A stretch of DNA of 64,000 bases from Minisyncoccota bacterium (GCA_023137185.1 JAGLPS010000006.1:683-64682); one strand, 5' to 3'; shown: positions 1 to 64,000, numbered from the stretch's first letter. Numbers and translations: made by a program. Notes: generated by a model not told the origin, from the sequence alone.

Positions 1-71
1 TTGCTAAAGCTGTTAAGTAATCGACTCATAAAGTGATGTTGTAAAATGTGTTTCAAGTTCATAACACTGTA

Positions 72-195
72 ACCTGCCTACCGGCAGGCAGGCCTGTCTG
101 CGGTAGGCAGGCTTCTAACGGGATTTATCCTATTTATATTATACCCCCACACTCAGAATTGGTATAGTATTTTGTTGCCTAAACAATGCTACTTA
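72..195 (-). promoter_or_regulatory. Putative minus-strand promoter (TATAAT at ~137-142 in minus orientation) followed by a GC-rich leader hairpin (72-110); copy 1 of a duplicated element (second copy 39157-39300)
   Basis: Minus-strand reading gives ...gtgtgggggTATAATataaat... then a perfect 11-bp stem cctgcctaccg/cggtaggcagg. The same arrangement with a conserved ~45-nt block (cagaattggtatagtattttgttg) recurs upstream of the glycosidase gene at 39.2 kb. Confidence 0.35.
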
Positions 196-240
196 CAAAT
201 TTCAATAACGGTTGTAATTTTAATTTAAAACAACTTAATT

Positions 241-330
241 CTAAAAATACTGTCTCCCTTCGGTCGTCCCTACGGGAGATGTTCCGTAGGGACACAACAA
301 TACCAATCTGAGTGATGGAGGGGTTATAAA
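241..330 (-). terminator. Intrinsic terminator-like hairpins 3' of the nrdJ-to-DUF167 minus-strand operon
   Basis: Minus-strand RNA forms ccctacgg...ccgtaggg and tctccc..gggaga stems followed by a U-rich run; lies immediately after the DUF167 stop. Confidence 0.45.
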
Positions 331-331
331 A

Positions 332-559
332 TTATATATCCTCAATGCGAAGACGCTTGTTGGGACTTTTGTGTCCTGTAATAATACGTACCTGAAAAAC
401 AGGAATACGATACATTTTCGCAAAAATTTCCTGAACACGCCTATTAGCTTCATTTCGTTCGGCCTTTTCTTTAATTGAAACCGCAAACTTTCCTTTCGAC
501 AGTTTCTTTACCGTCTCTTTTCGAGCGCCGCTCTTTACCTGTACTCGTATTTCTGTCAT
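332..559 (-). CDS. DUF167/YggU-family small protein
   Basis: 75 aa; KSGARKETV...KGKFAVSIKEKAERNEANRRVQEIFAK pattern typical of UPF0235/DUF167. Confidence 0.55.
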   Translation of the reverse strand: MTEIRVQVKSGARKETVKKLSKGKFAVSIKEKAERNEANRRVQEIFAKMYRIPVFQVRIITGHKSPNKRLRIEDI

Positions 560-564
560 AAAAT

Positions 565-1032
565 TTAGTTTCTTTTGTATAATCCTATAAGTTGAGCTTT
601 TTCAAGAATATGTTCCCCCATCGCTTTCTCCACCTCCTTTTTAGAAGCCCCGGGAAGAAGATCCAACTTTGAATCAAGTGCGTATAGTTTAAACAGATAA
701 CGATGGACGCCGCTTGGCGGGCATGGTCCATGGTAATTCGTATTACCTGCTGTACCAGTGCCGGAAATTCCTTCGGGTTCTTTCCCTTCTTCAATCACAT
801 TTATATCTGGAGAAATATTCCATTTTATCCAGTGATCCCACACGCCGATAGGAGCATCAGGGTCGTCCATAATCAATACGAGAGATCGTGTGTCCGCCGG
901 AACGTGCTCAATCCGAAGAGGTGGATTTATATTACTTCCGTCGCATGTATGCAGAAAAGGCATCAATTCGTCATCCGCAAAAGCCGGACTCGTAATAGAA
1001 AGAGCAGATGTAAAACTTTTTTCTGTATTCAT
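565..1032 (-). CDS. YbhB/YbcL (PEBP/Raf-kinase-inhibitor-like) family protein
   Basis: 155 aa; VWDHW...GPCPP...HRYLFKLYALD motif characteristic of bacterial PEBP family. Confidence 0.75.
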   Translation of the reverse strand: MNTEKSFTSALSITSPAFADDELMPFLHTCDGSNINPPLRIEHVPADTRSLVLIMDDPDAPIGVWDHWIKWNISPDINVIEEGKEPEGISGTGTAGNTNYHGPCPPSGVHRYLFKLYALDSKLDLLPGASKKEVEKAMGEHILEKAQLIGLYKRN

Positions 1033-1068
1033 ATACGTATCCTATCATACAGGTAATTACGAACGTAA

Positions 1069-1647
1069 TTACCTGTATTCACTAGTTTTGTATGTCGGCG
1101 GGTATTCTTTAACGCCTTTTTGAAAAGTTATTACCCTCGCGCAAGCATACAAAAGACTTGAGAGACGATTGAGATATTGCCGTGTGGTATCGGAAACCGC
1201 TTTAGGATGAGCCTTTGCATGAATTAAAACTTTTCGTTCAGCGTGGCGAGTAACGGCGCGGGCATAGTCAAACCACGCGCTTTCTTTGCTTTCTCCGGAC
1301 AATTTGAAGCTTTTTATCGGAGGCATTTCTTTTTCCATATCATCAATGAGCTTTTCCGCCTCATCAAGCACAGATTTTTTTACGCGCTTTGGCGCGCCCG
1401 CAAGTTCTGCCTGAATAACAAAAAGAGTATCCTGCGCAGCGCGAACAATCTCTGCCACAGATATTTTCTTTTTTCCGATTTTTATATACGTACTCTTGTT
1501 GTAAGCTCGACATAAGCCGAGCAGAGAATTAAGTTGGTCAATCTCGCCAAGTGCTTCGAATACCGTGTCCGTTTTGGAAATATGTTCACTCGGACTTGAA
1601 CAAAAAAGCCCTGATGTCCCTTTATCCCCTTTTTTTGTATAGAGCAT
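1069..1647 (-). CDS. PduO-type ATP:cob(I)alamin adenosyltransferase
   Basis: 192 aa; N-terminal MLYTKKGDKGTSGLF motif and length typical of PduO-type ATR; in an operon with the B12-dependent RNR. Confidence 0.7.
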   Translation of the reverse strand: MLYTKKGDKGTSGLFCSSPSEHISKTDTVFEALGEIDQLNSLLGLCRAYNKSTYIKIGKKKISVAEIVRAAQDTLFVIQAELAGAPKRVKKSVLDEAEKLIDDMEKEMPPIKSFKLSGESKESAWFDYARAVTRHAERKVLIHAKAHPKAVSDTTRQYLNRLSSLLYACARVITFQKGVKEYPPTYKTSEYR

Positions 1648-3923
1648 TATGTGATTTCACAAAGTCCCGCAACGCAGGCAAGTTCTTTTTTAATGTCAGT
1701 CTCATCTTCTTTTTCATACGTAACTATCTTTGAAAAATCAAGATGAGCCACCTTTTTTGCAAACTCCTCGCACACTTCTTTGGATACCGCCTCATACGGC
1801 GCGAGTTTATAAACGTGATTGCTGCGAGGCAGAAAAGAAAGCCCCCCCGCCAAACTCCAGTTCTCATATACCCAGTTAGCTACCTCTATCCATTCATTAT
1901 CCCCGACAGAAATCGTTATTGACGGATTGTGTTCAGTAAAATGTTCTTTTACCATTTTCCAATGTTTTAACTGCTCAATCGCGCTTATGTCATCTTTGAA
2001 AACTCCCCCGCGAGGCGCCTTGACTGGAAATTCAAGCACGTAGGTTATGGCTGAATCCGCAGATTGTCCAACCTCCGGATGGTACGGAATACCCTGGTCG
2101 CGAAGCATTTTAAACAACGCATCGGTCGCCGAAATACGGACTCTTCTGATGTAATGGCGTGAATGCCGCGGATGCATACCTGAGGCCGAATCAACGAGCT
2201 GAGAAACTGTTCCTGATGGTTTGACGCACGTAATCGAAGCTGAAGCGGGAATTTTAAATTTCTTCGCATATTCTTTATTTACTTTCAGAGCTTCTTCCTT
2301 TATCTCCTTAAGAGCCTCCTCGTCGCGAATAGCAGGACAATCCCACTGACCAGTAATTGAAACTCCGAGAAGACGTTCTTCTTCGCAGTTTTTTTTCCAT
2401 TCCAGCGACAGATACGGGAAATTGGTAAGAGTTGACTGGTAGGTTCCAAGAATTACCGCAAGACGTGTTTTCCGCAAAAGTGATTCTTTCGTGTCATACG
2501 CTCTGGCAACCACTTCAGTAAGGTTGCAGAACTGCTTTGGTTTTAGAATAATTTCCCCGCACGGATTTGTCCCCCATTGGATATCTTTGTCTTTGTTTTT
2601 TTCCCAGCGCCGTTTCGGCATTGTTGTTTTTAAACTGCCCCGATTGAAAATCCCCCGCTCCCCTGAACCGCTTTTCGCAAGCGCAATCCATTCGTCCATA
2701 AAAACATCCGCTTCGGGTTTTTCGTTATACACCGCGGAATTGTTTGCCATTGAACGCTGCGGGTCGGTAAGATAAAATTGCCCTTTCTTTGCATCGCGCA
2801 TTTCAATATCATCAATATCGGAAAGCGAAATCAACGCGCTTCTTCGAACGCCGCCGGAAACAACGCATTCGCCAATTTTACAGATTATGTCGTGAGCATT
2901 GATGTTTGAGAGGCGGCGTCCTTGTTTTTTCAAAATTTTCTCACGGGTAAAGTCCAAAAGTTGACGCAAAGGTTCCGGTCCAGAACTTTTTCCTCCCATT
3001 GTTTTAAGCCTCGCGCCGGCAGGACGCAGTTGTGAGAGGTCAAAATCAACGTCCTCTCCTTCATACCACGCCTTCATTCCGTACGAGAGCGCGTCTGCCC
3101 ATCCCTCGCGGCTGTCATCTACAATAAACGTTTTTCTCTTGTTTTCTGTCTGCTTCTTAATCTGTGGAAGCGCTTGAACATTTTGGCTTTCGATTGAAAA
3201 ACCTACTCCTGCCCCGCACATCAAAAGATATACGATTTCAGCAAAATCTTGAATCGCTTTGGGTGCTGTATACGAACAATTGTACACGCAGACATTCGTT
3301 TTGCGCGCCGCGTTTCCCGCAAATTGCATCAAACGCATTGAGGGCATAATATCTTGTTTCAAAATCGCCTGTCGCACTTCCTCGTATTCTTCTTCTGAAA
3401 GTTTCGCGCCCAAATTCTCCTTCATAAAATCAATATACCTGCCAACTGTCTCAATCCATGTCTCCCGCCGTCCCTCTTTCTCTATCCAACGAGCATAAGT
3501 GCGAAAGAAAATGAATTCTGAAAGCGGGTTTTTGAAATATTTTTTGCTCGCGCTGACAAGTTTACGCACTTTTTCTGGCACAGCGCCAAATTCACGGCGG
3601 ATTTCAGCCCTTTTTTCACGATACAAAATATAAGCCTTTGCTGTCTTCGCGTATTCTTGGAAAATAAGTTCTTCCTCAACCAAATCCTGAATCATCTCAA
3701 CATTAGGGGTAAATTCTTTAAGTTTGTTGACTTTTTTTATTTTTACAAGGTCACGAAAGATGTTTTCAGAAATTTTTTTTGCCTCCTTCTCTCCTCCTTC
3801 ATTTGTGGCAGAAAACGCTCGCACTACGGCATTGTAAATTTTAGAGACATCAAATTTCACGACTTCTCCGTCTCGCTTACGGATAACGGGAACCTTTTTA
3901 AAATCTTCAGGGGGAAGAGTCAT
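1647..3923 (-). CDS. nrdJ: Adenosylcobalamin-dependent (class II) ribonucleotide reductase with N-terminal ATP-cone
   Basis: 758 aa; ATP-cone (VIRKRDGEVVKFDVSKIYNAV), RNR catalytic-core motifs (CGEIIL, NPCGE region), monomeric class II length. Confidence 0.85.
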   Translation of the reverse strand: MTLPPEDFKKVPVIRKRDGEVVKFDVSKIYNAVVRAFSATNEGGEKEAKKISENIFRDLVKIKKVNKLKEFTPNVEMIQDLVEEELIFQEYAKTAKAYILYREKRAEIRREFGAVPEKVRKLVSASKKYFKNPLSEFIFFRTYARWIEKEGRRETWIETVGRYIDFMKENLGAKLSEEEYEEVRQAILKQDIMPSMRLMQFAGNAARKTNVCVYNCSYTAPKAIQDFAEIVYLLMCGAGVGFSIESQNVQALPQIKKQTENKRKTFIVDDSREGWADALSYGMKAWYEGEDVDFDLSQLRPAGARLKTMGGKSSGPEPLRQLLDFTREKILKKQGRRLSNINAHDIICKIGECVVSGGVRRSALISLSDIDDIEMRDAKKGQFYLTDPQRSMANNSAVYNEKPEADVFMDEWIALAKSGSGERGIFNRGSLKTTMPKRRWEKNKDKDIQWGTNPCGEIILKPKQFCNLTEVVARAYDTKESLLRKTRLAVILGTYQSTLTNFPYLSLEWKKNCEEERLLGVSITGQWDCPAIRDEEALKEIKEEALKVNKEYAKKFKIPASASITCVKPSGTVSQLVDSASGMHPRHSRHYIRRVRISATDALFKMLRDQGIPYHPEVGQSADSAITYVLEFPVKAPRGGVFKDDISAIEQLKHWKMVKEHFTEHNPSITISVGDNEWIEVANWVYENWSLAGGLSFLPRSNHVYKLAPYEAVSKEVCEEFAKKVAHLDFSKIVTYEKEDETDIKKELACVAGLCEIT

Positions 3924-4131
3924 AGTATGAATATATTATATACTGATAATTTTTCTTTAAGTTGTTTTGAAAATTGTCTGACAAATTGACTGAATCTCAA
4001 ACCTGAAATTTACGGCTACCCCACGGCAAAGCATCGGAAGTAAGTACGCCAAATACAAACGCCACCCAAGAAAAAATTTAAAAAAGTTTTCTCTTGAGGG
4101 GGCATTTTTAAGGAGGTCTTTCATAGAGAAG

Positions 4132-4312
4132 TAATAAAGTTTAACCTCGTCCTATCCCAGCAGCACTTCGGCAAGCTCTCAGTGCAAACCACCTCGGCAG
4201 GATATATAGGCGAGGCATCAGGTAAACTTTGTTGTATATGTGTCGGCTCCGCCGACACATATCACTTTTGCGGATTCATCCTCGAGGCTCTGCCTCGGGG
4301 ATGAATCCGCAA
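4132..4312. repeat. Structured element A: one copy of an inverted ~180-nt conserved element (partner 12800-13092)
   Basis: Reverse complement aligns with 12800-13092 with ~75-80% identity. The outer 27 nt (taataaagtttaRcctcgtcctatYcc) are near identical. Nested hairpins gcggattcatcc..ggatgaatccgc and gtgtcggc-tcc-gccgacac. Contains ACCTGAT, CCTAtATAtCCT and GGGATgaaTCCGC motifs reminiscent of M-box/TPP/cobalamin riboswitch 3' halves. Confidence 0.5.
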
Positions 4313-4496
4313 TCACAATAAATAATTTTACTCCTTGTTAGCAATAAGAACAATCATTTTTCTGTGGAAAACTCATAAAAAAATCAGTTGTGCGTCATTT
4401 TTTAAAGCGCGTCCAGAATGTGGAAAAAAATAGCTTGATATAGTTTGATATTCTGAAAAAAAATTTTGCGACACTTAGAGTTTTGAATAAAATACC

Positions 4497-4523
4497 CCGC
4501 TAGCAGCTAGCGGGGGCATTTTA
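4497..4523. other. Perfect 10-bp palindromic hairpin ccccgctagc-a-gctagcgggg
   Basis: seen directly; flanked by A/T runs, between element A and the promoter-like repeat. Confidence 0.4.
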
Positions 4524-4544
4524 GAGTTCACGTGGAAGTAACCA

Positions 4545-4576
4545 CTTGGAAGCTCGGCTTCCAAGTGTGGTGTAAT
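4545..4576 (+). repeat. P1 repeat family copy 1: palindrome cttggaagctcggcttccaag followed by gtggtgtaat (possible -10-like element), upstream of the 4678 gene
   Basis: 8 loci in the window share the 8+3+8 palindrome ttggaagc-tcg-gcttccaa and the adjacent gtggtgtaat motif. Confidence 0.6.
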
Positions 4577-4677
4577 GTGCATACTATCCGCATCATTTGG
4601 CTTTTTGTAATGTTGTGATAAGGTTTGACTTATACAAGCAGTTCTTTGAAGTTAACAAATCAAAAAGGAGGTGAGAG

Positions 4678-5442
4678 ATGGAGAAAAAAAGGTTAAAAAT
4701 TTTTATTTCCTGCGCTTTAGGAGCAGGAATAGGAACAATCGTAGCATTGGGAGTTGACCAATATTTTTGCTGGATAGGATTTTTCGTGGGAGGGCTTGTA
4801 GGTTATTTATCCTATGAGTTCAATACTGTTATTGAAGCAAGCCAAAAAACTTGGCGTAAAGTAACTGAATGGAAACCGGACAAAGAATTATGGAGATTAA
4901 AATTTGAGCTTGCGTGGTGGCAATTTTGCATGATAATAACATTCGCCACATTAACAATGCTAATCTCTTTTATCGTTTTTTGTTTGGTTACACCTTTGGA
5001 GATGATAAAACTTTTTCTACTCACTATGATTATTTGGGGAATGATAATTTTAATGTTTACTGTTTTTATTATCATTCCAAACCTATTTGTAGAAAGCAAA
5101 AAATCTTATACTATTGATGAAATTAATAACATTAAAAAGCTTAATCCTTTTAACGTCTATTGTTGCTGTTTGCCTAAAAGATTTTGGTGGTACTTGAAAA
5201 AAACACCGACTGCCGCAATATGGATATGGTATTGTCGTATCGCCGCGGCAAAATTCGTCAAAACGGTTTTTGTTTTGATCCATTCTGACATCCGTTTACT
5301 GTGCGGAACTGACGCGGCAATTGGAGCCGTAATAGGATATTTCACAGGCAATGTTATTATAGGAATACTTGCCGGCGGAATAATCGGAGTTGTAAATTAC
5401 GAACTCATCTCCAAGCGTTTTTTACGTCTCGAGCGTACATAA
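4678..5442 (+). CDS. Multi-pass integral membrane protein, function unknown
   Basis: 254 aa, ~7 hydrophobic segments; strong SD aaaggaggtgagag 6 nt before ATG. Confidence 0.6.
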   Translation: MEKKRLKIFISCALGAGIGTIVALGVDQYFCWIGFFVGGLVGYLSYEFNTVIEASQKTWRKVTEWKPDKELWRLKFELAWWQFCMIITFATLTMLISFIVFCLVTPLEMIKLFLLTMIIWGMIILMFTVFIIIPNLFVESKKSYTIDEINNIKKLNPFNVYCCCLPKRFWWYLKKTPTAAIWIWYCRIAAAKFVKTVFVLIHSDIRLLCGTDAAIGAVIGYFTGNVIIGILAGGIIGVVNYELISKRFLRLERT

Positions 5443-5452
5443 CAAAAAAAAC

Positions 5453-5504
5453 AAAAGCCAGCGATTTATTTAGATAAAAAAATCTAAAGCTCGCTGGCTT
5501 TTTC
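5453..5504 (+). terminator. Intrinsic terminator for the membrane-protein gene
   Basis: Long hairpin agccagcga...tcgctggct followed by ttttt, 10 nt after the stop. Confidence 0.55.
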
Positions 5505-5507
5505 TTT

Positions 5508-5568
5508 AACTTGGAAGCTCTAACTTGGAAGCTCGGCTTCCAAGTGGGAGCCTTAAAACGTGGTGTAA
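5508..5568 (+). repeat. P1 repeat family copy 2 (tandem half-unit plus full unit, ...ccttaaaacgtggtgtaat)
   Basis: aacttggaagctctaacttggaagctcggcttccaag...gtggtgtaat. Confidence 0.6.
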
Positions 5569-5605
5569 TTTGTAATTTATAAAATTACTATTTTTTAATT
5601 ATATA

Positions 5606-5637
5606 CAAAAAAAAGACCCGTATAAATAACGGGTCTT
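5606..5637 (-). terminator. Minus-strand intrinsic terminator (gacccgt-ataaata-acgggtc + U8), 3' of pyrE and of the GC-rich structured region
   Basis: Stem-loop followed by 8 T on the minus strand. Confidence 0.45.
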
Positions 5638-5639
5638 CA

Positions 5640-5960
5640 AGATAATTAAGGAGCTAGCCATCCTATTTTTTTCATAAAAGAGCTGATTTCACAAGACGAC
5701 ATAAAACAGGCCACTCCGTCCATCCCTCGCCCCGTGCCCAAATTATTAAGGGCAAAAGGGCGAGGTATTGGCGGAGCGGCACCATGGCTGTTTTTTTGGA
5801 AGAAGAAGCAGCCTCCGCCGCTCCAAATCCATTTGTCTCTCATCCCGGCAGCAGAGCTGCGGGGATGAGAGACACCCAATAAAAAGAGGTGCCAATCCAC
5901 AGCGCGCGCACAACTCGCGCACATCCTCTTTTTTTCTTTTACCTTCAATGAGCTCAAGGA
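5640..5960. ncRNA. Candidate structured RNA (GC-rich, multi-hairpin) between pyrE stop and the terminator; class not recognisable by eye
   Basis: Locally GC-rich in an AT-rich genome. Nested long stems (tctctcatccc..gggatgagaga, ggagcggc..gccgctcc, cctcgccc..gggcgagg). Only low-complexity Cys-rich ORFs overlap it. Confidence 0.25.
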
Positions 5961-6010
5961 AGTCGCCCGCTTTTACATAACCGAAACATCGGTTTATTTC
6001 TGTACCACAC

Positions 6011-6658
6011 TTATAGCATTTTCTCACTTTTTTCTCCTCTCTGAGCAAGGTACTCGCGGCCATGACCAACTTCCGTGTTTATTGGAATACCTTTTTTGCA
6101 CATCGGGCACTCAAATTCAAGCCATACTTCCAAATTCATATTCACAAGAGAGAAAAGTGTGGGTACGTCAGCTAGCTTTTTCGCGGTAACTCCTCCGCGG
6201 TTGCACAGTGCGCCAACTCCAATAACTTCGCCTCCGGCAAAACGAGTCGCCACGACAACTTTCCGTGCTGATTCTCCCGTGGTTAGCACATCCTCGAGCA
6301 CAAGCACTCTGCTTCCTTCAACAAACCTGTCATAGCCTCTTTTAATGACAAAAAAATTATTTTCTTTTTCTGCATACACCGCAGAAACTTTCTTACCTGT
6401 AAAAGTAGTCAGGTAATATGCAACCCACTGTGAGAGAATTACGCCGCCAATAGCTGGAGCAATAACTGTCTTTACTTTCTCGTCTTGAAATTTTCTTGCA
6501 AGAATTCGGCACAATGTGGATATTCTTATGGTATCCGCATACAACATATCCTTGTTTATATATGAAGCGCTGTGTTTACCTCCTTTGCAAACAATGTGAC
6601 TGTCCGTGATAATTGCTCCAACCTGCCTGAGTATCTCCAGTATCTGATCTGCGTTCAT
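6011..6658 (-). CDS. pyrE: Orotate phosphoribosyltransferase-like type I PRTase with C-terminal CxxC tail
   Basis: 215 aa; PRPP-binding motif VLVLEDVLTTGES; C-terminal ECPMCKKG. Confidence 0.65.
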   Translation of the reverse strand: MNADQILEILRQVGAIITDSHIVCKGGKHSASYINKDMLYADTIRISTLCRILARKFQDEKVKTVIAPAIGGVILSQWVAYYLTTFTGKKVSAVYAEKENNFFVIKRGYDRFVEGSRVLVLEDVLTTGESARKVVVATRFAGGEVIGVGALCNRGGVTAKKLADVPTLFSLVNMNLEVWLEFECPMCKKGIPINTEVGHGREYLAQRGEKSEKML

Positions 6659-6772
6659 TTCAAATCTCCTTTCTGTCTAAAATATGTGTAAGGATTCAAA
6701 TTTTGAAGAACTTATTTGGTGGACAGTTTACCTGAAAGAGTAAATTTTAGCAAGATTTTTTGCAGTAATTAA

Positions 6773-7777
6773 CTAATCAAAAATAGAAACTAGATACTCG
6801 TCTATTTCCCGTTGTTCCAAATCATAAAAATGCTTCCCTGTACTGTGAATGTCTGTCGCTAACTTCACACCGACAAATCTCCAATGCCACGGCTCAAATA
6901 TGTAGTAGCTGTTGTTGTCAGGGTACGAAAGAATAAATCCGTAACGGTGAGCATTTTGAAGAAGCCATTGATAGGCAGACGTCTCATCAAAGCCATCAAG
7001 TGTACCTCCAATACCCGTGGTAATAATATCCACTGCTGTCCCAAGTTGATGTTCCGAATACCCTTGGTCTGCGGAAAACTGGTTCGCAGTCCCCTCCCCA
7101 TAGGTAACGGCATACTGCTCCTTGAGCGCCTCTTGTTCATCAAAAGAGCGGTATGCTGAAAAGATATAAAGCTCAACGCCGCTTTGTTTTGCCTGATTGA
7201 GCATTGTTTGCAAATATGGCCACACTTGAGAATGAATTTTGGAGTGTTTATTTTCGTAGTACTCGTATTCGTCGGGAATCTCTGTAAGGCGCTCTGGCGC
7301 GTAGTGCTCATTGAGAAAAAACACTTTTGAATATTTTTGCAAAAACTCGGGGTCAGTCTTGCTTAATTTTTCCAAAGTCGTTACTGTTCCAGAAATCGCC
7401 CCGACTTCCTGCTCAAAACTTCCGAGCTGTTGCTGTAACGCTCCGACATTCTGTTTCTCTTTATTAAGTTCGCTAGAAAGGGAACTGTGCGTTTCCGCGA
7501 TATTTCCTTTAAGAAGTTCGGTAGTTGACGCAAGTTTTGTCTCAAGAAAAGCAATTTGTCCAGAAAGCGAAGAAATCTGCTCGGAAAAAGCAGTGATATA
7601 TTTATGTCCGTACCAAAAACCAAAACCGACTAGCAAAACAACTAGCGTAAAGGCTCCTGCCACTACCCAATAGTGAGGCGGAACATCTTTTATTGGATGC
7701 CTCTCTGGGGTATGGGTAGACGAAGTGGCCTGTTTTATTGATTTCTCCTCCTTTGTCATCATATGAGTTTTGTTCAC
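6773..7777 (-). CDS. Membrane-anchored D-alanyl-D-alanine carboxypeptidase (peptidase M15B, VanY-like) with coiled-coil region
   Basis: 334 aa; N-terminal TM, SAYRS..Q...SEHQLGTAVDI zinc-peptidase M15 motifs. Confidence 0.75.
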   Translation of the reverse strand: MNKTHMMTKEEKSIKQATSSTHTPERHPIKDVPPHYWVVAGAFTLVVLLVGFGFWYGHKYITAFSEQISSLSGQIAFLETKLASTTELLKGNIAETHSSLSSELNKEKQNVGALQQQLGSFEQEVGAISGTVTTLEKLSKTDPEFLQKYSKVFFLNEHYAPERLTEIPDEYEYYENKHSKIHSQVWPYLQTMLNQAKQSGVELYIFSAYRSFDEQEALKEQYAVTYGEGTANQFSADQGYSEHQLGTAVDIITTGIGGTLDGFDETSAYQWLLQNAHRYGFILSYPDNNSYYIFEPWHWRFVGVKLATDIHSTGKHFYDLEQREIDEYLVSIFD

Positions 7778-7902
7778 TATATAAGAGTATTATACCCCTA
7801 ACTAGAGTTAAGTGAAAAAAGTTAAATCTGACTTTGAGAAACACCAACAGATATTGGAATCGCCCTCACCTCTTAACTATGCTAATTTGATAGAATATAT
7901 AT

Positions 7903-8994
7903 ATGCGCGCCGTATTAATATCTTTTTTATCTCTTGTTCTAATGTGCCCTATTTCGGCGCAAGGATTTTACCAAGATACTCAGATAGTATGGCGGGCTGA
8001 AGTAGTAAAGGTCACCGATATAAAGACGATCATCGTACCGGGCACAAATGTCAAAAATCCCGTACAAACATTAACGGCAAAGCTGCTCAACGGGGAACAA
8101 GAGGGGGAAACTGTCATCTTTGAAAATGATTACATTCAACTTGAAAAAGGAGACAAATTTTATCTCAACTACTCAACTACTATCAATGGCCAAGAATTAT
8201 ATTCGGTTCGTGAAGTGGACAGGCGTGGCTCAATAGCGCTCATTGCGGCTATCTTTGTGGCAACAATTCTACTATTTGGAGGTATGCAAGGGTTTCGATC
8301 ATTGCTTTCGCTTGCGGGAAGTCTCTTGGTAATTGTGTATGTGCTAGTGCCAACGTTGGTTAAAGGATACGCCCCTATTCCGATAAGTATCGCTGTCGCG
8401 TCAGCTGTTCTGTTCTGCGCCATTTTTTTTACTCACGGTTTTAATCGCAGGTCAGCTGTTGCGTTTCTCGGAACAATTATCGCCGTTGGAATCACAGGAC
8501 TGCTGGCATACGTTTCAATAGACTCAACAGGGTTGACCGGCTTTGCAAGCGATGAGAGCGTGTATCTAAATTTGAATACTGGCGGGCAATTGGATTTCGT
8601 AGGACTCTTACTCGCGGGAATTATCATCGGCGCTCTTGGAGTTCTGGATGACATCGCAATTACACAAGTCGCAGTTGTGCGCGAACTTTTTGAAGCCGGC
8701 AAACACTTCACAAAATGGGACGTATATAAAAAAGCAATCCGTGTCGGAAGGGAGCACGTAGGAGCGCTTGTAAACACGCTCGTGCTTGCTTACACAGGAG
8801 CGGCGCTTCCCCTTCTTCTCTTATTCTCGCTTTCAGATAGTGGAACACTATCAATTATAAATAGAGAGATATTCGCAACTGAAATTGTCCGCTCACTTGT
8901 CGGAAGCATCGGCCTTGTGCTTGCGGTACCGATTACCACACTGCTTGCCGTATTCTTATTACACAACCATTCTCACAAAGAAATGGGTTCTTAG
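7903..8994 (+). CDS. YibE/F-family integral membrane protein
   Basis: 363 aa; signal/TM N-terminus, soluble domain then ~8 TM with GVLDDIAITQ motif typical of YibE/F. Confidence 0.6.
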   Translation: MRAVLISFLSLVLMCPISAQGFYQDTQIVWRAEVVKVTDIKTIIVPGTNVKNPVQTLTAKLLNGEQEGETVIFENDYIQLEKGDKFYLNYSTTINGQELYSVREVDRRGSIALIAAIFVATILLFGGMQGFRSLLSLAGSLLVIVYVLVPTLVKGYAPIPISIAVASAVLFCAIFFTHGFNRRSAVAFLGTIIAVGITGLLAYVSIDSTGLTGFASDESVYLNLNTGGQLDFVGLLLAGIIIGALGVLDDIAITQVAVVRELFEAGKHFTKWDVYKKAIRVGREHVGALVNTLVLAYTGAALPLLLLFSLSDSGTLSIINREIFATEIVRSLVGSIGLVLAVPITTLLAVFLLHNHSHKEMGS

Positions 8995-9099
8995 AAATGC
9001 CTTCATTCATACGCGCGCTGCTAACTTTCACTTTATAGCAAGTAATCGAAACGCGCAGACTATTGTAGTTAGATGTTAAATTAAGAGCAAGGCTTGCTC

Positions 9100-9543
9100 T
9101 TAAAGCCCTAAAATTTGAATCTGAATTTTTCTTTTTCTCAACTGGTCCAACTCAACAAGTAAAACTCTCTGCCATTGACCCAATTGAAGCATTCCCTCAA
9201 TCAAATTCAAAGTGGTGTTCACTAATAAACGAATTGCCTTGCAATGCGAATGGCCGTTAACACATTCCCCCTCGCAAACATTGACTGTCCGTTTGGTAAA
9301 ATCATCGTGCCGATAATTCGCGGTTTTAGAAGCAACCGCCTCCAAATTATCTTTAATATCCTCAATAAGCAGAGGTTCGTTTTCATTTACAATAAGAGCA
9401 GCCGAAGTGTGCAAAATCTGAATATTTATAAGTCCATTTTTAATTTGGCTTTCTTTAACAAAAGTTTTTATTTTGTCGGTTATATCAATAAAATCAAACA
9501 GACCTTTAGTTTGAAATTCGATTGTTTTGTTTAAAATTTTCAT
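9100..9543 (-). CDS. YjbQ/UPF0047 family (secondary thiamine-phosphate synthase-like) protein
   Basis: 147 aa; ...HTSAALIVNENEP...YRHD...NGHSHCKA...LGQWQRVLLVELD conserved YjbQ pattern. Confidence 0.75.
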   Translation of the reverse strand: MKILNKTIEFQTKGLFDFIDITDKIKTFVKESQIKNGLINIQILHTSAALIVNENEPLLIEDIKDNLEAVASKTANYRHDDFTKRTVNVCEGECVNGHSHCKAIRLLVNTTLNLIEGMLQLGQWQRVLLVELDQLRKRKIQIQILGL

Positions 9544-9658
9544 AATTCAAATTCAGATTAGTTGTATTTTTTAAATAATAACACAATTTTTATGAATAGC
9601 GTTATTCAAACAACAAAATACTACGCGAAAACAGGCGCGGAGACAGATGGCACTTGTA

Positions 9659-9693
9659 AAAAAGACCCTCCTAAGGCGGAGGGTCTTTGTTTG
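9659..9693 (-). terminator. Intrinsic terminator (gaccctcc-taaggc-ggagggtc + U-run)
   Basis: hairpin + T-run just 3' of the WG-repeat gene. Confidence 0.5.
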
Positions 9694-9701
9694 ATTATAC
9701 A

Positions 9702-10028
9702 TTAAACACGTGATCCATCGGGGCGGATGTTAAACCATTCATCGTTTTTCTCAACTACTGCCAAACCATTGGAGAAGCAGCCGACAATCCCATATCGCTC
9801 TACATAAGCCGGTCTGCCATCTGGATGAATGTGGAAGCATTCACCATTCTTTTCGACCCACGCCAAGCCTCTAGTGAAATGGCCGACATCGTTATATCGT
9901 TCTTCGTAAGCCTGTTTGCCATCTGGATGAACGTGGAACCATTTGCCATTTTTCCTAACCCGCGCGAGACCTTCAAAGAAATGGTCAACGTAGTCATACA
10001 TTTTCAGTAGTTCTTTTTTGATTTTCAT
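9702..10028 (-). CDS. WG-repeat protein
   Basis: 108 aa; three ~30-aa repeats (KNGKWFHVHPDGKQAYEERY / KNGECFHIHPDGRPAYVERY / KNDEWFNIRPDG). Confidence 0.6.
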   Translation of the reverse strand: MKIKKELLKMYDYVDHFFEGLARVRKNGKWFHVHPDGKQAYEERYNDVGHFTRGLAWVEKNGECFHIHPDGRPAYVERYGIVGCFSNGLAVVEKNDEWFNIRPDGSRV

Positions 10029-10125
10029 TTAAAATCTTTCCTTTCGTTAGTTCCTGCCTATTTATGTAAACGAACTGTGATTCCTTTTAGGTAGTAACAT
10101 AAAAATAACAAAAAGCCAAATGGGT

Positions 10126-10185
10126 TTGGAAGCCGTAAACTTGGAAGCTCGGCTTCCAAATGAAAGTTCCAAAATGTGGTGTAAT
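10126..10185 (+). repeat. P1 repeat family copy 3
   Basis: ggaagccgtaaacttggaagctcggcttccaa...aaaatgtggtgtaat. Confidence 0.6.
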
Positions 10186-10210
10186 TTTTTCTGTACACAA
10201 ACCCATACAC

Positions 10211-10245
10211 AAAACACCCCCGCCAACTGTTGGCGGGGGTGTTTC
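10211..10245 (-). terminator. Intrinsic terminator of csp
   Basis: acacccccgcc-aactgtt-ggcgggggtgt followed by U-run in minus orientation. Confidence 0.55.
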
Positions 10246-10256
10246 TGCATTGCGAT

Positions 10257-10457
10257 TTACGCTTTGCTGACCTTGACTGCGTTCGGTCCCTTTGGACTGT
10301 CTGCAACTTCGAAAGTCACTTTGTCACCTTCGCGAAGTTCGTTGAACGTAACGTCAACGAGCTCATTTGAGTGGAAAAAGAGATCTTTTTCCTGTCCTTC
10401 GCATTTGATGAACCCGAAACCCTTATCGGTGAGTCGAGCAATTGTTCCTTCTGACAT
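10257..10457 (-). CDS. csp: Cold-shock protein (CspA family)
   Basis: 66 aa; KGFGFI, FFHSNEL, GDKVTFEV motifs; long AT-rich 5' leader typical of csp. Confidence 0.9.
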   Translation of the reverse strand: MSEGTIARLTDKGFGFIKCEGQEKDLFFHSNELVDVTFNELREGDKVTFEVADSPKGPNAVKVSKA

Positions 10458-10626
10458 TGTTGATATGTATGAAGAGCGAATAAAAAATCAAACAGTATGC
10501 CGAAGGTCGAGACTCGATCTTTTCTCTACTGGATCAGCACTGAATTGACAAAAGAGATCATATCATATCTCAATTAATTGTCAACGTTTTTTGTACACTA
10601 TCATAGGGTTAGTGACATTTCAGCCC

Positions 10627-12027
10627 TCAAAAAAATTTAGCCCCTATTACCATCACAGCAAAGTATATGAAAAAAATTGAAATCAAAACCATAGCCAGAT
10701 TAGTAAACCAGCTAGGCCTCAAGGCTTTCGGCAACTTCGTATTGTTTATATAAATAAGAAATGGAGTATAAATTGCCATAGTCATACCTCCAAGCACAGC
10801 CGAGATAACAAGCCACGTCAAAGGCTGTTTAGCTGGCAATAAAATAGCGCCAATGGCCACAATCAATATTATAGCGGTATAGTAAATTTTGCTAAGAGAA
10901 ATACCTTTGAACCATTTAAGTTTAGAAGCAAGTGGTCCTACACGCGAATTGGTGTAGAGAATATCCGAAATCATACGGGTCAAAGCATCTATGACAGTCC
11001 ACATAACAGAAAAGAGCATAAGCGAGGCCATAACCAAAAATAATTTATAGCCAAACACGCCCCATTGCTGGCCAAAAATATTAGCCTGCGCCACCGCCAC
11101 ATCCCAACCCTCTGGCACAATACCCAAAGGGGTCAAAACAGCGTGAGCATTCACGCTTAGCAAAAACAAAGTTATAAAACCAAGCAACAGGAAAATAAGC
11201 CCTTGGTCAATCCGTATATATTTCATCCAACCGCGCCATCTTTTAAGATTTTCTTCCGTCATTTCAAAAGTAAATCCTGTGGCAGCGACAGATTCTTCAC
11301 GACCTGTGATGGGATTAACCACGCGGCCAATATATTCACCCATACCGACCTGCTTGTCGCGGTACCACAAAGAAGTGCATAGATTCAACATACCGCCAGC
11401 TCCGGCAAAAACCACAGCTCCCAACAAAACATTTATATCCACACCTTCTGGAATAAAACCGAAACTAAATACCCCTTTAACACCTTCGGCTAGCTGCGCC
11501 CAACTTAAATTGAAAAAGCTAATAACAACGAGTAACGCGAAAAAAGTCGGCACAATTACCTTAAGCGTTTTTTCCAGTATGTTGTAGGCTATCTTGCCGG
11601 AAAAAGTCAATAACAAAACCAGTCCCAATACTGTCCAAGACCAGCCGAGATGCGTCCCGAAACCAAATAATTCAGCTAAAGCGGCGCCTATCGCGCTAGC
11701 CCAACCCGGCCAGATATAAAGAAGTAAAGCGGCAAAAAACCAAAAAACAGGCGACCATTTTATTACCCGCGCGCTTGTGGTAAAAAACCCCTCTCCCGTA
11801 GCGGCGGAATGCCTGGCGACTTCTTGATTGATAAAATACTGGGCGCTAATACCAAGCAAAGCCAGCCAAAGAAGCCCTAATCCGTGTTTAGCAATAAGAT
11901 GCGGCCACAAAATAAGCTCGCCGGTTCCGATAGCTAAACCCATAACCACTACCCCCACTCCCAAAGCCTTAGACCAATGTGGCGGCTTAGGCAAATCTCG
12001 AGTTTCAAGAGGTGGAAATTTATCCAT
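10627..12027 (-). CDS. Nramp-like (MntH-related) divalent metal transporter, ~11 TM
   Basis: 466 aa; polytopic; N-terminal GLAIGTGELILWPH..GLLWLALLG..QYFINQEVARHSAATGEG resembles Nramp family TM1-3. Confidence 0.45.
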   Translation of the reverse strand: MDKFPPLETRDLPKPPHWSKALGVGVVVMGLAIGTGELILWPHLIAKHGLGLLWLALLGISAQYFINQEVARHSAATGEGFFTTSARVIKWSPVFWFFAALLLYIWPGWASAIGAALAELFGFGTHLGWSWTVLGLVLLLTFSGKIAYNILEKTLKVIVPTFFALLVVISFFNLSWAQLAEGVKGVFSFGFIPEGVDINVLLGAVVFAGAGGMLNLCTSLWYRDKQVGMGEYIGRVVNPITGREESVAATGFTFEMTEENLKRWRGWMKYIRIDQGLIFLLLGFITLFLLSVNAHAVLTPLGIVPEGWDVAVAQANIFGQQWGVFGYKLFLVMASLMLFSVMWTVIDALTRMISDILYTNSRVGPLASKLKWFKGISLSKIYYTAIILIVAIGAILLPAKQPLTWLVISAVLGGMTMAIYTPFLIYINNTKLPKALRPSWFTNLAMVLISIFFIYFAVMVIGAKFF

Positions 12028-12057
12028 AATTCAATACAGTTATTTATACCAAGAAAA

Positions 12058-12579
12058 TTACTCCGGAAAAACACCCAAAGCGTCATTAAAACGGTTAATG
12101 TAATTGAAAAGTCCAATGACCGCGGTAAGCTCAACAAGTTCTTCGTCGTTAAAATACTTCTTTACATTTTCAATAACTTTCGGGTCTATCTCATACGCTT
12201 TTTTAGTTACAGCCCTCGCAAATTCCAGTGCCGCGTGTTCTCGCTCATCTGCTTTCTCAACTATTTTTGAAACATCTTCATCAGTAAGCCCGAACTGGCG
12301 AAGTTGTATATGTGTAACATCAAGGCAGAATTCGCATTTATTGAGACGCGACACCTCATCAGCCACTTTCCACTTAAGAATCGCCGGAAGCGGCGCATCA
12401 TCCATTGTCGCTTTAAACAGTGTAAAGAAACCAACAAGAATATCCTCGCAATTTGCCATTACTTTCATCCATTTAGGCACCTTTTTACCCGCCGATGTAA
12501 ATTGTTCGTAAAACTCCCTTGTCTCATCTTTTACTTCTTCAGCAGTAACTAAATGAACAATAGGTTTTGAGTCTGCCAT
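12058..12579 (-). CDS. Carboxymuconolactone decarboxylase (AhpD-like) family protein
   Basis: 173 aa; CMD-domain-like C-terminus; 30-nt gap to the downstream transporter suggests an operon. Confidence 0.5.
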   Translation of the reverse strand: MADSKPIVHLVTAEEVKDETREFYEQFTSAGKKVPKWMKVMANCEDILVGFFTLFKATMDDAPLPAILKWKVADEVSRLNKCEFCLDVTHIQLRQFGLTDEDVSKIVEKADEREHAALEFARAVTKKAYEIDPKVIENVKKYFNDEELVELTAVIGLFNYINRFNDALGVFPE

Positions 12580-12670
12580 AATTTTAATACGAATTAATCG
12601 TTTAACTTATTACTTCGCGACACATCTCTATTCTAACAAAAAAAGTCTGAACAAATAACCTATCTGCCGA

Positions 12671-12700
12671 GCCCCTGCGGGGCTCGGCAGACGGTTTACA
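12671..12700. repeat. GC hairpin tctgccgagcccc-tgc-ggggctcggcaga (copy 1; identical copy at 14108-14137)
   Basis: 13-bp perfect stem, two identical copies flanking element B plus the two permease-half genes. Confidence 0.6.
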
Positions 12701-12799
12701 ACATATATTTTGGTATCGACTTATAGTTTCTATCGCGAGGGACTACATTTATTGTAATTGTGGAGAATGCCCCGTCGGCTTGCCCTTAATAATCCGGGC

Positions 12800-13092
12800 A
12801 GGCAGCGGGGATGAATCCGCAAGTATAAAGAAGCGTCGGCGGAGCCGACACCTCTACAACAAAGTTTGCCCCGATGCCTCGCCTAATACCTCGCCGAGGT
12901 ACTCCGAGGGAACAGCTTGCCCCCACACCTGTTTTCCCGTGGTATTTTGTCACCTAAGCCGATGTATTCATAGTATCGGAAAGCACCAGCCATACTTTTT
13001 ACAATTACATTATCCTTGAAAATACTGTGACAACGGGAAAACAGGTGTGGGGGTTTGTTGCGGGAATAGGACGAGGCTAAACTTTATTAAGG
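12800..13092. repeat. Structured element B: inverted partner of element A, carrying an extra ~125-nt insertion with a 20-bp stem
   Basis: Plus strand here is approximately the reverse complement of 4132-4312. Shared blocks ggggatgaatccgcaa, gtcggcggagccgac, caacaaagttt, gatgcctcgcct, cctcgccgagg, gggaataggacgagg. Insertion cccccacacctgttttcccg...cgggaaaacaggtgtggggg. The terminal 27 nt overlap the stop of the 13077 gene. Confidence 0.5.
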
Positions 13093-13583
13093 AATTTATC
13101 AACTATTACTCCATTAATAACCGAAAATACTATTATGTATAGAGTGAGAACAAGCGTAAAAGATAAACCAAAATAATAAATCATTAAAGGTAAAAGAGGG
13201 ACTTTAATGGCGCGGCTGTACAAAAATGCGACAATGAATGAGTTTTTCATTCCCTTCTCTCTTAGATTACTCAATAGCGGGTACCATATGTATATTGGTC
13301 CCGAAGACATAATACCTCCAATAATCGAGGCTGCCCATCCTTTTATTCCCACATCTTTACCAACATATTTTACGATTTTTTTGGTATCAAGAAAGATATT
13401 TGATAAAAAAATGAGAGTAAATCCAAGTAAAAGGATTGGCAAAACTTGCAGACATAAAGCAAGAGAGGCTTCAAGCGCCCGTTTGGCTATTGAAACATCT
13501 ATTATTGACGTAACCGCGTATAAAACAGCAACAATTATAAGAAAAAAGTATCTTCCATTAATATTTCGCGGTGTTATTTTCAT
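13077..13583 (-). CDS. Putative permease half (DUF318/COG0701-like), C-terminal half
   Basis: 168 aa, 5 hydrophobic segments, GGIMSSGPIYIWYPLL motif; abuts the upstream half. Confidence 0.4.
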   Translation of the reverse strand: MKITPRNINGRYFFLIIVAVLYAVTSIIDVSIAKRALEASLALCLQVLPILLLGFTLIFLSNIFLDTKKIVKYVGKDVGIKGWAASIIGGIMSSGPIYIWYPLLSNLREKGMKNSFIVAFLYSRAIKVPLLPLMIYYFGLSFTLVLTLYIIVFSVINGVIVDKFLNKV

Positions 13584-14023
13584 TATATGAACGCAAGCGT
13601 AAGAGTGATAAATATAGCGACCATTAAAGCGGACACGAAACTGACAATATTTCTTGCAATGGCGAATTTTTTCCCGAGTATCAGTAATTCAGCGGGAAGT
13701 TGGATAACACCTACTGTAACCCACGTGAGAATAAAAGCGGTTACCGCCGTAAGACTTACACCTTGTTGCAAAAGCTCTCCGCCAATAATATAGCTTGTTA
13801 TAGGACTCCCGCCAGAAATACTCCCGAAGAGCGCTCCCGCCAGTGAATCTAAAATAGTATTACCTGAAAAAACGCGATAAAAAATGTCCTTAGACAGTAC
13901 CGCTTGTAACCAACTAACAAGAAAAAGTGTCCCAATGAGAATAGGAATTACCTGAATAAACGAACCTAATGTTTTTAAAAACGCTTTTTTATAAGAATGA
14001 GAAAAAAGCATACATTTAATCAT
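13583..14023 (-). CDS. Putative permease half (DUF318/COG0701-like), N-terminal half
   Basis: 146 aa, 4 TM, GSISGGSPITSYIIGGELL motif; stop/start overlap with the next gene. Confidence 0.4.
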   Translation of the reverse strand: MIKCMLFSHSYKKAFLKTLGSFIQVIPILIGTLFLVSWLQAVLSKDIFYRVFSGNTILDSLAGALFGSISGGSPITSYIIGGELLQQGVSLTAVTAFILTWVTVGVIQLPAELLILGKKFAIARNIVSFVSALMVAIFITLTLAFI

Positions 14024-14107
14024 ATCAGGGATTTAAACATTAGTTCATAAATATCAATTTATTAGAAACTTTAAGCTATGTTGAAAAGTTATTTTCGTCC
14101 GTGAATT

Positions 14108-14137
14108 GTCTGCCGAGCCCCTGCGGGGCTCGGCAGA
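14108..14137. repeat. GC hairpin tctgccgagcccc-tgc-ggggctcggcaga (copy 2)
   Basis: identical to 12671-12700. Confidence 0.6.
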
Positions 14138-14175
14138 CAATTCACAACACACAAAGGCCTCGCCTTTGTATTCTT

Positions 14176-14556
14176 CTAACTCATACAAATGAGGTAAACG
14201 CCCAAAAGTCCCACGATAACCATAACTATTCTAAAGCGCGCGATTTTATCTTTTAAAATAGCGGCAGTTATCTTTTGCGTTGCCTCCGGAAAAGCAATCC
14301 TTGTAATTCCTTTAAAGGTACAGACCCAGCCAGCAATAGTAATAACGATTCTCCAATCAGCAACCCAAAGGTTGTGCGATATTATCGTTGCCAAACCCAG
14401 AAACAACAAAACCCAGCCAGAAAGAAAAACAAAATTCTTGTCCTTGTGTATCTTAAGCAATTCATCCAAAAACGAATTTCCTCCCAATAGATAAACAACC
14501 GCCGTTATCACCGAAAACCACCCCCAAAATCGCGCCAAAAATATAGTAATTTCCAT
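14176..14556 (-). CDS. Small integral membrane protein (4 TM), unknown function
   Basis: 126 aa, four hydrophobic helices. Confidence 0.5.
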   Translation of the reverse strand: MEITIFLARFWGWFSVITAVVYLLGGNSFLDELLKIHKDKNFVFLSGWVLLFLGLATIISHNLWVADWRIVITIAGWVCTFKGITRIAFPEATQKITAAILKDKIARFRIVMVIVGLLGVYLICMS

Positions 14557-14658
14557 AATTAAAAATTAAAGTATTCAATGCTTATAAACAGTTTTTAGAA
14601 CTTTCTTATACCAAATTATACATAAATTATGGTTCTTGCTAAAAGTTAAAAACCGCTT

Positions 14659-14844
14659 TTAAGCGGTTTTTGTTTTGGAAGTGTTATCGTAAAATACTTT
14701 TCTTTGGTCTTCGTTTGCGCGCCTTGCCGCCTCTGTAATTATTTTCTTTTTTTCCTTACTTGACGCTTCAAGGAAAAAACGCGAAAACTTGCTTGAGAGT
14801 TTCCCTTTAACTTCTCTCTTGAATATAAAATTAAATAGTTTCAT
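14659..14844 (-). CDS. Small basic hypothetical protein, overlaps the zeta-like gene end by 14 nt
   Basis: 61 aa, lysine-rich; weak. Confidence 0.25.
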   Translation of the reverse strand: MKLFNFIFKREVKGKLSSKFSRFFLEASSKEKKKIITEAARRANEDQRKVFYDNTSKTKTA

Positions 14845-15562
14845 GACTTTTCAGCAACTCTTCTAATTGATTTTTAGTGTATTTGAATTTTATACAGTTG
14901 TCAATTTTATTGATATTTGCCTTAAACTGAATTGTCTGGTGTTTAAAATCTTTTTCCACAAGATAAATTGTAATATTTTTACCAAAATGCTCTTTTAGTT
15001 TGTTTACGACATCCCTTGCTGCGATAAACTGCTCGATGAAAGTCTCTTTTAGTATCCTACGACCATCTTTTTCTTCACGGCGTATGGTAAATTCCCATGC
15101 AATAACCGGATCTTGATAAATATAAAAAATAAAAATAGTTCGGTTTTTATCTAGGGAACGTTGAATATTATCTTTTGCTTTTTCCAAATTTGAAAGAGTA
15201 CCATCAAGAATGAAGTTTTGTTCGTTCGTTAGTACACTATCGTGAATTTTTTCCACAGCAATTGAAACTGCTCCTTGAAATAAATAAGCGTTGCCACCGG
15301 TATAGCCGGGTAATTTGTTTCTAATTTCATCAGCGTCAATACGTGCTACATGACTTTTGTTATCATCCCAGAGATTTTTAAGCAATCCTTTTGAAAATTC
15401 CGTCTTCCCCGCTCCGGGAGAACCCGCCATAAAAACAGATACTGGCGTGGTATCCGGAAATATTTTCTCGGGGTCGGCAAATTCTTGAACGATTTTTTTA
15501 AAGTTTTCCCTCTTTTTTACAAACTTAATTGCTGCTCTTTTAATATCTTCTTCAGATAACAT
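14831..15562 (-). CDS. Zeta-toxin-like P-loop kinase (PF06414-like)
   Basis: 243 aa; Walker A GSPGAGKT, DADEIR, overall zeta/UNAG-kinase-like layout; leaderless start 7 nt after a TAGAAT -10. Confidence 0.55.
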   Translation of the reverse strand: MLSEEDIKRAAIKFVKKRENFKKIVQEFADPEKIFPDTTPVSVFMAGSPGAGKTEFSKGLLKNLWDDNKSHVARIDADEIRNKLPGYTGGNAYLFQGAVSIAVEKIHDSVLTNEQNFILDGTLSNLEKAKDNIQRSLDKNRTIFIFYIYQDPVIAWEFTIRREEKDGRRILKETFIEQFIAARDVVNKLKEHFGKNITIYLVEKDFKHQTIQFKANINKIDNCIKFKYTKNQLEELLKSHETI

Positions 15563-15570
15563 AAACTTAA

Positions 15571-15665
15571 TTCTACACCACTTCCCCGCCTACGCGCACA
15601 CAAGTCTAAATTTTAGGGAATTAAGACAAATTATCGAGAAATTATCGAGGTTCAACCTCGATAAA
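15571..15665 (-). promoter_or_regulatory. Duplicated ~95-nt upstream region (copy 1) with -10-like gtggtgTAGAAT directly before a leaderless ATG, plus palindrome ttatcgag-N4-ttatcgaggttcaacctcgataa
   Basis: Near-identical to 16939-17045, which precedes the NYN gene. Palindromic core atcgaggtt-c-aacctcgat is also present at 47.8 kb and 54.6 kb. Confidence 0.5.
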
Positions 15666-15724
15666 CAGACCGTGAGCTTGTCGAATGTTTCCCTCTAATA
15701 TATATAAAATGATACACTACAATT

Positions 15725-16099
15725 ATGAGTTCAACTGATAAAAAGATTGAAGATTTGGGGTTAAAAATTACTGAATTAACTGAAGCACTCAAAATGATTT
15801 CTGAACGACAAAATTCTCAGTACACTGATATTATGTTAGCTCTTAAAGATATCAAGGACATCCAAAAAGAAATGTCTGAAGAATCCATTCCTCTTTCAGA
15901 TGATAAATTATATGATGAAGCAAAAGAGCTTGTGATTAAATATCAAATAGCTTCAGTTTCATTTCTCCAGCGTATACTACGGATTGGATATTCTCGCGTA
16001 GCTTTTGTTATGGATAAACTAGAAGAGAATGGTGTCATAGGTCATGCAAACGGTTCAGAACCGCACGCGGTTTTGATAAAAAATGAGGACGAAGATTAG
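15725..16099 (+). CDS. Stand-alone FtsK-gamma (winged-helix, KOPS-binding-like) domain protein with coiled-coil N-terminus
   Basis: 124 aa; C-terminal ELVIKYQIASVSFLQRILRIGYSRVAFVMDKLEENGVI matches FtsK gamma domain consensus. Confidence 0.65.
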   Translation: MSSTDKKIEDLGLKITELTEALKMISERQNSQYTDIMLALKDIKDIQKEMSEESIPLSDDKLYDEAKELVIKYQIASVSFLQRILRIGYSRVAFVMDKLEENGVIGHANGSEPHAVLIKNEDED

Positions 16100-16298
16100 T
16101 AAGAATTCTTCAAGGTCGAACCTTGAAATTCTTAACTCCCCCGCTAAACGCTTTGTGGAGGATGGCGGTTCGGAGGGTTTGGAGGTGGGATTTTTAAGTT
16201 ATGCACAAATTTATTGACTTTATTGACTTTTAGTACTCACTCGCTATACTAAGAGCGTCTTTTAGTTTTATCCATAAACTGAAAGGGTTTTACATCCA

Positions 16299-16335
16299 AG
16301 GGCAGCCTTCCTCGCGGAGGGCTGCTTTTTATTTT
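16299..16335. terminator. Hairpin ggcagcc..ggctgc + T-run between the convergent FtsK-gamma and NYN genes
   Basis: stem-loop followed by tttttatttt on the plus strand. Confidence 0.45.
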
Positions 16336-16931
16336 AATTTCTTGCCTTCCGTTTTACTCTTTTCTACTCTGTGCTTCAATTCACGACCCCAAATATCCTC
16401 TGATACTTGTAATATATCAGTATATCCATCCCCTCCCGTTCTTAATTCTTCAGATATATTGTTCTTGGAAGAGTAGATATATACATTTTTTCCGTCTCTC
16501 CTCAAATAAGTTACTAACGCGAGAAAATCTGAATCTCCGGAGAACAAAATAGCTGTTGTGTATTTGTCTTTATGGTGAATAGCATCAATGGTCATTTCCA
16601 CATCCATATTCCCTTTTTCTTCAGTGATGTCTCCGTTATCCGAATGTACAGTGATCCGCTTCAATTCCTTTTTACGAACGTTAATACCAAGACCCTTGCG
16701 AAGATATGTAAAAAACTTGTGTTTCCCGTCCAATAAATAGTCGCGTGTTCCTTCAGCCGGATACGCTGTATAATAAAAAATCTCAATAGCTTGAGCATCA
16801 TTATTCTTTTTGAGAAATTTTTTCAATTTTTCAAAATCAAAAAAATGTCCTCTAACTTTCTGCGCGCTCCAGAGATTTGAAGCGTCAATGAAAACATAAA
16901 CAATCTTTTGTTTTTCTTTATTATTTTTCAT
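16329..16931 (-). CDS. NYN-domain (LabA/PIN-like) putative ribonuclease
   Basis: 200 aa; VYVFIDASNL, DVEMTIDAI, ILFSGDSDF motifs of NYN domain. Confidence 0.7.
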   Translation of the reverse strand: MKNNKEKQKIVYVFIDASNLWSAQKVRGHFFDFEKLKKFLKKNNDAQAIEIFYYTAYPAEGTRDYLLDGKHKFFTYLRKGLGINVRKKELKRITVHSDNGDITEEKGNMDVEMTIDAIHHKDKYTTAILFSGDSDFLALVTYLRRDGKNVYIYSSKNNISEELRTGGDGYTDILQVSEDIWGRELKHRVEKSKTEGKKLK

Positions 16932-16938
16932 AATGCTA

Positions 16939-17045
16939 TTCTACACCACTTCCCCGCCTACGCGCGCACAAGTCTAAATTTTAGGGAATTAAGGCAAATT
17001 ATCGAGAAATTATCGAGGTTCAACCTCGATAATTTCTCGATAAAC
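16939..17045 (-). promoter_or_regulatory. Duplicated upstream region (copy 2) containing a perfect 45-nt palindrome ttatcgagaaattatcgaggtt-c-aacctcgataatttctcgataa (16999-17043) and the leaderless promoter of the NYN gene
   Basis: direct sequence comparison with 15571-15665. Confidence 0.5.
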
Positions 17046-17050
17046 ACAAA

Positions 17051-17089
17051 CACCAAACACCTCAAATACACCATTTGAGGTGTTTGGTG
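17051..17089 (-). terminator. 17-bp perfect hairpin caccaaacacctcaaat-acacc-atttgaggtgtttggtg, terminator of the 17107 gene
   Basis: followed by U-rich tract in minus orientation. Confidence 0.55.
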
Positions 17090-17106
17090 CAAAAGTGGTA
17101 ATTCTG

Positions 17107-17682
17107 CTAGATTTTGGTGTAAAAAACCGATTTCCCGGTGTTCCCGACCTGTTTTATGCGATTTTCTGCTTCAAGAATATCTAAATATCTTACCGCTGTG
17201 GCGCTTGATATTCTAAGTAGTTTTTGAATATCTTTGTTTGTTATTTGAGGCTTTGTCTCAAAAAGAGCTACAACCTTATCTAATTTTTTCCGTCTTCGTT
17301 CTTGAATTTTTGCCCGCGCTTTCACAAGTAATCTTTGAACAATATTCGGATCGGTTTTGTAGATAATTTGTGTTTGAACTTGAGATTGCTGTGGTTGTGG
17401 CTCTGATATTGGCATAGGTTCTTCTGAAACAGAAGAATGTGTGGGAGCAGGTTCTGACACAGTTTGTTCAACCACTTCTTCATCCGCAAGGACTGCTGTT
17501 TCTTGTGGTTGTTCTATTGGTGCTGTGGTTTGAACTTCAGAAATGGTCTCTGGTTGAATTTTCTCAGTTGCTTCTTCAATAGGGTCTGCCGACGGCTCAA
17601 CAATAGGTTCAGTAGCCACAGGTTCTACTGGTACAGTAGTTTCTTCTACTATGTCTTGAGTTTTATTTTCTTCTGGTGGCAT
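17107..17682 (-). CDS. Protein with disordered acidic Pro/Glu-rich N-terminus and C-terminal winged HTH
   Basis: 191 aa; C-terminal KDIQKLLRISSATAVRYLDILEAENRIKQVG is HTH-like; 11 nt after the hsdS stop. Confidence 0.45.
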   Translation of the reverse strand: MPPEENKTQDIVEETTVPVEPVATEPIVEPSADPIEEATEKIQPETISEVQTTAPIEQPQETAVLADEEVVEQTVSEPAPTHSSVSEEPMPISEPQPQQSQVQTQIIYKTDPNIVQRLLVKARAKIQERRRKKLDKVVALFETKPQITNKDIQKLLRISSATAVRYLDILEAENRIKQVGNTGKSVFYTKI

Positions 17683-17693
17683 ATTGTCTTGAA

Positions 17694-19136
17694 CTACAAT
17701 TTTAATTGATTATTTGATGAATTACGATTGTTTTTTTCAATCTCCTCCTCAACTCTCCTTTTCGCTTCTTCTAAAAGCTCTTTGCTTTCTTTTCTCAATT
17801 TATGGCTTTCCTGTATTTTTTCTGCAATCTGTTTTTGAATTTTTGGGTTGATAAGAGGAATTTTAAATTTTTCAAAATCTGATGGTTTTAGATGGGCGAT
17901 TATTGCTCCGCCTGATAATTTTTCAACTTGCGTTTTAGAAATAATGGAATTGAAAATCAGAGACAGGCATTCTTTTTCAAAAGTTTGATATTTGTCTTTT
18001 AGGCTCAATCTTAAAAACGCTCCGCTCAAAATTAGATCAAATTCTTCTTTGACGACATAACTTAAACCGATTGTTCCATCTTTGGTAAATAAAATATCGT
18101 CCCGTTTAGGCTGATAATCATTTTTTAATTCCTGATAAAGCCCTTTTGAAATTTTCTTGCCTGTGTCTTTAACTCCGTTTATTGAAAAATCCGAAACTCT
18201 CCCAAATGACATTCCGTCCTGCTGATATGTTTCGCTCCCAACCTCAACGCCTTTTTTCCAATTCACTATATTTTTAACAAAATTCCAGCCGTTTTTATAA
18301 TTTTCAATCTTTTTAATTATCTCATCATATTTCGGCTGAAAATATTCCGCGTCAAATCTCCCCGCCTCGTCTGTTTCTTTTTTTGTAGTTTGAAATGATA
18401 AAATATGCTCTAGCTTGTAATCCCCTCCTTTGCCAAGGCTTCGGCGGGCAGGCAACAAATCAACCTCTTTCAAAAGCGTTTCTTCGGCTTGTTTGTAAAG
18501 TTGTTTTGATTGGGTTTGTTTTTCGTAAGCGAACTTTACGATTTTTTCTATTTGGAGTTGGAAAGATTGAGGAAGGATTGGGATTTTTAAATCAGTAAAA
18601 TTAAAAACGTTTAATTTGGGTTGTGCGTTACCGCTTATTCTTCTTAATATTTGATTTTGACCATACTTTGAATTTAAAAAAGTTAAAATAAAATATTTTA
18701 TTTCTTCATTGTAATTCTCTAGTTTTATACCGATATTATTTTCAGAGACATTTGCTCTTTTCATTTCATTATCTATTCTTGCAATCAAGCCAATTGTATT
18801 TCCAACTTTTGAGACAACTAAATCGCCTTGTTTTAATTCAGAATTTTTAATCTTATTATTACTATCCTCAGAAATACAAACCATATTTTCTTTTTCTAAA
18901 AAAAATCTTTGTCTTATGTCTTGAACTCTTACAAAATAAACACCTTCATTAAGATATTCTTCACTTTTTAAAGTTGACCCAAAGGGACCTGATACAACCT
19001 CATTTTTTGATAAATAAAAATGTTTTAAATTGTCCAATTTCTCTTCAATCTCCAAATATTCCAGTTTAAAAAACTCCGCGTCAAACCTGCGCGCTTCTTG
19101 AACATCTGATTTTTTGATAATTGAGATTTGTGGCAT
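17694..19136 (-). CDS. hsdS: Type I restriction-modification specificity subunit
   Basis: 480 aa; two target-recognition domains separated by conserved coiled-coil repeats; N-terminus MPQISIIKKSDVQEARRFDAEFF. Confidence 0.85.
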   Translation of the reverse strand: MPQISIIKKSDVQEARRFDAEFFKLEYLEIEEKLDNLKHFYLSKNEVVSGPFGSTLKSEEYLNEGVYFVRVQDIRQRFFLEKENMVCISEDSNNKIKNSELKQGDLVVSKVGNTIGLIARIDNEMKRANVSENNIGIKLENYNEEIKYFILTFLNSKYGQNQILRRISGNAQPKLNVFNFTDLKIPILPQSFQLQIEKIVKFAYEKQTQSKQLYKQAEETLLKEVDLLPARRSLGKGGDYKLEHILSFQTTKKETDEAGRFDAEYFQPKYDEIIKKIENYKNGWNFVKNIVNWKKGVEVGSETYQQDGMSFGRVSDFSINGVKDTGKKISKGLYQELKNDYQPKRDDILFTKDGTIGLSYVVKEEFDLILSGAFLRLSLKDKYQTFEKECLSLIFNSIISKTQVEKLSGGAIIAHLKPSDFEKFKIPLINPKIQKQIAEKIQESHKLRKESKELLEEAKRRVEEEIEKNNRNSSNNQLKL

Positions 19137-19142
19137 ATTATT

Positions 19143-20948
19143 TTAACTTTCCAATTTATCTTTTATGAAATTAAAAATTTCCTTAAAATTTTTCTTTGTT
19201 GTGTTTAACAAATTAAAACTTTCGCCCTTAATGAAAAGTTCTTGAATGGCTGTATTAAATTTACTTTTTTCATATTCCACGCTATCAGGAAAAGATAATT
19301 TTTGAATCCTCAATCTCTCCGCAGAAGTATGAAATAGTTTTTCAGTTTGAAAATTGCTAAAATTTTCTTTTATTTCTTTCAGGGTAAATATGTGCTTTTT
19401 TAATTCTTCACTTACATTATTTAAATAATTTTTTTTCGCTCTTTTTCCCGGAATGTCATCATCAAAAATTGCAATAAATTTTTTGTTATTTGCTAAATAT
19501 TCGCGAAAAATATTCTCGTGCTTATCAACTCCTGCCCCAGGATAAAAGTTAAAATCATAATCATCATTAAAAAATTGCTCTTTTACCCATTTAAACGTGT
19601 AGTAATCAAATTTACCTTCAGTGAAAACAATGTTTTTAGTCTGCTCAAAAGGATTTTTAATATATTCTAAACAATCTAAAATTGGCTGAAAGTGTGTTTC
19701 CTCGTTTTCATTGTTTGCAACAAAATTCCTATATAGTTCTGCGTCAATATTCTGGCTGTAGTTTTCCATATCAATCACTCCGCTACTGTCTTCTTTTCTG
19801 CCTTTGTCTTTCACAACAAATGAAGTAAGTAAAAATTTTGGATTTAATAAATAGTGGCTATGTGTTGAATAAATTATTTTTGATCTGTCAATTAACTTTT
19901 CAAAAAGTTTTAGCAATTTTTGCTGGGATCCTTGATGTAAATTACTTGCTGGTTCATCAAATAAAAATAAATATTCTCCTTTTTCAGTTTGTCTTGCCTT
20001 TCTAAATTCAGTAAAAAGCAAAAAGCCAAAATACCATCTAAAACCCAAACTCATTTCATTGATGTAAAAACTGCTTGCCCCCTCTTTAATTTTAAATTGC
20101 AAAAAATAACCATTGGTATCTTTATTATGTTCAATTTCAATATTCTTTCTTGTTGAATTAGAAAAAATTTGTTGCCAAGACTGCACTATGACAGAATTTA
20201 ATTTTTGACTCATTTCATTTAATATTTGTTTTGCGGATTCTTCATCATCCTCGCTTGTACTTTTTAATCTATCTAGAATATGTTTATTTAAATTATAAGA
20301 CTCATCAATGCTACTTAAAATGTCTTGTAAAATTTTTCTATATTCTTTTTGAGTGTCCGTTTTTGTTAATTCCGAATTTTCAATATTTTCAAGATAAATT
20401 TTGTCAGGAAAATCAAATAGAAAATTTTCAAAATACAAAATTTTTGGAATTAACTTTTCTTTAATTTCTGTTGTTAACGCATCCCAATGTTCGTTGTATC
20501 TATCGTACATATCAACAAAATTTTTTGCTTGTTTTGTCTTTACTTTTAAATCAATGTTCCACAAAACACTAAAACCTCTATCAATAAATTTAGAATCTTT
20601 GAATTTATATTTTTTAGTAATTGATATTTCATCTATTTCTTTTTCTAATTCTAATTTTTTCTTTAGTAAAAAAGATTCAATAAATTTTTTGTCATCATTA
20701 CCCAATTTTAAAGTTGCTTTAATTGTTACTACATCGTTAAAATTTGCTTTTTTATTCTTATGTATCATCTCGTGCTCGCTGCCCTCAATTTTATTTTGAA
20801 ATAAATCTATTGCTTCTAAAATTGTAGTTTTTCCGCTCTCGTTTAACCCAACTAATGGAAAAATTTCTCCATTCGGTTGTTTTGTTAAATCTAAAACAAG
20901 ACTATTTATCCCTTTAAAATTTTTTATTTTGAATTTAATGTATTTCAT
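19143..20948 (-). CDS. OLD-family nuclease: N-terminal ABC ATPase fused to C-terminal Toprim domain (Gabija GajA / class-1 OLD-like)
   Basis: 601 aa; Walker A GLNESGKTT, Walker B LFLFDEPASNLH, H-loop YSTHSH; Toprim glutamate (VFTEGKFD) and DxD (IFDDD); stop is 6 nt before the hsdS ATG. Confidence 0.75.
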   Translation of the reverse strand: MKYIKFKIKNFKGINSLVLDLTKQPNGEIFPLVGLNESGKTTILEAIDLFQNKIEGSEHEMIHKNKKANFNDVVTIKATLKLGNDDKKFIESFLLKKKLELEKEIDEISITKKYKFKDSKFIDRGFSVLWNIDLKVKTKQAKNFVDMYDRYNEHWDALTTEIKEKLIPKILYFENFLFDFPDKIYLENIENSELTKTDTQKEYRKILQDILSSIDESYNLNKHILDRLKSTSEDDEESAKQILNEMSQKLNSVIVQSWQQIFSNSTRKNIEIEHNKDTNGYFLQFKIKEGASSFYINEMSLGFRWYFGFLLFTEFRKARQTEKGEYLFLFDEPASNLHQGSQQKLLKLFEKLIDRSKIIYSTHSHYLLNPKFLLTSFVVKDKGRKEDSSGVIDMENYSQNIDAELYRNFVANNENEETHFQPILDCLEYIKNPFEQTKNIVFTEGKFDYYTFKWVKEQFFNDDYDFNFYPGAGVDKHENIFREYLANNKKFIAIFDDDIPGKRAKKNYLNNVSEELKKHIFTLKEIKENFSNFQTEKLFHTSAERLRIQKLSFPDSVEYEKSKFNTAIQELFIKGESFNLLNTTKKNFKEIFNFIKDKLES

Positions 20949-20970
20949 GAGTGATTAAATTAAAATTAAA

Positions 20971-21096
20971 TTATCTCCAAAACCCCAACCCATTCTCCCT
21001 CCCCCACTTCTCAAAAGCAAAAGCGATCTCGTCTAAGTCGTCAAACTTGCGCGCTTCTTGAACATCTGATTTTTTTATAATTGAAATTTGAGGCAT
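20971..21096 (-). other. Junction repeat 2 with chimeric 41-aa mini-ORF MPQISIIKKSDVQEARKFDDLDEIAFAFEKWGRENGLGFWR (hsdS N-terminus fused to hsdM C-terminus)
   Basis: Start 2 nt after the stop of the upstream cassette gene. Its stop lies 22 nt before the OLD ATG, reproducing the native hsdM-stop/hsdS-start spacing. Confidence 0.6.
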
Positions 21097-21098
21097 AG

Positions 21099-22025
21099 TT
21101 AATTTTTAATTTTAGAAACCTCTGATGGCTCAATTTCTTTCCCTTCTGGTTTAGGGTTAAATTCTATACTTTTATAATTTTTACATTGAAATAATTGATA
21201 TTTAATAAGTTCATCAAACTTCAAATTTCCTTTTTTTAGATCTGATGGATGAATTACAATAATTAATTTTTCGCAAATCGCTTTATATTTAGATGTATCT
21301 ATAAAAGTATCTATAATTTGCTTAATAATAATTTCTCTGGTTAGCTCAGGATTTCTTCCATGTTGTGCATTTATTAGAGGAATCACAATAGATTCATCTT
21401 TACTTGAATCAGAGGAAAGAAATTCCCATAATCCATTTAAGCTAAGCATAAAATCATCTATAGAGGATTTGACTCTATCATTTTTTTGTTTCTTTGAATT
21501 TACAAGTAAATAAAACCTTTTTATTTTATTTTTAAACAATTTCTTTTTTTGCTTTTCTATTTCAATAACCTTTCCTATCTCAAAAGGAGTATCCCTAATA
21601 TTTATTTTTTCCTTTATTTTATCGTCTAGTTGTTTTGAATCATTATTAAAATAATCTTTAATTAATTTATTCTGAATACTTTTTGCTTCTTTAACATTTC
21701 CATTCAGGGATGTATCAAAATAATTATTAAACGGAACTATTTGTGAACCTTTAACATTAAAAGCATCTCCAATTTTCAACTCAATGCAAGAGTCTCTATC
21801 TCTAATTTTTATAGAATGAGATGATTTCGGATAATTTTTAAAAATTGCATATAAAAAACTTGAACCTAAAATGCACCAAAATATTAAAGGAAGATTTAAT
21901 CTTTCACTTACAGAAGAGAAAAAATATGAAATAATTTCTGTGATTAGCCACAAAAAACCAAGACAAGAAAGAAAGTCTTTAATAGCAAAACGCCAATTTT
22001 GTATCCATCTTTTTATTAAGATCAT
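21099..22025 (-). CDS. Two-TM membrane protein with ~230-aa cytoplasmic C-terminal domain of unknown family (candidate effector/sensor of the TIR cassette)
   Basis: 308 aa; two N-terminal hydrophobic helices; start overlaps the TIR gene stop (ATGA). Confidence 0.45.
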   Translation of the reverse strand: MILIKRWIQNWRFAIKDFLSCLGFLWLITEIISYFFSSVSERLNLPLIFWCILGSSFLYAIFKNYPKSSHSIKIRDRDSCIELKIGDAFNVKGSQIVPFNNYFDTSLNGNVKEAKSIQNKLIKDYFNNDSKQLDDKIKEKINIRDTPFEIGKVIEIEKQKKKLFKNKIKRFYLLVNSKKQKNDRVKSSIDDFMLSLNGLWEFLSSDSSKDESIVIPLINAQHGRNPELTREIIIKQIIDTFIDTSKYKAICEKLIIVIHPSDLKKGNLKFDELIKYQLFQCKNYKSIEFNPKPEGKEIEPSEVSKIKN

Positions 22026-22528
22026 AATCCTAGTTGCTGGTAAACTGTATCTTTGTAATGATAAGCTCCTGTTTTATCATTATTTCTAAAAGAAGAATCT
22101 GAATCAAACCAATCATCAATAGCATGTTCAATTATCTTTTGTTTAAAATTCACATGAACAGCTAATTCGTCTTTTAGTATTGTTGGACATAAATCAGAAT
22201 CCATACTTGTTTTCCCATTTAAATTTACTACAATAATCGGAATATTTCTTTTTATTGCCTGCTCAATTTCCCAACGAACAAATTTATAAAGATGTTTCGT
22301 ATTATCTCCCACAAGAAGAATAAAAACTTTCGTGTTTCTTAATCGTTCAGCAAGTTTTGCCTTAATAGTTTCTTCTGTAGAATCTGACATAAGATTATTT
22401 AAATCATGAGCATCATAAAAATTAAATGAAGTATTATCACTTTTTTTCCAAGCTTGCATTAAACGATAATAATGAATGTCATTATCTGCATCAAAAGCAA
22501 CATATGTTTTGTTTGTATAAATTGTCAT
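22022..22528 (-). CDS. TIR-like domain protein (DUF1863/ThsB-like)
   Basis: 168 aa; YVAFDADNDIHYY N-terminal strand and KVFILLVGDNTKH..WEIEQAIKRNIPIIVV pattern of bacterial TIR-like (ThsB) domains. Confidence 0.6.
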   Translation of the reverse strand: MTIYTNKTYVAFDADNDIHYYRLMQAWKKSDNTSFNFYDAHDLNNLMSDSTEETIKAKLAERLRNTKVFILLVGDNTKHLYKFVRWEIEQAIKRNIPIIVVNLNGKTSMDSDLCPTILKDELAVHVNFKQKIIEHAIDDWFDSDSSFRNNDKTGAYHYKDTVYQQLGL

Positions 22529-22567
22529 AAAAATATTTTAGATTAATAAATTAATTTTTCCAAAAAT

Positions 22568-22879
22568 TCAACTCTTCCTTTTCACAAGAGTTTTTCCTGT
22601 TTTACCTCTTCGTAATTGGACTTTCGGCATATTCTTTTTTGCGTGATCCAAAGCCTCATCATTAAAACCTTTTGTTGAAACAATTACATCTGCATGGTTT
22701 TGTTGATACGCTTTTTGTAATTGAAATTTCGTAAGAGGCTTTTTGTAATCTTTCACTTCAACTTTATCTCCTCCCTTTTTAATATCTGGATTATTTGGTC
22801 CAGCTTTTCTTGTGCCATCAATTCCTTTGGCGACTTTTTTCTCTGCTCGTTTTCCTTTTTTTGCATTGTTATCTGTCAT
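22568..22879 (-). CDS. Small basic protein with possible minimal PD-(D/E)xK motif
   Basis: 103 aa; NNPDIKKGGDKVEVKDYKKP could be PD...ExK; weak. Confidence 0.3.
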   Translation of the reverse strand: MTDNNAKKGKRAEKKVAKGIDGTRKAGPNNPDIKKGGDKVEVKDYKKPLTKFQLQKAYQQNHADVIVSTKGFNDEALDHAKKNMPKVQLRRGKTGKTLVKRKS

Positions 22880-22907
22880 ATTATTTTAAATTAAAAAATT
22901 AATAAAT

Positions 22908-23039
22908 TTATTTCCAAAAACTCAACCCATTCTCCTTCCCCCACTTCTCAAAAGCAAAAGCGATCTCGTCTAAGTCGTCAAACTTGCGTGCTTCATTGAA
23001 TATCTGTTTTTTTATAATTGAAATTTGCGGCATAGCCAT
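22908..23039 (-). other. Junction repeat 1 with chimeric 43-aa mini-ORF MAMPQISIIKKQIFNEARKFDDLDEIAFAFEKWGKENGLSFWK
   Basis: Nucleotide-level copy of the hsdM 3' end joined to the hsdS 5' start; start 1 nt after the stop of the 379-aa gene. Confidence 0.6.
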
Positions 23040-23040
23040 T

Positions 23041-24180
23041 TTAATTTATATGATAATGCTTAATTGCATTATTTCGAATAACTAAAAGATAACTTTCTGT
23101 TTTCCAGCATTGTTGATTATCACATATCTCACTAACATATTCTTTTTCATTAAAAATAACGAAGTTTATCTCTTTTAAAAATGTATTTCCACAAACAAAA
23201 TTCTTAATAAAATCTTTATTTTTTATATTTCCAATTAAATATAAAGTTTCCAAATTTGATTTTGTAAATTCCTCTATATATCTTTTGTAAGGAGCACTAC
23301 CTTGCTCATAAATTTTGTCTGTTTTCCCGATTATAATCATTCCAAATTTACAATAATTACCTAAAAATCTATTATCGGTTTCTTCATTGATTTTTCGCCT
23401 TGAATAATTATTTAAAAATTTTATTAAATTTGTAACCTCTGTAATAATTAAATCGTCTTTTCTATTATTAAAAACTTTTTCTCCTAAAAAAATCATCTCT
23501 TGAATAAAGACAGGAAAAAATAATCCTTTTTTATCAATACTTTGATATTTAACAAATAAATCATCAACTATTTTTTCTTCTATTTTTGGATGTAAAAAAT
23601 CTTCAATAAATTCTTTTACGACATCTTCTTTCTCCTCTTCAAATATTTTCTTGCCAACAAATAAATCTATAGATTCTTTTTGTTTTTCACTTATATATCT
23701 TTTTGCTTTAATTAATAAATTTTCTGCTATAAAAATCATAGTTGCATTAACAAAGTTTTTATTTTCATTATCATTTTTCCTTATTCTAACAATCATTTTT
23801 CCATTCTCTAAAAAAGATTTTGGTATTTCACTATCACTTACCCATTCCACTTTTAGTTTTATTGGCATAAAACCTTTAATTTCTCTTTTTAAAAAACCGT
23901 TAACAAAAGAATTAGTTCTACTTTGAAAATCATGCTGGATATATTTTTTCCTGATTACGGGAACTGTTTTAAAAATTTTTGATAATGCTTTATAAAATAA
24001 TGCAATAAATTTTTCAAATCTATCGGGATAAAATACAGCACAAACAAAAACTATGAAAAATAAAAACCAACCGCCGTATGCGAACATACAGTCAAAAAAA
24101 ACTTTCGCGCTTTCCCCGTCATTAAAATTTATATTAATTGGCATATTTATTTTAAATATACTAATAGTTTTTTTATACAC
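23041..24180 (-). CDS. Hypothetical protein with one N-terminal TM helix (cassette 1)
   Basis: 379 aa, Lys/Glu/Phe-rich, no recognisable motif. Confidence 0.4.
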   Translation of the reverse strand: MYKKTISIFKINMPININFNDGESAKVFFDCMFAYGGWFLFFIVFVCAVFYPDRFEKFIALFYKALSKIFKTVPVIRKKYIQHDFQSRTNSFVNGFLKREIKGFMPIKLKVEWVSDSEIPKSFLENGKMIVRIRKNDNENKNFVNATMIFIAENLLIKAKRYISEKQKESIDLFVGKKIFEEEKEDVVKEFIEDFLHPKIEEKIVDDLFVKYQSIDKKGLFFPVFIQEMIFLGEKVFNNRKDDLIITEVTNLIKFLNNYSRRKINEETDNRFLGNYCKFGMIIIGKTDKIYEQGSAPYKRYIEEFTKSNLETLYLIGNIKNKDFIKNFVCGNTFLKEINFVIFNEKEYVSEICDNQQCWKTESYLLVIRNNAIKHYHIN

Positions 24181-24380
24181 TCAGGCGAATCGCACACAAA
24201 TTTTATATCTTCTGATTTTTTAAATAAAGAATGCAAGTTTTCAACATTAATTATATTTTTGCAAAATTCACATTTTTTTCTTCCTTGTACAAAATCATCT
24301 AAAATGCCAAGCCTTTTCAGCATTCCTTTTAAATCATCATCGTATACTAGATTGATTTTCTTTTTTTCTTTTTTGAACAT
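24147..24380 (-). CDS. Small protein with C-terminal CxxC...C..C zinc-ribbon-like motif
   Basis: 77 aa; CEFCKN...CDSPEC. Confidence 0.3.
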   Translation of the reverse strand: MFKKEKKKINLVYDDDLKGMLKRLGILDDFVQGRKKCEFCKNIINVENLHSLFKKSEDIKFVCDSPECIKKLLVYLK

Positions 24381-24404
24381 ATTAATTTATTTATTTTCAA
24401 AAAA

Positions 24405-25070
24405 TTATTTTTCATCTCTCTTTTCAATAGCTTCTTTGGAATTTTCTGGTAAATCGTTATAAAAACTGTCAATTTCTTTTTGTTCTGTAATCATTTTTTC
24501 TGCTATAAAATTTAGCAATTCAAAAAGTTTCAAGACTTTTTCTGTCTCTTCTTCAAGATTTATTTCTCCTGGGTGAACCGCACCATTTCCTGTTATTCTA
24601 AGTATATCCAAAGATTTTTGAATTTGAGGATTCAACCCTTTTTTAACTAACTCCTTTATGTCATCATTTATATTTTTTCCTTTTTCACCAAGCTGTTTGC
24701 AAAGTTTTTGTAACGCTAATCTTAAAAGTGCAGCAGATGCTCGCGGAGAATCACTAAAAATATTTGCCGCTTCTAAATAATCCTTTTTAATGTCACCAGA
24801 CAAATCATCGTTAGGCAGATCAACAATCATTTTTTTAGGATATATAATTTCATTTTCAAGCCAAATTATTTTTTCGCTACAATGTTTGCATCGTGACATT
24901 TTCCATTCACTTGATAAATTCTCGTTAAACTTGCTAACACCGTAAAAATCATCTCCATAAACATGATGACCTGTAATATGTCCCCATTGTTGCTCTGCAA
25001 ATACTCCACAGTGCGGACAATGGAATTCGCCGTAATTCAATATTGGTGGATAATGTTTTTCTTTTGTCAT
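24405..25070 (-). CDS. Zinc-finger + DUF4145 domain protein
   Basis: 221 aa; CPHCG...CKHCSEK N-terminal Zn finger; C-terminal LRLALQKL...ILRITGNGAVH pattern of DUF4145; starts 21 nt after the hsdM stop. Confidence 0.55.
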   Translation of the reverse strand: MTKEKHYPPILNYGEFHCPHCGVFAEQQWGHITGHHVYGDDFYGVSKFNENLSSEWKMSRCKHCSEKIIWLENEIIYPKKMIVDLPNDDLSGDIKKDYLEAANIFSDSPRASAALLRLALQKLCKQLGEKGKNINDDIKELVKKGLNPQIQKSLDILRITGNGAVHPGEINLEEETEKVLKLFELLNFIAEKMITEQKEIDSFYNDLPENSKEAIEKRDEK

Positions 25071-25091
25071 ATTTTTATTCTTAAATTTATA

Positions 25092-27119
25092 TTATCTCCA
25101 AAAATTCAACCCATTCTCCTTCCCCCATTTCTCAAAAGCAAAAGCAATATCGTCTAAATCGTGTTTTTGTTTTAGGTGGTTATGCTCATCAAGTTTTCTT
25201 TCTCCATTTTTATCAACTTCGTAAATCTCATCCCCCGAATTATCTTTGCCTGAATTTTCACTCACCGCCATAAATATTTTATAATCATCAACCTTTGGAT
25301 TGATTTTTTCATCCCATTTCTGCACAAACAAGACAGAAGTTTTTGTTCCCGTATGCGGTTTGAAAGTATTGCCGTCAAGCCCGACCACCGCTAAAAGGCG
25401 CGCCCGCTCCATTATAAAATCCCTGATCCTTTCATCGCTCGTATTATTAAACCTTCCCTGCGGCAAGACAATCGCCATTCTTCCGCCCGGTTTTAGAAAA
25501 TCCAGATTCCTTTCAATAAACAAAATGTCTCTTGAAATATTATCAATCTGCTTGTCTTTTTTATAAGCCACTTCATAGCAAGCCGTCATCCTTTTATCTT
25601 TAATATCTCCGGCAAAAGGCGGATTCGCCATTACCAAATCAAAATTAAATTCTTTTGGATTTTTTCTGTCTTTCGCCAAATCCAGCAATCTGTAAAAACC
25701 CTCTAAATAAGTTCTGCTCCATTCCCGGTCTTTCAGTTTTTCTTCCCACCTTGTGTAATCAAGCGAATTCAAATGCAAGACATTTGTCCTGCCGTCGCCC
25801 GCAATCATATTTAAAGTCCGCGCGACACGAACCGATTTTTCGTCAAAATCAATCCCGAAAACTTTTAAGACATATTCCTTTTGCTCTTTGGTCGGTTTCT
25901 GATTTGAAAAATTGCTGAATTGCGCCTTGCCGTTGCCTTTTAATTTTTCCCAAACATTAAAAAGCGTATGTACTGTAAATCCGCAAGACCCGCAAGCCGT
26001 ATCTATCATATACTCGCTTGGCTTTGGATTAAGCATATAAACGCACATATCAATTACATTTCTTGGCGTAAAATACTGTCCTTTTTCTCCTTTGGCGGAT
26101 TTGTTGACCAGATATTCAAACGCTTCGTCAATCACCTGCAGATTGGAATTGAAGAGTTTTACATTCTGCAAAAATCCGACGCAGATTTGCAGATGGTTTT
26201 CATCCGTAATGCGAAGCGGTTCGCCTTTTTCAAAAATTCCCGGCCATTTTTCTTTGGCTTTCTGAAAAAGATTATTGATGACTTCTTTCGTATGATGCGC
26301 ATCGCCGCGACTTCTGAATTCCAGTTGCGTTAATCCTTTTATTTTAACTTTAGCCAAAATTTCTTTATCAGATAAATCAGGATTTTCTTCTCTTAGTTCT
26401 TTAAATTTCCACTCTATTTTTTGCCTATCTTCCGAGCTTTCCATTTCATCATAAAGCTTGATAAAAATCAGTTTAAAAACTTCTTCAAAAACATCCACGC
26501 CGGCATTTGCCAGAACTTCGTCCTCCATTTCCTGAATTAAAGTTTTCAAAGATTTTCTTTCTTCCTGAAGCTTGTCTTTTTGCATCAGTTCCAAATAAGT
26601 AAAAATTTCGTTTTTTACATCGTCTATTGTTTCATTCGCTTTTGGAATATCAGAAAGCGGTTCAAAATAATTAGGATCCAATCGCTCGTAATAATTTATT
26701 TCTGTTCCGTTCGTCCAAACCGCCAAAGGTGCGCCTGTCGCGTTTGTGTAGCTTTTCAACTGGTCTTTCCCATCTTTCGCTTTGTGCTTTTTAATTTCCA
26801 AAACACAATAAACGCTCGTTTTATCTTTTTTATTTAAAATAATAATATCCGCTAGCTTCTTTTCCCTGCCAAAAGAAATAGAAAATTCAACCCTTATCAA
26901 ATCAACGGGATAATTATATTCATTAAGAAGTTTATCAAGCGTTAATTGCCTCACAATCTCCTCCGGCTTTGCTTGAATGTCTTTTTCTCTTTTCAAACAT
27001 TTAATAAAATGCTTTCCTTTTTTCTCAAAAATGCTTTTCTCAACTCTGTCTATGCTTTCCGCGGAAAAAGTCGTCAAATCATATTTCCCGCCTGATTTTA
27101 TAAGTTGCGATAGATTCAT
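25092..27119 (-). CDS. hsdM: Type I restriction-modification DNA methyltransferase subunit
   Basis: 675 aa; N6-adenine MTase motifs DTACGSCGF (motif I) and NPPF (motif IV); HsdM N-terminal domain. Confidence 0.9.
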   Translation of the reverse strand: MNLSQLIKSGGKYDLTTFSAESIDRVEKSIFEKKGKHFIKCLKREKDIQAKPEEIVRQLTLDKLLNEYNYPVDLIRVEFSISFGREKKLADIIILNKKDKTSVYCVLEIKKHKAKDGKDQLKSYTNATGAPLAVWTNGTEINYYERLDPNYFEPLSDIPKANETIDDVKNEIFTYLELMQKDKLQEERKSLKTLIQEMEDEVLANAGVDVFEEVFKLIFIKLYDEMESSEDRQKIEWKFKELREENPDLSDKEILAKVKIKGLTQLEFRSRGDAHHTKEVINNLFQKAKEKWPGIFEKGEPLRITDENHLQICVGFLQNVKLFNSNLQVIDEAFEYLVNKSAKGEKGQYFTPRNVIDMCVYMLNPKPSEYMIDTACGSCGFTVHTLFNVWEKLKGNGKAQFSNFSNQKPTKEQKEYVLKVFGIDFDEKSVRVARTLNMIAGDGRTNVLHLNSLDYTRWEEKLKDREWSRTYLEGFYRLLDLAKDRKNPKEFNFDLVMANPPFAGDIKDKRMTACYEVAYKKDKQIDNISRDILFIERNLDFLKPGGRMAIVLPQGRFNNTSDERIRDFIMERARLLAVVGLDGNTFKPHTGTKTSVLFVQKWDEKINPKVDDYKIFMAVSENSGKDNSGDEIYEVDKNGERKLDEHNHLKQKHDLDDIAFAFEKWGKENGLNFWR

Positions 27120-27200
27120 AATTTTTTGTTAAAAGTTTCGTAATAAATTTATTTTGATTGATACTTTTGTTTCTTTGAAATTTGCTATATTTTTATTTAA

Positions 27201-27710
27201 TTAAATCATCCCTCCAGAGGCGGGCAGGCAGGCGAAATACCGAGAGCGTCCGCGATTTTTTAACTGTGTCAATGGTGGGGTTTGGCGTTGCGCGTCGCCG
27301 ACCGCTTTCATAAACTCATCGTAGTTTTTGGCAATGCGTTTGCGATTTATTGTATACCCTTGAACAAGATATTCTTTTAATATCTTGTTCGCCCACTTCC
27401 TAAATTCAACAGCTTGAGCGGAATTTGTTCTATATCCTACGGATAAAATAACATCAAGAGAATAAAAAGAAACCGGCTTATCTGAATTTGCAATGTGCAT
27501 TTTTTGCACATTGCTTTTTTCACTTATTTCTCCAGATTTAATGATCGTTCTAATATGCTTTGTGATCACAGATCGTTCTACACTAAAAACTTCAGCAATC
27601 TGTGCCTGTGTCGCCCATATATTTTCATGCTCAAAATCGCCTCGAAGTTCAATCGCTCCGTTTTTTGCTTGATAAATAATTATATTGTTTGCTGTTTTTT
27701 TCTTTTTCAT
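27201..27710 (-). CDS. RhuM-family (virulence protein RhuM / DNA-binding) protein
   Basis: 169 aa; IYQAKNGAIELRGDFEHENIWATQAQIAEVFSVERSVITKHIR matches the RhuM family commonly found beside hsdM. Confidence 0.7.
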   Translation of the reverse strand: MKKKKTANNIIIYQAKNGAIELRGDFEHENIWATQAQIAEVFSVERSVITKHIRTIIKSGEISEKSNVQKMHIANSDKPVSFYSLDVILSVGYRTNSAQAVEFRKWANKILKEYLVQGYTINRKRIAKNYDEFMKAVGDAQRQTPPLTQLKNRGRSRYFACLPASGGMI

Positions 27711-27889
27711 AATTTATATTTCGCTTTAAACATCCCTCCAAAGGCGGGCAGGCAGGCGAAACGCCGAGCGCGTCCGCAATTTTTTAACTGTGTCAATAGT
27801 GGGGTTTGGCGTTGCGCGTCGCCGACTACTTCGGCGTCTTTGCGCATAATGTTTTGGATATTTTTGATGATGTTTTGTATTTCGGACAT
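27707..27889 (-). pseudogene. Duplicated 3' fragment of the RhuM gene (~100 nt) fused to unrelated N-terminal sequence
   Basis: 27722-27820 is ~90% identical to 27208-27305; encodes ...VGDAQRQTPLLTQLKNCGRARRFACLPAFGGM. Confidence 0.5.
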
Positions 27890-27890
27890 A

Positions 27891-28985
27891 TTATTTCCCT
27901 CTTTGAGCTTCTGTTATCGCGCGATCAACCATAAATCGCACGGCTTCATTCATATGAAGATTTTCAATCTTTATAGATGGATGTTTTTTCTGAAAAACCC
28001 GATATATTTCATCCGCAAATGCCTGACCAACCATAGGAACATTTTCATAATCCAACGCAACAACCTTGAACTTTTCAAGACCGGAAAGAACACGCCGCGC
28101 TTGCGAGCGCGATATATGCACTCCCCCCGCAATATATAGACGTACATACACTTCAGTCTTATCAAAACCGTACTCACCACCAACACCCGTGTCAGTATAT
28201 TTACGAAAAATATCATTGAGATGATGCCTGTCGTCTATGTTGATACGAAATGTAACTTTTGTCCCCTGTTTTTGACCTTTAACTTTTTTTACAAATATAT
28301 CGTCTATTTTATTGTTTGCAATAAATTGGTACCCGTAACTATCGAGAATAAATTCATCACCAACTTTTGACGTAAAGAAAATACCTTCACCGGAATGAAG
28401 TTTTGGCTCAGTTGTCATCTTGCCCTTGAGAAGGTCTTGTATTGCTTCCATTTCCGATTTAAGATGTCGTTTTTTCATAATATTACGATATACTCCTACA
28501 CCAAAATCATCGACGGCAAACGACAACTCATCGTCATTTAATGAAACCGAAACATTAATTTTCTTTGAACCGGAGTGTTCAATTGCATTGTTCAGCATCT
28601 CAGAAAAAGCGTATGTAAAAATACTTTTTATATTTTCCGAAAATCGACTAAATGGAAGAAATCTGTGTTCTATGTCATCAAGAACGATATGTTCTTCAAG
28701 ACCTTTGTTAACAAGTTGTCTGGTATATATATTTGGAGTAACATCCGGATGCTCTTGAATGTATTCCACCGTCGCATACCTCGCCGAACGCGTTGAACCA
28801 AGTTTTATAAGCTTTTTTTCTTCAACAAGATTAGATATGAGCTTGTTCGCATATTGCCGAGAAACTCCAAAAGAACCCGCGATATTACGGCTTTTAATTA
28901 TCCCTTTTTCCTGCGCTATTTTAAGAATGTGTTCCGTGTTTATCATATGTAAACTGATTGTAAACAATCGGTTTACAATTGTCAA
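27891..28985 (-). CDS. wHTH + GHKL-type ATPase (HATPase_c) + STAS-like (DUF4325) protein
   Basis: 364 aa; N-terminal HTH, N-box EMLNNAIEHSG, C-terminal STAS-like region. Confidence 0.5.
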   Translation of the reverse strand: MTIVNRLFTISLHMINTEHILKIAQEKGIIKSRNIAGSFGVSRQYANKLISNLVEEKKLIKLGSTRSARYATVEYIQEHPDVTPNIYTRQLVNKGLEEHIVLDDIEHRFLPFSRFSENIKSIFTYAFSEMLNNAIEHSGSKKINVSVSLNDDELSFAVDDFGVGVYRNIMKKRHLKSEMEAIQDLLKGKMTTEPKLHSGEGIFFTSKVGDEFILDSYGYQFIANNKIDDIFVKKVKGQKQGTKVTFRINIDDRHHLNDIFRKYTDTGVGGEYGFDKTEVYVRLYIAGGVHISRSQARRVLSGLEKFKVVALDYENVPMVGQAFADEIYRVFQKKHPSIKIENLHMNEAVRFMVDRAITEAQRGK

Positions 28986-29005
28986 CTAATTGTAAGCAAC
29001 TTCTG

Positions 29006-29194
29006 CTATGCAGTATACAACTGCCTCTCAATCTCCTCCGGCTTCGCCTGAATATCGCTCTTTCTTTTCAGGCATTTAACAAAAAACTTTTTGTTTTTCT
29101 CAAAAATCTTTTTTTCAACCCTGTCTATACTTTCCTCGGAAAAAGTCGTCAAATCATATTTCCCGCCTGATTTTATAAGTTGTGATAAATTCAT
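29006..29194 (-). pseudogene. Duplicated 5' fragment of hsdM (first 57 codons, ~235-nt repeat including the upstream region)
   Basis: MNLSQLIKSGGKYDLTTFSEESIDRVEKKIFEKNKKFFVKCLKRKSDIQAKPEEIERQL vs the hsdM N-terminus; 29000-29233 approx equals 26925-27158. Confidence 0.7.
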
Positions 29195-29238
29195 AATTTT
29201 TTGTTAAAAGTTTCGTAATAAATTTATATTGCCTATAA

Positions 29239-30678
29239 TCACATCAAAAGAAAATATTTTAATGGAATTTTCAACGCGTTTGCTTCTGCATTATATTCTA
29301 AAACATCAGTTCCTTCTGAAACAACAATGCCACAAGTCGCTTTTACTTTTTCTGCTGTCTGCGTTACCTGCTTATATTCCTTTTTATTCATTCCGACCTC
29401 AAGCACGATTTTGTTTTCTCCACTGCTTAATATAAAATCAGCCCCGCCTTTCGCGCTGTCATAAGTAAGAGAAAAAGACGGCTTTTTGTCGCACAAACGA
29501 TAAAGATACATTCCAATCAGATCTTCCAGAAGTTTTCCGCGCGCGTTTTGTTCCGTTATGACATTGCCAATTGTTTTGTAATACATCGCGCGAAATGCCG
29601 GCGAAGAAAAGAGATATTTTGACGGTTTTTGCGTTACCTGTTTAAAATGAGAGCCGTGCGGATATACGCGGTGTAAAATTTCCGTTTGTTCAAGGACGGA
29701 AAAAATTTCTGCTATTTTGGGACGAGAAATGCCGAATTTTTCTGCTAGTGTCGTAAAATTCAAAACATCCATATCCGCCACGGCATACAAAATCGCCGAA
29801 ATTCTTCCGATAATATCAGACGAAAGCCCTCGCATTTGCGGAATATCTTTATTGATTACTCGCTCAAGAGATTTATTTATTTGGTCATAAACCAAAGCTT
29901 CATTTTGAAGCGCAATCATAAACGGCAATGAACCGTAATGAAGATAATTTTCAAAATCTAACCGGCTGATGCCATGATAATACTCGTTTATTTTCTGTTC
30001 CGATTTTTTTAGCGCGTTAAATACTTCTCCGGCATTTCGTCCGCTAAGAATAATCTCTCTTAACTTTTGCGATAACCCCTTAATTTCGTATTTGTTTCTT
30101 TTGATTTTAATAAATTCCGTGAATGAAAGCGGATAAATTCTTTCATAAATGGCGCGTCTGGCAATGTCGGAATTGCTGTTTATAAGAGCGGCTGCCGATC
30201 CTGTTGAAAATATAAAGACATTATCCGCACGGTCGTAAATTGTTTTAAGAATCGCTCCCCATTTTTCGTCATACTGCACTTCGTCTAAAAACAAAAACAA
30301 AGGTTTATCCAAGTTTGTGATTGACCGACCGATTATTTCTTCGAAAATATTTATAACTTCATTAATATTACTTCCAAGAGTTTGCGTGATTTCATCAACA
30401 GAAAGAATTAAAAAGTACCCGTCAATATTTTTCTTGGCGTAATACAGCTGATACATAATTGTTGTCTTGCCGGCTCCGCGCAAACCGGTAAGTGCCACCC
30501 AGCGATAAGATTTATTGCCGCCGAGGAATTGGTCAAAATGAGACTGTATCCGTATAAAAATATTTCTGTTTGGCCTTTTTTTGTTTTGCGTGTCAAAAAC
30601 ATACGCCCGCCCGCGAAAATCGGCTTGAGCAATTTGGTCGTTTATAAATTCTTTGATTTTTTCTTTATTTACAGGCAT
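29239..30678 (-). CDS. AAA+ ATPase with C-terminal DUF4143
   Basis: 479 aa; Walker A GLRGAGKTT, Walker B FLFLDEVQ, typical COG1373 architecture. Confidence 0.75.
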   Translation of the reverse strand: MPVNKEKIKEFINDQIAQADFRGRAYVFDTQNKKRPNRNIFIRIQSHFDQFLGGNKSYRWVALTGLRGAGKTTIMYQLYYAKKNIDGYFLILSVDEITQTLGSNINEVINIFEEIIGRSITNLDKPLFLFLDEVQYDEKWGAILKTIYDRADNVFIFSTGSAAALINSNSDIARRAIYERIYPLSFTEFIKIKRNKYEIKGLSQKLREIILSGRNAGEVFNALKKSEQKINEYYHGISRLDFENYLHYGSLPFMIALQNEALVYDQINKSLERVINKDIPQMRGLSSDIIGRISAILYAVADMDVLNFTTLAEKFGISRPKIAEIFSVLEQTEILHRVYPHGSHFKQVTQKPSKYLFSSPAFRAMYYKTIGNVITEQNARGKLLEDLIGMYLYRLCDKKPSFSLTYDSAKGGADFILSSGENKIVLEVGMNKKEYKQVTQTAEKVKATCGIVVSEGTDVLEYNAEANALKIPLKYFLLM

Positions 30679-30885
30679 TTTATTTATTTTTCTGTCTTTT
30701 TTAGTGCTAAGTATAGCTTACACTAAACCCTATTTCAGTGTCAAGTCTATTTTACACTAATTTTTAATTCCATTTTTCCCCTTTGTTTAAGCCGTTTTTA
30801 TGGCAATTTTGTAGATTAAGATTCATTGATTTTAGTATTGCTTTACTACAATAATCAGTATCTAAAATTTCCGTTATCTAGTCAA

Positions 30886-30985
30886 ACACCCCCCAAGCCG
30901 CCCCCTAGGGGGCGGCTTTGGGTTTTTTGCAAGGCCATGAGCTTGTTGAATGGCTCCCCTCTTGGACAAGTTCAGAACTTCAGAA
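30886..30985. repeat. Repeat R-beta copy 1: terminator hairpin (aagccgcccc-ctag-ggggcggctt + T-run) followed by ttgcaaggccatgagcttgttgaatggctcccc...gttcagaact
   Basis: Similar to 32810-32922 and partially 35795-35842. Confidence 0.6.
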
Positions 30986-31112
30986 TTTTTCAAGGTTTCT
31001 TTTAAGGTCAAACCTTGAAGTTGTTGAAGATAGCTATTCCGCCTAATCAATGATATATCTAATATAGTTAGTACCTTGAAGTCCTTAATTGAAAAAACTA
31101 AAGGAGGTAAAA

Positions 31113-32651
31113 ATGAAACTAAAACTGTCAGACGGCAACACTTGGCCGCTTGCGCGTTTTATCGCGCCTGTCTATCCAGAAGTCAATATCTTTACTGGAA
31201 GCAGAATCACTCCACTTGGGTTAGTAAATATCGCCACAGCCGCAAGCAAAATTTGGGGCTGGAGAATAGAAATCATTGATGAAAACAATTATCGCGGACC
31301 ATGCGATAAAAAAGGCTTGCCAGACCACGAAAAACTACAAAAAGAAAACCCTGCATCAATAGTTAGTTTCTACTGTGGACTTACTTCCACAATGGATCGA
31401 GTTTTCGCACTATCCAAGTTTTATCGTAAACAAGGCGCGTTTAATATCGCCGGTGGATGGCACGTTCATTTTTGCCCAGATGAAGCTTTGAACAATGACT
31501 TTGATGTAGTTGTTCACGGCGAAGGGGAAATGGTTGTTCGCGACATTCTCAAAGTTTTAAAAAGCGGAAATAACCTCTCCAATATTCCTGGAATTTCTTT
31601 CTGGGATAATGGGATGCAAAAAACTAATCCTCCAACAAGGCTTGAACTGCAGAATCTAAGTGATTTACCTTATCCAGACTTCGGCATAATACGGTACGCA
31701 CGAAAGATTAAAGTTTATCCGATTGGCCGCGTTCGTGGCTGCGGAATGAACTGTGAGTTTTGCAGCGTTAAAGGGAAACCCCGCTGGGCGGACACTGCTT
31801 ATGTCTTCAATGTTGTGAAGTGGCTAGTTGATACGAGAAGGGCGCGACGCTTTTTTATTGTTGATGACCGACTTGAAGAAAATCGCGAGGGCATCCTTTC
31901 CTTTTTCAAAATGATTAGCGACAAATACAACAGTAGATTGGAATTCACAGTCCAAATCAGATTGGAAACAGCGAAAGATACCGAGCTTTTGGAATCAATG
32001 AGAAAGGCTGGTGTTAGAGTAGTATGCGTTGGCTATGAATCACCGATTGCCGAAGATCTAAAAGCTATGCATAAAGGGTTGTCAACCAAAAAAATGGTTG
32101 AGTGGACATTAATCCTACGCCGTTACTTCTGGGTGCACGGAATGTTCATTTTCGGATACCCAAACAAGGAGTCTTCAACGCTTAGTGTTCTTGAAATGGT
32201 AAAGCGCTATAAGACATTCATTCACACGGCAAAAATCAGCAGTATTCAAATCCTTCACCCAGTACCGCTTGTAGGAACAGAGCTTAGAGCAAGACTGAAA
32301 AAAACCGGCAGAATCTTCCCTCTAAATCTGGTGCCGTGGAGCAAGTACGACGGCAACTATGCCTGCTTTCCGCCAGACAATATGAGTCTGTCGGAACTCC
32401 AAGACACACCTATTAAGTTGATGAATTGGTTTTACAGTAAGTGGAGTTTTTGGAGAATTCCATACAGGACTCTGATTTTCCCGATCCATTATCTCATCAC
32501 TGGCTGGCATCACTGGTATGATAGTTGGTTAAGAGATATTGTGAAATACGGAGGTCGTCGCATCCTCACTAAATGGTTGAGAAAACACAAGAGAGATGAT
32601 TTTGTTCCAAAGTTGAAGGATTATGCTAAAAACCAGTTGAATATTCAATAG
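31113..32651 (+). CDS. B12-binding domain radical SAM protein (class B rSAM-like)
   Basis: 512 aa from the ATG with a perfect SD (aaaggaggt); N-terminal B12-binding Rossmann-like region; radical SAM CxxxCxxC (GCGMNCEFCS). Confidence 0.7.
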   Translation: MKLKLSDGNTWPLARFIAPVYPEVNIFTGSRITPLGLVNIATAASKIWGWRIEIIDENNYRGPCDKKGLPDHEKLQKENPASIVSFYCGLTSTMDRVFALSKFYRKQGAFNIAGGWHVHFCPDEALNNDFDVVVHGEGEMVVRDILKVLKSGNNLSNIPGISFWDNGMQKTNPPTRLELQNLSDLPYPDFGIIRYARKIKVYPIGRVRGCGMNCEFCSVKGKPRWADTAYVFNVVKWLVDTRRARRFFIVDDRLEENREGILSFFKMISDKYNSRLEFTVQIRLETAKDTELLESMRKAGVRVVCVGYESPIAEDLKAMHKGLSTKKMVEWTLILRRYFWVHGMFIFGYPNKESSTLSVLEMVKRYKTFIHTAKISSIQILHPVPLVGTELRARLKKTGRIFPLNLVPWSKYDGNYACFPPDNMSLSELQDTPIKLMNWFYSKWSFWRIPYRTLIFPIHYLITGWHHWYDSWLRDIVKYGGRRILTKWLRKHKRDDFVPKLKDYAKNQLNIQ

Positions 32652-32739
32652 GACTTTTTTAATTTGTGTTTAAAAGCCGTCCCGAGCTTTATCGAGGGAC
32701 GGCTTTTATTTTTTCTTTATATGAAAAAGCGCGTTATGC

Positions 32740-32922
32740 AACAAACGCCGAACATACAATTTGGCTCCGCAATCAAAACATCAACAAACTTTTGAAATTA
32801 TTTTGCCGAACCCCAAAGCCGCCCCTTAAGGGGCGGCTTTGGGGAATTTGTTTTTGCAAGGCCATGAGCTTGTCGAATGGCTCCCCCAACTGGATGCGTT
32901 CAGAACTCTGGATTGGGTAGAA
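32740..32922. repeat. Repeat R-alpha (caacaaacgccgaacatacaatttggctcc) plus R-beta copy 2 (terminator 32812-32856 then ggccatgagcttgtcgaatggctcccccaactggatgcgttcagaactctggattggg)
   Basis: R-alpha recurs at 35917-35947; R-beta at 30886-30985 and 35795-35842. Confidence 0.6.
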
Positions 32923-33286
32923 ATAAAGAACGATTTACAGTTTAGCAATATATTAGACCTATCCCCCAAACTAGCATTTCAACACTAATTTTTATTTTTC
33001 AACAACTCATCAATATCGTAACCTATGTATTTTCTTTTACTTACAGAGCTTAGTCCCAAAAGCTTTAGTGTTTCAACTTTCAGTTTATATCCACTCCACT
33101 CACCGAATTTTTTTATTATTTTATGATATTATAAAAAATAAATGAGTCGTACTCAACCAATTAATAACCACAAAAAACGATAAACAATTCAAAATTTACA
33201 CCCAAAACTATTATAGTAATTTTAATTATTGTGATTGCTGTTGTGTTTCTAGGTATTAAACTTTTTAAAACATCTGAGACCACTGA

Positions 33287-33688
33287 TTGGGAAACCTCTA
33301 CGCAAATGATAAATTTGAGCTTGGATACCCCCAAGACTTTACCATCACCATGGAAAGTAGCGCCGGATTCCGCGCCTGTTCTTCTGATAGTAATACTTGT
33401 GTAGAGATTAGTCCCATGGACTCCCAGTGGAATTCATTTGACGACATGGTAAAAGAATGGAAAGAAACAAACCCCGAAACAGCTGATGACACAAAAGTTT
33501 TTAGAGTTTCTAGAAAAGAAGCTTTTTCTATCAAACAAGCTGAAGGAAATGATGTTGTCATAAACACCATTATAAATTCTTCTCACCCAGACATGGTTTT
33601 TATCACAATAACTAAACAAGGTGATAGCGAAATAGATTTAGATAATTTTAACAAACAAGTACTTTCTACTTTCAAGGCTGTAAAATAG
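33287..33688 (+). CDS. Hypothetical secreted or membrane-anchored protein; the N-terminal TM segment appears to lie in a different frame (possible frameshift near 33285)
   Basis: Frame-2 ORF 133 aa; an upstream frame-0 segment encodes ...KTIIVILIIVIAVVFLGIKLFKTSETTDWE with no in-frame ATG. Confidence 0.3.
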   Translation: MGNLYANDKFELGYPQDFTITMESSAGFRACSSDSNTCVEISPMDSQWNSFDDMVKEWKETNPETADDTKVFRVSRKEAFSIKQAEGNDVVINTIINSSHPDMVFITITKQGDSEIDLDNFNKQVLSTFKAVK

Positions 33689-33825
33689 ATTACTTTTCGT
33701 AAACTAACGAAGGTGCTCACATTTATTGCCACAACCCTTTTGGCAAGACGTGTATTCTTCTTTTAATCCACAGCCACTGTCCCAAATAACTAACTAACTA
33801 TTAACACTAAGTGTTGATAGTTGAA

Positions 33826-33852
33826 AAAGCCCCCCTAGGGGGGCTTTTTTTA
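33826..33852. terminator. Bidirectional intrinsic terminator aaaagcccccc-tagg-ggggcttttttt
   Basis: perfect hairpin flanked by A/T runs between convergent genes. Confidence 0.65.
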
Positions 33853-35148
33853 TTACTTAATCCGGCCTATGAAGCTCTTAAGAATTGACATGTGCTGACC
33901 TGGAATCTCTCCACCAGTACAAGCTTCTGCTGGATTAGCATCATTCGTTGTCTCCACAATAAACTGATGTCCACCATAAAAAAATCTACTTCCAATAATT
34001 ACCTTCCCATAAGGACCCGATGAGCAATCCTCGCTACATTCAACTCGCTGCTTAAAGTAAAGAGTATTTTGACAAACCTTAATATCATTTATAGTTGAGC
34101 TATATCGTGTCTTTTTAATAACAGATCTACTTCCCACATAATAATCCACACATCCATCACTTTCATTCCAGTCATTTAATCCGAACGGTATCATCTCTAA
34201 AATTTTAATTTCGGTAGAAATTACTCTCTTACTGTCAGTTTCATATCCTGAAGCACCTTTGCATCTACCTTCAACAACCTCATTAACAGCATCCCATCCT
34301 GTTTCCAACTTCATAATTCCAGCACCAGTTCCACCACTATTTTTATAATCAGACAAAACTGCTTTTATCACTCCGCGATAACCTCCTTGGGATGCTACTG
34401 AAGGCTGTTTCGGAGTTTGCGTTTGTGTTTTCGCCTGTACTGGTGGTTCGTCAGGTTCTTCAAGTTCTTTCTGTACTTCTTGGTTTTTTAAAGCTTCCAA
34501 TCTATCAAGCCTTCTTTGTTCTGCCCTGGCTTTTAATTGCTCCCGATATGCATTAGCTTGTTCTTGTCTAGCAATCAAAGCGTCAATTTCACTACCAGCA
34601 TCTTTTAGTTCTCCTCTCATTCGAGCAATCTCATCAATCTCAGCTTTGTGTCTGGCAAGTTCAAATAAATCTACATTATCTCTAGACCCCTTCAGCATCT
34701 CCCAAAATTTCAAGTCTGATTCAGACATACCATCACCCGAAGCCGCGCCTACAACATTGTCTTTTACTCCAAGAATGTTCATGACATGCCCGATGCCTTC
34801 TCCAATCTTACCAGCAGTTCCAAGCACTGTTCCCAAAGAAAGACCCACTCCTTCTTTCAAAAGATCTGATGAATAGGACCGCAGACCTTCTCTTTCAATA
34901 TCTTTTGACACTTGAAGTAATCTTAATGACTCTTGCACAGCAAGATCTCCTGATTTGCCTAAATTTGGAGCTTGTTTTGTGAGATACTGAACTTGTTCTT
35001 GAATCCCGTCAACTATTCTATTTGTCTGAACTTTGTCATATATAACTTCTCCTCCTTTAGCAACAGAAAGTGCGAGTGCAAGCCAGCTAATTGCCAACAA
35101 AGTTCCCGCCACAACCGCTCCACTTTGATTAGATTTGTTTCTTTTCAT
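33853..35148 (-). CDS. Secreted/membrane-anchored protein with coiled-coil centre and Cys-rich C-terminal domain
   Basis: 431 aa; N-terminal hydrophobic helix, Q/E/R-rich coiled coil, about 9 Cys in the C-terminal 170 aa. Confidence 0.5.
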   Translation of the reverse strand: MKRNKSNQSGAVVAGTLLAISWLALALSVAKGGEVIYDKVQTNRIVDGIQEQVQYLTKQAPNLGKSGDLAVQESLRLLQVSKDIEREGLRSYSSDLLKEGVGLSLGTVLGTAGKIGEGIGHVMNILGVKDNVVGAASGDGMSESDLKFWEMLKGSRDNVDLFELARHKAEIDEIARMRGELKDAGSEIDALIARQEQANAYREQLKARAEQRRLDRLEALKNQEVQKELEEPDEPPVQAKTQTQTPKQPSVASQGGYRGVIKAVLSDYKNSGGTGAGIMKLETGWDAVNEVVEGRCKGASGYETDSKRVISTEIKILEMIPFGLNDWNESDGCVDYYVGSRSVIKKTRYSSTINDIKVCQNTLYFKQRVECSEDCSSGPYGKVIIGSRFFYGGHQFIVETTNDANPAEACTGGEIPGQHMSILKSFIGRIK

Positions 35149-35150
35149 AT

Positions 35151-35678
35151 TTATTGAACTTTTATTGGAAAGGTTTGTATATATATAACTTCATCGCCTT
35201 CTACGGCAACTTTTATTTGCTCGTTGAAATCATAGACTTTGGCATTTTCCATGAGAAGTTCCGGTACAGAAACAACTGTACTTGGATCCGCTCCAATTAC
35301 TTTTTTAACTTGTTCAAAAGTCATTCCTTCTTTAAATTTATCTGGAGAAATTGGAAAAGGATCGGCTTCGTCAATAAATGAGATGTCCTGATCATTGGAA
35401 AATTCACCATCTATAAAAGAGAAAGACCGTCCATGTCTCTCATAACTCAATGCCTCATATCTTGCTGTTTTGTATTCTTCATCAACAATCATCTCTCCGA
35501 AGACAATGGTGTAACTCGTAGGGTTACCAAAATCTTTAATCAACACATCTGTGTCGTTAGAAAAAAGAAAAGATAAGAAATAAGAAGACCAGTTAAATGT
35601 CATGTAGACAAGCAATGCCAGTAAAAAAAGCTTCCATTTTTTCGTTTCTTTTATTTTGTTTAAAATATACATAAGCAA
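35151..35678 (-). CDS. Membrane-anchored small protein (N-terminal TM, extracytoplasmic domain)
   Basis: 175 aa; stop 3 nt upstream of the next gene's start. Confidence 0.45.
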   Translation of the reverse strand: MLMYILNKIKETKKWKLFLLALLVYMTFNWSSYFLSFLFSNDTDVLIKDFGNPTSYTIVFGEMIVDEEYKTARYEALSYERHGRSFSFIDGEFSNDQDISFIDEADPFPISPDKFKEGMTFEQVKKVIGADPSTVVSVPELLMENAKVYDFNEQIKVAVEGDEVIYIQTFPIKVQ

Positions 35679-35794
35679 ATCAAAATTAACTTATTAAAAC
35701 TACTAATATTATACCAAAACTTAAGAGGTTCGAACACGAGGAAAAGTCCTGTTCGGGGTAAAACAAAATACCGCTAGTTATAGCGATATTTTAG

Positions 35795-35842
35795 GTTGGC
35801 TCCCCCAACTGGATGAGTTCAGAACTTTGGATTGGGGGAAGA
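35795..35842. repeat. Repeat R-beta copy 3 (ggttggctcccccaactggatgagttcagaactttggattggggg)
   Basis: matches 32868-32918. Confidence 0.55.
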
Positions 35843-35916
35843 TAAAATTGGAAATGAGGAGATTAGATTTTGTTTTATCAAACCTGTTTTGAGCAAACTC
35901 TTCTTGTAACAAACTC

Positions 35917-35960
35917 GCAACATACAATTTGGCTCCCCCGGTAGGATTCGGCTACAAGTT
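35917..35960 (-). repeat. R-alpha copy 2 fused to a 23-nt remnant of the tRNA-Asn 3' end including CCA (cgaatcctaccgggggagccaaa in minus orientation): att-like scar
   Basis: 18 nt identical to the T-arm/acceptor 3' strand of the tRNA at 36097-36168. Confidence 0.55.
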
Positions 35961-36096
35961 TTTGCTCGCCGTCGCTCGCAAAACTTTCAGCCCACCCCTC
36001 GCGGTTTTGTCTGCTGACAAAACATCGCTGCGGTCTTCAAATCTTCCCCGCGCGCAAAGTAGTTTGCGCGCTCGGACTCGCACTCGCAGACTCGTG

Positions 36097-36168
36097 CTCC
36101 CCCGGTAGGATTCGAACCTACGACCAATCGCTTAACAGGCGAGTGCTCTACCACTGAGCTACAGGGGA
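36097..36168 (-). tRNA. tRNA-Asn (anticodon GTT)
   Basis: 72 nt; acceptor tcccctg/cggggga (one GU), D-arm gctc-agtggta-gagc, anticodon loop ctGTTaa, T-arm gtagg-ttcgaat-cctac; CCA not encoded. Confidence 0.85.
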
Positions 36169-36343
36169 ATGTATTTTTTACAAACACATTTATCCAAAAA
36201 TGTCCTACCTACAAACAAGCAAGCAAACAGGCAAGTTGGATAATAACGATATATTAGCAAAAAATAGTTTATCCGCAATCTTTACTCCTAAACTCCCCTC
36301 TCCCAACAAAGCAAAATGTGTTAATAAAACAGATCACTCTGCC

Positions 36344-36373
36344 AATACCCCGCGGCGAAGCCGCGGGGTATTT
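36344..36373. terminator. Hairpin aataccccgcggc-gaa-gccgcggggtatt, 3' of the protease gene
   Basis: 13-bp stem; a closely related 20-bp version occurs at 47700-47745. Confidence 0.5.
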
Positions 36374-36412
36374 CGGCCACCCAATAATCTAGAAATTTGT
36401 CCAGAGGAACCT

Positions 36413-37624
36413 TTACTGTGTTGCCGCGTACGCGTTTACCAAGCCCCATCCAAAGAGATTGTCAAAACCGCTCGCGCCCAAATCAGTAGCGGTGTCTTGA
36501 AGTTTGTTTTTTACTTCCTCGGGATCCCACTTAGAGTTTCCATTTGTGTCATAAGCACCCGGGGCAGTCTCCAAAACAAGAGCGGCGGCGCCCGCAACAT
36601 GCGGAGCTGCCATAGATGTGCCACTTAACGTTTTGTACCCCTTTCTTTTATAGGTGGAGTAGATACTTACACCGGGCGCGGCAATATCAATTTCGGGTCC
36701 GCGGGAAGAAAATGAGGCAATGTTGTTGTTTGAGTCTGTTGCTGAAACAGCTATCGCTTCGGAATAAGCGGCAGGATAAAGAACTGCTCCTCCCGAATTT
36801 CCAGCCGCAGCCACAACGACAATTCCGGCATCATACGCGCGGATAACGGCATCGTGGAAAGACTGCACGTTTGACCCCGTGCCAAGACTCATATTTATTA
36901 CGTCAAGATTGCTGTTGATGGCAAAATCTATACCCTCAATGATGTCAGAGAGATATCCAGAACCGCGCGAGTTAAGCACTTTGATAGCGTAAAGGTCAAT
37001 ATCCGGACCTACACCAACAACACCGATATTATTTTGCAAAGCGGCAATGGTGCCCGCGACGTGAGATCCGTGCCCGTTGTCATCTTCAGCGCTTTTTCTC
37101 GTCCTGATGGCGTTGTATTGCCCCTTTATATTTTCTTTAAGGTCAGGATGATAAAGATTTATACCAGTATCAATAACACCCACTTTGATAGGATTTCCTG
37201 TATTGCCTTCTGGCCAGACAAGCTCGGCGTCAACACGGTCAATTCCCCACGGCAGTATTTGTGATTGAACAGGAGCAGATGGAAGGATAGGCCTTCTGCG
37301 GGTATATCGTTCTAATTGAGAAGGAAGGTCAAGCGCGTAGACAATAACATCATCGTCTATTCGTTTGACACGGATGTCTCTTTCAAGTGTCCGTAGTTCC
37401 GCGGATGTTAAATTCTCCACAACGTCTGCTTGAAAAACACCTCGCAACCGCTTTATCCTATTTGACCGCAAGGTCTCGCTTAATGCCTCGCGTTCCGCGA
37501 CAGACACGCTTTCAGTGTAAACAATGATTTTTCTTCCCGACTCATACGAAGCGGAAGAAATAATCGGTAAAAGCCCGACAGAAACAAGGGCGATAACAAA
37601 AAGTGAAAGATAATTTATTTTCAT
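36413..37624 (-). CDS. Secreted subtilisin-like serine protease (peptidase S8)
   Basis: 403 aa; signal peptide; catalytic D (VIDTGI), H (HGSHVAGTIAA) and S (GTSMAAPHVAGAAAL) motifs. Confidence 0.85.
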   Translation of the reverse strand: MKINYLSLFVIALVSVGLLPIISSASYESGRKIIVYTESVSVAEREALSETLRSNRIKRLRGVFQADVVENLTSAELRTLERDIRVKRIDDDVIVYALDLPSQLERYTRRRPILPSAPVQSQILPWGIDRVDAELVWPEGNTGNPIKVGVIDTGINLYHPDLKENIKGQYNAIRTRKSAEDDNGHGSHVAGTIAALQNNIGVVGVGPDIDLYAIKVLNSRGSGYLSDIIEGIDFAINSNLDVINMSLGTGSNVQSFHDAVIRAYDAGIVVVAAAGNSGGAVLYPAAYSEAIAVSATDSNNNIASFSSRGPEIDIAAPGVSIYSTYKRKGYKTLSGTSMAAPHVAGAAALVLETAPGAYDTNGNSKWDPEEVKNKLQDTATDLGASGFDNLFGWGLVNAYAATQ

Positions 37625-37730
37625 ATAATTTTATTTTTTAACTTTTTGGATAAGAGATATAGACCTAATTCTCTATAATAGCAGATTCTAAAAAATATAT
37701 CTCTCTCCCACAGCAGAAACCGCAGTCATT

Positions 37731-37779
37731 AACTTGGGAGCTCCAACTTGGAAGCCGAGCTTCCAAGTGTGGTGTAATT
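37731..37779 (+). repeat. P1 repeat family copy 4
   Basis: aacttgggagctccaacttggaagccgagcttccaagtgtggtgtaat. Confidence 0.6.
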
Positions 37780-37909
37780 TAGGTTTTTGGACAAATAGTG
37801 AAATTAAATTCTTGTGTAATCTATGGGCGAAGACCTTTAAATATAAAGTTTACCGTCCGCGAACACCCCGCCGTAAGCGGACGGGGTGTTCTGGTTGCTT
37901 GCAATAAAT

Positions 37910-39214
37910 TCAGTATAACCACTCCTTTTGGTTAGGGTCGCGGGCAAACATATCTACAATAAGCGCGCCCCACGTAAAATTCTGGGCGCCTTGGCCAGCT
38001 CCCGTCTCGGGATTGAAATGCTCGCGGAAACCAGATTCCATAAGCAATTTTGCAGTGTCTTCACGCACCTGTTCTGCTTCTTCGGCAAATTCGTAATCAC
38101 AAAGACCATGATATATAAACCAGTTTGTAGCAACCCACACTGGACCTCTCCAGAACCCGTCAGGATTGTAAACTTTTTCTTCCTTGGCAACCGTGGGCAC
38201 GCTGTATTTTGTTTTAAATTCAGAAGGGTCATTCAAGTGGCGTTCAACAAGTTCCTTCGCTTCCTCTCCTGAAAGGAGCTTCGCAAACAATGGAGAGAAA
38301 ATCGCCCACGTTTTAATGTATATCTTTTTATACTCTTCACCCATTACTGACCAGAACACGCCATCTTCATACATATGGTCCCGCATCGCATCAGCAACAC
38401 GAAGTTCTCGTCCTCGAAAATATAACGCTTCTTCCATTCTATTCAACTCTTCAGCTATCATTCCCATCAAACTTAGATTTTTGACAAAAATCGCGTTAAA
38501 CGGAACATCTTTGACCCAGAAAAACTCTTTCATACAAAATGGCGCGTCAAAATTGCAGGTTTTGTTTTTTTCCACAAGCTCTTTACGTTTCCCGAAATTT
38601 TCCTCCGAAGTCTGGTCTTCTGAAAGACCAAGCGGAATATCAAAACGAGGCGAATCATCCTCTCCTGATTCGTCGGGATTGATAATACCTACAAGGTGAT
38701 TATGACGAGGGTCTCGTTCATTAAGAAGGTAATTATAAAAATGATACAAGTAAGTATACATTTCCTCTAGAAATTTTTTATCTCCATCTTTTTTGTAAAT
38801 ATTCCAAACAGCATAGGCAAGCATTGGGGGTTGTGTAATGCTTGAAATTCCTTCTCTTCCCCACTTAATATCGATTACACCGGGAACCTTCTTCCAGTAG
38901 ATAATGTGAGGGATCAAGCCACTACTATCTTGTTTTGAAACAAGCGCCCTCATTTCCTTTTTGGCGTCTTCAGGAGAGAAATGGGATAGCGCGATAGCAT
39001 GAAAACAAGAATCCCAGAGCCATTGGTACGGATACGAATCCGGTGAAGGAACCGTATATTGATGTCCGTCGGTCGTACGACGATTTTCGGTAAGAATTTT
39101 TAAAGATTGGTCTTTGAGAGTCTTTATATCTTTTTCTGTCATAATATCTTTAGTATACCCCGTTAGTGAGTTTTGGCGAAGGGGTATTGTCCCGTTCCTT
39201 CGGAACATCGCCAA
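37910..39214 (-). CDS. Six-hairpin glycoside hydrolase (GH63/GH37/GH15-like)
   Basis: 434 aa; YPYQWLWDSCFHA motif and (alpha/alpha)6 glycosidase-like length. An alternative start at 39139 (MTEKDIK) is possible because 39157-39240 forms a stable leader hairpin. Confidence 0.5.
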   Translation of the reverse strand: MAMFRRNGTIPLRQNSLTGYTKDIMTEKDIKTLKDQSLKILTENRRTTDGHQYTVPSPDSYPYQWLWDSCFHAIALSHFSPEDAKKEMRALVSKQDSSGLIPHIIYWKKVPGVIDIKWGREGISSITQPPMLAYAVWNIYKKDGDKKFLEEMYTYLYHFYNYLLNERDPRHNHLVGIINPDESGEDDSPRFDIPLGLSEDQTSEENFGKRKELVEKNKTCNFDAPFCMKEFFWVKDVPFNAIFVKNLSLMGMIAEELNRMEEALYFRGRELRVADAMRDHMYEDGVFWSVMGEEYKKIYIKTWAIFSPLFAKLLSGEEAKELVERHLNDPSEFKTKYSVPTVAKEEKVYNPDGFWRGPVWVATNWFIYHGLCDYEFAEEAEQVREDTAKLLMESGFREHFNPETGAGQGAQNFTWGALIVDMFARDPNQKEWLY

Positions 39215-39300
39215 AATCTACTACGGGGTATACCCACCCACCCACACCCAGATTGGCATAGTATTTTGTTGACTAAATAACGCTATTCATAAAAAAAGCA
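39157..39300 (-). promoter_or_regulatory. Copy 2 of the promoter + leader-hairpin element (see 72-195), 5' of the glycosidase gene
   Basis: gtataccccgt...acggggtatac long-range stem; conserved block cagattggcatagtattttgttgactaaa. Confidence 0.35.
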
Positions 39301-39427
39301 AATACTGAATGATATGGGTAAACAGCCAAATACGCGGAGAAAAGCGCTCAAAATACGGCAAACCAAACTGCCCATCCACTCCATCTCAAAAGACATTGAA
39401 ATGACTGCCTGTTTTCTTTACCAACAA

Positions 39428-39463
39428 TAACCCTATTTTCAGCTTGCTATATACTCCACTTAG
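39428..39463 (+). promoter_or_regulatory. Sigma70-like promoter TTGCTA-16nt-TATAAT
   Basis: ttgctatatactccacttagggtataat, upstream of the small acidic ORF. Confidence 0.4.
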
Positions 39464-39519
39464 GGTATAATAGCTTCTGTCGGTTTGATTTATCAGTTAA
39501 GCAAAATTGACTTACATGG

Positions 39520-39633
39520 AAGAAGAAAACACAACACCTCAAAACGAGGGAGCAGAAAATCAGCCTGCGGAACAGCCTGCAGCACCTGCAGAACAGCCTG
39601 CAACAGAAGCAGAACAACCTGCAGCCTAGCCTA
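39520..39633 (+). CDS. Small acidic repeat peptide MEEENTTPQNEGAENQPAEQPAAPAEQPATEAEQPAA (37 aa)
   Basis: three gaacagcctgca repeats; promoter upstream and a terminator hairpin immediately downstream; speculative. Confidence 0.25.
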
Positions 39634-39642
39634 ATATATGAA

Positions 39643-39684
39643 AAACCCCGCATCCGCCAATTGGCGAATGCGGGGTTTTTCATA
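39643..39684. terminator. Bidirectional terminator aaaaaccccgcatccgccaattggcgaatgcggggttttt
   Basis: 15-bp stem with A/T runs on both sides; follows the yvcK stop on the minus strand. Confidence 0.65.
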
Positions 39685-39685
39685 T

Positions 39686-40774
39686 TCATAAACCGGCAAC
39701 AATCGCCCCGAGTTTGTCTGAATCATGACGGAGAATTGAAGCATCATCATACACATCTTTTGCTATGAGTTTTCGGCCATATTTTTTCAATTTCTCATCA
39801 ATTATGATGGGGTGTTTTTTTTCAACAAAATACGCGTCTACGAGCTGCGTAGGGAACGATTTTGTATTATAAATAATGTAATCAAAAGAAAGGACACCCA
39901 TATAAGAAAGCGCGGTACGAGAAAAGTCTGACGCCTTAAAACCGTGCGTTTCACCCCATTTCGTCATCAAATTTAACACGTATACGGTTATGCCTTTGTT
40001 TGCTTTTATTGCTTCCGGAACCCCTTCTACAAGAAGGTTTGGAATAATTGAAGTATAGAGATCGCCTGGAGCAATAACAATCATATCCGCTTCCCGTATT
40101 GCTTTCGCGGTCTCTTCAAATACAAACGCTCGTGGTCTAAGAAAGACTTTTTTAATTTTTAATTCTCCATTATGCGCGGGAATATCAATATTGGTCTCAC
40201 CCTCTATAATAGTTCCATCCTCAAGTTCAGCGCACAATTGAGCTTTATTAAGGCTTACTGGCAATACTTTCCCCTCTATATTCAATAGCTCGCCAGCTTC
40301 TTTTATTGCTTCCGCTTCATTAGTTTTGATATGTGTCAGAGCGGTAAGTAAAAGATTCCCAAAATTGTGGCCGTGAAGAGAGCTTTCTTTGTTATTAAAA
40401 CGAAAATTAAAAAGATTTCGAAGGGTTGCTTCTTTTTCTCCCTCGGAGAGCGCGACTAAACAGCGTCGGGCATCCCCCGGAGGTAAAACGCCAAATTCAT
40501 CTCGCAATACGCCGCTACTGCCACCAGAGTCAAACATCGTCACAACCGCGGTTATATCAAAAGGGTATTTTTTGAGTCCTCGGAGAACTACGAAACTCCC
40601 AGTCCCTCCGCCGATTACTACTATTTTCTTTTTTGTGTTTCTAGGCAAGTAAACTTTTTTTCTGAACAATTTTCGAAAGGTCTTCAAACCGCAATGGAAT
40701 AGTTTCGCCCAAGAAGTCATCTTGTTCTTTGCCTCGGTAGTCAGCCACTTCTTTCCAGAGAGCCCGCCCAACAA
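39686..40774 (-). CDS. yvcK: YvcK/CofD-family (gluconeogenesis factor / 2-phospho-L-lactate transferase-like) protein
   Basis: 362 aa; VVIGGGTGSFVVLRGLK...MFDSGGSSGVLR motifs. Confidence 0.7.
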   Translation of the reverse strand: MLGGLSGKKWLTTEAKNKMTSWAKLFHCGLKTFRKLFRKKVYLPRNTKKKIVVIGGGTGSFVVLRGLKKYPFDITAVVTMFDSGGSSGVLRDEFGVLPPGDARRCLVALSEGEKEATLRNLFNFRFNNKESSLHGHNFGNLLLTALTHIKTNEAEAIKEAGELLNIEGKVLPVSLNKAQLCAELEDGTIIEGETNIDIPAHNGELKIKKVFLRPRAFVFEETAKAIREADMIVIAPGDLYTSIIPNLLVEGVPEAIKANKGITVYVLNLMTKWGETHGFKASDFSRTALSYMGVLSFDYIIYNTKSFPTQLVDAYFVEKKHPIIIDEKLKKYGRKLIAKDVYDDASILRHDSDKLGAIVAGL

Positions 40775-41495
40775 GAAAACCTCGCGCGCCTCCTTCTACC
40801 GCTTTTTCAAGCTGATCTTCAAACACACCAAATGATACTCCCCGACTCAAGAGAATCCAGGGCGTACTTTTTACCAATTGTGTCATTTGAAAGCAGACCT
40901 GCTGGTCATCCTCAGGAAACTCAAGTTTCCACACATCAGGAACCACCCCTTCCTTTATAAATCTTTCAACAGAAGAAAGAATGAGCTCTGAACGTCTGGC
41001 GGTAAATCCCGGGACATTGTACGTTACAATTTCGATGAAAAGCGGCATTCCTTCCTTACGGGCATCCGCAAGAACTGTTCGGGCAACATCAATTTGATTA
41101 AGAGCCGCGGAAGAATAGGGGTTAAAGTATATAAGAAGTTTTACTCCGCTCGCTCCCTGTTTTTTAAGCTGAGCGGCAGTGTATACAATTTTATTAAGGC
41201 GCGCCGTTTCCTCCCCTTCATACCCACTCGCTTCAGCCCGCAAAACAAATGGCGGATGAGACTTCAGATGGCTCTCTGTTGCTTGTTTATAAGCAGGCAA
41301 GCCGTGTTCGGAATCAATTAAAACCCCGCTGGCTCTTGATAAAAGTGGAGCAATGATACGTTTTTTTAGATTGATGATATCCTCGGATAAAACCGCATCC
41401 GGACTATGTGGACTGATTATTTTTCGGAAACTTTCATCGTGGTCAAGAGCAAGCATTAAAAAACCGTCATTTTTTGAAAAGATATCGGTATTCAT
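40641..41495 (-). CDS. Class I aldolase (DeoC/LacD/DhnA-like TIM barrel)
   Basis: 284 aa; LALDHD near the N-terminus and GARGFLVGRALW near the C-terminus; 134-nt overlap with yvcK. Confidence 0.45.
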   Translation of the reverse strand: MNTDIFSKNDGFLMLALDHDESFRKIISPHSPDAVLSEDIINLKKRIIAPLLSRASGVLIDSEHGLPAYKQATESHLKSHPPFVLRAEASGYEGEETARLNKIVYTAAQLKKQGASGVKLLIYFNPYSSAALNQIDVARTVLADARKEGMPLFIEIVTYNVPGFTARRSELILSSVERFIKEGVVPDVWKLEFPEDDQQVCFQMTQLVKSTPWILLSRGVSFGVFEDQLEKAVEGGARGFLVGRALWKEVADYRGKEQDDFLGETIPLRFEDLSKIVQKKSLLA

Positions 41496-41528
41496 TGCAT
41501 ATTATTATACCAAAAACAAAAAGAGAGG

Positions 41529-41699
41529 TTATTTCCCCTCTTTGTACACGGTGTGTTTTCGAGCAATAGGATTATGTTTTTTTAAGGAAAGTTTTCCAGG
41601 ATGCCCTTTTTTATTCTTGAATGTGTAATACACGTGGCCTTTCCCCACCTTTTTCTCGTCTCCTTGCGATATTAGTTTTACAAGATTGTCTTGTGACAT
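41529..41699 (-). CDS. rpmG: 50S ribosomal protein L33
   Basis: MSQDNLVKLISQG..GHVYYTFKNKK..PGKLSLKKHNPIARKHTVYKE parallels the L33 consensus. Confidence 0.8.
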   Translation of the reverse strand: MSQDNLVKLISQGDEKKVGKGHVYYTFKNKKGHPGKLSLKKHNPIARKHTVYKEGK

Positions 41700-41773
41700 A
41701 GTGGAATAGTATACCAGAAAAGAGAAAAAGCGCAAAGCGCGCAAATACCCCATAACACTGCGGACACAATATC

Positions 41774-41922
41774 ACTTGGAAGCCGTAACTTGGAAGCTAA
41801 CTTGGAAGCTCGGCTTCCAAATAACGGCTTCCAAATAAGAGCCTTAAAATGTGGTGTAATATGTTTTTAACTTGGAAGCCGAGCTTCCAAGTCTGGTGTA
41901 GAGCTTCCAAGTGTGGTGTAAT
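41774..41922 (+). repeat. P1 repeat family copies 5a/5b (two tandem units, about 150 nt)
   Basis: cacttggaagccgtaacttggaagctaacttggaagctcggcttccaa...aaaatgtggtgtaat...cttggaagccgagcttccaag...agcttccaagtgtggtgtaat. Confidence 0.6.
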
Positions 41923-42056
41923 TTGTTACAAGGTCAAACCTTGTAACGTTGTGAGGATTCTCACCTCGTTTTTCCTCGTAAGGATATCTTAAATATGATT
42001 CCGCTAACAAAAAAAGGGCGTTCGCTGTTTGCGAAAGCCCTTTATCATACATACTT

Positions 42057-42617
42057 CTACACACCAATTGTTGCAAGCGGTTTGGAAAATTCTTTCTCCA
42101 AAAATTGAGACGCCTTTTTGTAGACCTCTTTGTTAGACAACGATGACGCCTGCAAAGAAAAAGAGGTAACAGAGTGTTTCAAGAAATCAATTGCCGGTTT
42201 TATATATCGCACATACTCATCCCATTGTCTGACAAATTTGTCTTTCTTGTCACCCTCTTCCTCCTGTAAATCAGCAGAACCGCCAAGAAACCGAGCCTCA
42301 GCGATTTTCCACTTTGTTTTTAGTGATATAAAGGCAATAGGATATTTACCCCATACATTTAGAAGGTGTCGAGCTTGAGAAATCGTACAGGGGAATCCAA
42401 CAAAGACACCCCGTACCACACGGTCATCGGACATTTGTTCAAGAATTCTTGAAACATTGTTATCAAAGATTTCAGACGCGGCTTCCCTCGTCGGCAGATA
42501 TCCTTTTCTCATATCAAAAACAGGACATTTGTATTTTTCCGCAATCTTTTCAGCAAGCGCGTTTTTTTCTGACGTTGGCGCGCCATTTACAACAATTAAG
42601 TTACCTCTTTGGCTCAT
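42057..42617 (-). CDS. Hypothetical protein, possibly nucleotide-kinase-like with degenerate P-loop
   Basis: 186 aa; LIVVNGAPTSEKNALAEKIAEKY; weak. Confidence 0.3.
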   Translation of the reverse strand: MSQRGNLIVVNGAPTSEKNALAEKIAEKYKCPVFDMRKGYLPTREAASEIFDNNVSRILEQMSDDRVVRGVFVGFPCTISQARHLLNVWGKYPIAFISLKTKWKIAEARFLGGSADLQEEEGDKKDKFVRQWDEYVRYIKPAIDFLKHSVTSFSLQASSLSNKEVYKKASQFLEKEFSKPLATIGV

Positions 42618-42713
42618 TCATAGCCTCCTTTTTTTGGTGTGTTATAGGTTTATTATAGAACTGCTAAATAGCAAAATAGCCTTAAAAATGTAATCTGTCA
42701 ATAGGGCGCAATC

Positions 42714-44027
<1,314 letters not shown>

Positions 44028-44078
44028 TCAATTTTTTTATATGTAAACCATCACACTTTTAAATGTATAGGGGTTTAC

Positions 44079-44107
44079 AAAAACCCGCCTCTTCGGCGGG
44101 TTTTTGA
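44079..44107 (-). terminator. Terminator aaacccgcc-tcttc-ggcgggttt + U-run
   Basis: 3' of the RRM gene. Confidence 0.6.
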
Positions 44108-44119
44108 ATCATCAACTTT

Positions 44120-44377
44120 TTATTGGTTTTCCCGAGGACGAGCTTCGTTTACCGTCAAGTGGCGTCCGCCGAGATCAGAACCGTCAAGCATTTCGACAGC
44201 CTTTGACCCATCAGCATCCTCCACCATAGTAACAAAACCAAAACCTCGTGATCGTCCCGTCATTTTGTCCGTTATGATATCGGCTGACTCAACTGCTCCA
44301 GCTTTTGAAAAAGCTTCTTTGAGTTCGTCAGTTGTTGTGGAATACGGGAGACCTCCAACGTATAAACGTTTTCCCAT
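44120..44377 (-). CDS. RRM-domain RNA-binding protein
   Basis: 85 aa; RNP2 LYVGGL and RNP1 RGFGFVTM. Confidence 0.85.
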   Translation of the reverse strand: MGKRLYVGGLPYSTTTDELKEAFSKAGAVESADIITDKMTGRSRGFGFVTMVEDADGSKAVEMLDGSDLGGRHLTVNEARPRENQ

Positions 44378-44562
44378 TGTAAGAAATCTCTATTCTGCTA
44401 ACACGTATCGTCAAGCGACCTTCTCACAATGGCGCCAAACTTGCTTCCACAGGAGAACCTTACGATAACAAGGCTGATTATATATCAAACTAACAAAAAT
44501 GCAACGCGGTTTGAAGAGATTTTCCTTGTTTCAGTAAGCTCTTTCGGATAGAATGGTTAAAT

Positions 44563-45795
44563 ATGGGAAAAAAGAGCCTTTCAACAGAAAGCTACAAAGG
44601 AGTTCGGGATTTTTATCCGGAAGATATGTTTATAGAAAAATACATCTTTGGAAAAATACGGGAAACCGTGGAGAATTTTGGCTATGTTGAATATGGCGCT
44701 TCCCCTCTTGAAGAAAGTGAGTTGTACCGCCAAAAATCCGGGGAAGAAATTGTTAATGAGCAGACATATTCCTTTAAGGACCGCGGGGACAGAGACGTAA
44801 CCTTGCGACCCGAAATGACCCCTACAACCGCCCGTATGGTCGCAAAAAAAAGACGAGAGCTTGCCTTCCCTTTGCGATGGTATTCAATCACGAATATGTT
44901 CCGCTACGAGAGGCCTCAACGGGGGCGGCTTCGTGAACATTTTCAGCTTAATGTTGACCTATTCGGCGTTGAAGGAATAGAGGCGGAAATAGAAACAATA
45001 ACGCTTGCCTCAAAAATTCTAAAAGATTTTGGTTTAAAAGAAGAAAATTTTGAGATTCAAATTAATTCAAGAAAGCTTCTTGAAAAAGCTTACGAACCTA
45101 TATTGAAGAACAAGGAGCTATTTCCTGTAATGCTTCGCCTTTTGGATAAAAAAGAAAAAATGGGAGTTGATAAATTTGAGTTGGAATGGAAAAAACTCTT
45201 TAAAGAGCCATTTGAAGAAACAAAAAACTATGAATGTCCAGAGCTAAAAAGAATTTTGGAAATTCTCGACAAGCGAGGCATTAAGACAAAACTTAATCCC
45301 TATTTAGTGCGAGGTTTTGACTACTATACTGATATTGTTTTTGAGGTGTTTGACACTAACCCAGAAAATCGCCGTTCTCTTTTCGGCGGAGGCCGTTATG
45401 ACGAGCTGCTTTCTCTTTTCGGTGAGGAAAATATCCCTGCGGTTGGGTTTGGAATGGGAGACGTTACCCTTAAAAACACGCTGGAAACATATGACCTCCT
45501 ACCGCAATATGCTTCTTCTGTTGATATATATCTCTGCATTGTAGAAAAAGAATACACAGAAGCCGCGGACACGCTTGCCTCATCTCTTCGTGAAAAAGGG
45601 CTTAACGTGGCCGTCAATTATACATATCGCAAAATCGGAGACCAGATAAAAAATGCGAACAAAGAGGGAGCTCCTTATGTTGTATGCGTCGGGAAAAAAG
45701 AAGCGGAAACTCTCCGTTTTGAACTAAAGGAACTCTCCACCGGAAAAATAGAGGAACTCTCCACGGAAAAAATTCCCGATGCGATACAAAAATGA
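44563..45795 (+). CDS. hisS: Histidine--tRNA ligase
   Basis: 410 aa; class II aaRS motifs, GVRDFYPED, RPEMTPTTARMV, anticodon-binding C-terminal domain. Confidence 0.9.
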   Translation: MGKKSLSTESYKGVRDFYPEDMFIEKYIFGKIRETVENFGYVEYGASPLEESELYRQKSGEEIVNEQTYSFKDRGDRDVTLRPEMTPTTARMVAKKRRELAFPLRWYSITNMFRYERPQRGRLREHFQLNVDLFGVEGIEAEIETITLASKILKDFGLKEENFEIQINSRKLLEKAYEPILKNKELFPVMLRLLDKKEKMGVDKFELEWKKLFKEPFEETKNYECPELKRILEILDKRGIKTKLNPYLVRGFDYYTDIVFEVFDTNPENRRSLFGGGRYDELLSLFGEENIPAVGFGMGDVTLKNTLETYDLLPQYASSVDIYLCIVEKEYTEAADTLASSLREKGLNVAVNYTYRKIGDQIKNANKEGAPYVVCVGKKEAETLRFELKELSTGKIEELSTEKIPDAIQK

Positions 45796-45822
45796 GTCCC
45801 GTAGTAGAATTTTAGCTCGATT

Positions 45823-46101
45823 ATGTTCTACATTTATGTGTTAAAGAGTATGGAAAGTAATGAACTCTATGTGGGTTACACTTCCAACTTAAAACAAAGA
45901 TTGGTAGAACATAATCAAGGATTAAATCTTTCAACCAAACGATATATGCCTTGGGAAATCATTTACTACGAGGCGTGTTTAAACAAAAAAGATGCGATCG
46001 GACGAGAAAATTATTTAAAAACAACACAAGGTGGCAGGATGTTGAAACGTAGGTTGAAAGAATTTTTTTATGAAGAAAAGTCGAAAGATTTAATAAGCTA
46101 A
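45823..46101 (+). CDS. GIY-YIG nuclease family protein
   Basis: 92 aa; YIYVLKS...LYVGYTSNLKQRLVEHN. Confidence 0.7.
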   Translation: MFYIYVLKSMESNELYVGYTSNLKQRLVEHNQGLNLSTKRYMPWEIIYYEACLNKKDAIGRENYLKTTQGGRMLKRRLKEFFYEEKSKDLIS

Positions 46102-46115
46102 AATTTCACTACAGG

Positions 46116-46691
46116 ATGAGAAAAATAGTCTTTGATATCGAAACCAGTAATATATTTCAGGATGTCGGAACAAATAACCCGGCGGATTTGTCTTTGTCTC
46201 TCCTTGCCATACACGATTCAGAGACAGACACTTACTCATCATTTGTTGAAGAAGAACTTTCAGAATTGTGGCCAATTTTAGAAAAAGCCGATGTGCTTAT
46301 CGGATACAATTCCGACCATTTTGATATCCCTCTTTTGAATAAATATTATTCAGGCGATCTAACAAAAATAAAAAGCCTCGACATTTTGGGAGAAATTAGA
46401 AAATCAATTGGAAAAAGAGTGCGGCTAGACCAAGTTGCTCAAGGAACATTAGGTACGCGAAAAAGCGGAAACGGATTGGAAGCGCTTGAATGGTGGAAAA
46501 AAGGAGAAATTGATAAAGTCCGCTCGTATTGTGTTAACGACGTAAAAATAACTAAGGAGTTACACGAATACGCCTTAAAAAACGGGAAGCTCCTGTACAA
46601 GGAAGGTCCCGCGCTTGTGGAAATCAAGCTTGACACATCCAATTGGGAAGAAAAAAAAGAGGGTTCTCTCCCCCAAAGTCTCCCGTTCTAG
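46116..46691 (+). CDS. DEDDh 3'-5' exonuclease (DnaQ/RNase T-like)
   Basis: 191 aa; Exo I VFDIETS, Exo II YNSDHFDIPLL, Exo III YCVNDV. Confidence 0.65.
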   Translation: MRKIVFDIETSNIFQDVGTNNPADLSLSLLAIHDSETDTYSSFVEEELSELWPILEKADVLIGYNSDHFDIPLLNKYYSGDLTKIKSLDILGEIRKSIGKRVRLDQVAQGTLGTRKSGNGLEALEWWKKGEIDKVRSYCVNDVKITKELHEYALKNGKLLYKEGPALVEIKLDTSNWEEKKEGSLPQSLPF

Positions 46692-46754
46692 AATACTAAC
46701 CTTACAACAAACACCCATACCTGTTTTGACATAGAGTATTTTATCGTTTATATA

Positions 46755-46862
46755 CTCGGAAGCTCTTGGAAGCGGAGCTTCCAAGAGCTTCCGAGTAACA
46801 AGTAAAAACATATTACACCACATTTTGAGGCTCCCATTTGGAAGCCGAGCTTCCAAGTTGGC
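46755..46862 (-). repeat. P1 repeat family copy 6, including a perfect 19+3+19 palindrome ctcggaagctcttggaagc-gga-gcttccaagagcttccgag
   Basis: attacaccacatttt...tttggaagccgagcttccaag. Confidence 0.6.
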
Positions 46863-46974
46863 GAAGATTGTTAAACTCGCGTAAAAAAATTTGACAAAAA
46901 AGAATACCTATGCCAATCTTGTGGAAGATAAAAGATAATCTGGCTCTTTAAAACCATTAAAAAGGAGAGTTGCG

Positions 46975-47421
46975 ATGGATACTGTAATTGATAATTTGGA
47001 TACTTTAAATCTGGATTTAAAAGATGAGAAAACGGTAAAATACCTGATTGGACGCTGTAAGTCAGTGGAAGATTTCAAGAAGCTGAATGATCAAACTTTA
47101 CCTGGTTCAGAGGCCAAGAAAAAGGTCAGGAAGGCGTGGGGTGAGTTCATTCTGCCTGAAATTGAAAAACGAATCTCAAATTGCAAGTCAGTGGAGAGCC
47201 TTGAGAGGCTAGAAAGCCAAACTCCATCTGGTTCAGAAGCCCAGAAAAAAATCAGGGAGGCGCGGGAAAAGTTCATTACCATGCAAATCTCAAATTGCAA
47301 GTTGGTGGAGAATTTTAAGAGGCTGATTGATCAAACTTCACCTGGTTCAGAAGCCTGGAGAAAAGTCAGGGAGGCGTGGCAAACATTCGTAAAATCTGAA
47401 ATTCAGGAAACTATCGTTTAG
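46975..47421 (+). CDS. Repeat protein paralog A (three ~37-aa repeats ISNCKSVEDFKKL-DQT-PGSEA-KKVR-AW-EFI-PEIEKR)
   Basis: 148 aa; conserved ~90-nt upstream region with TTGACA and aaaaggagag SD; conserved terminator 47441-47477. Confidence 0.5.
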   Translation: MDTVIDNLDTLNLDLKDEKTVKYLIGRCKSVEDFKKLNDQTLPGSEAKKKVRKAWGEFILPEIEKRISNCKSVESLERLESQTPSGSEAQKKIREAREKFITMQISNCKLVENFKRLIDQTSPGSEAWRKVREAWQTFVKSEIQETIV

Positions 47422-47523
47422 ACTCTTAATTAAAACTTGAAAGCGGGCAAGGATGTAATTCTGCCCGCTTTTTTTGACGAAAAGATTTGATGAAAAGACC
47501 TCTCCCCACCTAAATCTTTCCCA

Positions 47524-47571
47524 TCCTTTCTTTCTCTAACCTAATCTCTAATTCGCGCGAATTAGAGATTA
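47524..47571. repeat. Near-perfect 48-nt palindrome ctaatctctaattcgcgcgaattagagattag with flanks, tail of the paralog cassette (copy also at 54468-54505)
   Basis: seen directly. Confidence 0.6.
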
Positions 47572-47699
47572 GATTAGAGAGTTGCTATCAATGTTTTTTG
47601 TTATTGGAAGCGGCCAGAATACCCCGTCCGCTTGCGGCGGGGATGAATGGTCGCGCAGTAATCTGGGCGAGCGAAGCTCGCTCCTATCTAACAAAGTTT

Positions 47700-47745
47700 C
47701 CCCGATACCGTCCACGAATACCCCGCGGCAAGCCGCGGGGTATTC
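47700..47745. repeat. 20-bp-stem hairpin cgtccacgaataccccgcggc-aa-gccgcggggtattcgtggacg
   Basis: related to 36344-36373. Confidence 0.55.
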
Positions 47746-47760
47746 GTGGACGGCAAACTT

Positions 47761-47798
47761 TTATATCGAGGTTTATATCGAGGTTGAACCTCGATAAT
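47761..47798. repeat. P2 palindrome family copy c (tatatcgaggtt x2 - g - aacctcgata)
   Basis: core atcgaggtt-N-aacctcgat shared with 15630-15664, 16999-17043 and 54553-54599. Confidence 0.55.
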
Positions 47799-47868
47799 AG
47801 GACAGCTCCCTCTTCCGCATAGGTCTATATTTTGACAAATAGGATATATCCGCGAATTGGTTTGCTTG

Positions 47869-48696
47869 TCAAAATAATGTAACAATAATCACTAGCGCCG
47901 CGAGCATAATTCGGTAAACGATAAAAGGTATCAGAGAGTGCGTTTTTAGAAAACGAATTAGAAAACGAATCGCGCACAAACCGCTCACAAGCGCGACAAA
48001 AAATCCGACAAGACTGGGAACAAACGCTGAAGTGGCAAATAATACGTCCGAAAATTTAATTACTTTGTACAAACCGGCAGCGGTAATTATCGGAAAAGAA
48101 AGAAGGAAGCTAAAACGAACCGCTTCTTCTCGTGAGAGTCCCGTAATGAGCCCACCAGAAATCGTTGAACCTGAACGAGAAACACCGGGAATAAGAGCAA
48201 GCGCCTGATAGAAACCGATGACAAACCCTTTTTTGTTTGAGAGAGATTCTTTTTCGGTACTTTTTTTCTCGGCATACCCAAAAAGCACACTTCCTAAAAT
48301 CAAAGCAGTGGCAACCAAAAGCGGGTTGCGAAAAGAAGTTTCAATAACCGAATTAAACGCAAACCCAAGCACTGCCGCCGGAATAGTACCGATAGCTATG
48401 GCGGTTATAAGAGTCTTTTCTTGAGGTACAACTGACTCTGGACGTGTAATAAGGCGAAAAGCTGAAGCTGCCATACGAATAATATCTTTTCTGAAATATA
48501 AAAATACAGCAAGAACGGTCGCGAGATGTAAAAAAATGTCGTATGTAAGGCCATTTGGAATATTCATACCTAACACATCGCGCACAAGTATAAGATGCCC
48601 TGTTGAAGAGACAGGGAGAAATTCCGTAAATCCTTGAATAACGCCAAGAAAAGCCGCTTGTAGTATCTCCATACAAATTTTAGCATACCATATCAA
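47869..48696 (-). CDS. uppP: Undecaprenyl-diphosphate phosphatase
   Basis: 275 aa; QGFTEFLPVSSTGHLIL and PGVSRSGSTI motifs. Confidence 0.9.
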   Translation of the reverse strand: MIWYAKICMEILQAAFLGVIQGFTEFLPVSSTGHLILVRDVLGMNIPNGLTYDIFLHLATVLAVFLYFRKDIIRMAASAFRLITRPESVVPQEKTLITAIAIGTIPAAVLGFAFNSVIETSFRNPLLVATALILGSVLFGYAEKKSTEKESLSNKKGFVIGFYQALALIPGVSRSGSTISGGLITGLSREEAVRFSFLLSFPIITAAGLYKVIKFSDVLFATSAFVPSLVGFFVALVSGLCAIRFLIRFLKTHSLIPFIVYRIMLAALVIIVTLF

Positions 48697-48781
48697 AGGC
48701 TAGCGAGGGTCTTTTGGCTATGCTAAAATGGGAAACCTGACGTATTGTTCAAAATTATTATTAACATAAATTTCTAACAGA

Positions 48782-49558
48782 ATGGATAATAAATTCACTA
48801 TACCTGGCGCAATAGTAATCGCGGGAGTATTGATTGCCGGAGCTATTTTACTCACTACCAATAAGGGCACTGAAAGTTCTTCAATTACTACGACAAAAGA
48901 AACAGACGAGACTGCCATTGCTGTTCGCGAGGTAAATTCACAGGACCACATATTGGGAAACCCCTCCGCAGACGCGATAGTTATTGAATTTTCTGATACG
49001 GAATGTCCATTCTGTGTGCAATTCCACACTACAATGCATACCGTAATGGATAATCTCGGAAAAGATGGAAAAGTTGCATGGGTATACCGTCATTTTCCTA
49101 TTCCACAATTGCATCCAAACGCGCCGAAAGAAGCAGAAGCGCTTGAGTGCGCCGCAGAACTTGGAGGAAATGAAAAATTCTGGGAATATACCGACACAAT
49201 TTATCGCATTACTCCGTCAAACAACGGACTCGACCTCGCGGAACTTCCCAAAATTGCCAAGACGATTGGTTTAGATACCACTCAATTTCAAGACTGCCTT
49301 GAAAGCGGAAAACACGCCGAAAGAGTACAGAGGGATTATCAGGATGCTATGACTGCGGGCGGAACAGGAAGTCCATTTTCAGTAATCATCTTGAAACAAA
49401 AACTCTCCCCCGCGTCCAAAAACACACTTGACTCAGTCGCCTCACAGCTTCCGAACAAGCTTCTTATCATCTCCTCCGACCAAAAGAGAATCTCAATAAG
49501 CGGCGCGCTTCCATACGAAATTTTTAGTGAGATTCTTAATGTAGCGCTCACTCGTTAG
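48782..49558 (+). CDS. Membrane-anchored DsbA-like thiol-disulfide oxidoreductase
   Basis: 258 aa; N-terminal TM; thioredoxin CPFC active site in DTECPFCVQFH. Confidence 0.7.
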   Translation: MDNKFTIPGAIVIAGVLIAGAILLTTNKGTESSSITTTKETDETAIAVREVNSQDHILGNPSADAIVIEFSDTECPFCVQFHTTMHTVMDNLGKDGKVAWVYRHFPIPQLHPNAPKEAEALECAAELGGNEKFWEYTDTIYRITPSNNGLDLAELPKIAKTIGLDTTQFQDCLESGKHAERVQRDYQDAMTAGGTGSPFSVIILKQKLSPASKNTLDSVASQLPNKLLIISSDQKRISISGALPYEIFSEILNVALTR

Positions 49559-52500
49559 TATTCTTTAAGAATATCCTCTTCAAAATCAATTATTCCTTGC
49601 AGGTTCTTTTTGTAGTGGCTTATGTCAGGAAATTCAAGACACATAATTTTTTTGTATACCGCGCTGATAAGCGCTTTTGTCCTTTGGAACAATTCATCAT
49701 CTATTTCAAGAGAAAGTTCTTGAAACGTATTGCGTGACGGTTCCAAAAATTCAATAACTCCATTCCGCACTGAATAGTTGTGAAAATCCCGCGATTTCTC
49801 AACAAGAATTTTATAGAACGCAAGCTGGCGAGCGTATCCTCGTAGACGCAATTTTTCATAAACCGTTGTTCCTTTCCAATCGGAGTAGACCCGCCCTGTT
49901 TTAAAGTCGTGCACAATTATTTCTTTATTGGAAACAATCATTTTGTCTATTTTTCCGGAAAGCGGCACGTCATTTTCAACTACTCCTTGCCGTCTGAAAT
50001 TCACTTCTATAAGATGGTCGGAGTGAAATTTTTCTTTTTTGCGCGCGTAAAAAAGTGTAAGCGCTTTTTCGCCTCGTTGCTGTTCAATTCTAAAATCACG
50101 CGCGGAGAGACGTTCAGCAGAAAGAGCTTTCGTAAAAAAAGTGATGAATTTTTTAAGAGTGGGAATTTTTCCGTTTTTCCTTAAACTCCGATACAGTATT
50201 TCAACAGCTTTATGCATCGCCGTACCAAAAGCATTAGATGGAGTTTTCGCCTGCGGGAAACGCAACAGGTTTTGTTCAAGGAAAAATTGAGGGCCGCCAT
50301 GAAAGATATTAAGATAGTTATTCAAATGAGTGACACTCATCGTGTAATTTTCCAAAAGCGGCTTCAAAAGAGCTTTCTCGTCTTTGACAAAGACAGGCTG
50401 ATAAAATCTTTCTGGAGGACTAATTTGCCCTCCTTGTATCGCGCGTATGGAGGAGACGGAAAATGAAGAAGAAAGGAAACCAAGCGGAAACGTTTCTCTT
50501 CCGCGACTGTCGAAAGTGTGAGAGCAGAGATAGAGCATTCTTTTCGCGCGCGTCATCGCGACATAAAACAGGCGGATATAATCGTCATCGCTATCGGGAG
50601 ACGGAACTATTGAGAGATTTTTAGGAAAAGAAATCTTAAGTGCTCTTTCTTTTCCCGCCCATACCGACTCAAGGCAGTGAAGAACAAATACCGCTTCAAA
50701 CTCAAGCCCCTTTGCCTTGTGAGCAGTAAGAAGGGTAACCGCGTCTTTTCCCGTTACAAAAGGACTCTTGTCAGTAAGAATAATTCCGTTTTTCTGATGA
50801 AGGTCAACAAAAGAAATCAGGTCGTCAATTTTCAAAGGCAGTCCTTTTTTGTGTTCTCGCAGGGCGTCAATAAATACTCGGAGGCTTGAAAGGAAGACAA
50901 GATATTCAGCCCGATGTTCGGAAAACTTTTGAGAAGAAAAATAGTATTCTCTGAAAGGACTTGTAAATTTTTTTGTTTTTTTAGCCCGTAGGGGTTTTTC
51001 ATCGGCAGATTTTGGCAAAAGGGAGATATGAGAGCCAATTAGATCGTCGAGAATATATTCGAGCGGTTCTGAAAGAGAACGAACTGCGATATTAAGAAGA
51101 AACCGCGCGACTTCCTGAACTTTCGCGTTACGCGAGGCACGCATCACTTCAAGCCAGCGTTTCTCCTCTTTGTAAGCAGTAAGTGAAATTTCCCATATAG
51201 TTTCCCTTTGAATCCCCCAGAATGGGAAACTTAAAATTTCCGGAAGCAAATTATCCGCTTCTTGTATATTATTGCGTCCCACTGATGAAAGAAAGCGGGC
51301 AATGGTTATGAGCTCTTTAATATGGCGTTCCTTCAAGACATCTTGTTGGCGTTCATAGCTAACAGGAATTTTTCGGGCATATAGATACGGAGCAAGACGT
51401 TCAAGAAAAACGTGCTTCCGCCCGATAACAGCTATATTTTTAAAGGGCGTTCCTTTTGCGGAAAGACGCTGTATTTCTTCGGCAACAAATGTATACTCCT
51501 CCGCGCTTCCTTCAAATGCGGAGTACGCGATTTTTCCTTTTGCGGACGTAGAAGAAATAAGTGCTTTACTAATTGACGGAATTATATTTTCGAGCCGTTC
51601 TTCCCCTTTCTTGATAACAGAAAGGGACGCGTCAAGAATATCCGGAGTTGAACGATAATTGAGCATTAACGTAATAATACGGGGGTCGCGGACACTCCCA
51701 ATAAAACGAACAAAATTTCCCATTTCCGCTCCTTGAAATTTAAAAATTGCCTGGTCATCATCTCCTACCACCATCACATTAGGTCTTCCTTCGTTAACCG
51801 GCGCGTCAATCAAAAGAGAAAGAAGCCTCATTTGGGCATCGTTCGTATCTTGAAATTCATCTACAAGAATATACTGATATGTTTCCTGCAATTCAGAAAG
51901 AAGCGACTGATTTTTTGTAAACGCCGAGATCGTCTGGAGAAGCATATCATCAAAGTCATAGTAACCATTACAGTACATCTTTTCATTGTAATCGCGATAT
52001 ACCTCCTGCAAAGCGTAGAGTATGGGTAATGAGAGAAAGTTTTTTAGCACTCGTTTTTCCTCTTTATCCTTGCTTGTCCATGAACTTTTCCACGCGGATA
52101 GCGCTTGCGTACCGCTATGTTCCGCTTCGGCTAACGCTTTTGCAAGTGAGTGAAAAAACACATATTCATACAGAGGAACTTTTCCAAGCCCGAAATCGCG
52201 TGTCTTTTTAAAAGGAGGGATGTGTTTTTTAAGATAACTGATGTCTTTCTTAGTAATACGAGCAGAAAGATGTTTTGTTAAAAAATTATTGATTTTTTTA
52301 AAAGACTTCTCATTTTCCGAAAGTAAAACTTTAAAATCTTCCGGGGTCAAGCCTGCTTTTTTTAAATAACCAATGGCCGAATGTACCGCTGGAAGATAAA
52401 TATAACCCTGTTCGGGGTGTTCTTTTTTAATGGGGTTGTCGCGAGAAAGATTATCAAAAAGAGTTTGAAGAACTTCGCGCTGAACAATTACATCTGCCGG

Positions 52501-52980
52501 AGAAAGGTTCGCGCCATCATAAAAATATTCAGGGAAACGCTCAATTATATCCACACTAAAATTATGGAACGTATGAATCGGCACGCGATACGCGCTGTCT
52601 CCGATAAGCCCATATAAACGCTTGCGCATCGCAACAGCTCCAGAATCAGTAAAGGTAAGACAAAGCACATTTTGCGGTCGCGCGTCAGTGGAGCAAATAA
52701 TATTCGCAACCCGTAGACTTAAAAGCTCCGTCTTTCCGCTTCCAGGTCCCGCAATCACAACGACAGGTCCTTCTATTGCGTTGACTGCCTCTTTTTGAGC
52801 TTTGTTGAGAGCTAAAAATCGCTTTTTAAATTTGGTCTCAAAGGAAGAGGGCATTTGAGAGTGATTATACCTTTCGTAGACAGATTGGCATACCCCCACA
52901 CCTGTCTTGACACAGTATCTTGTCGTTTCTGTACTTGGAATCGCCAACTTGGAAGCTCGGCTTCCAAGTTGGCGATTCAA
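49555..52980 (-). CDS. UvrD/PcrA-family helicase with C-terminal PD-(D/E)xK (RecB/AddA-like) nuclease domain; true start probably about 52860 (MPSSFETKF...)
   Basis: 1141 aa; helicase motif I AGPGSGKTE, motif II VDEFQDT, and a C-terminal ...VHDFKTG...Y..QLAFYKIL nuclease-like region. Confidence 0.75.
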   Translation of the reverse strand: MNRQLGSRASKLAIPSTETTRYCVKTGVGVCQSVYERYNHSQMPSSFETKFKKRFLALNKAQKEAVNAIEGPVVVIAGPGSGKTELLSLRVANIICSTDARPQNVLCLTFTDSGAVAMRKRLYGLIGDSAYRVPIHTFHNFSVDIIERFPEYFYDGANLSPADVIVQREVLQTLFDNLSRDNPIKKEHPEQGYIYLPAVHSAIGYLKKAGLTPEDFKVLLSENEKSFKKINNFLTKHLSARITKKDISYLKKHIPPFKKTRDFGLGKVPLYEYVFFHSLAKALAEAEHSGTQALSAWKSSWTSKDKEEKRVLKNFLSLPILYALQEVYRDYNEKMYCNGYYDFDDMLLQTISAFTKNQSLLSELQETYQYILVDEFQDTNDAQMRLLSLLIDAPVNEGRPNVMVVGDDDQAIFKFQGAEMGNFVRFIGSVRDPRIITLMLNYRSTPDILDASLSVIKKGEERLENIIPSISKALISSTSAKGKIAYSAFEGSAEEYTFVAEEIQRLSAKGTPFKNIAVIGRKHVFLERLAPYLYARKIPVSYERQQDVLKERHIKELITIARFLSSVGRNNIQEADNLLPEILSFPFWGIQRETIWEISLTAYKEEKRWLEVMRASRNAKVQEVARFLLNIAVRSLSEPLEYILDDLIGSHISLLPKSADEKPLRAKKTKKFTSPFREYYFSSQKFSEHRAEYLVFLSSLRVFIDALREHKKGLPLKIDDLISFVDLHQKNGIILTDKSPFVTGKDAVTLLTAHKAKGLEFEAVFVLHCLESVWAGKERALKISFPKNLSIVPSPDSDDDYIRLFYVAMTRAKRMLYLCSHTFDSRGRETFPLGFLSSSFSVSSIRAIQGGQISPPERFYQPVFVKDEKALLKPLLENYTMSVTHLNNYLNIFHGGPQFFLEQNLLRFPQAKTPSNAFGTAMHKAVEILYRSLRKNGKIPTLKKFITFFTKALSAERLSARDFRIEQQRGEKALTLFYARKKEKFHSDHLIEVNFRRQGVVENDVPLSGKIDKMIVSNKEIIVHDFKTGRVYSDWKGTTVYEKLRLRGYARQLAFYKILVEKSRDFHNYSVRNGVIEFLEPSRNTFQELSLEIDDELFQRTKALISAVYKKIMCLEFPDISHYKKNLQGIIDFEEDILKEY
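52933..52978. repeat. P1 repeat family copy 7 (extended perfect palindrome gaatcgccaacttggaagctcggcttccaagttggcgattc)
   Basis: seen directly. Confidence 0.6.
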
Positions 52981-53055
52981 GTTAAAAATTTGACAAAAAG
53001 GATATCTATGCTATTTTTGTGGAAGATAAATAATAATCAAGTCCTTTAAAAACCA

Positions 53056-53540
53056 TTGAAAAGGAGAGTCGCGATGGATACTGTAATTGGTAATTTGGAT
53101 ACTTTGAATCTGGATTTAGAAGATGAGAAAACGATAAAATACCTGATTGGACGTTGTAAGTCAGAGGAGGATTTTAGGAGACTGGATGGGCAAACTCCGT
53201 CTGGTTCAGAAGCCGAGAAAAAAGTCAGGGAGGCGTGGGATGAGTTCATTCTGCCTGAAATTGAGGAGCGAATCTCAAATTGTAAGTCAGTAGAGGATTT
53301 CAAGGAGCTAGATAGACAAACTCCATCTGGTTTAGAAGCTGAGAGAAAAGTAAGGGAGGCAAGGGAAAAGTTCTTTCTGCTTGAAATTGAAAACTGCTTG
53401 AACTTGAAAAGAAAATCTCAAATTGCAAGTCAGTGGAGGACTTTGAGAGGCTAGAAAGCCAAACTCCGCTTAATCCAGAAGCCAGGAAAAAGGTCAGGGA
53501 GGCGTGGCAAGCATTCGTAAAATCTGAAATTCAGAAAACC
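53056..53540 (+). pseudogene. Repeat protein paralog B, disrupted by a 17-nt insertion/duplication (ctgcttgaacttgaaaa) near 53394 causing a frameshift
   Basis: ORF 53056-53454 terminates early; the downstream frame encodes the conserved C-terminus ...KISNCKSVEDFERLESQTPLNPEARKKVREAWQAFVKSEIQKTIV. Confidence 0.5.
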
Positions 53541-53670
53541 ATCGTTTAGACTCTTAATTAAAACTCAAAAGCGGGCAAGGATATAATCCTGCCCGCTTTT
53601 TATAATCAGAAAACTTTGCAGGTCAAGACAAGAAAGCACTTCGTTTTGGACACTGAGTGTCCAAAAACCC

Positions 53671-53720
53671 AAATTACACCACACTTGGAAGTTGAGCTTC
53701 CAAGTTGGTCGCTTCCAAGA
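53671..53720 (-). repeat. P1 repeat family copy 8
   Basis: attacaccacacttggaagttgagcttccaagttgg. Confidence 0.55.
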
Positions 53721-53832
53721 GCGTAATTGATTTCATAAGAAATGCTTAATTGAAACACAATTTAACTAAATATAAATTGAAATTGAACTCACGGAAAAAA
53801 GGTTTGACAAAAAGGATATCTATGCTATTTTT

Positions 53833-54351
53833 GTGGAAGATAAAGAACACTCAAGCTCTTTAAAACTACTAAAAAGGAGAGTCGCGATGGATATTGTAGT
53901 TGGGAATTTGGATACTTTGAATCTGGATTTAAAAGATGAGAAAACGATAAAATACCTGATTGGGCGTTGCAAGTCAGTAGAAGATTTCAAGAGGCTGGAT
54001 AGTCAAATTCCGCTTTGGTCAGAAGCCAGAAAAAAAGTCAGGGAGGCGCGGGATGAGTTTGTTAGCAAATTGCCTGAAATTGAAGAACGAATCTCAAATT
54101 GCAAGTCAGTGGAGGACTTTGAGAGACTAGAAAGCCAAACTCAATTTGGTTCAGAAGCTGAGAAAAAGGTCAGGGAGGCGTGGAATAAGTTCATTCTGCC
54201 TGAAATTGAAAAGAAAATCTTAAATTGCAAGTCAGTGGAAGATTTCAGGAGGCTGGATAGCCAAACTCCACTTTGGTTAGAAGCTTGGAGAAAAGTCAGG
54301 GAGGCGTGGCGAACATTCGTAAAATCTGAAATTCAGAAAACCATCGTTTAG
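53833..54351 (+). CDS. Repeat protein paralog C (four repeats)
   Basis: 172 aa; the same promoter/RBS, terminator (54371-54407) and palindromic tail as paralog A. Confidence 0.5.
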   Translation: MEDKEHSSSLKLLKRRVAMDIVVGNLDTLNLDLKDEKTIKYLIGRCKSVEDFKRLDSQIPLWSEARKKVREARDEFVSKLPEIEERISNCKSVEDFERLESQTQFGSEAEKKVREAWNKFILPEIEKKILNCKSVEDFRRLDSQTPLWLEAWRKVREAWRTFVKSEIQKTIV

Positions 54352-54552
54352 ACTCTTAACTAAAACTTGAAAGCGGGCAAGGATGTAATCCTGCCCGCTT
54401 TTTTTTGACGAAAAGATTTGATGAAAAGACCTCTCCGTCCAAATCTTTTCTACCCTTTCTTTCTCTAATCTCTAATTCGCGCGAATAGGAGAATAGATTA
54501 GAGAGTTGCTATCAATGTTTTTTTGTTGTTAGTTAAGTGTTATAAGTTTTTT

Positions 54553-54599
54553 TATTATCGAGTATTATCGAGGTTCAACCTCGATAATACTCGATAATA
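54553..54599. repeat. P2 palindrome family copy d (47-nt near-perfect palindrome tattatcgagtattatcgaggtt-c-aacctcgataatactcgataata)
   Basis: seen directly, between convergent genes. Confidence 0.55.
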
Positions 54600-54652
54600 C
54601 AATAATTAGTTAGATGGATAAGGTTTTTGCATTCCTAATTTCTTTCTAATTT

Positions 54653-55876
54653 CTAATAATAATTTCGCAAACGGTTGATTTTTTTGTGCTGGCGGATTTT
54701 TTCGTGTGCTTTTGCTTCGATTTGTCTAATACGCTCTCTAGTAACGCCAAACTCCTTTCCAACTTCTTCTAGTGTGTGCGTTACGCCATCTGAAAGTCCG
54801 TGCCGCATTTCAAGAATTCTGCGTTCTTTTTGCGGAAGTTGGTCTAAAATTTCTTGTACCTGATCGGCAACAATGCGACGGGAAGTTTCTTCTTCCGGAG
54901 AAAGGAGGTGGTCATCAGCCACAAAGTCTCCGAGAACGGATTTCCCTTCGTCCCCTTCGTCCCCTACCGGACTTTCAAGAGAAACAGTATTCTGGTCAAT
55001 TTTTTCAATATTATAAATTTTTTCAACGTCAAGGTTCATTTCAGTCGCAATTTCTTCCGGAAGCGGGTCGCGTCCCAACTCCTGTGAGAGTCTCCGTACC
55101 ACCTGTTTATACTTGGCGATAGTCTCAACCATATGAACCGGTACGCGAATTGTCCGCGATTGGTCGGCAAGCGCTCGTGTAATCGCCTGTCGAATCCACC
55201 ATGTCGCGTAAGTGCTAAATTTATATCCTTTTGTCCAGTCAAACTTGTCTACCGCTTTAAAAAGGCCGAGGTTTCCTTCCTGAATCAAATCAAGGAGTGT
55301 CAGGTCAGGACTGCGTCCGACATATTTTTTCGCGATTGAAACGACAAGACGAAGATTTGAACGCGCGAGCAAATTTTTCGCTTCTTCATCTCCTGCCTCA
55401 ATACGTTTCGCAAGTTCCTTCTCCTCGGAACCGGAAATGAGCGGATATTGCCCGATTTCTTTTAGATACATTTGAATAGAGTCAAAATTTCCACTGTCTT
55501 GTCCCGCCCCGTACTTTTTTGATTCAGTCTCCTTTTCAGAATCAAGAAGATTTCCCCCTTCAAGCACGTCAATACCAGTTGTATTGAGCTTGTCGTACAA
55601 TTCGTCGAGAAGACTAACATTATTCTCAACAGTCGGAAATTCTTTGAGAATTTCATCGTATGTTACAAAACCTCGCGCTCGCCCTTTAGCAATAATTAAA
55701 TTTACCTTCTCATCAAGAGAAAGTTTTTTTTCAAGAGTTTTAGCAGAAATTCGCACTACTTTTTTGCGTTTAATCACAGGACGAGTTTTTGTCCTCGACT
55801 GTTTTGATACGACGCTCTTTTTCACCTTTGAAGACTTACGCGCGATTTTTTTCTTTTTTTTCTTCTGTGTTGACAT
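54653..55876 (-). CDS. rpoD: RNA polymerase sigma factor (sigma-70 family, primary)
   Basis: 407 aa; regions 2.x ([22 protein letters not shown]), 3 and 4.2 HTH; basic N-terminus. Confidence 0.9.
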
Positions 55877-55921
55877 AATAAAAATTTATTTATACATAAT
55901 TAAATACTGCCTGCAAGCGAG

Positions 55922-57637
55922 TTACAATTCTCGTCCGAGAGCATCAATTGTCTTTCGGGTTTCAAAACATTTTTTAAGAATTTCTTGAAATACTTCCTCA
56001 TCATCCCCTTTTTCAGCTTCCTTGAGAAGACGTCCCAGATTTTCGTACTCGTTTTTTAAGAAATCATACAAAACGCGTGTCACGAGACAGTCAGCATCAC
56101 TCTTTTTTATTTTCCCTCCATCATATAACTCTGCGGTCTTGATAAGAAGTATCTCTTTCTTCTTGAGAGCTGTATCGTAAAGTTCTTCCCATTTTTTCTC
56201 TCCAAGGCTAGCAACAATTTTATCACGAATCTCTTCTGAAAGTTTTTTTGATGTTTCTTCTTCAAGAAGAAAATATGCGCCCATCAAAAAATCAGATGGG
56301 GAAAGGCGCAATTCTTTTACTGAAGGTTTTGTTTTCATTGAAAGCTCGTGGACTTTTGCTTTCTTTAAATCCTCCCACAACGCACTTTCTTTAATTCCAG
56401 TCTTATCGGAAATCTTTTGTATGAAATGTGACTGTTCAATCGCGCTGTGCAAAAGGCGAATGTACGGAAGCAGCTTGTTTTTAATGTCATTTCCGAGCGA
56501 GCGGGGTGAAGAAGAAGCCGCGACAATTTTCTCTAGATAAAAATCAATTAGGTGCTGCGAGTTTTTAAGCGCTTCAATCCATTCTTGAGAATTCTTTCGG
56601 ATAAGGTCAGCGGGATCGTTTCCGCTTGGAAGAGAAGCCACTTTTATTTCCATCCCGAGAGAGAGCGCAAGGTCAGCACCGCGAAGTGAAGCAGACACGC
56701 CAGCATTATCAGGGTCAAATGCCATAATAATCCGATTCGAAACCTTCTGAAGAATTTTGAGGTGATTGGTAGTAAGCGCTGTCCCCGATGTCGCGACCGT
56801 GTTTGTTACCCCTACCTGATGTGATAAACAAAGATCCATTTGCCCTTCTACAAGAACAGCGAAATTCATTTTCCGAATAGCTGTTTTGGCAATGTTAAGA
56901 CCATAAAGAGTTTCTGATTTGTTGAAAAACAAACTGTCTGGACTGTTAAGATACTTGGGTCCCTTATTATCTGTATGTAACACCCTTCCAGAAAAGGCAA
57001 TTATTCTTCCGGCGGTATCTTTAATCGGAAAGATTATTCTATCGCGAAATGTATCATAGAAGTTTTCTTCCCCACTTCGCTGAACTGAGACAGACTCCCC
57101 TTTTTTTATGAGCCCCACTCGCGCGATTTCCGCAGTCGTATATTTCTTTGCAAGAAGAAATTCATAGAGATTTCGCCACGCATCTGGCGCATATCCAATA
57201 CGAAAAAGACGAACTGTTCCCATCTGTACTCCTCTGTTTTCAATATACTTCTGCGCTTCCGTGGATGAGTTAAAGTTTTTTTCAAAAAATCGCACCGCTT
57301 CTTCAAGCACAACATATAAACGGTCGCGCTCAGAGCGTTTCTCCTGTGATTCATACACAAGCGGCACACCAGCGCGCTCCGCGAGAATCTTCAACGCTCC
57401 TTCAAAATCCACACCGTCCATTTCCTGCACAAAAGTAAAAATGTCACCACCCCTTCCTGATGAGAAACAGTAGAAAAGACCTTTTTCGGGAGAAACAAAA
57501 AACGACGGAGTTTTTTCACTCGTAAAAGGCGAGATCCCTTTGTAGTGCCGTCCCGCTTTTTGCAGTTTGACGTAGGAGCCAATAACCTCCACGATATCAA
57601 GCCGCTCTTTTATTTTGTCTACTGTGGAAGAGGGCAT
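55922..57637 (-). CDS. dnaG: DNA primase
   Basis: 571 aa; zinc-binding-domain remnant (SPFTSEKTPSF...FYCFSSGRGGD), Toprim (EGQMD, DPDNAG); dnaG-rpoD gene order. Confidence 0.85.
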   Translation of the reverse strand: MPSSTVDKIKERLDIVEVIGSYVKLQKAGRHYKGISPFTSEKTPSFFVSPEKGLFYCFSSGRGGDIFTFVQEMDGVDFEGALKILAERAGVPLVYESQEKRSERDRLYVVLEEAVRFFEKNFNSSTEAQKYIENRGVQMGTVRLFRIGYAPDAWRNLYEFLLAKKYTTAEIARVGLIKKGESVSVQRSGEENFYDTFRDRIIFPIKDTAGRIIAFSGRVLHTDNKGPKYLNSPDSLFFNKSETLYGLNIAKTAIRKMNFAVLVEGQMDLCLSHQVGVTNTVATSGTALTTNHLKILQKVSNRIIMAFDPDNAGVSASLRGADLALSLGMEIKVASLPSGNDPADLIRKNSQEWIEALKNSQHLIDFYLEKIVAASSSPRSLGNDIKNKLLPYIRLLHSAIEQSHFIQKISDKTGIKESALWEDLKKAKVHELSMKTKPSVKELRLSPSDFLMGAYFLLEEETSKKLSEEIRDKIVASLGEKKWEELYDTALKKKEILLIKTAELYDGGKIKKSDADCLVTRVLYDFLKNEYENLGRLLKEAEKGDDEEVFQEILKKCFETRKTIDALGREL

Positions 57638-57796
57638 TTTATCCGCTTACCCGCCAAAATTTTTAAGAAAGGATTTAAACGGGCAAGAATTTTTAGGATT
57701 CAGGAAACTATATAGCGTCCTTTGTGATTAATTTCGACTCTATCTTGTTTTTAGCCGTTGCTCTTAAGCAAACAGACTGGTTCTCTTCTTGGAAAA

Positions 57797-60700
57797 TTAT
57801 TTCTCTTCGGCAAAGGGTTTTGCGTTAAAATTACTCTGCAATTGATGAATCTTTTCAGCCTTCGGACTTCCTTCTATACCAGTTCCGGCTGGAATAAGCC
57901 GCCCAATAATGACATTTTCCATAAGACCCACAAGTTCATCCTCTTTCCCTCGTATTGCCGAATCAATAAGCACCCGTGTTGTATGCTGAAATGAAGCCGC
58001 CGCGAGAAAACTTTTCTTTGAAAGCGAAACTTCAGTAATTCCCATTACCACAGGTACAGTTTTTGCCTCTGGTTCTCCCACCTCTTTGGCTTTTTCGTTT
58101 TCTCGAAAAAGCACAAATGTATCTACAATGTCCCCCGCTGAAAGCGCAGTGCCCCCCGCGTTCTTTACTTTGCGCCGCGAAAACATTTGACGAATAATCA
58201 CTTCGATATGCTTTCGGGACACGCTTTCTCCCTGTAATTCATACGGTTTGTTGATTTCGCGAATAATATAGCGTTCCGCTGCTTCCCTTCCGCCATAACG
58301 GAACAACTCCTCTATCATAGCTGAACCGTCGGTGAGCAATTCTCCTTTTTTCACAACTTGCCCTGATTTTACTAAAATCATTCGGTGACGGTTAACTAAA
58401 TATTCGACTTCGCTTTCTTTCTTCCCCTTGCTTCCACCTTCAGGCAATATGACAATTATTCTGTCTTTACCAGTTTCTTTGATTTCAGACACAACTCCGT
58501 CAAGACGGCATATAACAGCAGGATTTTTCGGTTTGCGTTTTTCAAATACCTCTTCAACACGCGGGAGACCAGCGGTAATATCTCCGCCAACTGACGCGGT
58601 ACCCCCCGCATGGAATGTTCTCATAGTAAGCTGTGTTCCTGGTTCACCAATAGCTTGAGCTGCAATTGTCCCAATCGCTTCACCAATTGCAATCGGTTTG
58701 TTATTCCCAAGGTCAGCTCCATAACATTTAACGCAGACGCCCTGAAGACTCTTGCAAGTCAGAGGCGAGCGAACACGCACAGATGTAATTCCGGCAGTTT
58801 CAATCGTCTGGGCTTCGTTTTTTGTTAAGTAGTGATCGCATTTGAAAAGTATTTCTCCTTTTTCACTTTTCACGTCTTCGGCAAGAAAACGCCCTTTAAT
58901 ACTTCCAACAATTGAAAGATCCATTCCCGATGCCGTTTCTTTTTCAACCAAAACTCCTTCTTTGGTACCACAATTTTCCTCCGTTACAATAACGTCTTGG
59001 GCAACAACAAAGAGTTTACGTGTTAAATATCCAGCTTTTGCGGTGTTGAGCGCGGTATCGGTCAAACCTTTTCGTGAACCGTGCGTCGTAATGAAATATT
59101 CAATTGAAGTAAGACCTTCCAAAATTGAAGAGACAATCGGGAAATCAATCGTTTCCCCCGCGGTATTCTGAATAAGACCTTTCATACCCGCCATTTGGGT
59201 AAAGTTTCCAAGTGAACCACGAGCGCCAGATTTCCACATATCGTAAACCGAGCTTCCTTTTTCAAGTGTTTCGGGAATAAGATTCTCAATTTCATTTTTT
59301 GTTCCGTGCCAAATTTCAATGTCTTTGCGAAAACGCTCGTCTTTTGAAATAAGACCCATTTTGTACTGCCCAAGTATTTCTTCTGTTTTTATTTTGGCTT
59401 TAGCGACAATTTCTTTTTTTTGTTCTGGGACACGGATATCATCAATTCCCCATGTAAAACCGGCATAGGTCGCATACTTAAATCCAAAAGATTTAATCTT
59501 GTCCATTATGGATGGAATGTTTTCAATACCACAATGTTCAATAAGGCTATCTACAAGCGCAGCCATTTTCTTTCTTTCGATCTCCTCGTTGATATATTGA
59601 TAATCAGATGGCAATACGGTATTAAAGAGAAGCCGTCCAACAGTAGTTTCGAATATCTTTCCCTCAAAAGCTTTGTACTTAGCTTTTTCAGTCGGAAGCA
59701 CTTTTATCGGGGTACGGAAACCTATTTCACCAAAGTTATAAGCTGTAATAGCGCTATTTGGACTTGAGAAATATTTGCCTTCTCCTTTTTCGCCAGAAAT
59801 TTTTGTTGTCATCCAATAACAGCCGAGTACAATATCAAGCATTTTTGCCGAAACAATCGGATTTCCGCTTCCAGGTTTCAGAATGTTTTTGTTGGACGCC
59901 ATAATTTCACGCGCCTCCATTTGGGCTTCTTCCGAGAGGGGCACATGAACCGCCATCTGGTCTCCATCGAAGTCGGCGTTGAAGGCGGTACAAACAAGCG
60001 GGTGAACCTGAATAGCGTTACCTTCAATCAAAACCGGTCTAAACGCCTGAATTGAAAGGCGATGAAGAGTCGGCGCGCGGTTCAAAAGCACATGTCTGTC
60101 TTTTATAACATCTTCAAGAATTGCCCACACTTCCGGAATTCCTTCTTCAATAAGACGATTTGCCCCACGAATGTTATATGCGAGTTCCTGGTCAAGAAGC
60201 TTTGAGATTACAAATGGCTTGAACAATTCAAGCGCCATATGCTTGGGTAAACCGCACTCATCCATTTTAAGTTCTGGTCCGACAACAATTACTGAACGCC
60301 CAGAGTAATCCACGCGCTTACCTAAAAGATTTTGTCGAAACAAACCACGTTTACTTTTGAGATTGTCGGCAAGCGATTTGAGAGGGCGGCGTTGTGCTTG
60401 ATTAACCGCGGAAGATGTAGAGCCATGACGAATCGAGTTATCTAAAAGCGCGTCAACTGCTTCCTGTAGAATTCTTTTTTCGTTTCGAAGGATAACGTCC
60501 GGCGCGTTAATGTCCTTGAGTTTTTTCAGGCGATTGTTCCGGTTAATGACACGTCGATAGAGATCGTTCACGTCAGAGGTCGCGTATCGTCCCCCATCCA
60601 ATGGAACCATTGGACGAAGTGCTGGAGGAATAACAGGAATCGTCGTCAAAAACATCCATTCCGGACGCACACAAGCTTTTATCATCGAATGAATGAGAGA

Positions 60701-61465
60701 GAGACGTCTGTTGAGGCGGTCTATCTCTCCTGGCCCTGTTTTTGCGAGAACTTGTTCAAGTTTCTCAGCAAGTATTTCAAGATTAAGATTTTTAAAAATA
60801 TTATAAATTGCCTCGGCTCCGATTCCCGCCTCAAACAATGTTCCATAACGAAGCGAGTACGCGTGATAGGCGACTTCATCCAAAACCTTTCCTTCCTTAA
60901 TCCCCTCTATCTCTTTCTTCGCATTCACAAGACGTTCTTTAAGCTGCTCTTTTGCCTTTGCGTCGGGAAGCGTCTTTATTTTTGCCTTGTATTCCGAATC
61001 GAGGTCCCTAAGAATTCGCTCTTTCTCATCAGGAAACATCTTCGTCACAATATAACCAGCAAAGTAAACCACTTTTTCAATATCAGGAGCTGAAATACCA
61101 AGCAAGAGAGAAATGCGCGAAGGTATGCCTTTGAGAAACCAAACGTGGGAAACAGGACTTGCAAGCTCAATATGTCCCATTCGCTCACGACGAACAATTG
61201 AGCGCGTAATTTCAACACCACATTTCTCGCACACTATTCCTTTGTAGCGAATACCTCGATATTTTCCACAGTAACACTCATAATCTTTATCTGGACCAAA
61301 AATACGCTCATCAAAGAGACCGTTCTTTTCACTCCGCTGTGTACGGTAGTTGATAGTCTCCGGTTTTGTGATTTCTCCGTGAGACCATTCGCGAATTTTG
61401 TCGGGTGAGGCAAGGGCTAGTGTGATAGTGTCAAAATTATTCAAGTTTATTGATGATTTTTTCAT
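57797..61465 (-). CDS. rpoC: DNA-directed RNA polymerase subunit beta'
   Basis: 1222 aa; zinc finger CGKYRG..C..CGVE, NADFDGD catalytic motif. Confidence 0.95.
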   Translation of the reverse strand: MKKSSINLNNFDTITLALASPDKIREWSHGEITKPETINYRTQRSEKNGLFDERIFGPDKDYECYCGKYRGIRYKGIVCEKCGVEITRSIVRRERMGHIELASPVSHVWFLKGIPSRISLLLGISAPDIEKVVYFAGYIVTKMFPDEKERILRDLDSEYKAKIKTLPDAKAKEQLKERLVNAKKEIEGIKEGKVLDEVAYHAYSLRYGTLFEAGIGAEAIYNIFKNLNLEILAEKLEQVLAKTGPGEIDRLNRRLSLIHSMIKACVRPEWMFLTTIPVIPPALRPMVPLDGGRYATSDVNDLYRRVINRNNRLKKLKDINAPDVILRNEKRILQEAVDALLDNSIRHGSTSSAVNQAQRRPLKSLADNLKSKRGLFRQNLLGKRVDYSGRSVIVVGPELKMDECGLPKHMALELFKPFVISKLLDQELAYNIRGANRLIEEGIPEVWAILEDVIKDRHVLLNRAPTLHRLSIQAFRPVLIEGNAIQVHPLVCTAFNADFDGDQMAVHVPLSEEAQMEAREIMASNKNILKPGSGNPIVSAKMLDIVLGCYWMTTKISGEKGEGKYFSSPNSAITAYNFGEIGFRTPIKVLPTEKAKYKAFEGKIFETTVGRLLFNTVLPSDYQYINEEIERKKMAALVDSLIEHCGIENIPSIMDKIKSFGFKYATYAGFTWGIDDIRVPEQKKEIVAKAKIKTEEILGQYKMGLISKDERFRKDIEIWHGTKNEIENLIPETLEKGSSVYDMWKSGARGSLGNFTQMAGMKGLIQNTAGETIDFPIVSSILEGLTSIEYFITTHGSRKGLTDTALNTAKAGYLTRKLFVVAQDVIVTEENCGTKEGVLVEKETASGMDLSIVGSIKGRFLAEDVKSEKGEILFKCDHYLTKNEAQTIETAGITSVRVRSPLTCKSLQGVCVKCYGADLGNNKPIAIGEAIGTIAAQAIGEPGTQLTMRTFHAGGTASVGGDITAGLPRVEEVFEKRKPKNPAVICRLDGVVSEIKETGKDRIIVILPEGGSKGKKESEVEYLVNRHRMILVKSGQVVKKGELLTDGSAMIEELFRYGGREAAERYIIREINKPYELQGESVSRKHIEVIIRQMFSRRKVKNAGGTALSAGDIVDTFVLFRENEKAKEVGEPEAKTVPVVMGITEVSLSKKSFLAAASFQHTTRVLIDSAIRGKEDELVGLMENVIIGRLIPAGTGIEGSPKAEKIHQLQSNFNAKPFAEEK

Positions 61466-61487
61466 AGTAGTGTGGTAGTGATGTTAT

Positions 61488-64000
61488 TTATTTGCTTTCT
61501 CCTTCTTCTTCTCTCTCGACCTTTTTCTGCTCAAGACGAACATCAAGCGCAAGACCTCGTAAATTATGGAGAAGCACATTAAATGATGCTGGTGTATTTA
61601 AGGACGTAATTCGCTCCCCCTTCACAATTGCGTCAAACGCTGCGGCTCTACCCACAATATCGTCAGACTTGATGGTGAGCATTTCCCGCAGAGTATATGA
61701 GGCGCCATAACCAAGAAGCGCCCAAACCTCCATTTCTCCAAAACGCTGCCCTCCTCCTTGCGCTTTTCCACCCAAAGGCTGTTGAGTAATAAGAGAATAT
61801 GGTCCAATCGAGCGCATATGAATTTTGTCTTCTACCATATGGTGGAGTTTCAGTATATACATATACCCGATGGCAATTTTCTGCTCAAACGGCATTCCAG
61901 TCTGTCCGTCAAAGAGTGTTGTTTTTCCGTTTTCTTGATACCCCGCTTTCTGTAACTCTTCTTTAATCTCGTCTACCGATGCGCCAGCAAAAGGAGGAAC
62001 AATTGCCTGATAGTTAAGTGTGTTTGCGGCAAGTCCGAGGTGCATTTCAAGAATCTGACCCAAGTTCATACGCGACGGCACTCCAAGAGGAGTCAAAATC
62101 ACATCAATCGGCGTTCCATCCGGCATATACGGCATATCTTCTTCTGGAAGAATTTTTGAAATAACACCTTTGTTTCCGTGTCGTCCAGCAAGTTTGTCTC
62201 CTACTGACACATTACGCAACTGAGCAACCTCAATATGAATTCTTTTTATGATTCCTGACTCCAACTTATCGCCATTTTCTCGGGAAAATACCTGCACACG
62301 AATAACACGTCCTTGTTTTCCCCCTTCCATTCTCATTGAGGTGTCTTTAACATCGCGAGCTTTTTCTCCAAAGAGTGATCGAAGAAGCCTTTCTTCAGGT
62401 GTAAGCTGTGTTTCACCTTTCGGCGTAATTTTTCCAACAAGGATGTCTCCCGGCCTGACTTCAGCTCCAACACGAATAACTCCATCTTCCGACAGATTTT
62501 TAAGTTTTCCTTCACCAACATTTGGAATATCACAAGTCGTAACCTCTGGTCCAAGTTTAGTGTCGCGAACATTCACCACAAACTCCTCAAGATGGACACT
62601 TGCGAATTTGTTGTTTCGTACAAGCCGTTCTGAAATAATTACGGCGTCTTCGTAGTTTGCTCCAGACCATGACATAAAGGCAACCAGAACATTCTGTCCC
62701 AACGCAAGCTGTCCGCGGTCTGACGTAGAGGTGTCCGCAATCACATCTCCTTTCTTCACCTTCTGTCTTAGAGCAACACTCGGGCGTTGGTGGAACGCAG
62801 TAAAGCCGTTTGTTCGGGAGAAATGAACCAATTTGTGTTCTTTTTCTTTTCCTTTTGCATTTTTGACAACTATCCTGCACCCGTCAACATATTCGACTGT
62901 ACCATCTTCTTCCGCTGTAATAATTCGTCCAGTATCAATTACTGCCCGCTCTTCCACTCCAGTAGCAACAAGCGGCGCTTCAGGGATGATGCAGGGCGTT
63001 GCCTGCTTCTGCATATTTGAACCCATAAGCGCCCGGTTCGCGTCATCATGTTCCAAGAATGGAATACAAGATGTTGCGACAGAAAAAGCTTGGTTAGTGG
63101 CAACATCAACAAAGGCAACCTTGTCGCGAGGCGAAATGTCGGGACGTCCTTTATATCGTACCTCTACATTCTCTTCAATCAGTCTGTCGTTTTCATCAAA
63201 CTTGGCAGCAGCGTGAACAATCGGATATTGCTCTTCTTCTAATGCATTCAAATAAACTATTTCTCCAGTAATTCTTCCTTTTTCCACTTTTACGTATGGT
63301 GTTTCAATCATTCCAAATTGGTCAATCCGCGCATACATAGAAAGACGTAAGATAAGGCCAATGTTTGGACCTTCTGGCGTGTGAATCGGACAAAGTCTCC
63401 CGTAGTGAGAAGGGTGTACGTCACGAACTTCAAAACCAGCGCGAGCTCGAGAGAGCCCCCCAGGTCCCAAGGCAGAGAGTGTTCGTAAGTGTTCAATTTC
63501 AGTCAGTGCGTTTTCCTGTTGCATAAACTGCGAGAGCTGGTTTGTAGTGAAAAATTCTTTAATTCTCGCCTGCAAAGGTTTCGGGCTGATAAACTGCACT
63601 GGAAGTGTTACGTCCGTTTCAATCGTGGACATTCTGTTCTGGATATTTCGCTTTATCTGCGACATACCTACACGAATCTTCTGCTGCATCAACTCCCCAA
63701 CATATCGCACACGACGACTTCCAAGGTGGTCAATATCGTCAGACTGGCTCCCTGGAGTTTGATTTAATGTTGCAATGTGATTGATGATAGTCACGAGGTC
63801 ATTTGAAGAAATCGTTTTATTATTCATTGCCTTTTCGTCAACAGACCTATCGAATCTTTTGTTGAATCTAAATCTTCCGACACGGGAAAGGTCATATCGC
63901 TCCGCGGAAAAAATTCCATTAATGAATTCCCTTGCGTTATCGGCAGTCGCCAAGTCCCCGTCACGAAGACGTTTATGCATATCAATATATGCTTCCTGCA
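61488..64000 (-). CDS. rpoB: DNA-directed RNA polymerase subunit beta (5'-truncated by the window edge)
   Basis: 830+ aa C-terminal portion with conserved rpoB blocks; the ORF continues past position 64000. Confidence 0.95.
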   Translation of the reverse strand, partial: QEAYIDMHKRLRDGDLATADNAREFINGIFSAERYDLSRVGRFRFNKRFDRSVDEKAMNNKTISSNDLVTIINHIATLNQTPGSQSDDIDHLGSRRVRYVGELMQQKIRVGMSQIKRNIQNRMSTIETDVTLPVQFISPKPLQARIKEFFTTNQLSQFMQQENALTEIEHLRTLSALGPGGLSRARAGFEVRDVHPSHYGRLCPIHTPEGPNIGLILRLSMYARIDQFGMIETPYVKVEKGRITGEIVYLNALEEEQYPIVHAAAKFDENDRLIEENVEVRYKGRPDISPRDKVAFVDVATNQAFSVATSCIPFLEHDDANRALMGSNMQKQATPCIIPEAPLVATGVEERAVIDTGRIITAEEDGTVEYVDGCRIVVKNAKGKEKEHKLVHFSRTNGFTAFHQRPSVALRQKVKKGDVIADTSTSDRGQLALGQNVLVAFMSWSGANYEDAVIISERLVRNNKFASVHLEEFVVNVRDTKLGPEVTTCDIPNVGEGKLKNLSEDGVIRVGAEVRPGDILVGKITPKGETQLTPEERLLRSLFGEKARDVKDTSMRMEGGKQGRVIRVQVFSRENGDKLESGIIKRIHIEVAQLRNVSVGDKLAGRHGNKGVISKILPEEDMPYMPDGTPIDVILTPLGVPSRMNLGQILEMHLGLAANTLNYQAIVPPFAGASVDEIKEELQKAGYQENGKTTLFDGQTGMPFEQKIAIGYMYILKLHHMVEDKIHMRSIGPYSLITQQPLGGKAQGGGQRFGEMEVWALLGYGASYTLREMLTIKSDDIVGRAAAFDAIVKGERITSLNTPASFNVLLHNLRGLALDVRLEQKKVEREEEGESK

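Follow-up and report, generated by a model that had tools for sequence, protein, structure and literature searches.

The closest described counterparts of the gene family reported here are the alpha-solenoid repeat proteins of the TPR, Sel1-like, HAT and HEAT/ARM families, which are usually protein-binding scaffolds. The family shares with them tandem paired-helix units of 34-47 aa (a 42-aa period with two helices per unit by DSSP), a general property of the class rather than of any single family; a conserved framework of small or hydrophobic residues with variable surface positions; and paralogs that differ in unit number. It differs from them in that each unit combines one short and one long helix (10 and 23-25 aa), and in that the proteins are very small and are encoded by several stand-alone genes; to our knowledge, the signature C-K-S-x-E-D-F...K-V-x-E-A-W matches no TPR, Sel1-like, HAT or HEAT/ARM consensus. 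Pfam scans of copies A, C and six homologues returned no repeat family at E <= 1-10, and NCBIfam likewise returned none. A Foldseek comparison of two models with the PDB gave best E-values of 0.55-1.1 (TM 0.2-0.3), the top, non-significant neighbours being 14-3-3, HAT and TPR-like proteins.

The family is hosted by a cold-seep Patescibacteria ("Pacebacteria") genome. The window, that is, the whole 64,000-nucleotide stretch of DNA that was analysed, contains three paralogous cassettes (A, B and C), all on the plus strand, with the following features:

46766-46784 and 46838-46856, no strand assigned: two REP-like palindromes upstream of A, TTGGAAGC-N3-GCTTCCAA
46891-46974, plus: promoter and 5' UTR of A, from sequence and alignment to B and C
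46975-47421, plus: copy A coding sequence, 148 aa, a 24-aa N-terminal segment and three units (42, 38 and 42 aa)
47440-47476, plus: intrinsic terminator of A, AAAGCGGGCA...TGCCCGCTTTTTTT; the terminator region is 97% identical to that of C
47473-47600, plus: tail of A, with two copies of the 13-nt direct repeat TTTGAYGAAAAGA, a pyrimidine tract, a palindrome and a T-run
52949-52967, no strand assigned: REP-like palindrome upstream of B, in the divergent intergenic region common to B and the UvrD-like gene
52990-53073, plus: promoter and 5' UTR of B, TTGACA-16 nt-TG-TATTTT (10/12 match, with TG) plus Shine-Dalgarno sequence
53074-53454, plus: copy B as presently read, 126 aa, the N-terminal segment, two intact units and 20 out-of-frame residues
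53377-53410, plus: frame-shifting 17-nt tandem duplication in B, CTGCTTGAAATTGAAAA / CTGCTTGAACTTGAAAA (TRF period 17, 2.0 copies, 94%)
53411-53549, plus: stranded third unit of B (ISNCKSVEDFERLESQTPLNPEARKKVREAWQAFVKSEIQKTIV, then stop), intact in the -1 frame
53567-53601, plus: intrinsic terminator of B, from sequence and alignment
53651-53718, no strand assigned: composite REP-like element in the B-C spacer, an GGACACTGAGTGTCC hairpin, ...ATTACACCACAC and TTGGAAGTTGAGCTTCCAA
53804-53886, plus: promoter and 5' UTR of C, TTGACA-16 nt-TG-TATTTT, and Shine-Dalgarno sequence
53887-54351, plus: copy C coding sequence, 154 aa, three units (44, 42 and 42 aa)
54370-54406, plus: intrinsic terminator of C, from sequence and alignment
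54404-54525, plus: tail of C, with a degenerate palindrome at 54465-54496

The original prediction had named three paralogous genes, and these are indeed present, with coding sequences that are 82-84% identical at the nucleotide level. The family, which it took to have three members, is larger, since the same population carries at least three further copies: D (two units; elsewhere in the genome, at L005), E (four units; L002) and F (at least five units, with an in-frame TAG; L009). The starts first assigned to B and C (53056 and 53833) are upstream TTG/GTG codons, and the conserved Shine-Dalgarno sequence and ATG move them to 53074 and 53887. Also, the repeat, given as 37 aa, has a period of 126 nt, or 42 aa, with a single 38-aa unit in A. 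Two further claims of the prediction are borne out, namely one Cys per repeat and the lack of a signal peptide, the N-terminus being acidic and, by inspection, free of any hydrophobic signal-peptide-like stretch. Family members range from 111 to at least 175 aa, and their pI values from 5.0 to 9.7.

Each protein consists of a conserved N-terminal segment of about 24 aa (MDTVIGNLDTLNLDLKDEKTIKYL) followed by two to at least five 42-aa units. The unit consensus is I-x-N-C-K-S-x-E-D-F-x-x-L-x-x-Q-T-[variable 4-5 aa]-E-A-x-K-K-V-x-E-A-W-x-x-F, in which columns I1, C4, K5, S6, E8, F10, L13, Q16, A24, K27, V28, A31 and F35 are invariant or nearly so, and the most variable columns are loop positions 20-21 together with 2, 15, 25, 33 and 34. 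Two AlphaFold2 runs gave confident all-alpha models (pLDDT 84.5 and 86.0) that agree in their helices, which in C are H31-40, H46-70, H75-84, H90-112, H117-126 and H132-153. In the predicted unit, the short helix leads through the variable loop into the long helix, which runs into the next unit. Confidence is lowest in the N-terminal segment (pLDDT 60-77), and the way in which the units pack is uncertain because the pTM is only 0.56-0.58.

The family is real and protein-coding: dN/dS is 0.33-0.50 in all paralog pairs (0.37-0.50 for A against B, C and D), and the bootstrap 95% intervals exclude 1. Each of the cassettes A, B and C combines a REP-like palindrome with a promoter made of TTGACA and an extended -10 element, uses GGAGAG as its ribosome-binding site and has a terminator that is nearly identical among the three. 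The identity of more than 80% that had been claimed for upstream, coding and terminator regions alike holds outside the coding sequence as well, at 82-86% across the upstream 95 nt and at 84-97% across a downstream stretch of 62 nt containing the terminator. In A, the -35 box TTGACA (46891-46896) is followed by an extended -10 element, TGC + CAATCT (46911-46919), with the conserved AAGATAAA directly 3' of it and the Shine-Dalgarno GGAGAG at 46964-46969; the 5' UTR of A folds no better than its shuffles. These signals, which include a promoter of sigma-70 type and a strong Shine-Dalgarno sequence, suggest that each gene is an autonomous and probably strongly expressed cassette. The proposal of a duplicating cassette stands insofar as a multi-copy cassette exists (promoter, coding sequence, terminator and, in two copies, tail), but not as regards ongoing duplication, since a dS of 0.31-0.49 between paralogs indicates that they are old.

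The tail and palindrome noted earlier in two copies are those of A and C, whose tails of about 120 nt are 92% identical. The 32-nt palindrome CTAATCTCTAATTCGCGCGAATTAGAGATTAG, for which the chance expectation is 0, is perfect in A (47541-47572) and has three uncompensated mismatches in C, and the folding energies of the two tails have z-scores of -5.7 (A) and -4.0 (C). The conservation of the tail exceeds that of the coding sequence and lies outside what a model of helical-repeat scaffolds accounts for.

The upstream element TTGGAAGC-N3-GCTTCCAA resembles REP and BIME elements in being short, palindromic, intergenic and dispersed, with 10 good copies in the 64-kb window, in both orientations, and a copy beside every cassette; an eleventh match (9326, two mismatches) lies inside the ORF at 9100-9543 and was left out of this count. 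Its sequence differs from that of enterobacterial REPs, to which it is unrelated. It may serve as a terminator or insulator, as a recombination site or as an operator. A copy is found 30-130 nt upstream of the -35 box in cassettes A, B, C, D and F, and the composite element of the B-C spacer recurs upstream of D.

When 1.84 billion proteins were searched exhaustively with an HMM, fewer than 10 relatives emerged, every one of them small and many arranged as tandem copies; in one divergent organism, three members lie in tight tandem (L010). In the distant relatives (27-43% amino acid identity), both the N-terminal segment and the pattern of the units are retained, and homologues at the protein level occur in other organisms without DNA similarity. 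No significant match was found in Pfam, NCBIfam, PHROG, PADLOC, PDB or Foldseek; the best PHROG hit (E = 1.7e-4), to a family of unknown function, spans only 40 residues, and tblastn searches against phages and plasmids found nothing. The family is an orphan, lineage-restricted one, almost unique to its host lineage. A match to the Leptospira lipoprotein model TIGR04452 was rejected: it scores 21.8 bits against a cutoff of 28 and covers only about 30 residues around 'SNCKS', and the acidic N-terminus lacks an h-region.

Two copies had been described as bracketing a UvrD-nuclease gene. The UvrD/PD-(D/E)XK gene does lie between A and B, but not alone, since uppP and a DsbA-like gene lie there too. 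Neighbourhoods differ at every family locus, and no neighbour gene conserved across them was found. The link to UvrD looks incidental, because the genes around copy D and around the distant homologues are unrelated.

With modest confidence, the sequences and models incline us to regard the genes as an orphan multigene family of small, soluble (cytosolic), all-alpha helical-repeat binding scaffolds, of which B has recently been truncated. The 42-aa units would stack into a helical-repeat array, and the conserved positions, the single Cys of each unit included, would form its hydrophobic core; the i/i+3 spacing of I1-C4-V7-F10-L13 in the sequence places the Cys in what appears to be a hydrophobic stripe. 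Set against a Cys that serves packing only, its conservation in 25 of the 27 units, distant relatives included, leaves room for a chemical role (redox, metal or persulfide). The Cys residues might then form a thiol ladder that carries or buffers persulfide sulfur, redox equivalents or a soft metal, the cold-seep setting being rich in sulfide. The Cys is the best conserved residue family-wide and directly precedes the helix N-cap (C-K-S), a stoichiometric carrier or buffer would fit the gene dosage and the strong expression signals, and the samples come from sulfidic cold-seep material. However, we consider a thiol ladder unlikely, given that the hydrophobic stripe suggests burial, that no second conserved ligand residue (His or Cys) accompanies the Cys, and that no rhodanese, TusA, DsrE, metallothionein or thioredoxin family is matched.

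The reported 17-nt duplication and frameshift in copy B are present. The two 17-mers (53377-53393 and 53394-53410) are 16/17 identical, and deletion of either one restores a 152-aa ORF that extends to 53549. The B product, identical to P0001, occurs in five contigs from four samples and in the NCBI MAG. Over the 9,381 bp that span A, B and C, an independent 27-kb contig matches at 100% identity, and three other samples yielded contigs with this very B allele. An assembly error or a collapsed repeat had been named as what would undo the observation; a duplication that is identical in contigs from four samples is not an assembly error. The lesion appears to be recent, because the stranded third unit, when compared with other last units, gives dN/dS values (0.37-0.79) that do not clearly exceed theirs.

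Of the two fates originally offered for B, pseudogene or phase-variable gene, the former fits better: most probably B is a pseudogene or truncated allele of recent origin and not a switch. It has gained a 17-nt tandem duplication, fixed at the consensus level in the sampled population, that cuts its product to a two-unit protein. The family resembles the phase-variable contingency genes of host-associated bacteria in being multi-copy with members turned off by frameshift (B) or nonsense mutation (F), and broken copies thus recur within it. Also, the unit downstream of the duplication is fully intact in the -1 frame and has no sign of decay, exact deletion between the 17-mers would bring the gene back, and the A-rich GAAAAGAAAATC that follows could, by inspection, permit low-level slippage. 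A reversible ON/OFF gene, or one decoded by -1 ribosomal frameshifting in which the duplication is regulatory rather than a lesion, nevertheless seems quite improbable. Contingency genes differ from B, which has only a mismatched two-copy 17-mer; TRF found no homopolymer or multi-copy short-unit run in the gene or promoter, its output consisting of the 126-nt units, the 17-mer and short two-copy repeats of 7-13 nt. There is no ON/OFF polymorphism among the assemblies of the four samples, since all five contigs carry the OFF allele at the consensus level. By inspection, the zero frame lacks a canonical X_XXY_YYZ heptamer, and nothing downstream is an obvious stimulator. The interruption of F is independent of that of B and of another kind (CAG to TAG), and fits random inactivation in a redundant family.

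A further comparison is with the precursors of ribosomally synthesized peptides (RiPPs), in particular the prochlorosin type, whose genes are scattered away from their modifying enzymes, and the class I lanthipeptides. The family proteins would then be multi-core precursors, with a conserved leader and repeated cores containing Cys and Ser/Thr, encoded far from the enzymes. In common with such precursors, there are many small paralogs with a conserved N-terminus and hypervariable patches of 4-5 aa, and every unit contains Cys, Ser and Thr (C-K-S and T-P-x-x-S). The N-terminal motif [FL]-x-L-D-L-x-D-E-K, where model confidence is lowest, is kept even in distant members, and its LNLDL presumably resembles the FNLD box of class I leaders. 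P0003 has weak similarity to the Nif11 domain (E = 0.87), and 10-16 kb away lie genes for a radical-SAM enzyme that binds B12 (31089-32651) and for a subtilase (36413-37624). The reading is very improbable, however, because the entire protein is conserved and confidently predicted to be helical and globular, with a single Cys per 42 aa where a short unstructured core rich in Cys, Ser and Thr would be expected, and with no double-Gly or other cleavage motif. In addition, no maturase (LanB, LanC, LanM, or radical SAM with SPASM/RRE) adjoins any of the six loci examined, the Nif11 match, at 10.4 bits, falls far short of the 23.8-bit cutoff, and a five-residue L/N/D motif is easily met by chance.

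An artefact, whether a collapsed repeat from mis-assembly or MITE-like non-coding repeat DNA with open frames, is a barely credible account of the family and is already contradicted by the data. In its favour, the source is metagenome-assembled, the cassettes lie amid dense palindromes, and the order E-B-C at L002 might reflect ambiguity in the assembly where stretches of 295 and 44 nt are identical. Against it, the independent contig is identical across all three copies, the copies differ by 16-20% and so cannot collapse into each other, dN/dS is significantly below 1, and protein homologues exist elsewhere without DNA similarity.

With regard to the history of the family, the units cluster by position (first, middle, last) and not by gene, and the architecture therefore predates the duplications; the GC content equals that of the surroundings. 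Growth of the family would have occurred by duplication of whole cassettes, and unit number would shift through gain or loss of a middle 126-nt unit. The members would act as modular binding scaffolds. The wide spread of pI does not point to any shared class of ligand, and equating the variable loop with a binding surface is a weak step because loops often vary merely through lack of constraint. On this reading, the choice of partner would be set by the hypervariable loop together with a few surface positions, so that different paralogs would bind different partners.

The three paralogous genes in the window, copies A, B and C, belong to a multigene family that is real, coding, selectively maintained and restricted to its lineage, and that encodes small all-helical repeat proteins. 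Every copy has its own promoter, Shine-Dalgarno sequence and terminator, the number of repeat units varies, and the family includes one frameshift and one nonsense allele. From the ORF listing and direct reading, the genes are placed as follows:

46975-47421, plus strand: copy A coding sequence, 148 aa
ATG at 53074, stop at 53454, plus strand: copy B, 126 aa
53887-54351, plus strand: copy C coding sequence, 154 aa

The three copies are 82-86% identical over the 95 nt 5' of the ATG (three-way DNA alignment and pairwise measurement), 82-84% identical in the coding sequence and 84-97% identical over the 62 nt 3' of the stop codon. The signals in these segments are:

-35 box: TTGACA in each copy
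-10 hexamer: TATTTT in B and C, CAATCT in A, preceded by a 16-17-nt spacer with a terminal TG
Conserved AAGATAAA: directly 3' of the -10 hexamer in A, B and C
Shine-Dalgarno sequence: AAAAGGAGAG, 5 nt ahead of the ATG in each copy
Terminator: GC-rich hairpin with T-run, AAAGCGGGCA...TGCCCGCTTTTT, in each copy

No 5' UTR structure beyond chance was found, and anti-Shine-Dalgarno pairing is weak only. The original observation was essentially right, with corrections, and its reading as a cassette family to which no function could be assigned was right. The starts it gave for B and C (an in-frame TTG at 53056 and GTG at 53833) lie inside the 5' UTR or promoter and are not conserved. The link it drew to the UvrD/PD-(D/E)XK gene, which two copies bracket, is unsupported, and gene neighbourhoods differ at every locus. 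The longest ORF of this UvrD gene (TTG at 52980) crosses the REP-like palindrome within 52854-52980; the public gene call begins at 52854 (1099 aa), leaving a 220-nt divergent intergenic region in common with copy B.

The repeats have a period of 126 nt, with one unit of copy A at 114 nt (Tandem Repeats Finder), so the unit is 42 residues long and not 37 as first proposed; an HMM of the units finds three each in A, in C and in B once its frame is repaired. AlphaFold2 models of copy C reach a pLDDT of 84.5 and a pTM of 0.58 with a 4-sequence alignment, and 86.0 and 0.56 with an 8-sequence alignment. The helix map is the same in both runs: a 10-residue helix after C-K-S, a 5-residue loop, and a helix of 23-25 residues that runs into the I-S-N-C of the next unit; confidence is lowest for the 17 N-terminal residues. 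The S-x-E-D of the unit resembles a helix N-cap. Across 16 close units, I1, C4, E8, L13, Q16, A24, K27 and F35 are invariant and K5, S6, F10, V28 and A31 nearly so, while loop columns 20-21 and columns 2, 15, 25, 33 and 34 vary most. Since I1, C4, V7, F10 and L13 are spaced i/i+3, we infer that the cysteine of each unit is part of a buried stripe. The isoelectric points of members spread from 5.0 to 9.7, so the family has no charge signature in common. The proteins might instead be read as a thiol-ladder carrier or buffer, which we consider unlikely.

Three further copies lie on other contigs. Copy D (P0002, 111 aa, two units) belongs to the same genome in an unrelated neighbourhood (contig L005), and its cassette has the same upstream palindromic element, promoter and terminator as A-C. 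The gene directly upstream of D (L005 7244-7702) encodes a 152-aa protein whose signal peptide ends in LNLNLGNC-KA, locally like the LNLDL...GRCKS of the family, probably by coincidence. Copy E, with four units, lies directly upstream of B on contig L002; its 3' flank matches the B-C spacer (100% identity over 295 nt), and the contig path changes into the B promoter within a 44-nt stretch common to B and C. Either the strain of contig L002 carries E, B and C as a tandem array, or the assembly path is ambiguous. On contig L009 is copy F, in which the CAG of E is replaced by an in-frame TAG; it has at least five units, so that the smallest copy has 2 units and the largest at least 5.

All pairs have a Nei-Gojobori dN/dS of 0.33-0.50, with bootstrap 95% intervals below 1, and dS between paralogs (0.31-0.49) shows that the duplications are old. 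Units group by position across genes, first with first, middle with middle and last with last, so the multi-unit architecture is older than the gene duplications, and changes in number involve middle units. We found no compositional anomaly pointing to recent transfer. As to a possible diversity-generating retroelement, the scanned genes showed no reverse transcriptase, and differences between units are not obviously adenine-specific.

Copy B carries a 17-nt tandem duplication (53377-53393/53394-53410, one mismatch) and, as it now reads, has two units after the N-terminal segment and then 20 unrelated residues. When either 17-mer is deleted, the ORF extends to 152 aa, its third unit is intact and it ends in the family C-terminus FVKSEIQKTIV. 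The dN/dS of the stranded unit (0.37-0.79) is inside the range of other last units and no further lesion is present, so the frameshift is young compared with the divergence of the paralogs. B and F are the two interrupted members among the six copies, and their lesions differ (a frameshift in B, a nonsense codon in F). Copy B had been described as a pseudogene or phase-variable gene; it is one fixed frameshift allele, phase variation finds no support, and we regard a switch or a -1 frameshift gene as improbable, slightly more so than a thiol-based role.

Relatives are few. No curated-threshold match was obtained in Pfam, NCBIfam, PHROGs or PADLOC, in which hits to TIGR04452, alpha-xenorhabdolysin B, Nif11 and IMP2_N were sub-threshold noise. 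PDB sequence searches with full-length and unit profiles gave a best value of only E = 0.03. Foldseek found nothing at E < 0.1 in PDB (searched twice) or BFVD, with non-significant TM-scores of only 0.2-0.3 against 14-3-3, HAT and TPR-like proteins. The sequence family is new and falls within a familiar class, the helical tandem-repeat proteins; we found no earlier description in the literature. A unit-profile HMM search of 1.84 billion representative proteins returned 11 matches at E <= 1e-3, of which seven besides D (P0003-P0008 and P0010) look like true members; relatives in the whole set number fewer than ten. Six of these seven are 70-167 aa long and one is 400 aa, with about eight units; the shortest, P0004 (70 aa), is copy F shortened by its TAG. 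All six members looked up are singleton clusters. Three members stand in tight tandem at 1193-1930 on contig L010, from a divergent organism of the same cold-seep samples: a 106-aa member, P0007 (120 aa) and the start of P0005, at 1899. All three have an AAGGAGG site of their own, intervening promoters and terminators are absent, and the upstream region has AGATAAATAATAA in common with the copy B 5' UTR. Family peptide patterns (two scans each) found no relative in 185,579 GTDB species genomes or JGI metagenomes, nor did tblastn in phage and plasmid collections. Five of the seven members retain near the N-terminus a pattern of the form [FL]-x-L-D-L-x-D-E-K-x-L-x-x-L-x-G-x-C, which is absent from P0005 and P0007. 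The LNLDL motif, together with the scattered paralogs, suggests a RiPP precursor family, a reading to which we give very little weight.

Elsewhere in the window, repeated hairpin blocks (30890-30959/32809-32886 and 32722-32927/35797-35936) flank the gene for a B12-binding radical-SAM enzyme (31089-32651). Its neighbours include a secreted subtilase S8 (36413-37624) and a 431-aa protein (33853-35148) that Pfam does not match. No small precursor gene is obvious around them (30890-37624).

The MAG to which the window belongs is assigned to 'Candidatus Pacebacteria' (locus tags KAR00_), and the samples were taken in the South China Sea at the Site-F cold seep (PRJNA707313; PMC9357000). A per-sample contig assembled independently (L001, 27 kb) matches window 45074-54454 at 100% identity, and exactly the same B allele occurs on contigs from three other samples (L002-L004). 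Copies A, B and C differ mutually by 16-20%, too much for a single collapsed repeat. Together these results rule out a mis-assembled or collapsed repeat, and an artefactual family is the least credible of all the readings.

A REP-like palindrome, TTGGAAGC-N3-GCTTCCAA, lies ahead of every cassette at variable distance, including D (L005 ~7800-7890) and F (L009 ~2310-2350). The window has about 10 copies, always intergenic and in both orientations:

4546-4564, 5525-5543, 10141-10159, 37748-37766, 41802-41820: REP-like palindrome
41872-41890, 46766-46784, 46838-46856, 52949-52967, 53685-53703: REP-like palindrome

It is often inside a ~60-80-nt composite with ...ATTACACCACAC... and a GGACACTSAGTGTCC hairpin. 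The palindrome may have been part of the ancestral duplicated segment, or could act as an upstream terminator or insulator or as a recombination site. It had no match in viral contigs, and neither did the palindrome in the tail of A and C. This ~120-nt tail continues from both copies, is 92% identical and thus more conserved than the coding sequence, and contains two 13-nt direct repeats, a pyrimidine tract and a 32-nt palindrome. Folding is strong (z = -5.7 in A, -4.0 in C). In A the palindrome has no mismatch, in C three that are uncompensated, and compensatory changes do not support the tail hairpin. Rfam gave no match for the tail (a scan of 46000-55500 yielded chance miRNA-like matches on palindromes only), and no other copy of it was found. 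A second palindrome family, ATCGAGGTT(C/G)AACCTCGAT, occurs at gene ends (15644-15662, 17012-17030, 47777-47795 and 54567-54585), often flanked by TATCGAG direct repeats, with two copies directly 3' of the A and C tails. Intergenic DNA of this genome is generally dense in distinct GC-rich palindromes (for example 12663-12703/14109-14149, 30890-30925/32809-32844 and 47713-47750).

The window also holds a defence island in a restriction-modification operon (17694-27119, minus strand):

25092-27119, minus strand: N6_Mtase/Eco57I methyltransferase
22022-22528, minus strand: Thoeris ThsB-TIR, between methyltransferase and HsdS
21099-22025, minus strand: ThsA-Macro, between methyltransferase and HsdS
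19143-20948, minus strand: AAA_15 ATPase, between methyltransferase and HsdS
Between methyltransferase and HsdS, minus strand: DUF4145
17694-19136, minus strand: HsdS

In two 41-aa ORFs (20971-21096 and 22908-23033), the HsdS N-terminus is fused to the methyltransferase C-terminus, so that the M/S junction is present threefold, bracketing the inserted modules. Two direct-repeat pairs (26944-27156/29019-29231, 213 nt, 88%; 27201-27307/27725-27831, 107 nt, 91%) surround the genes of an HATPase_c/DUF4325 protein and an AAA_14/DUF4143 ATPase; the pair, open in one minus-strand frame, may represent duplicated gene ends.

The family proteins would be cytosolic, because the N-terminus has no signal peptide, and are probably abundant, because their expression signals are near consensus. 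They may be modular binding scaffolds, the usual job of helical repeat arrays, in which variable loop and surface positions on a conserved core would set partner specificity. The descriptive account of the family is near-certain, the scaffold function is a tentative proposal that we hold to be possible rather than likely, and for the two taken together our judgement leans slightly in favour. A far more speculative view, about as doubtful as a thiol-based role, is that a helical-repeat fold new to science serves as a diversified repertoire of recognition modules in an episymbiotic cold-seep Patescibacterium. Its targets could be host-cell or phage proteins. Duplicating REP-flanked cassettes, gaining or losing 42-aa units and knocking copies out would adjust how broad the repertoire is, and the conserved cysteine ladder could add thiol, persulfide or metal chemistry.

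The family alone opens no long-standing question; as a compact target, it would lend itself to structure determination and to screens for partners. With no detectable kin in known families or solved folds and fewer than ten relatives, it is a clean example of lineage-specific protein invention. Its interest is moderate, mainly as such an invention that a very small genome maintains in multiple copies: Patescibacteria genomes are tiny, and the retention of four to six paralogs, probably highly expressed, suggests that the protein is important for the lifestyle of the organism.
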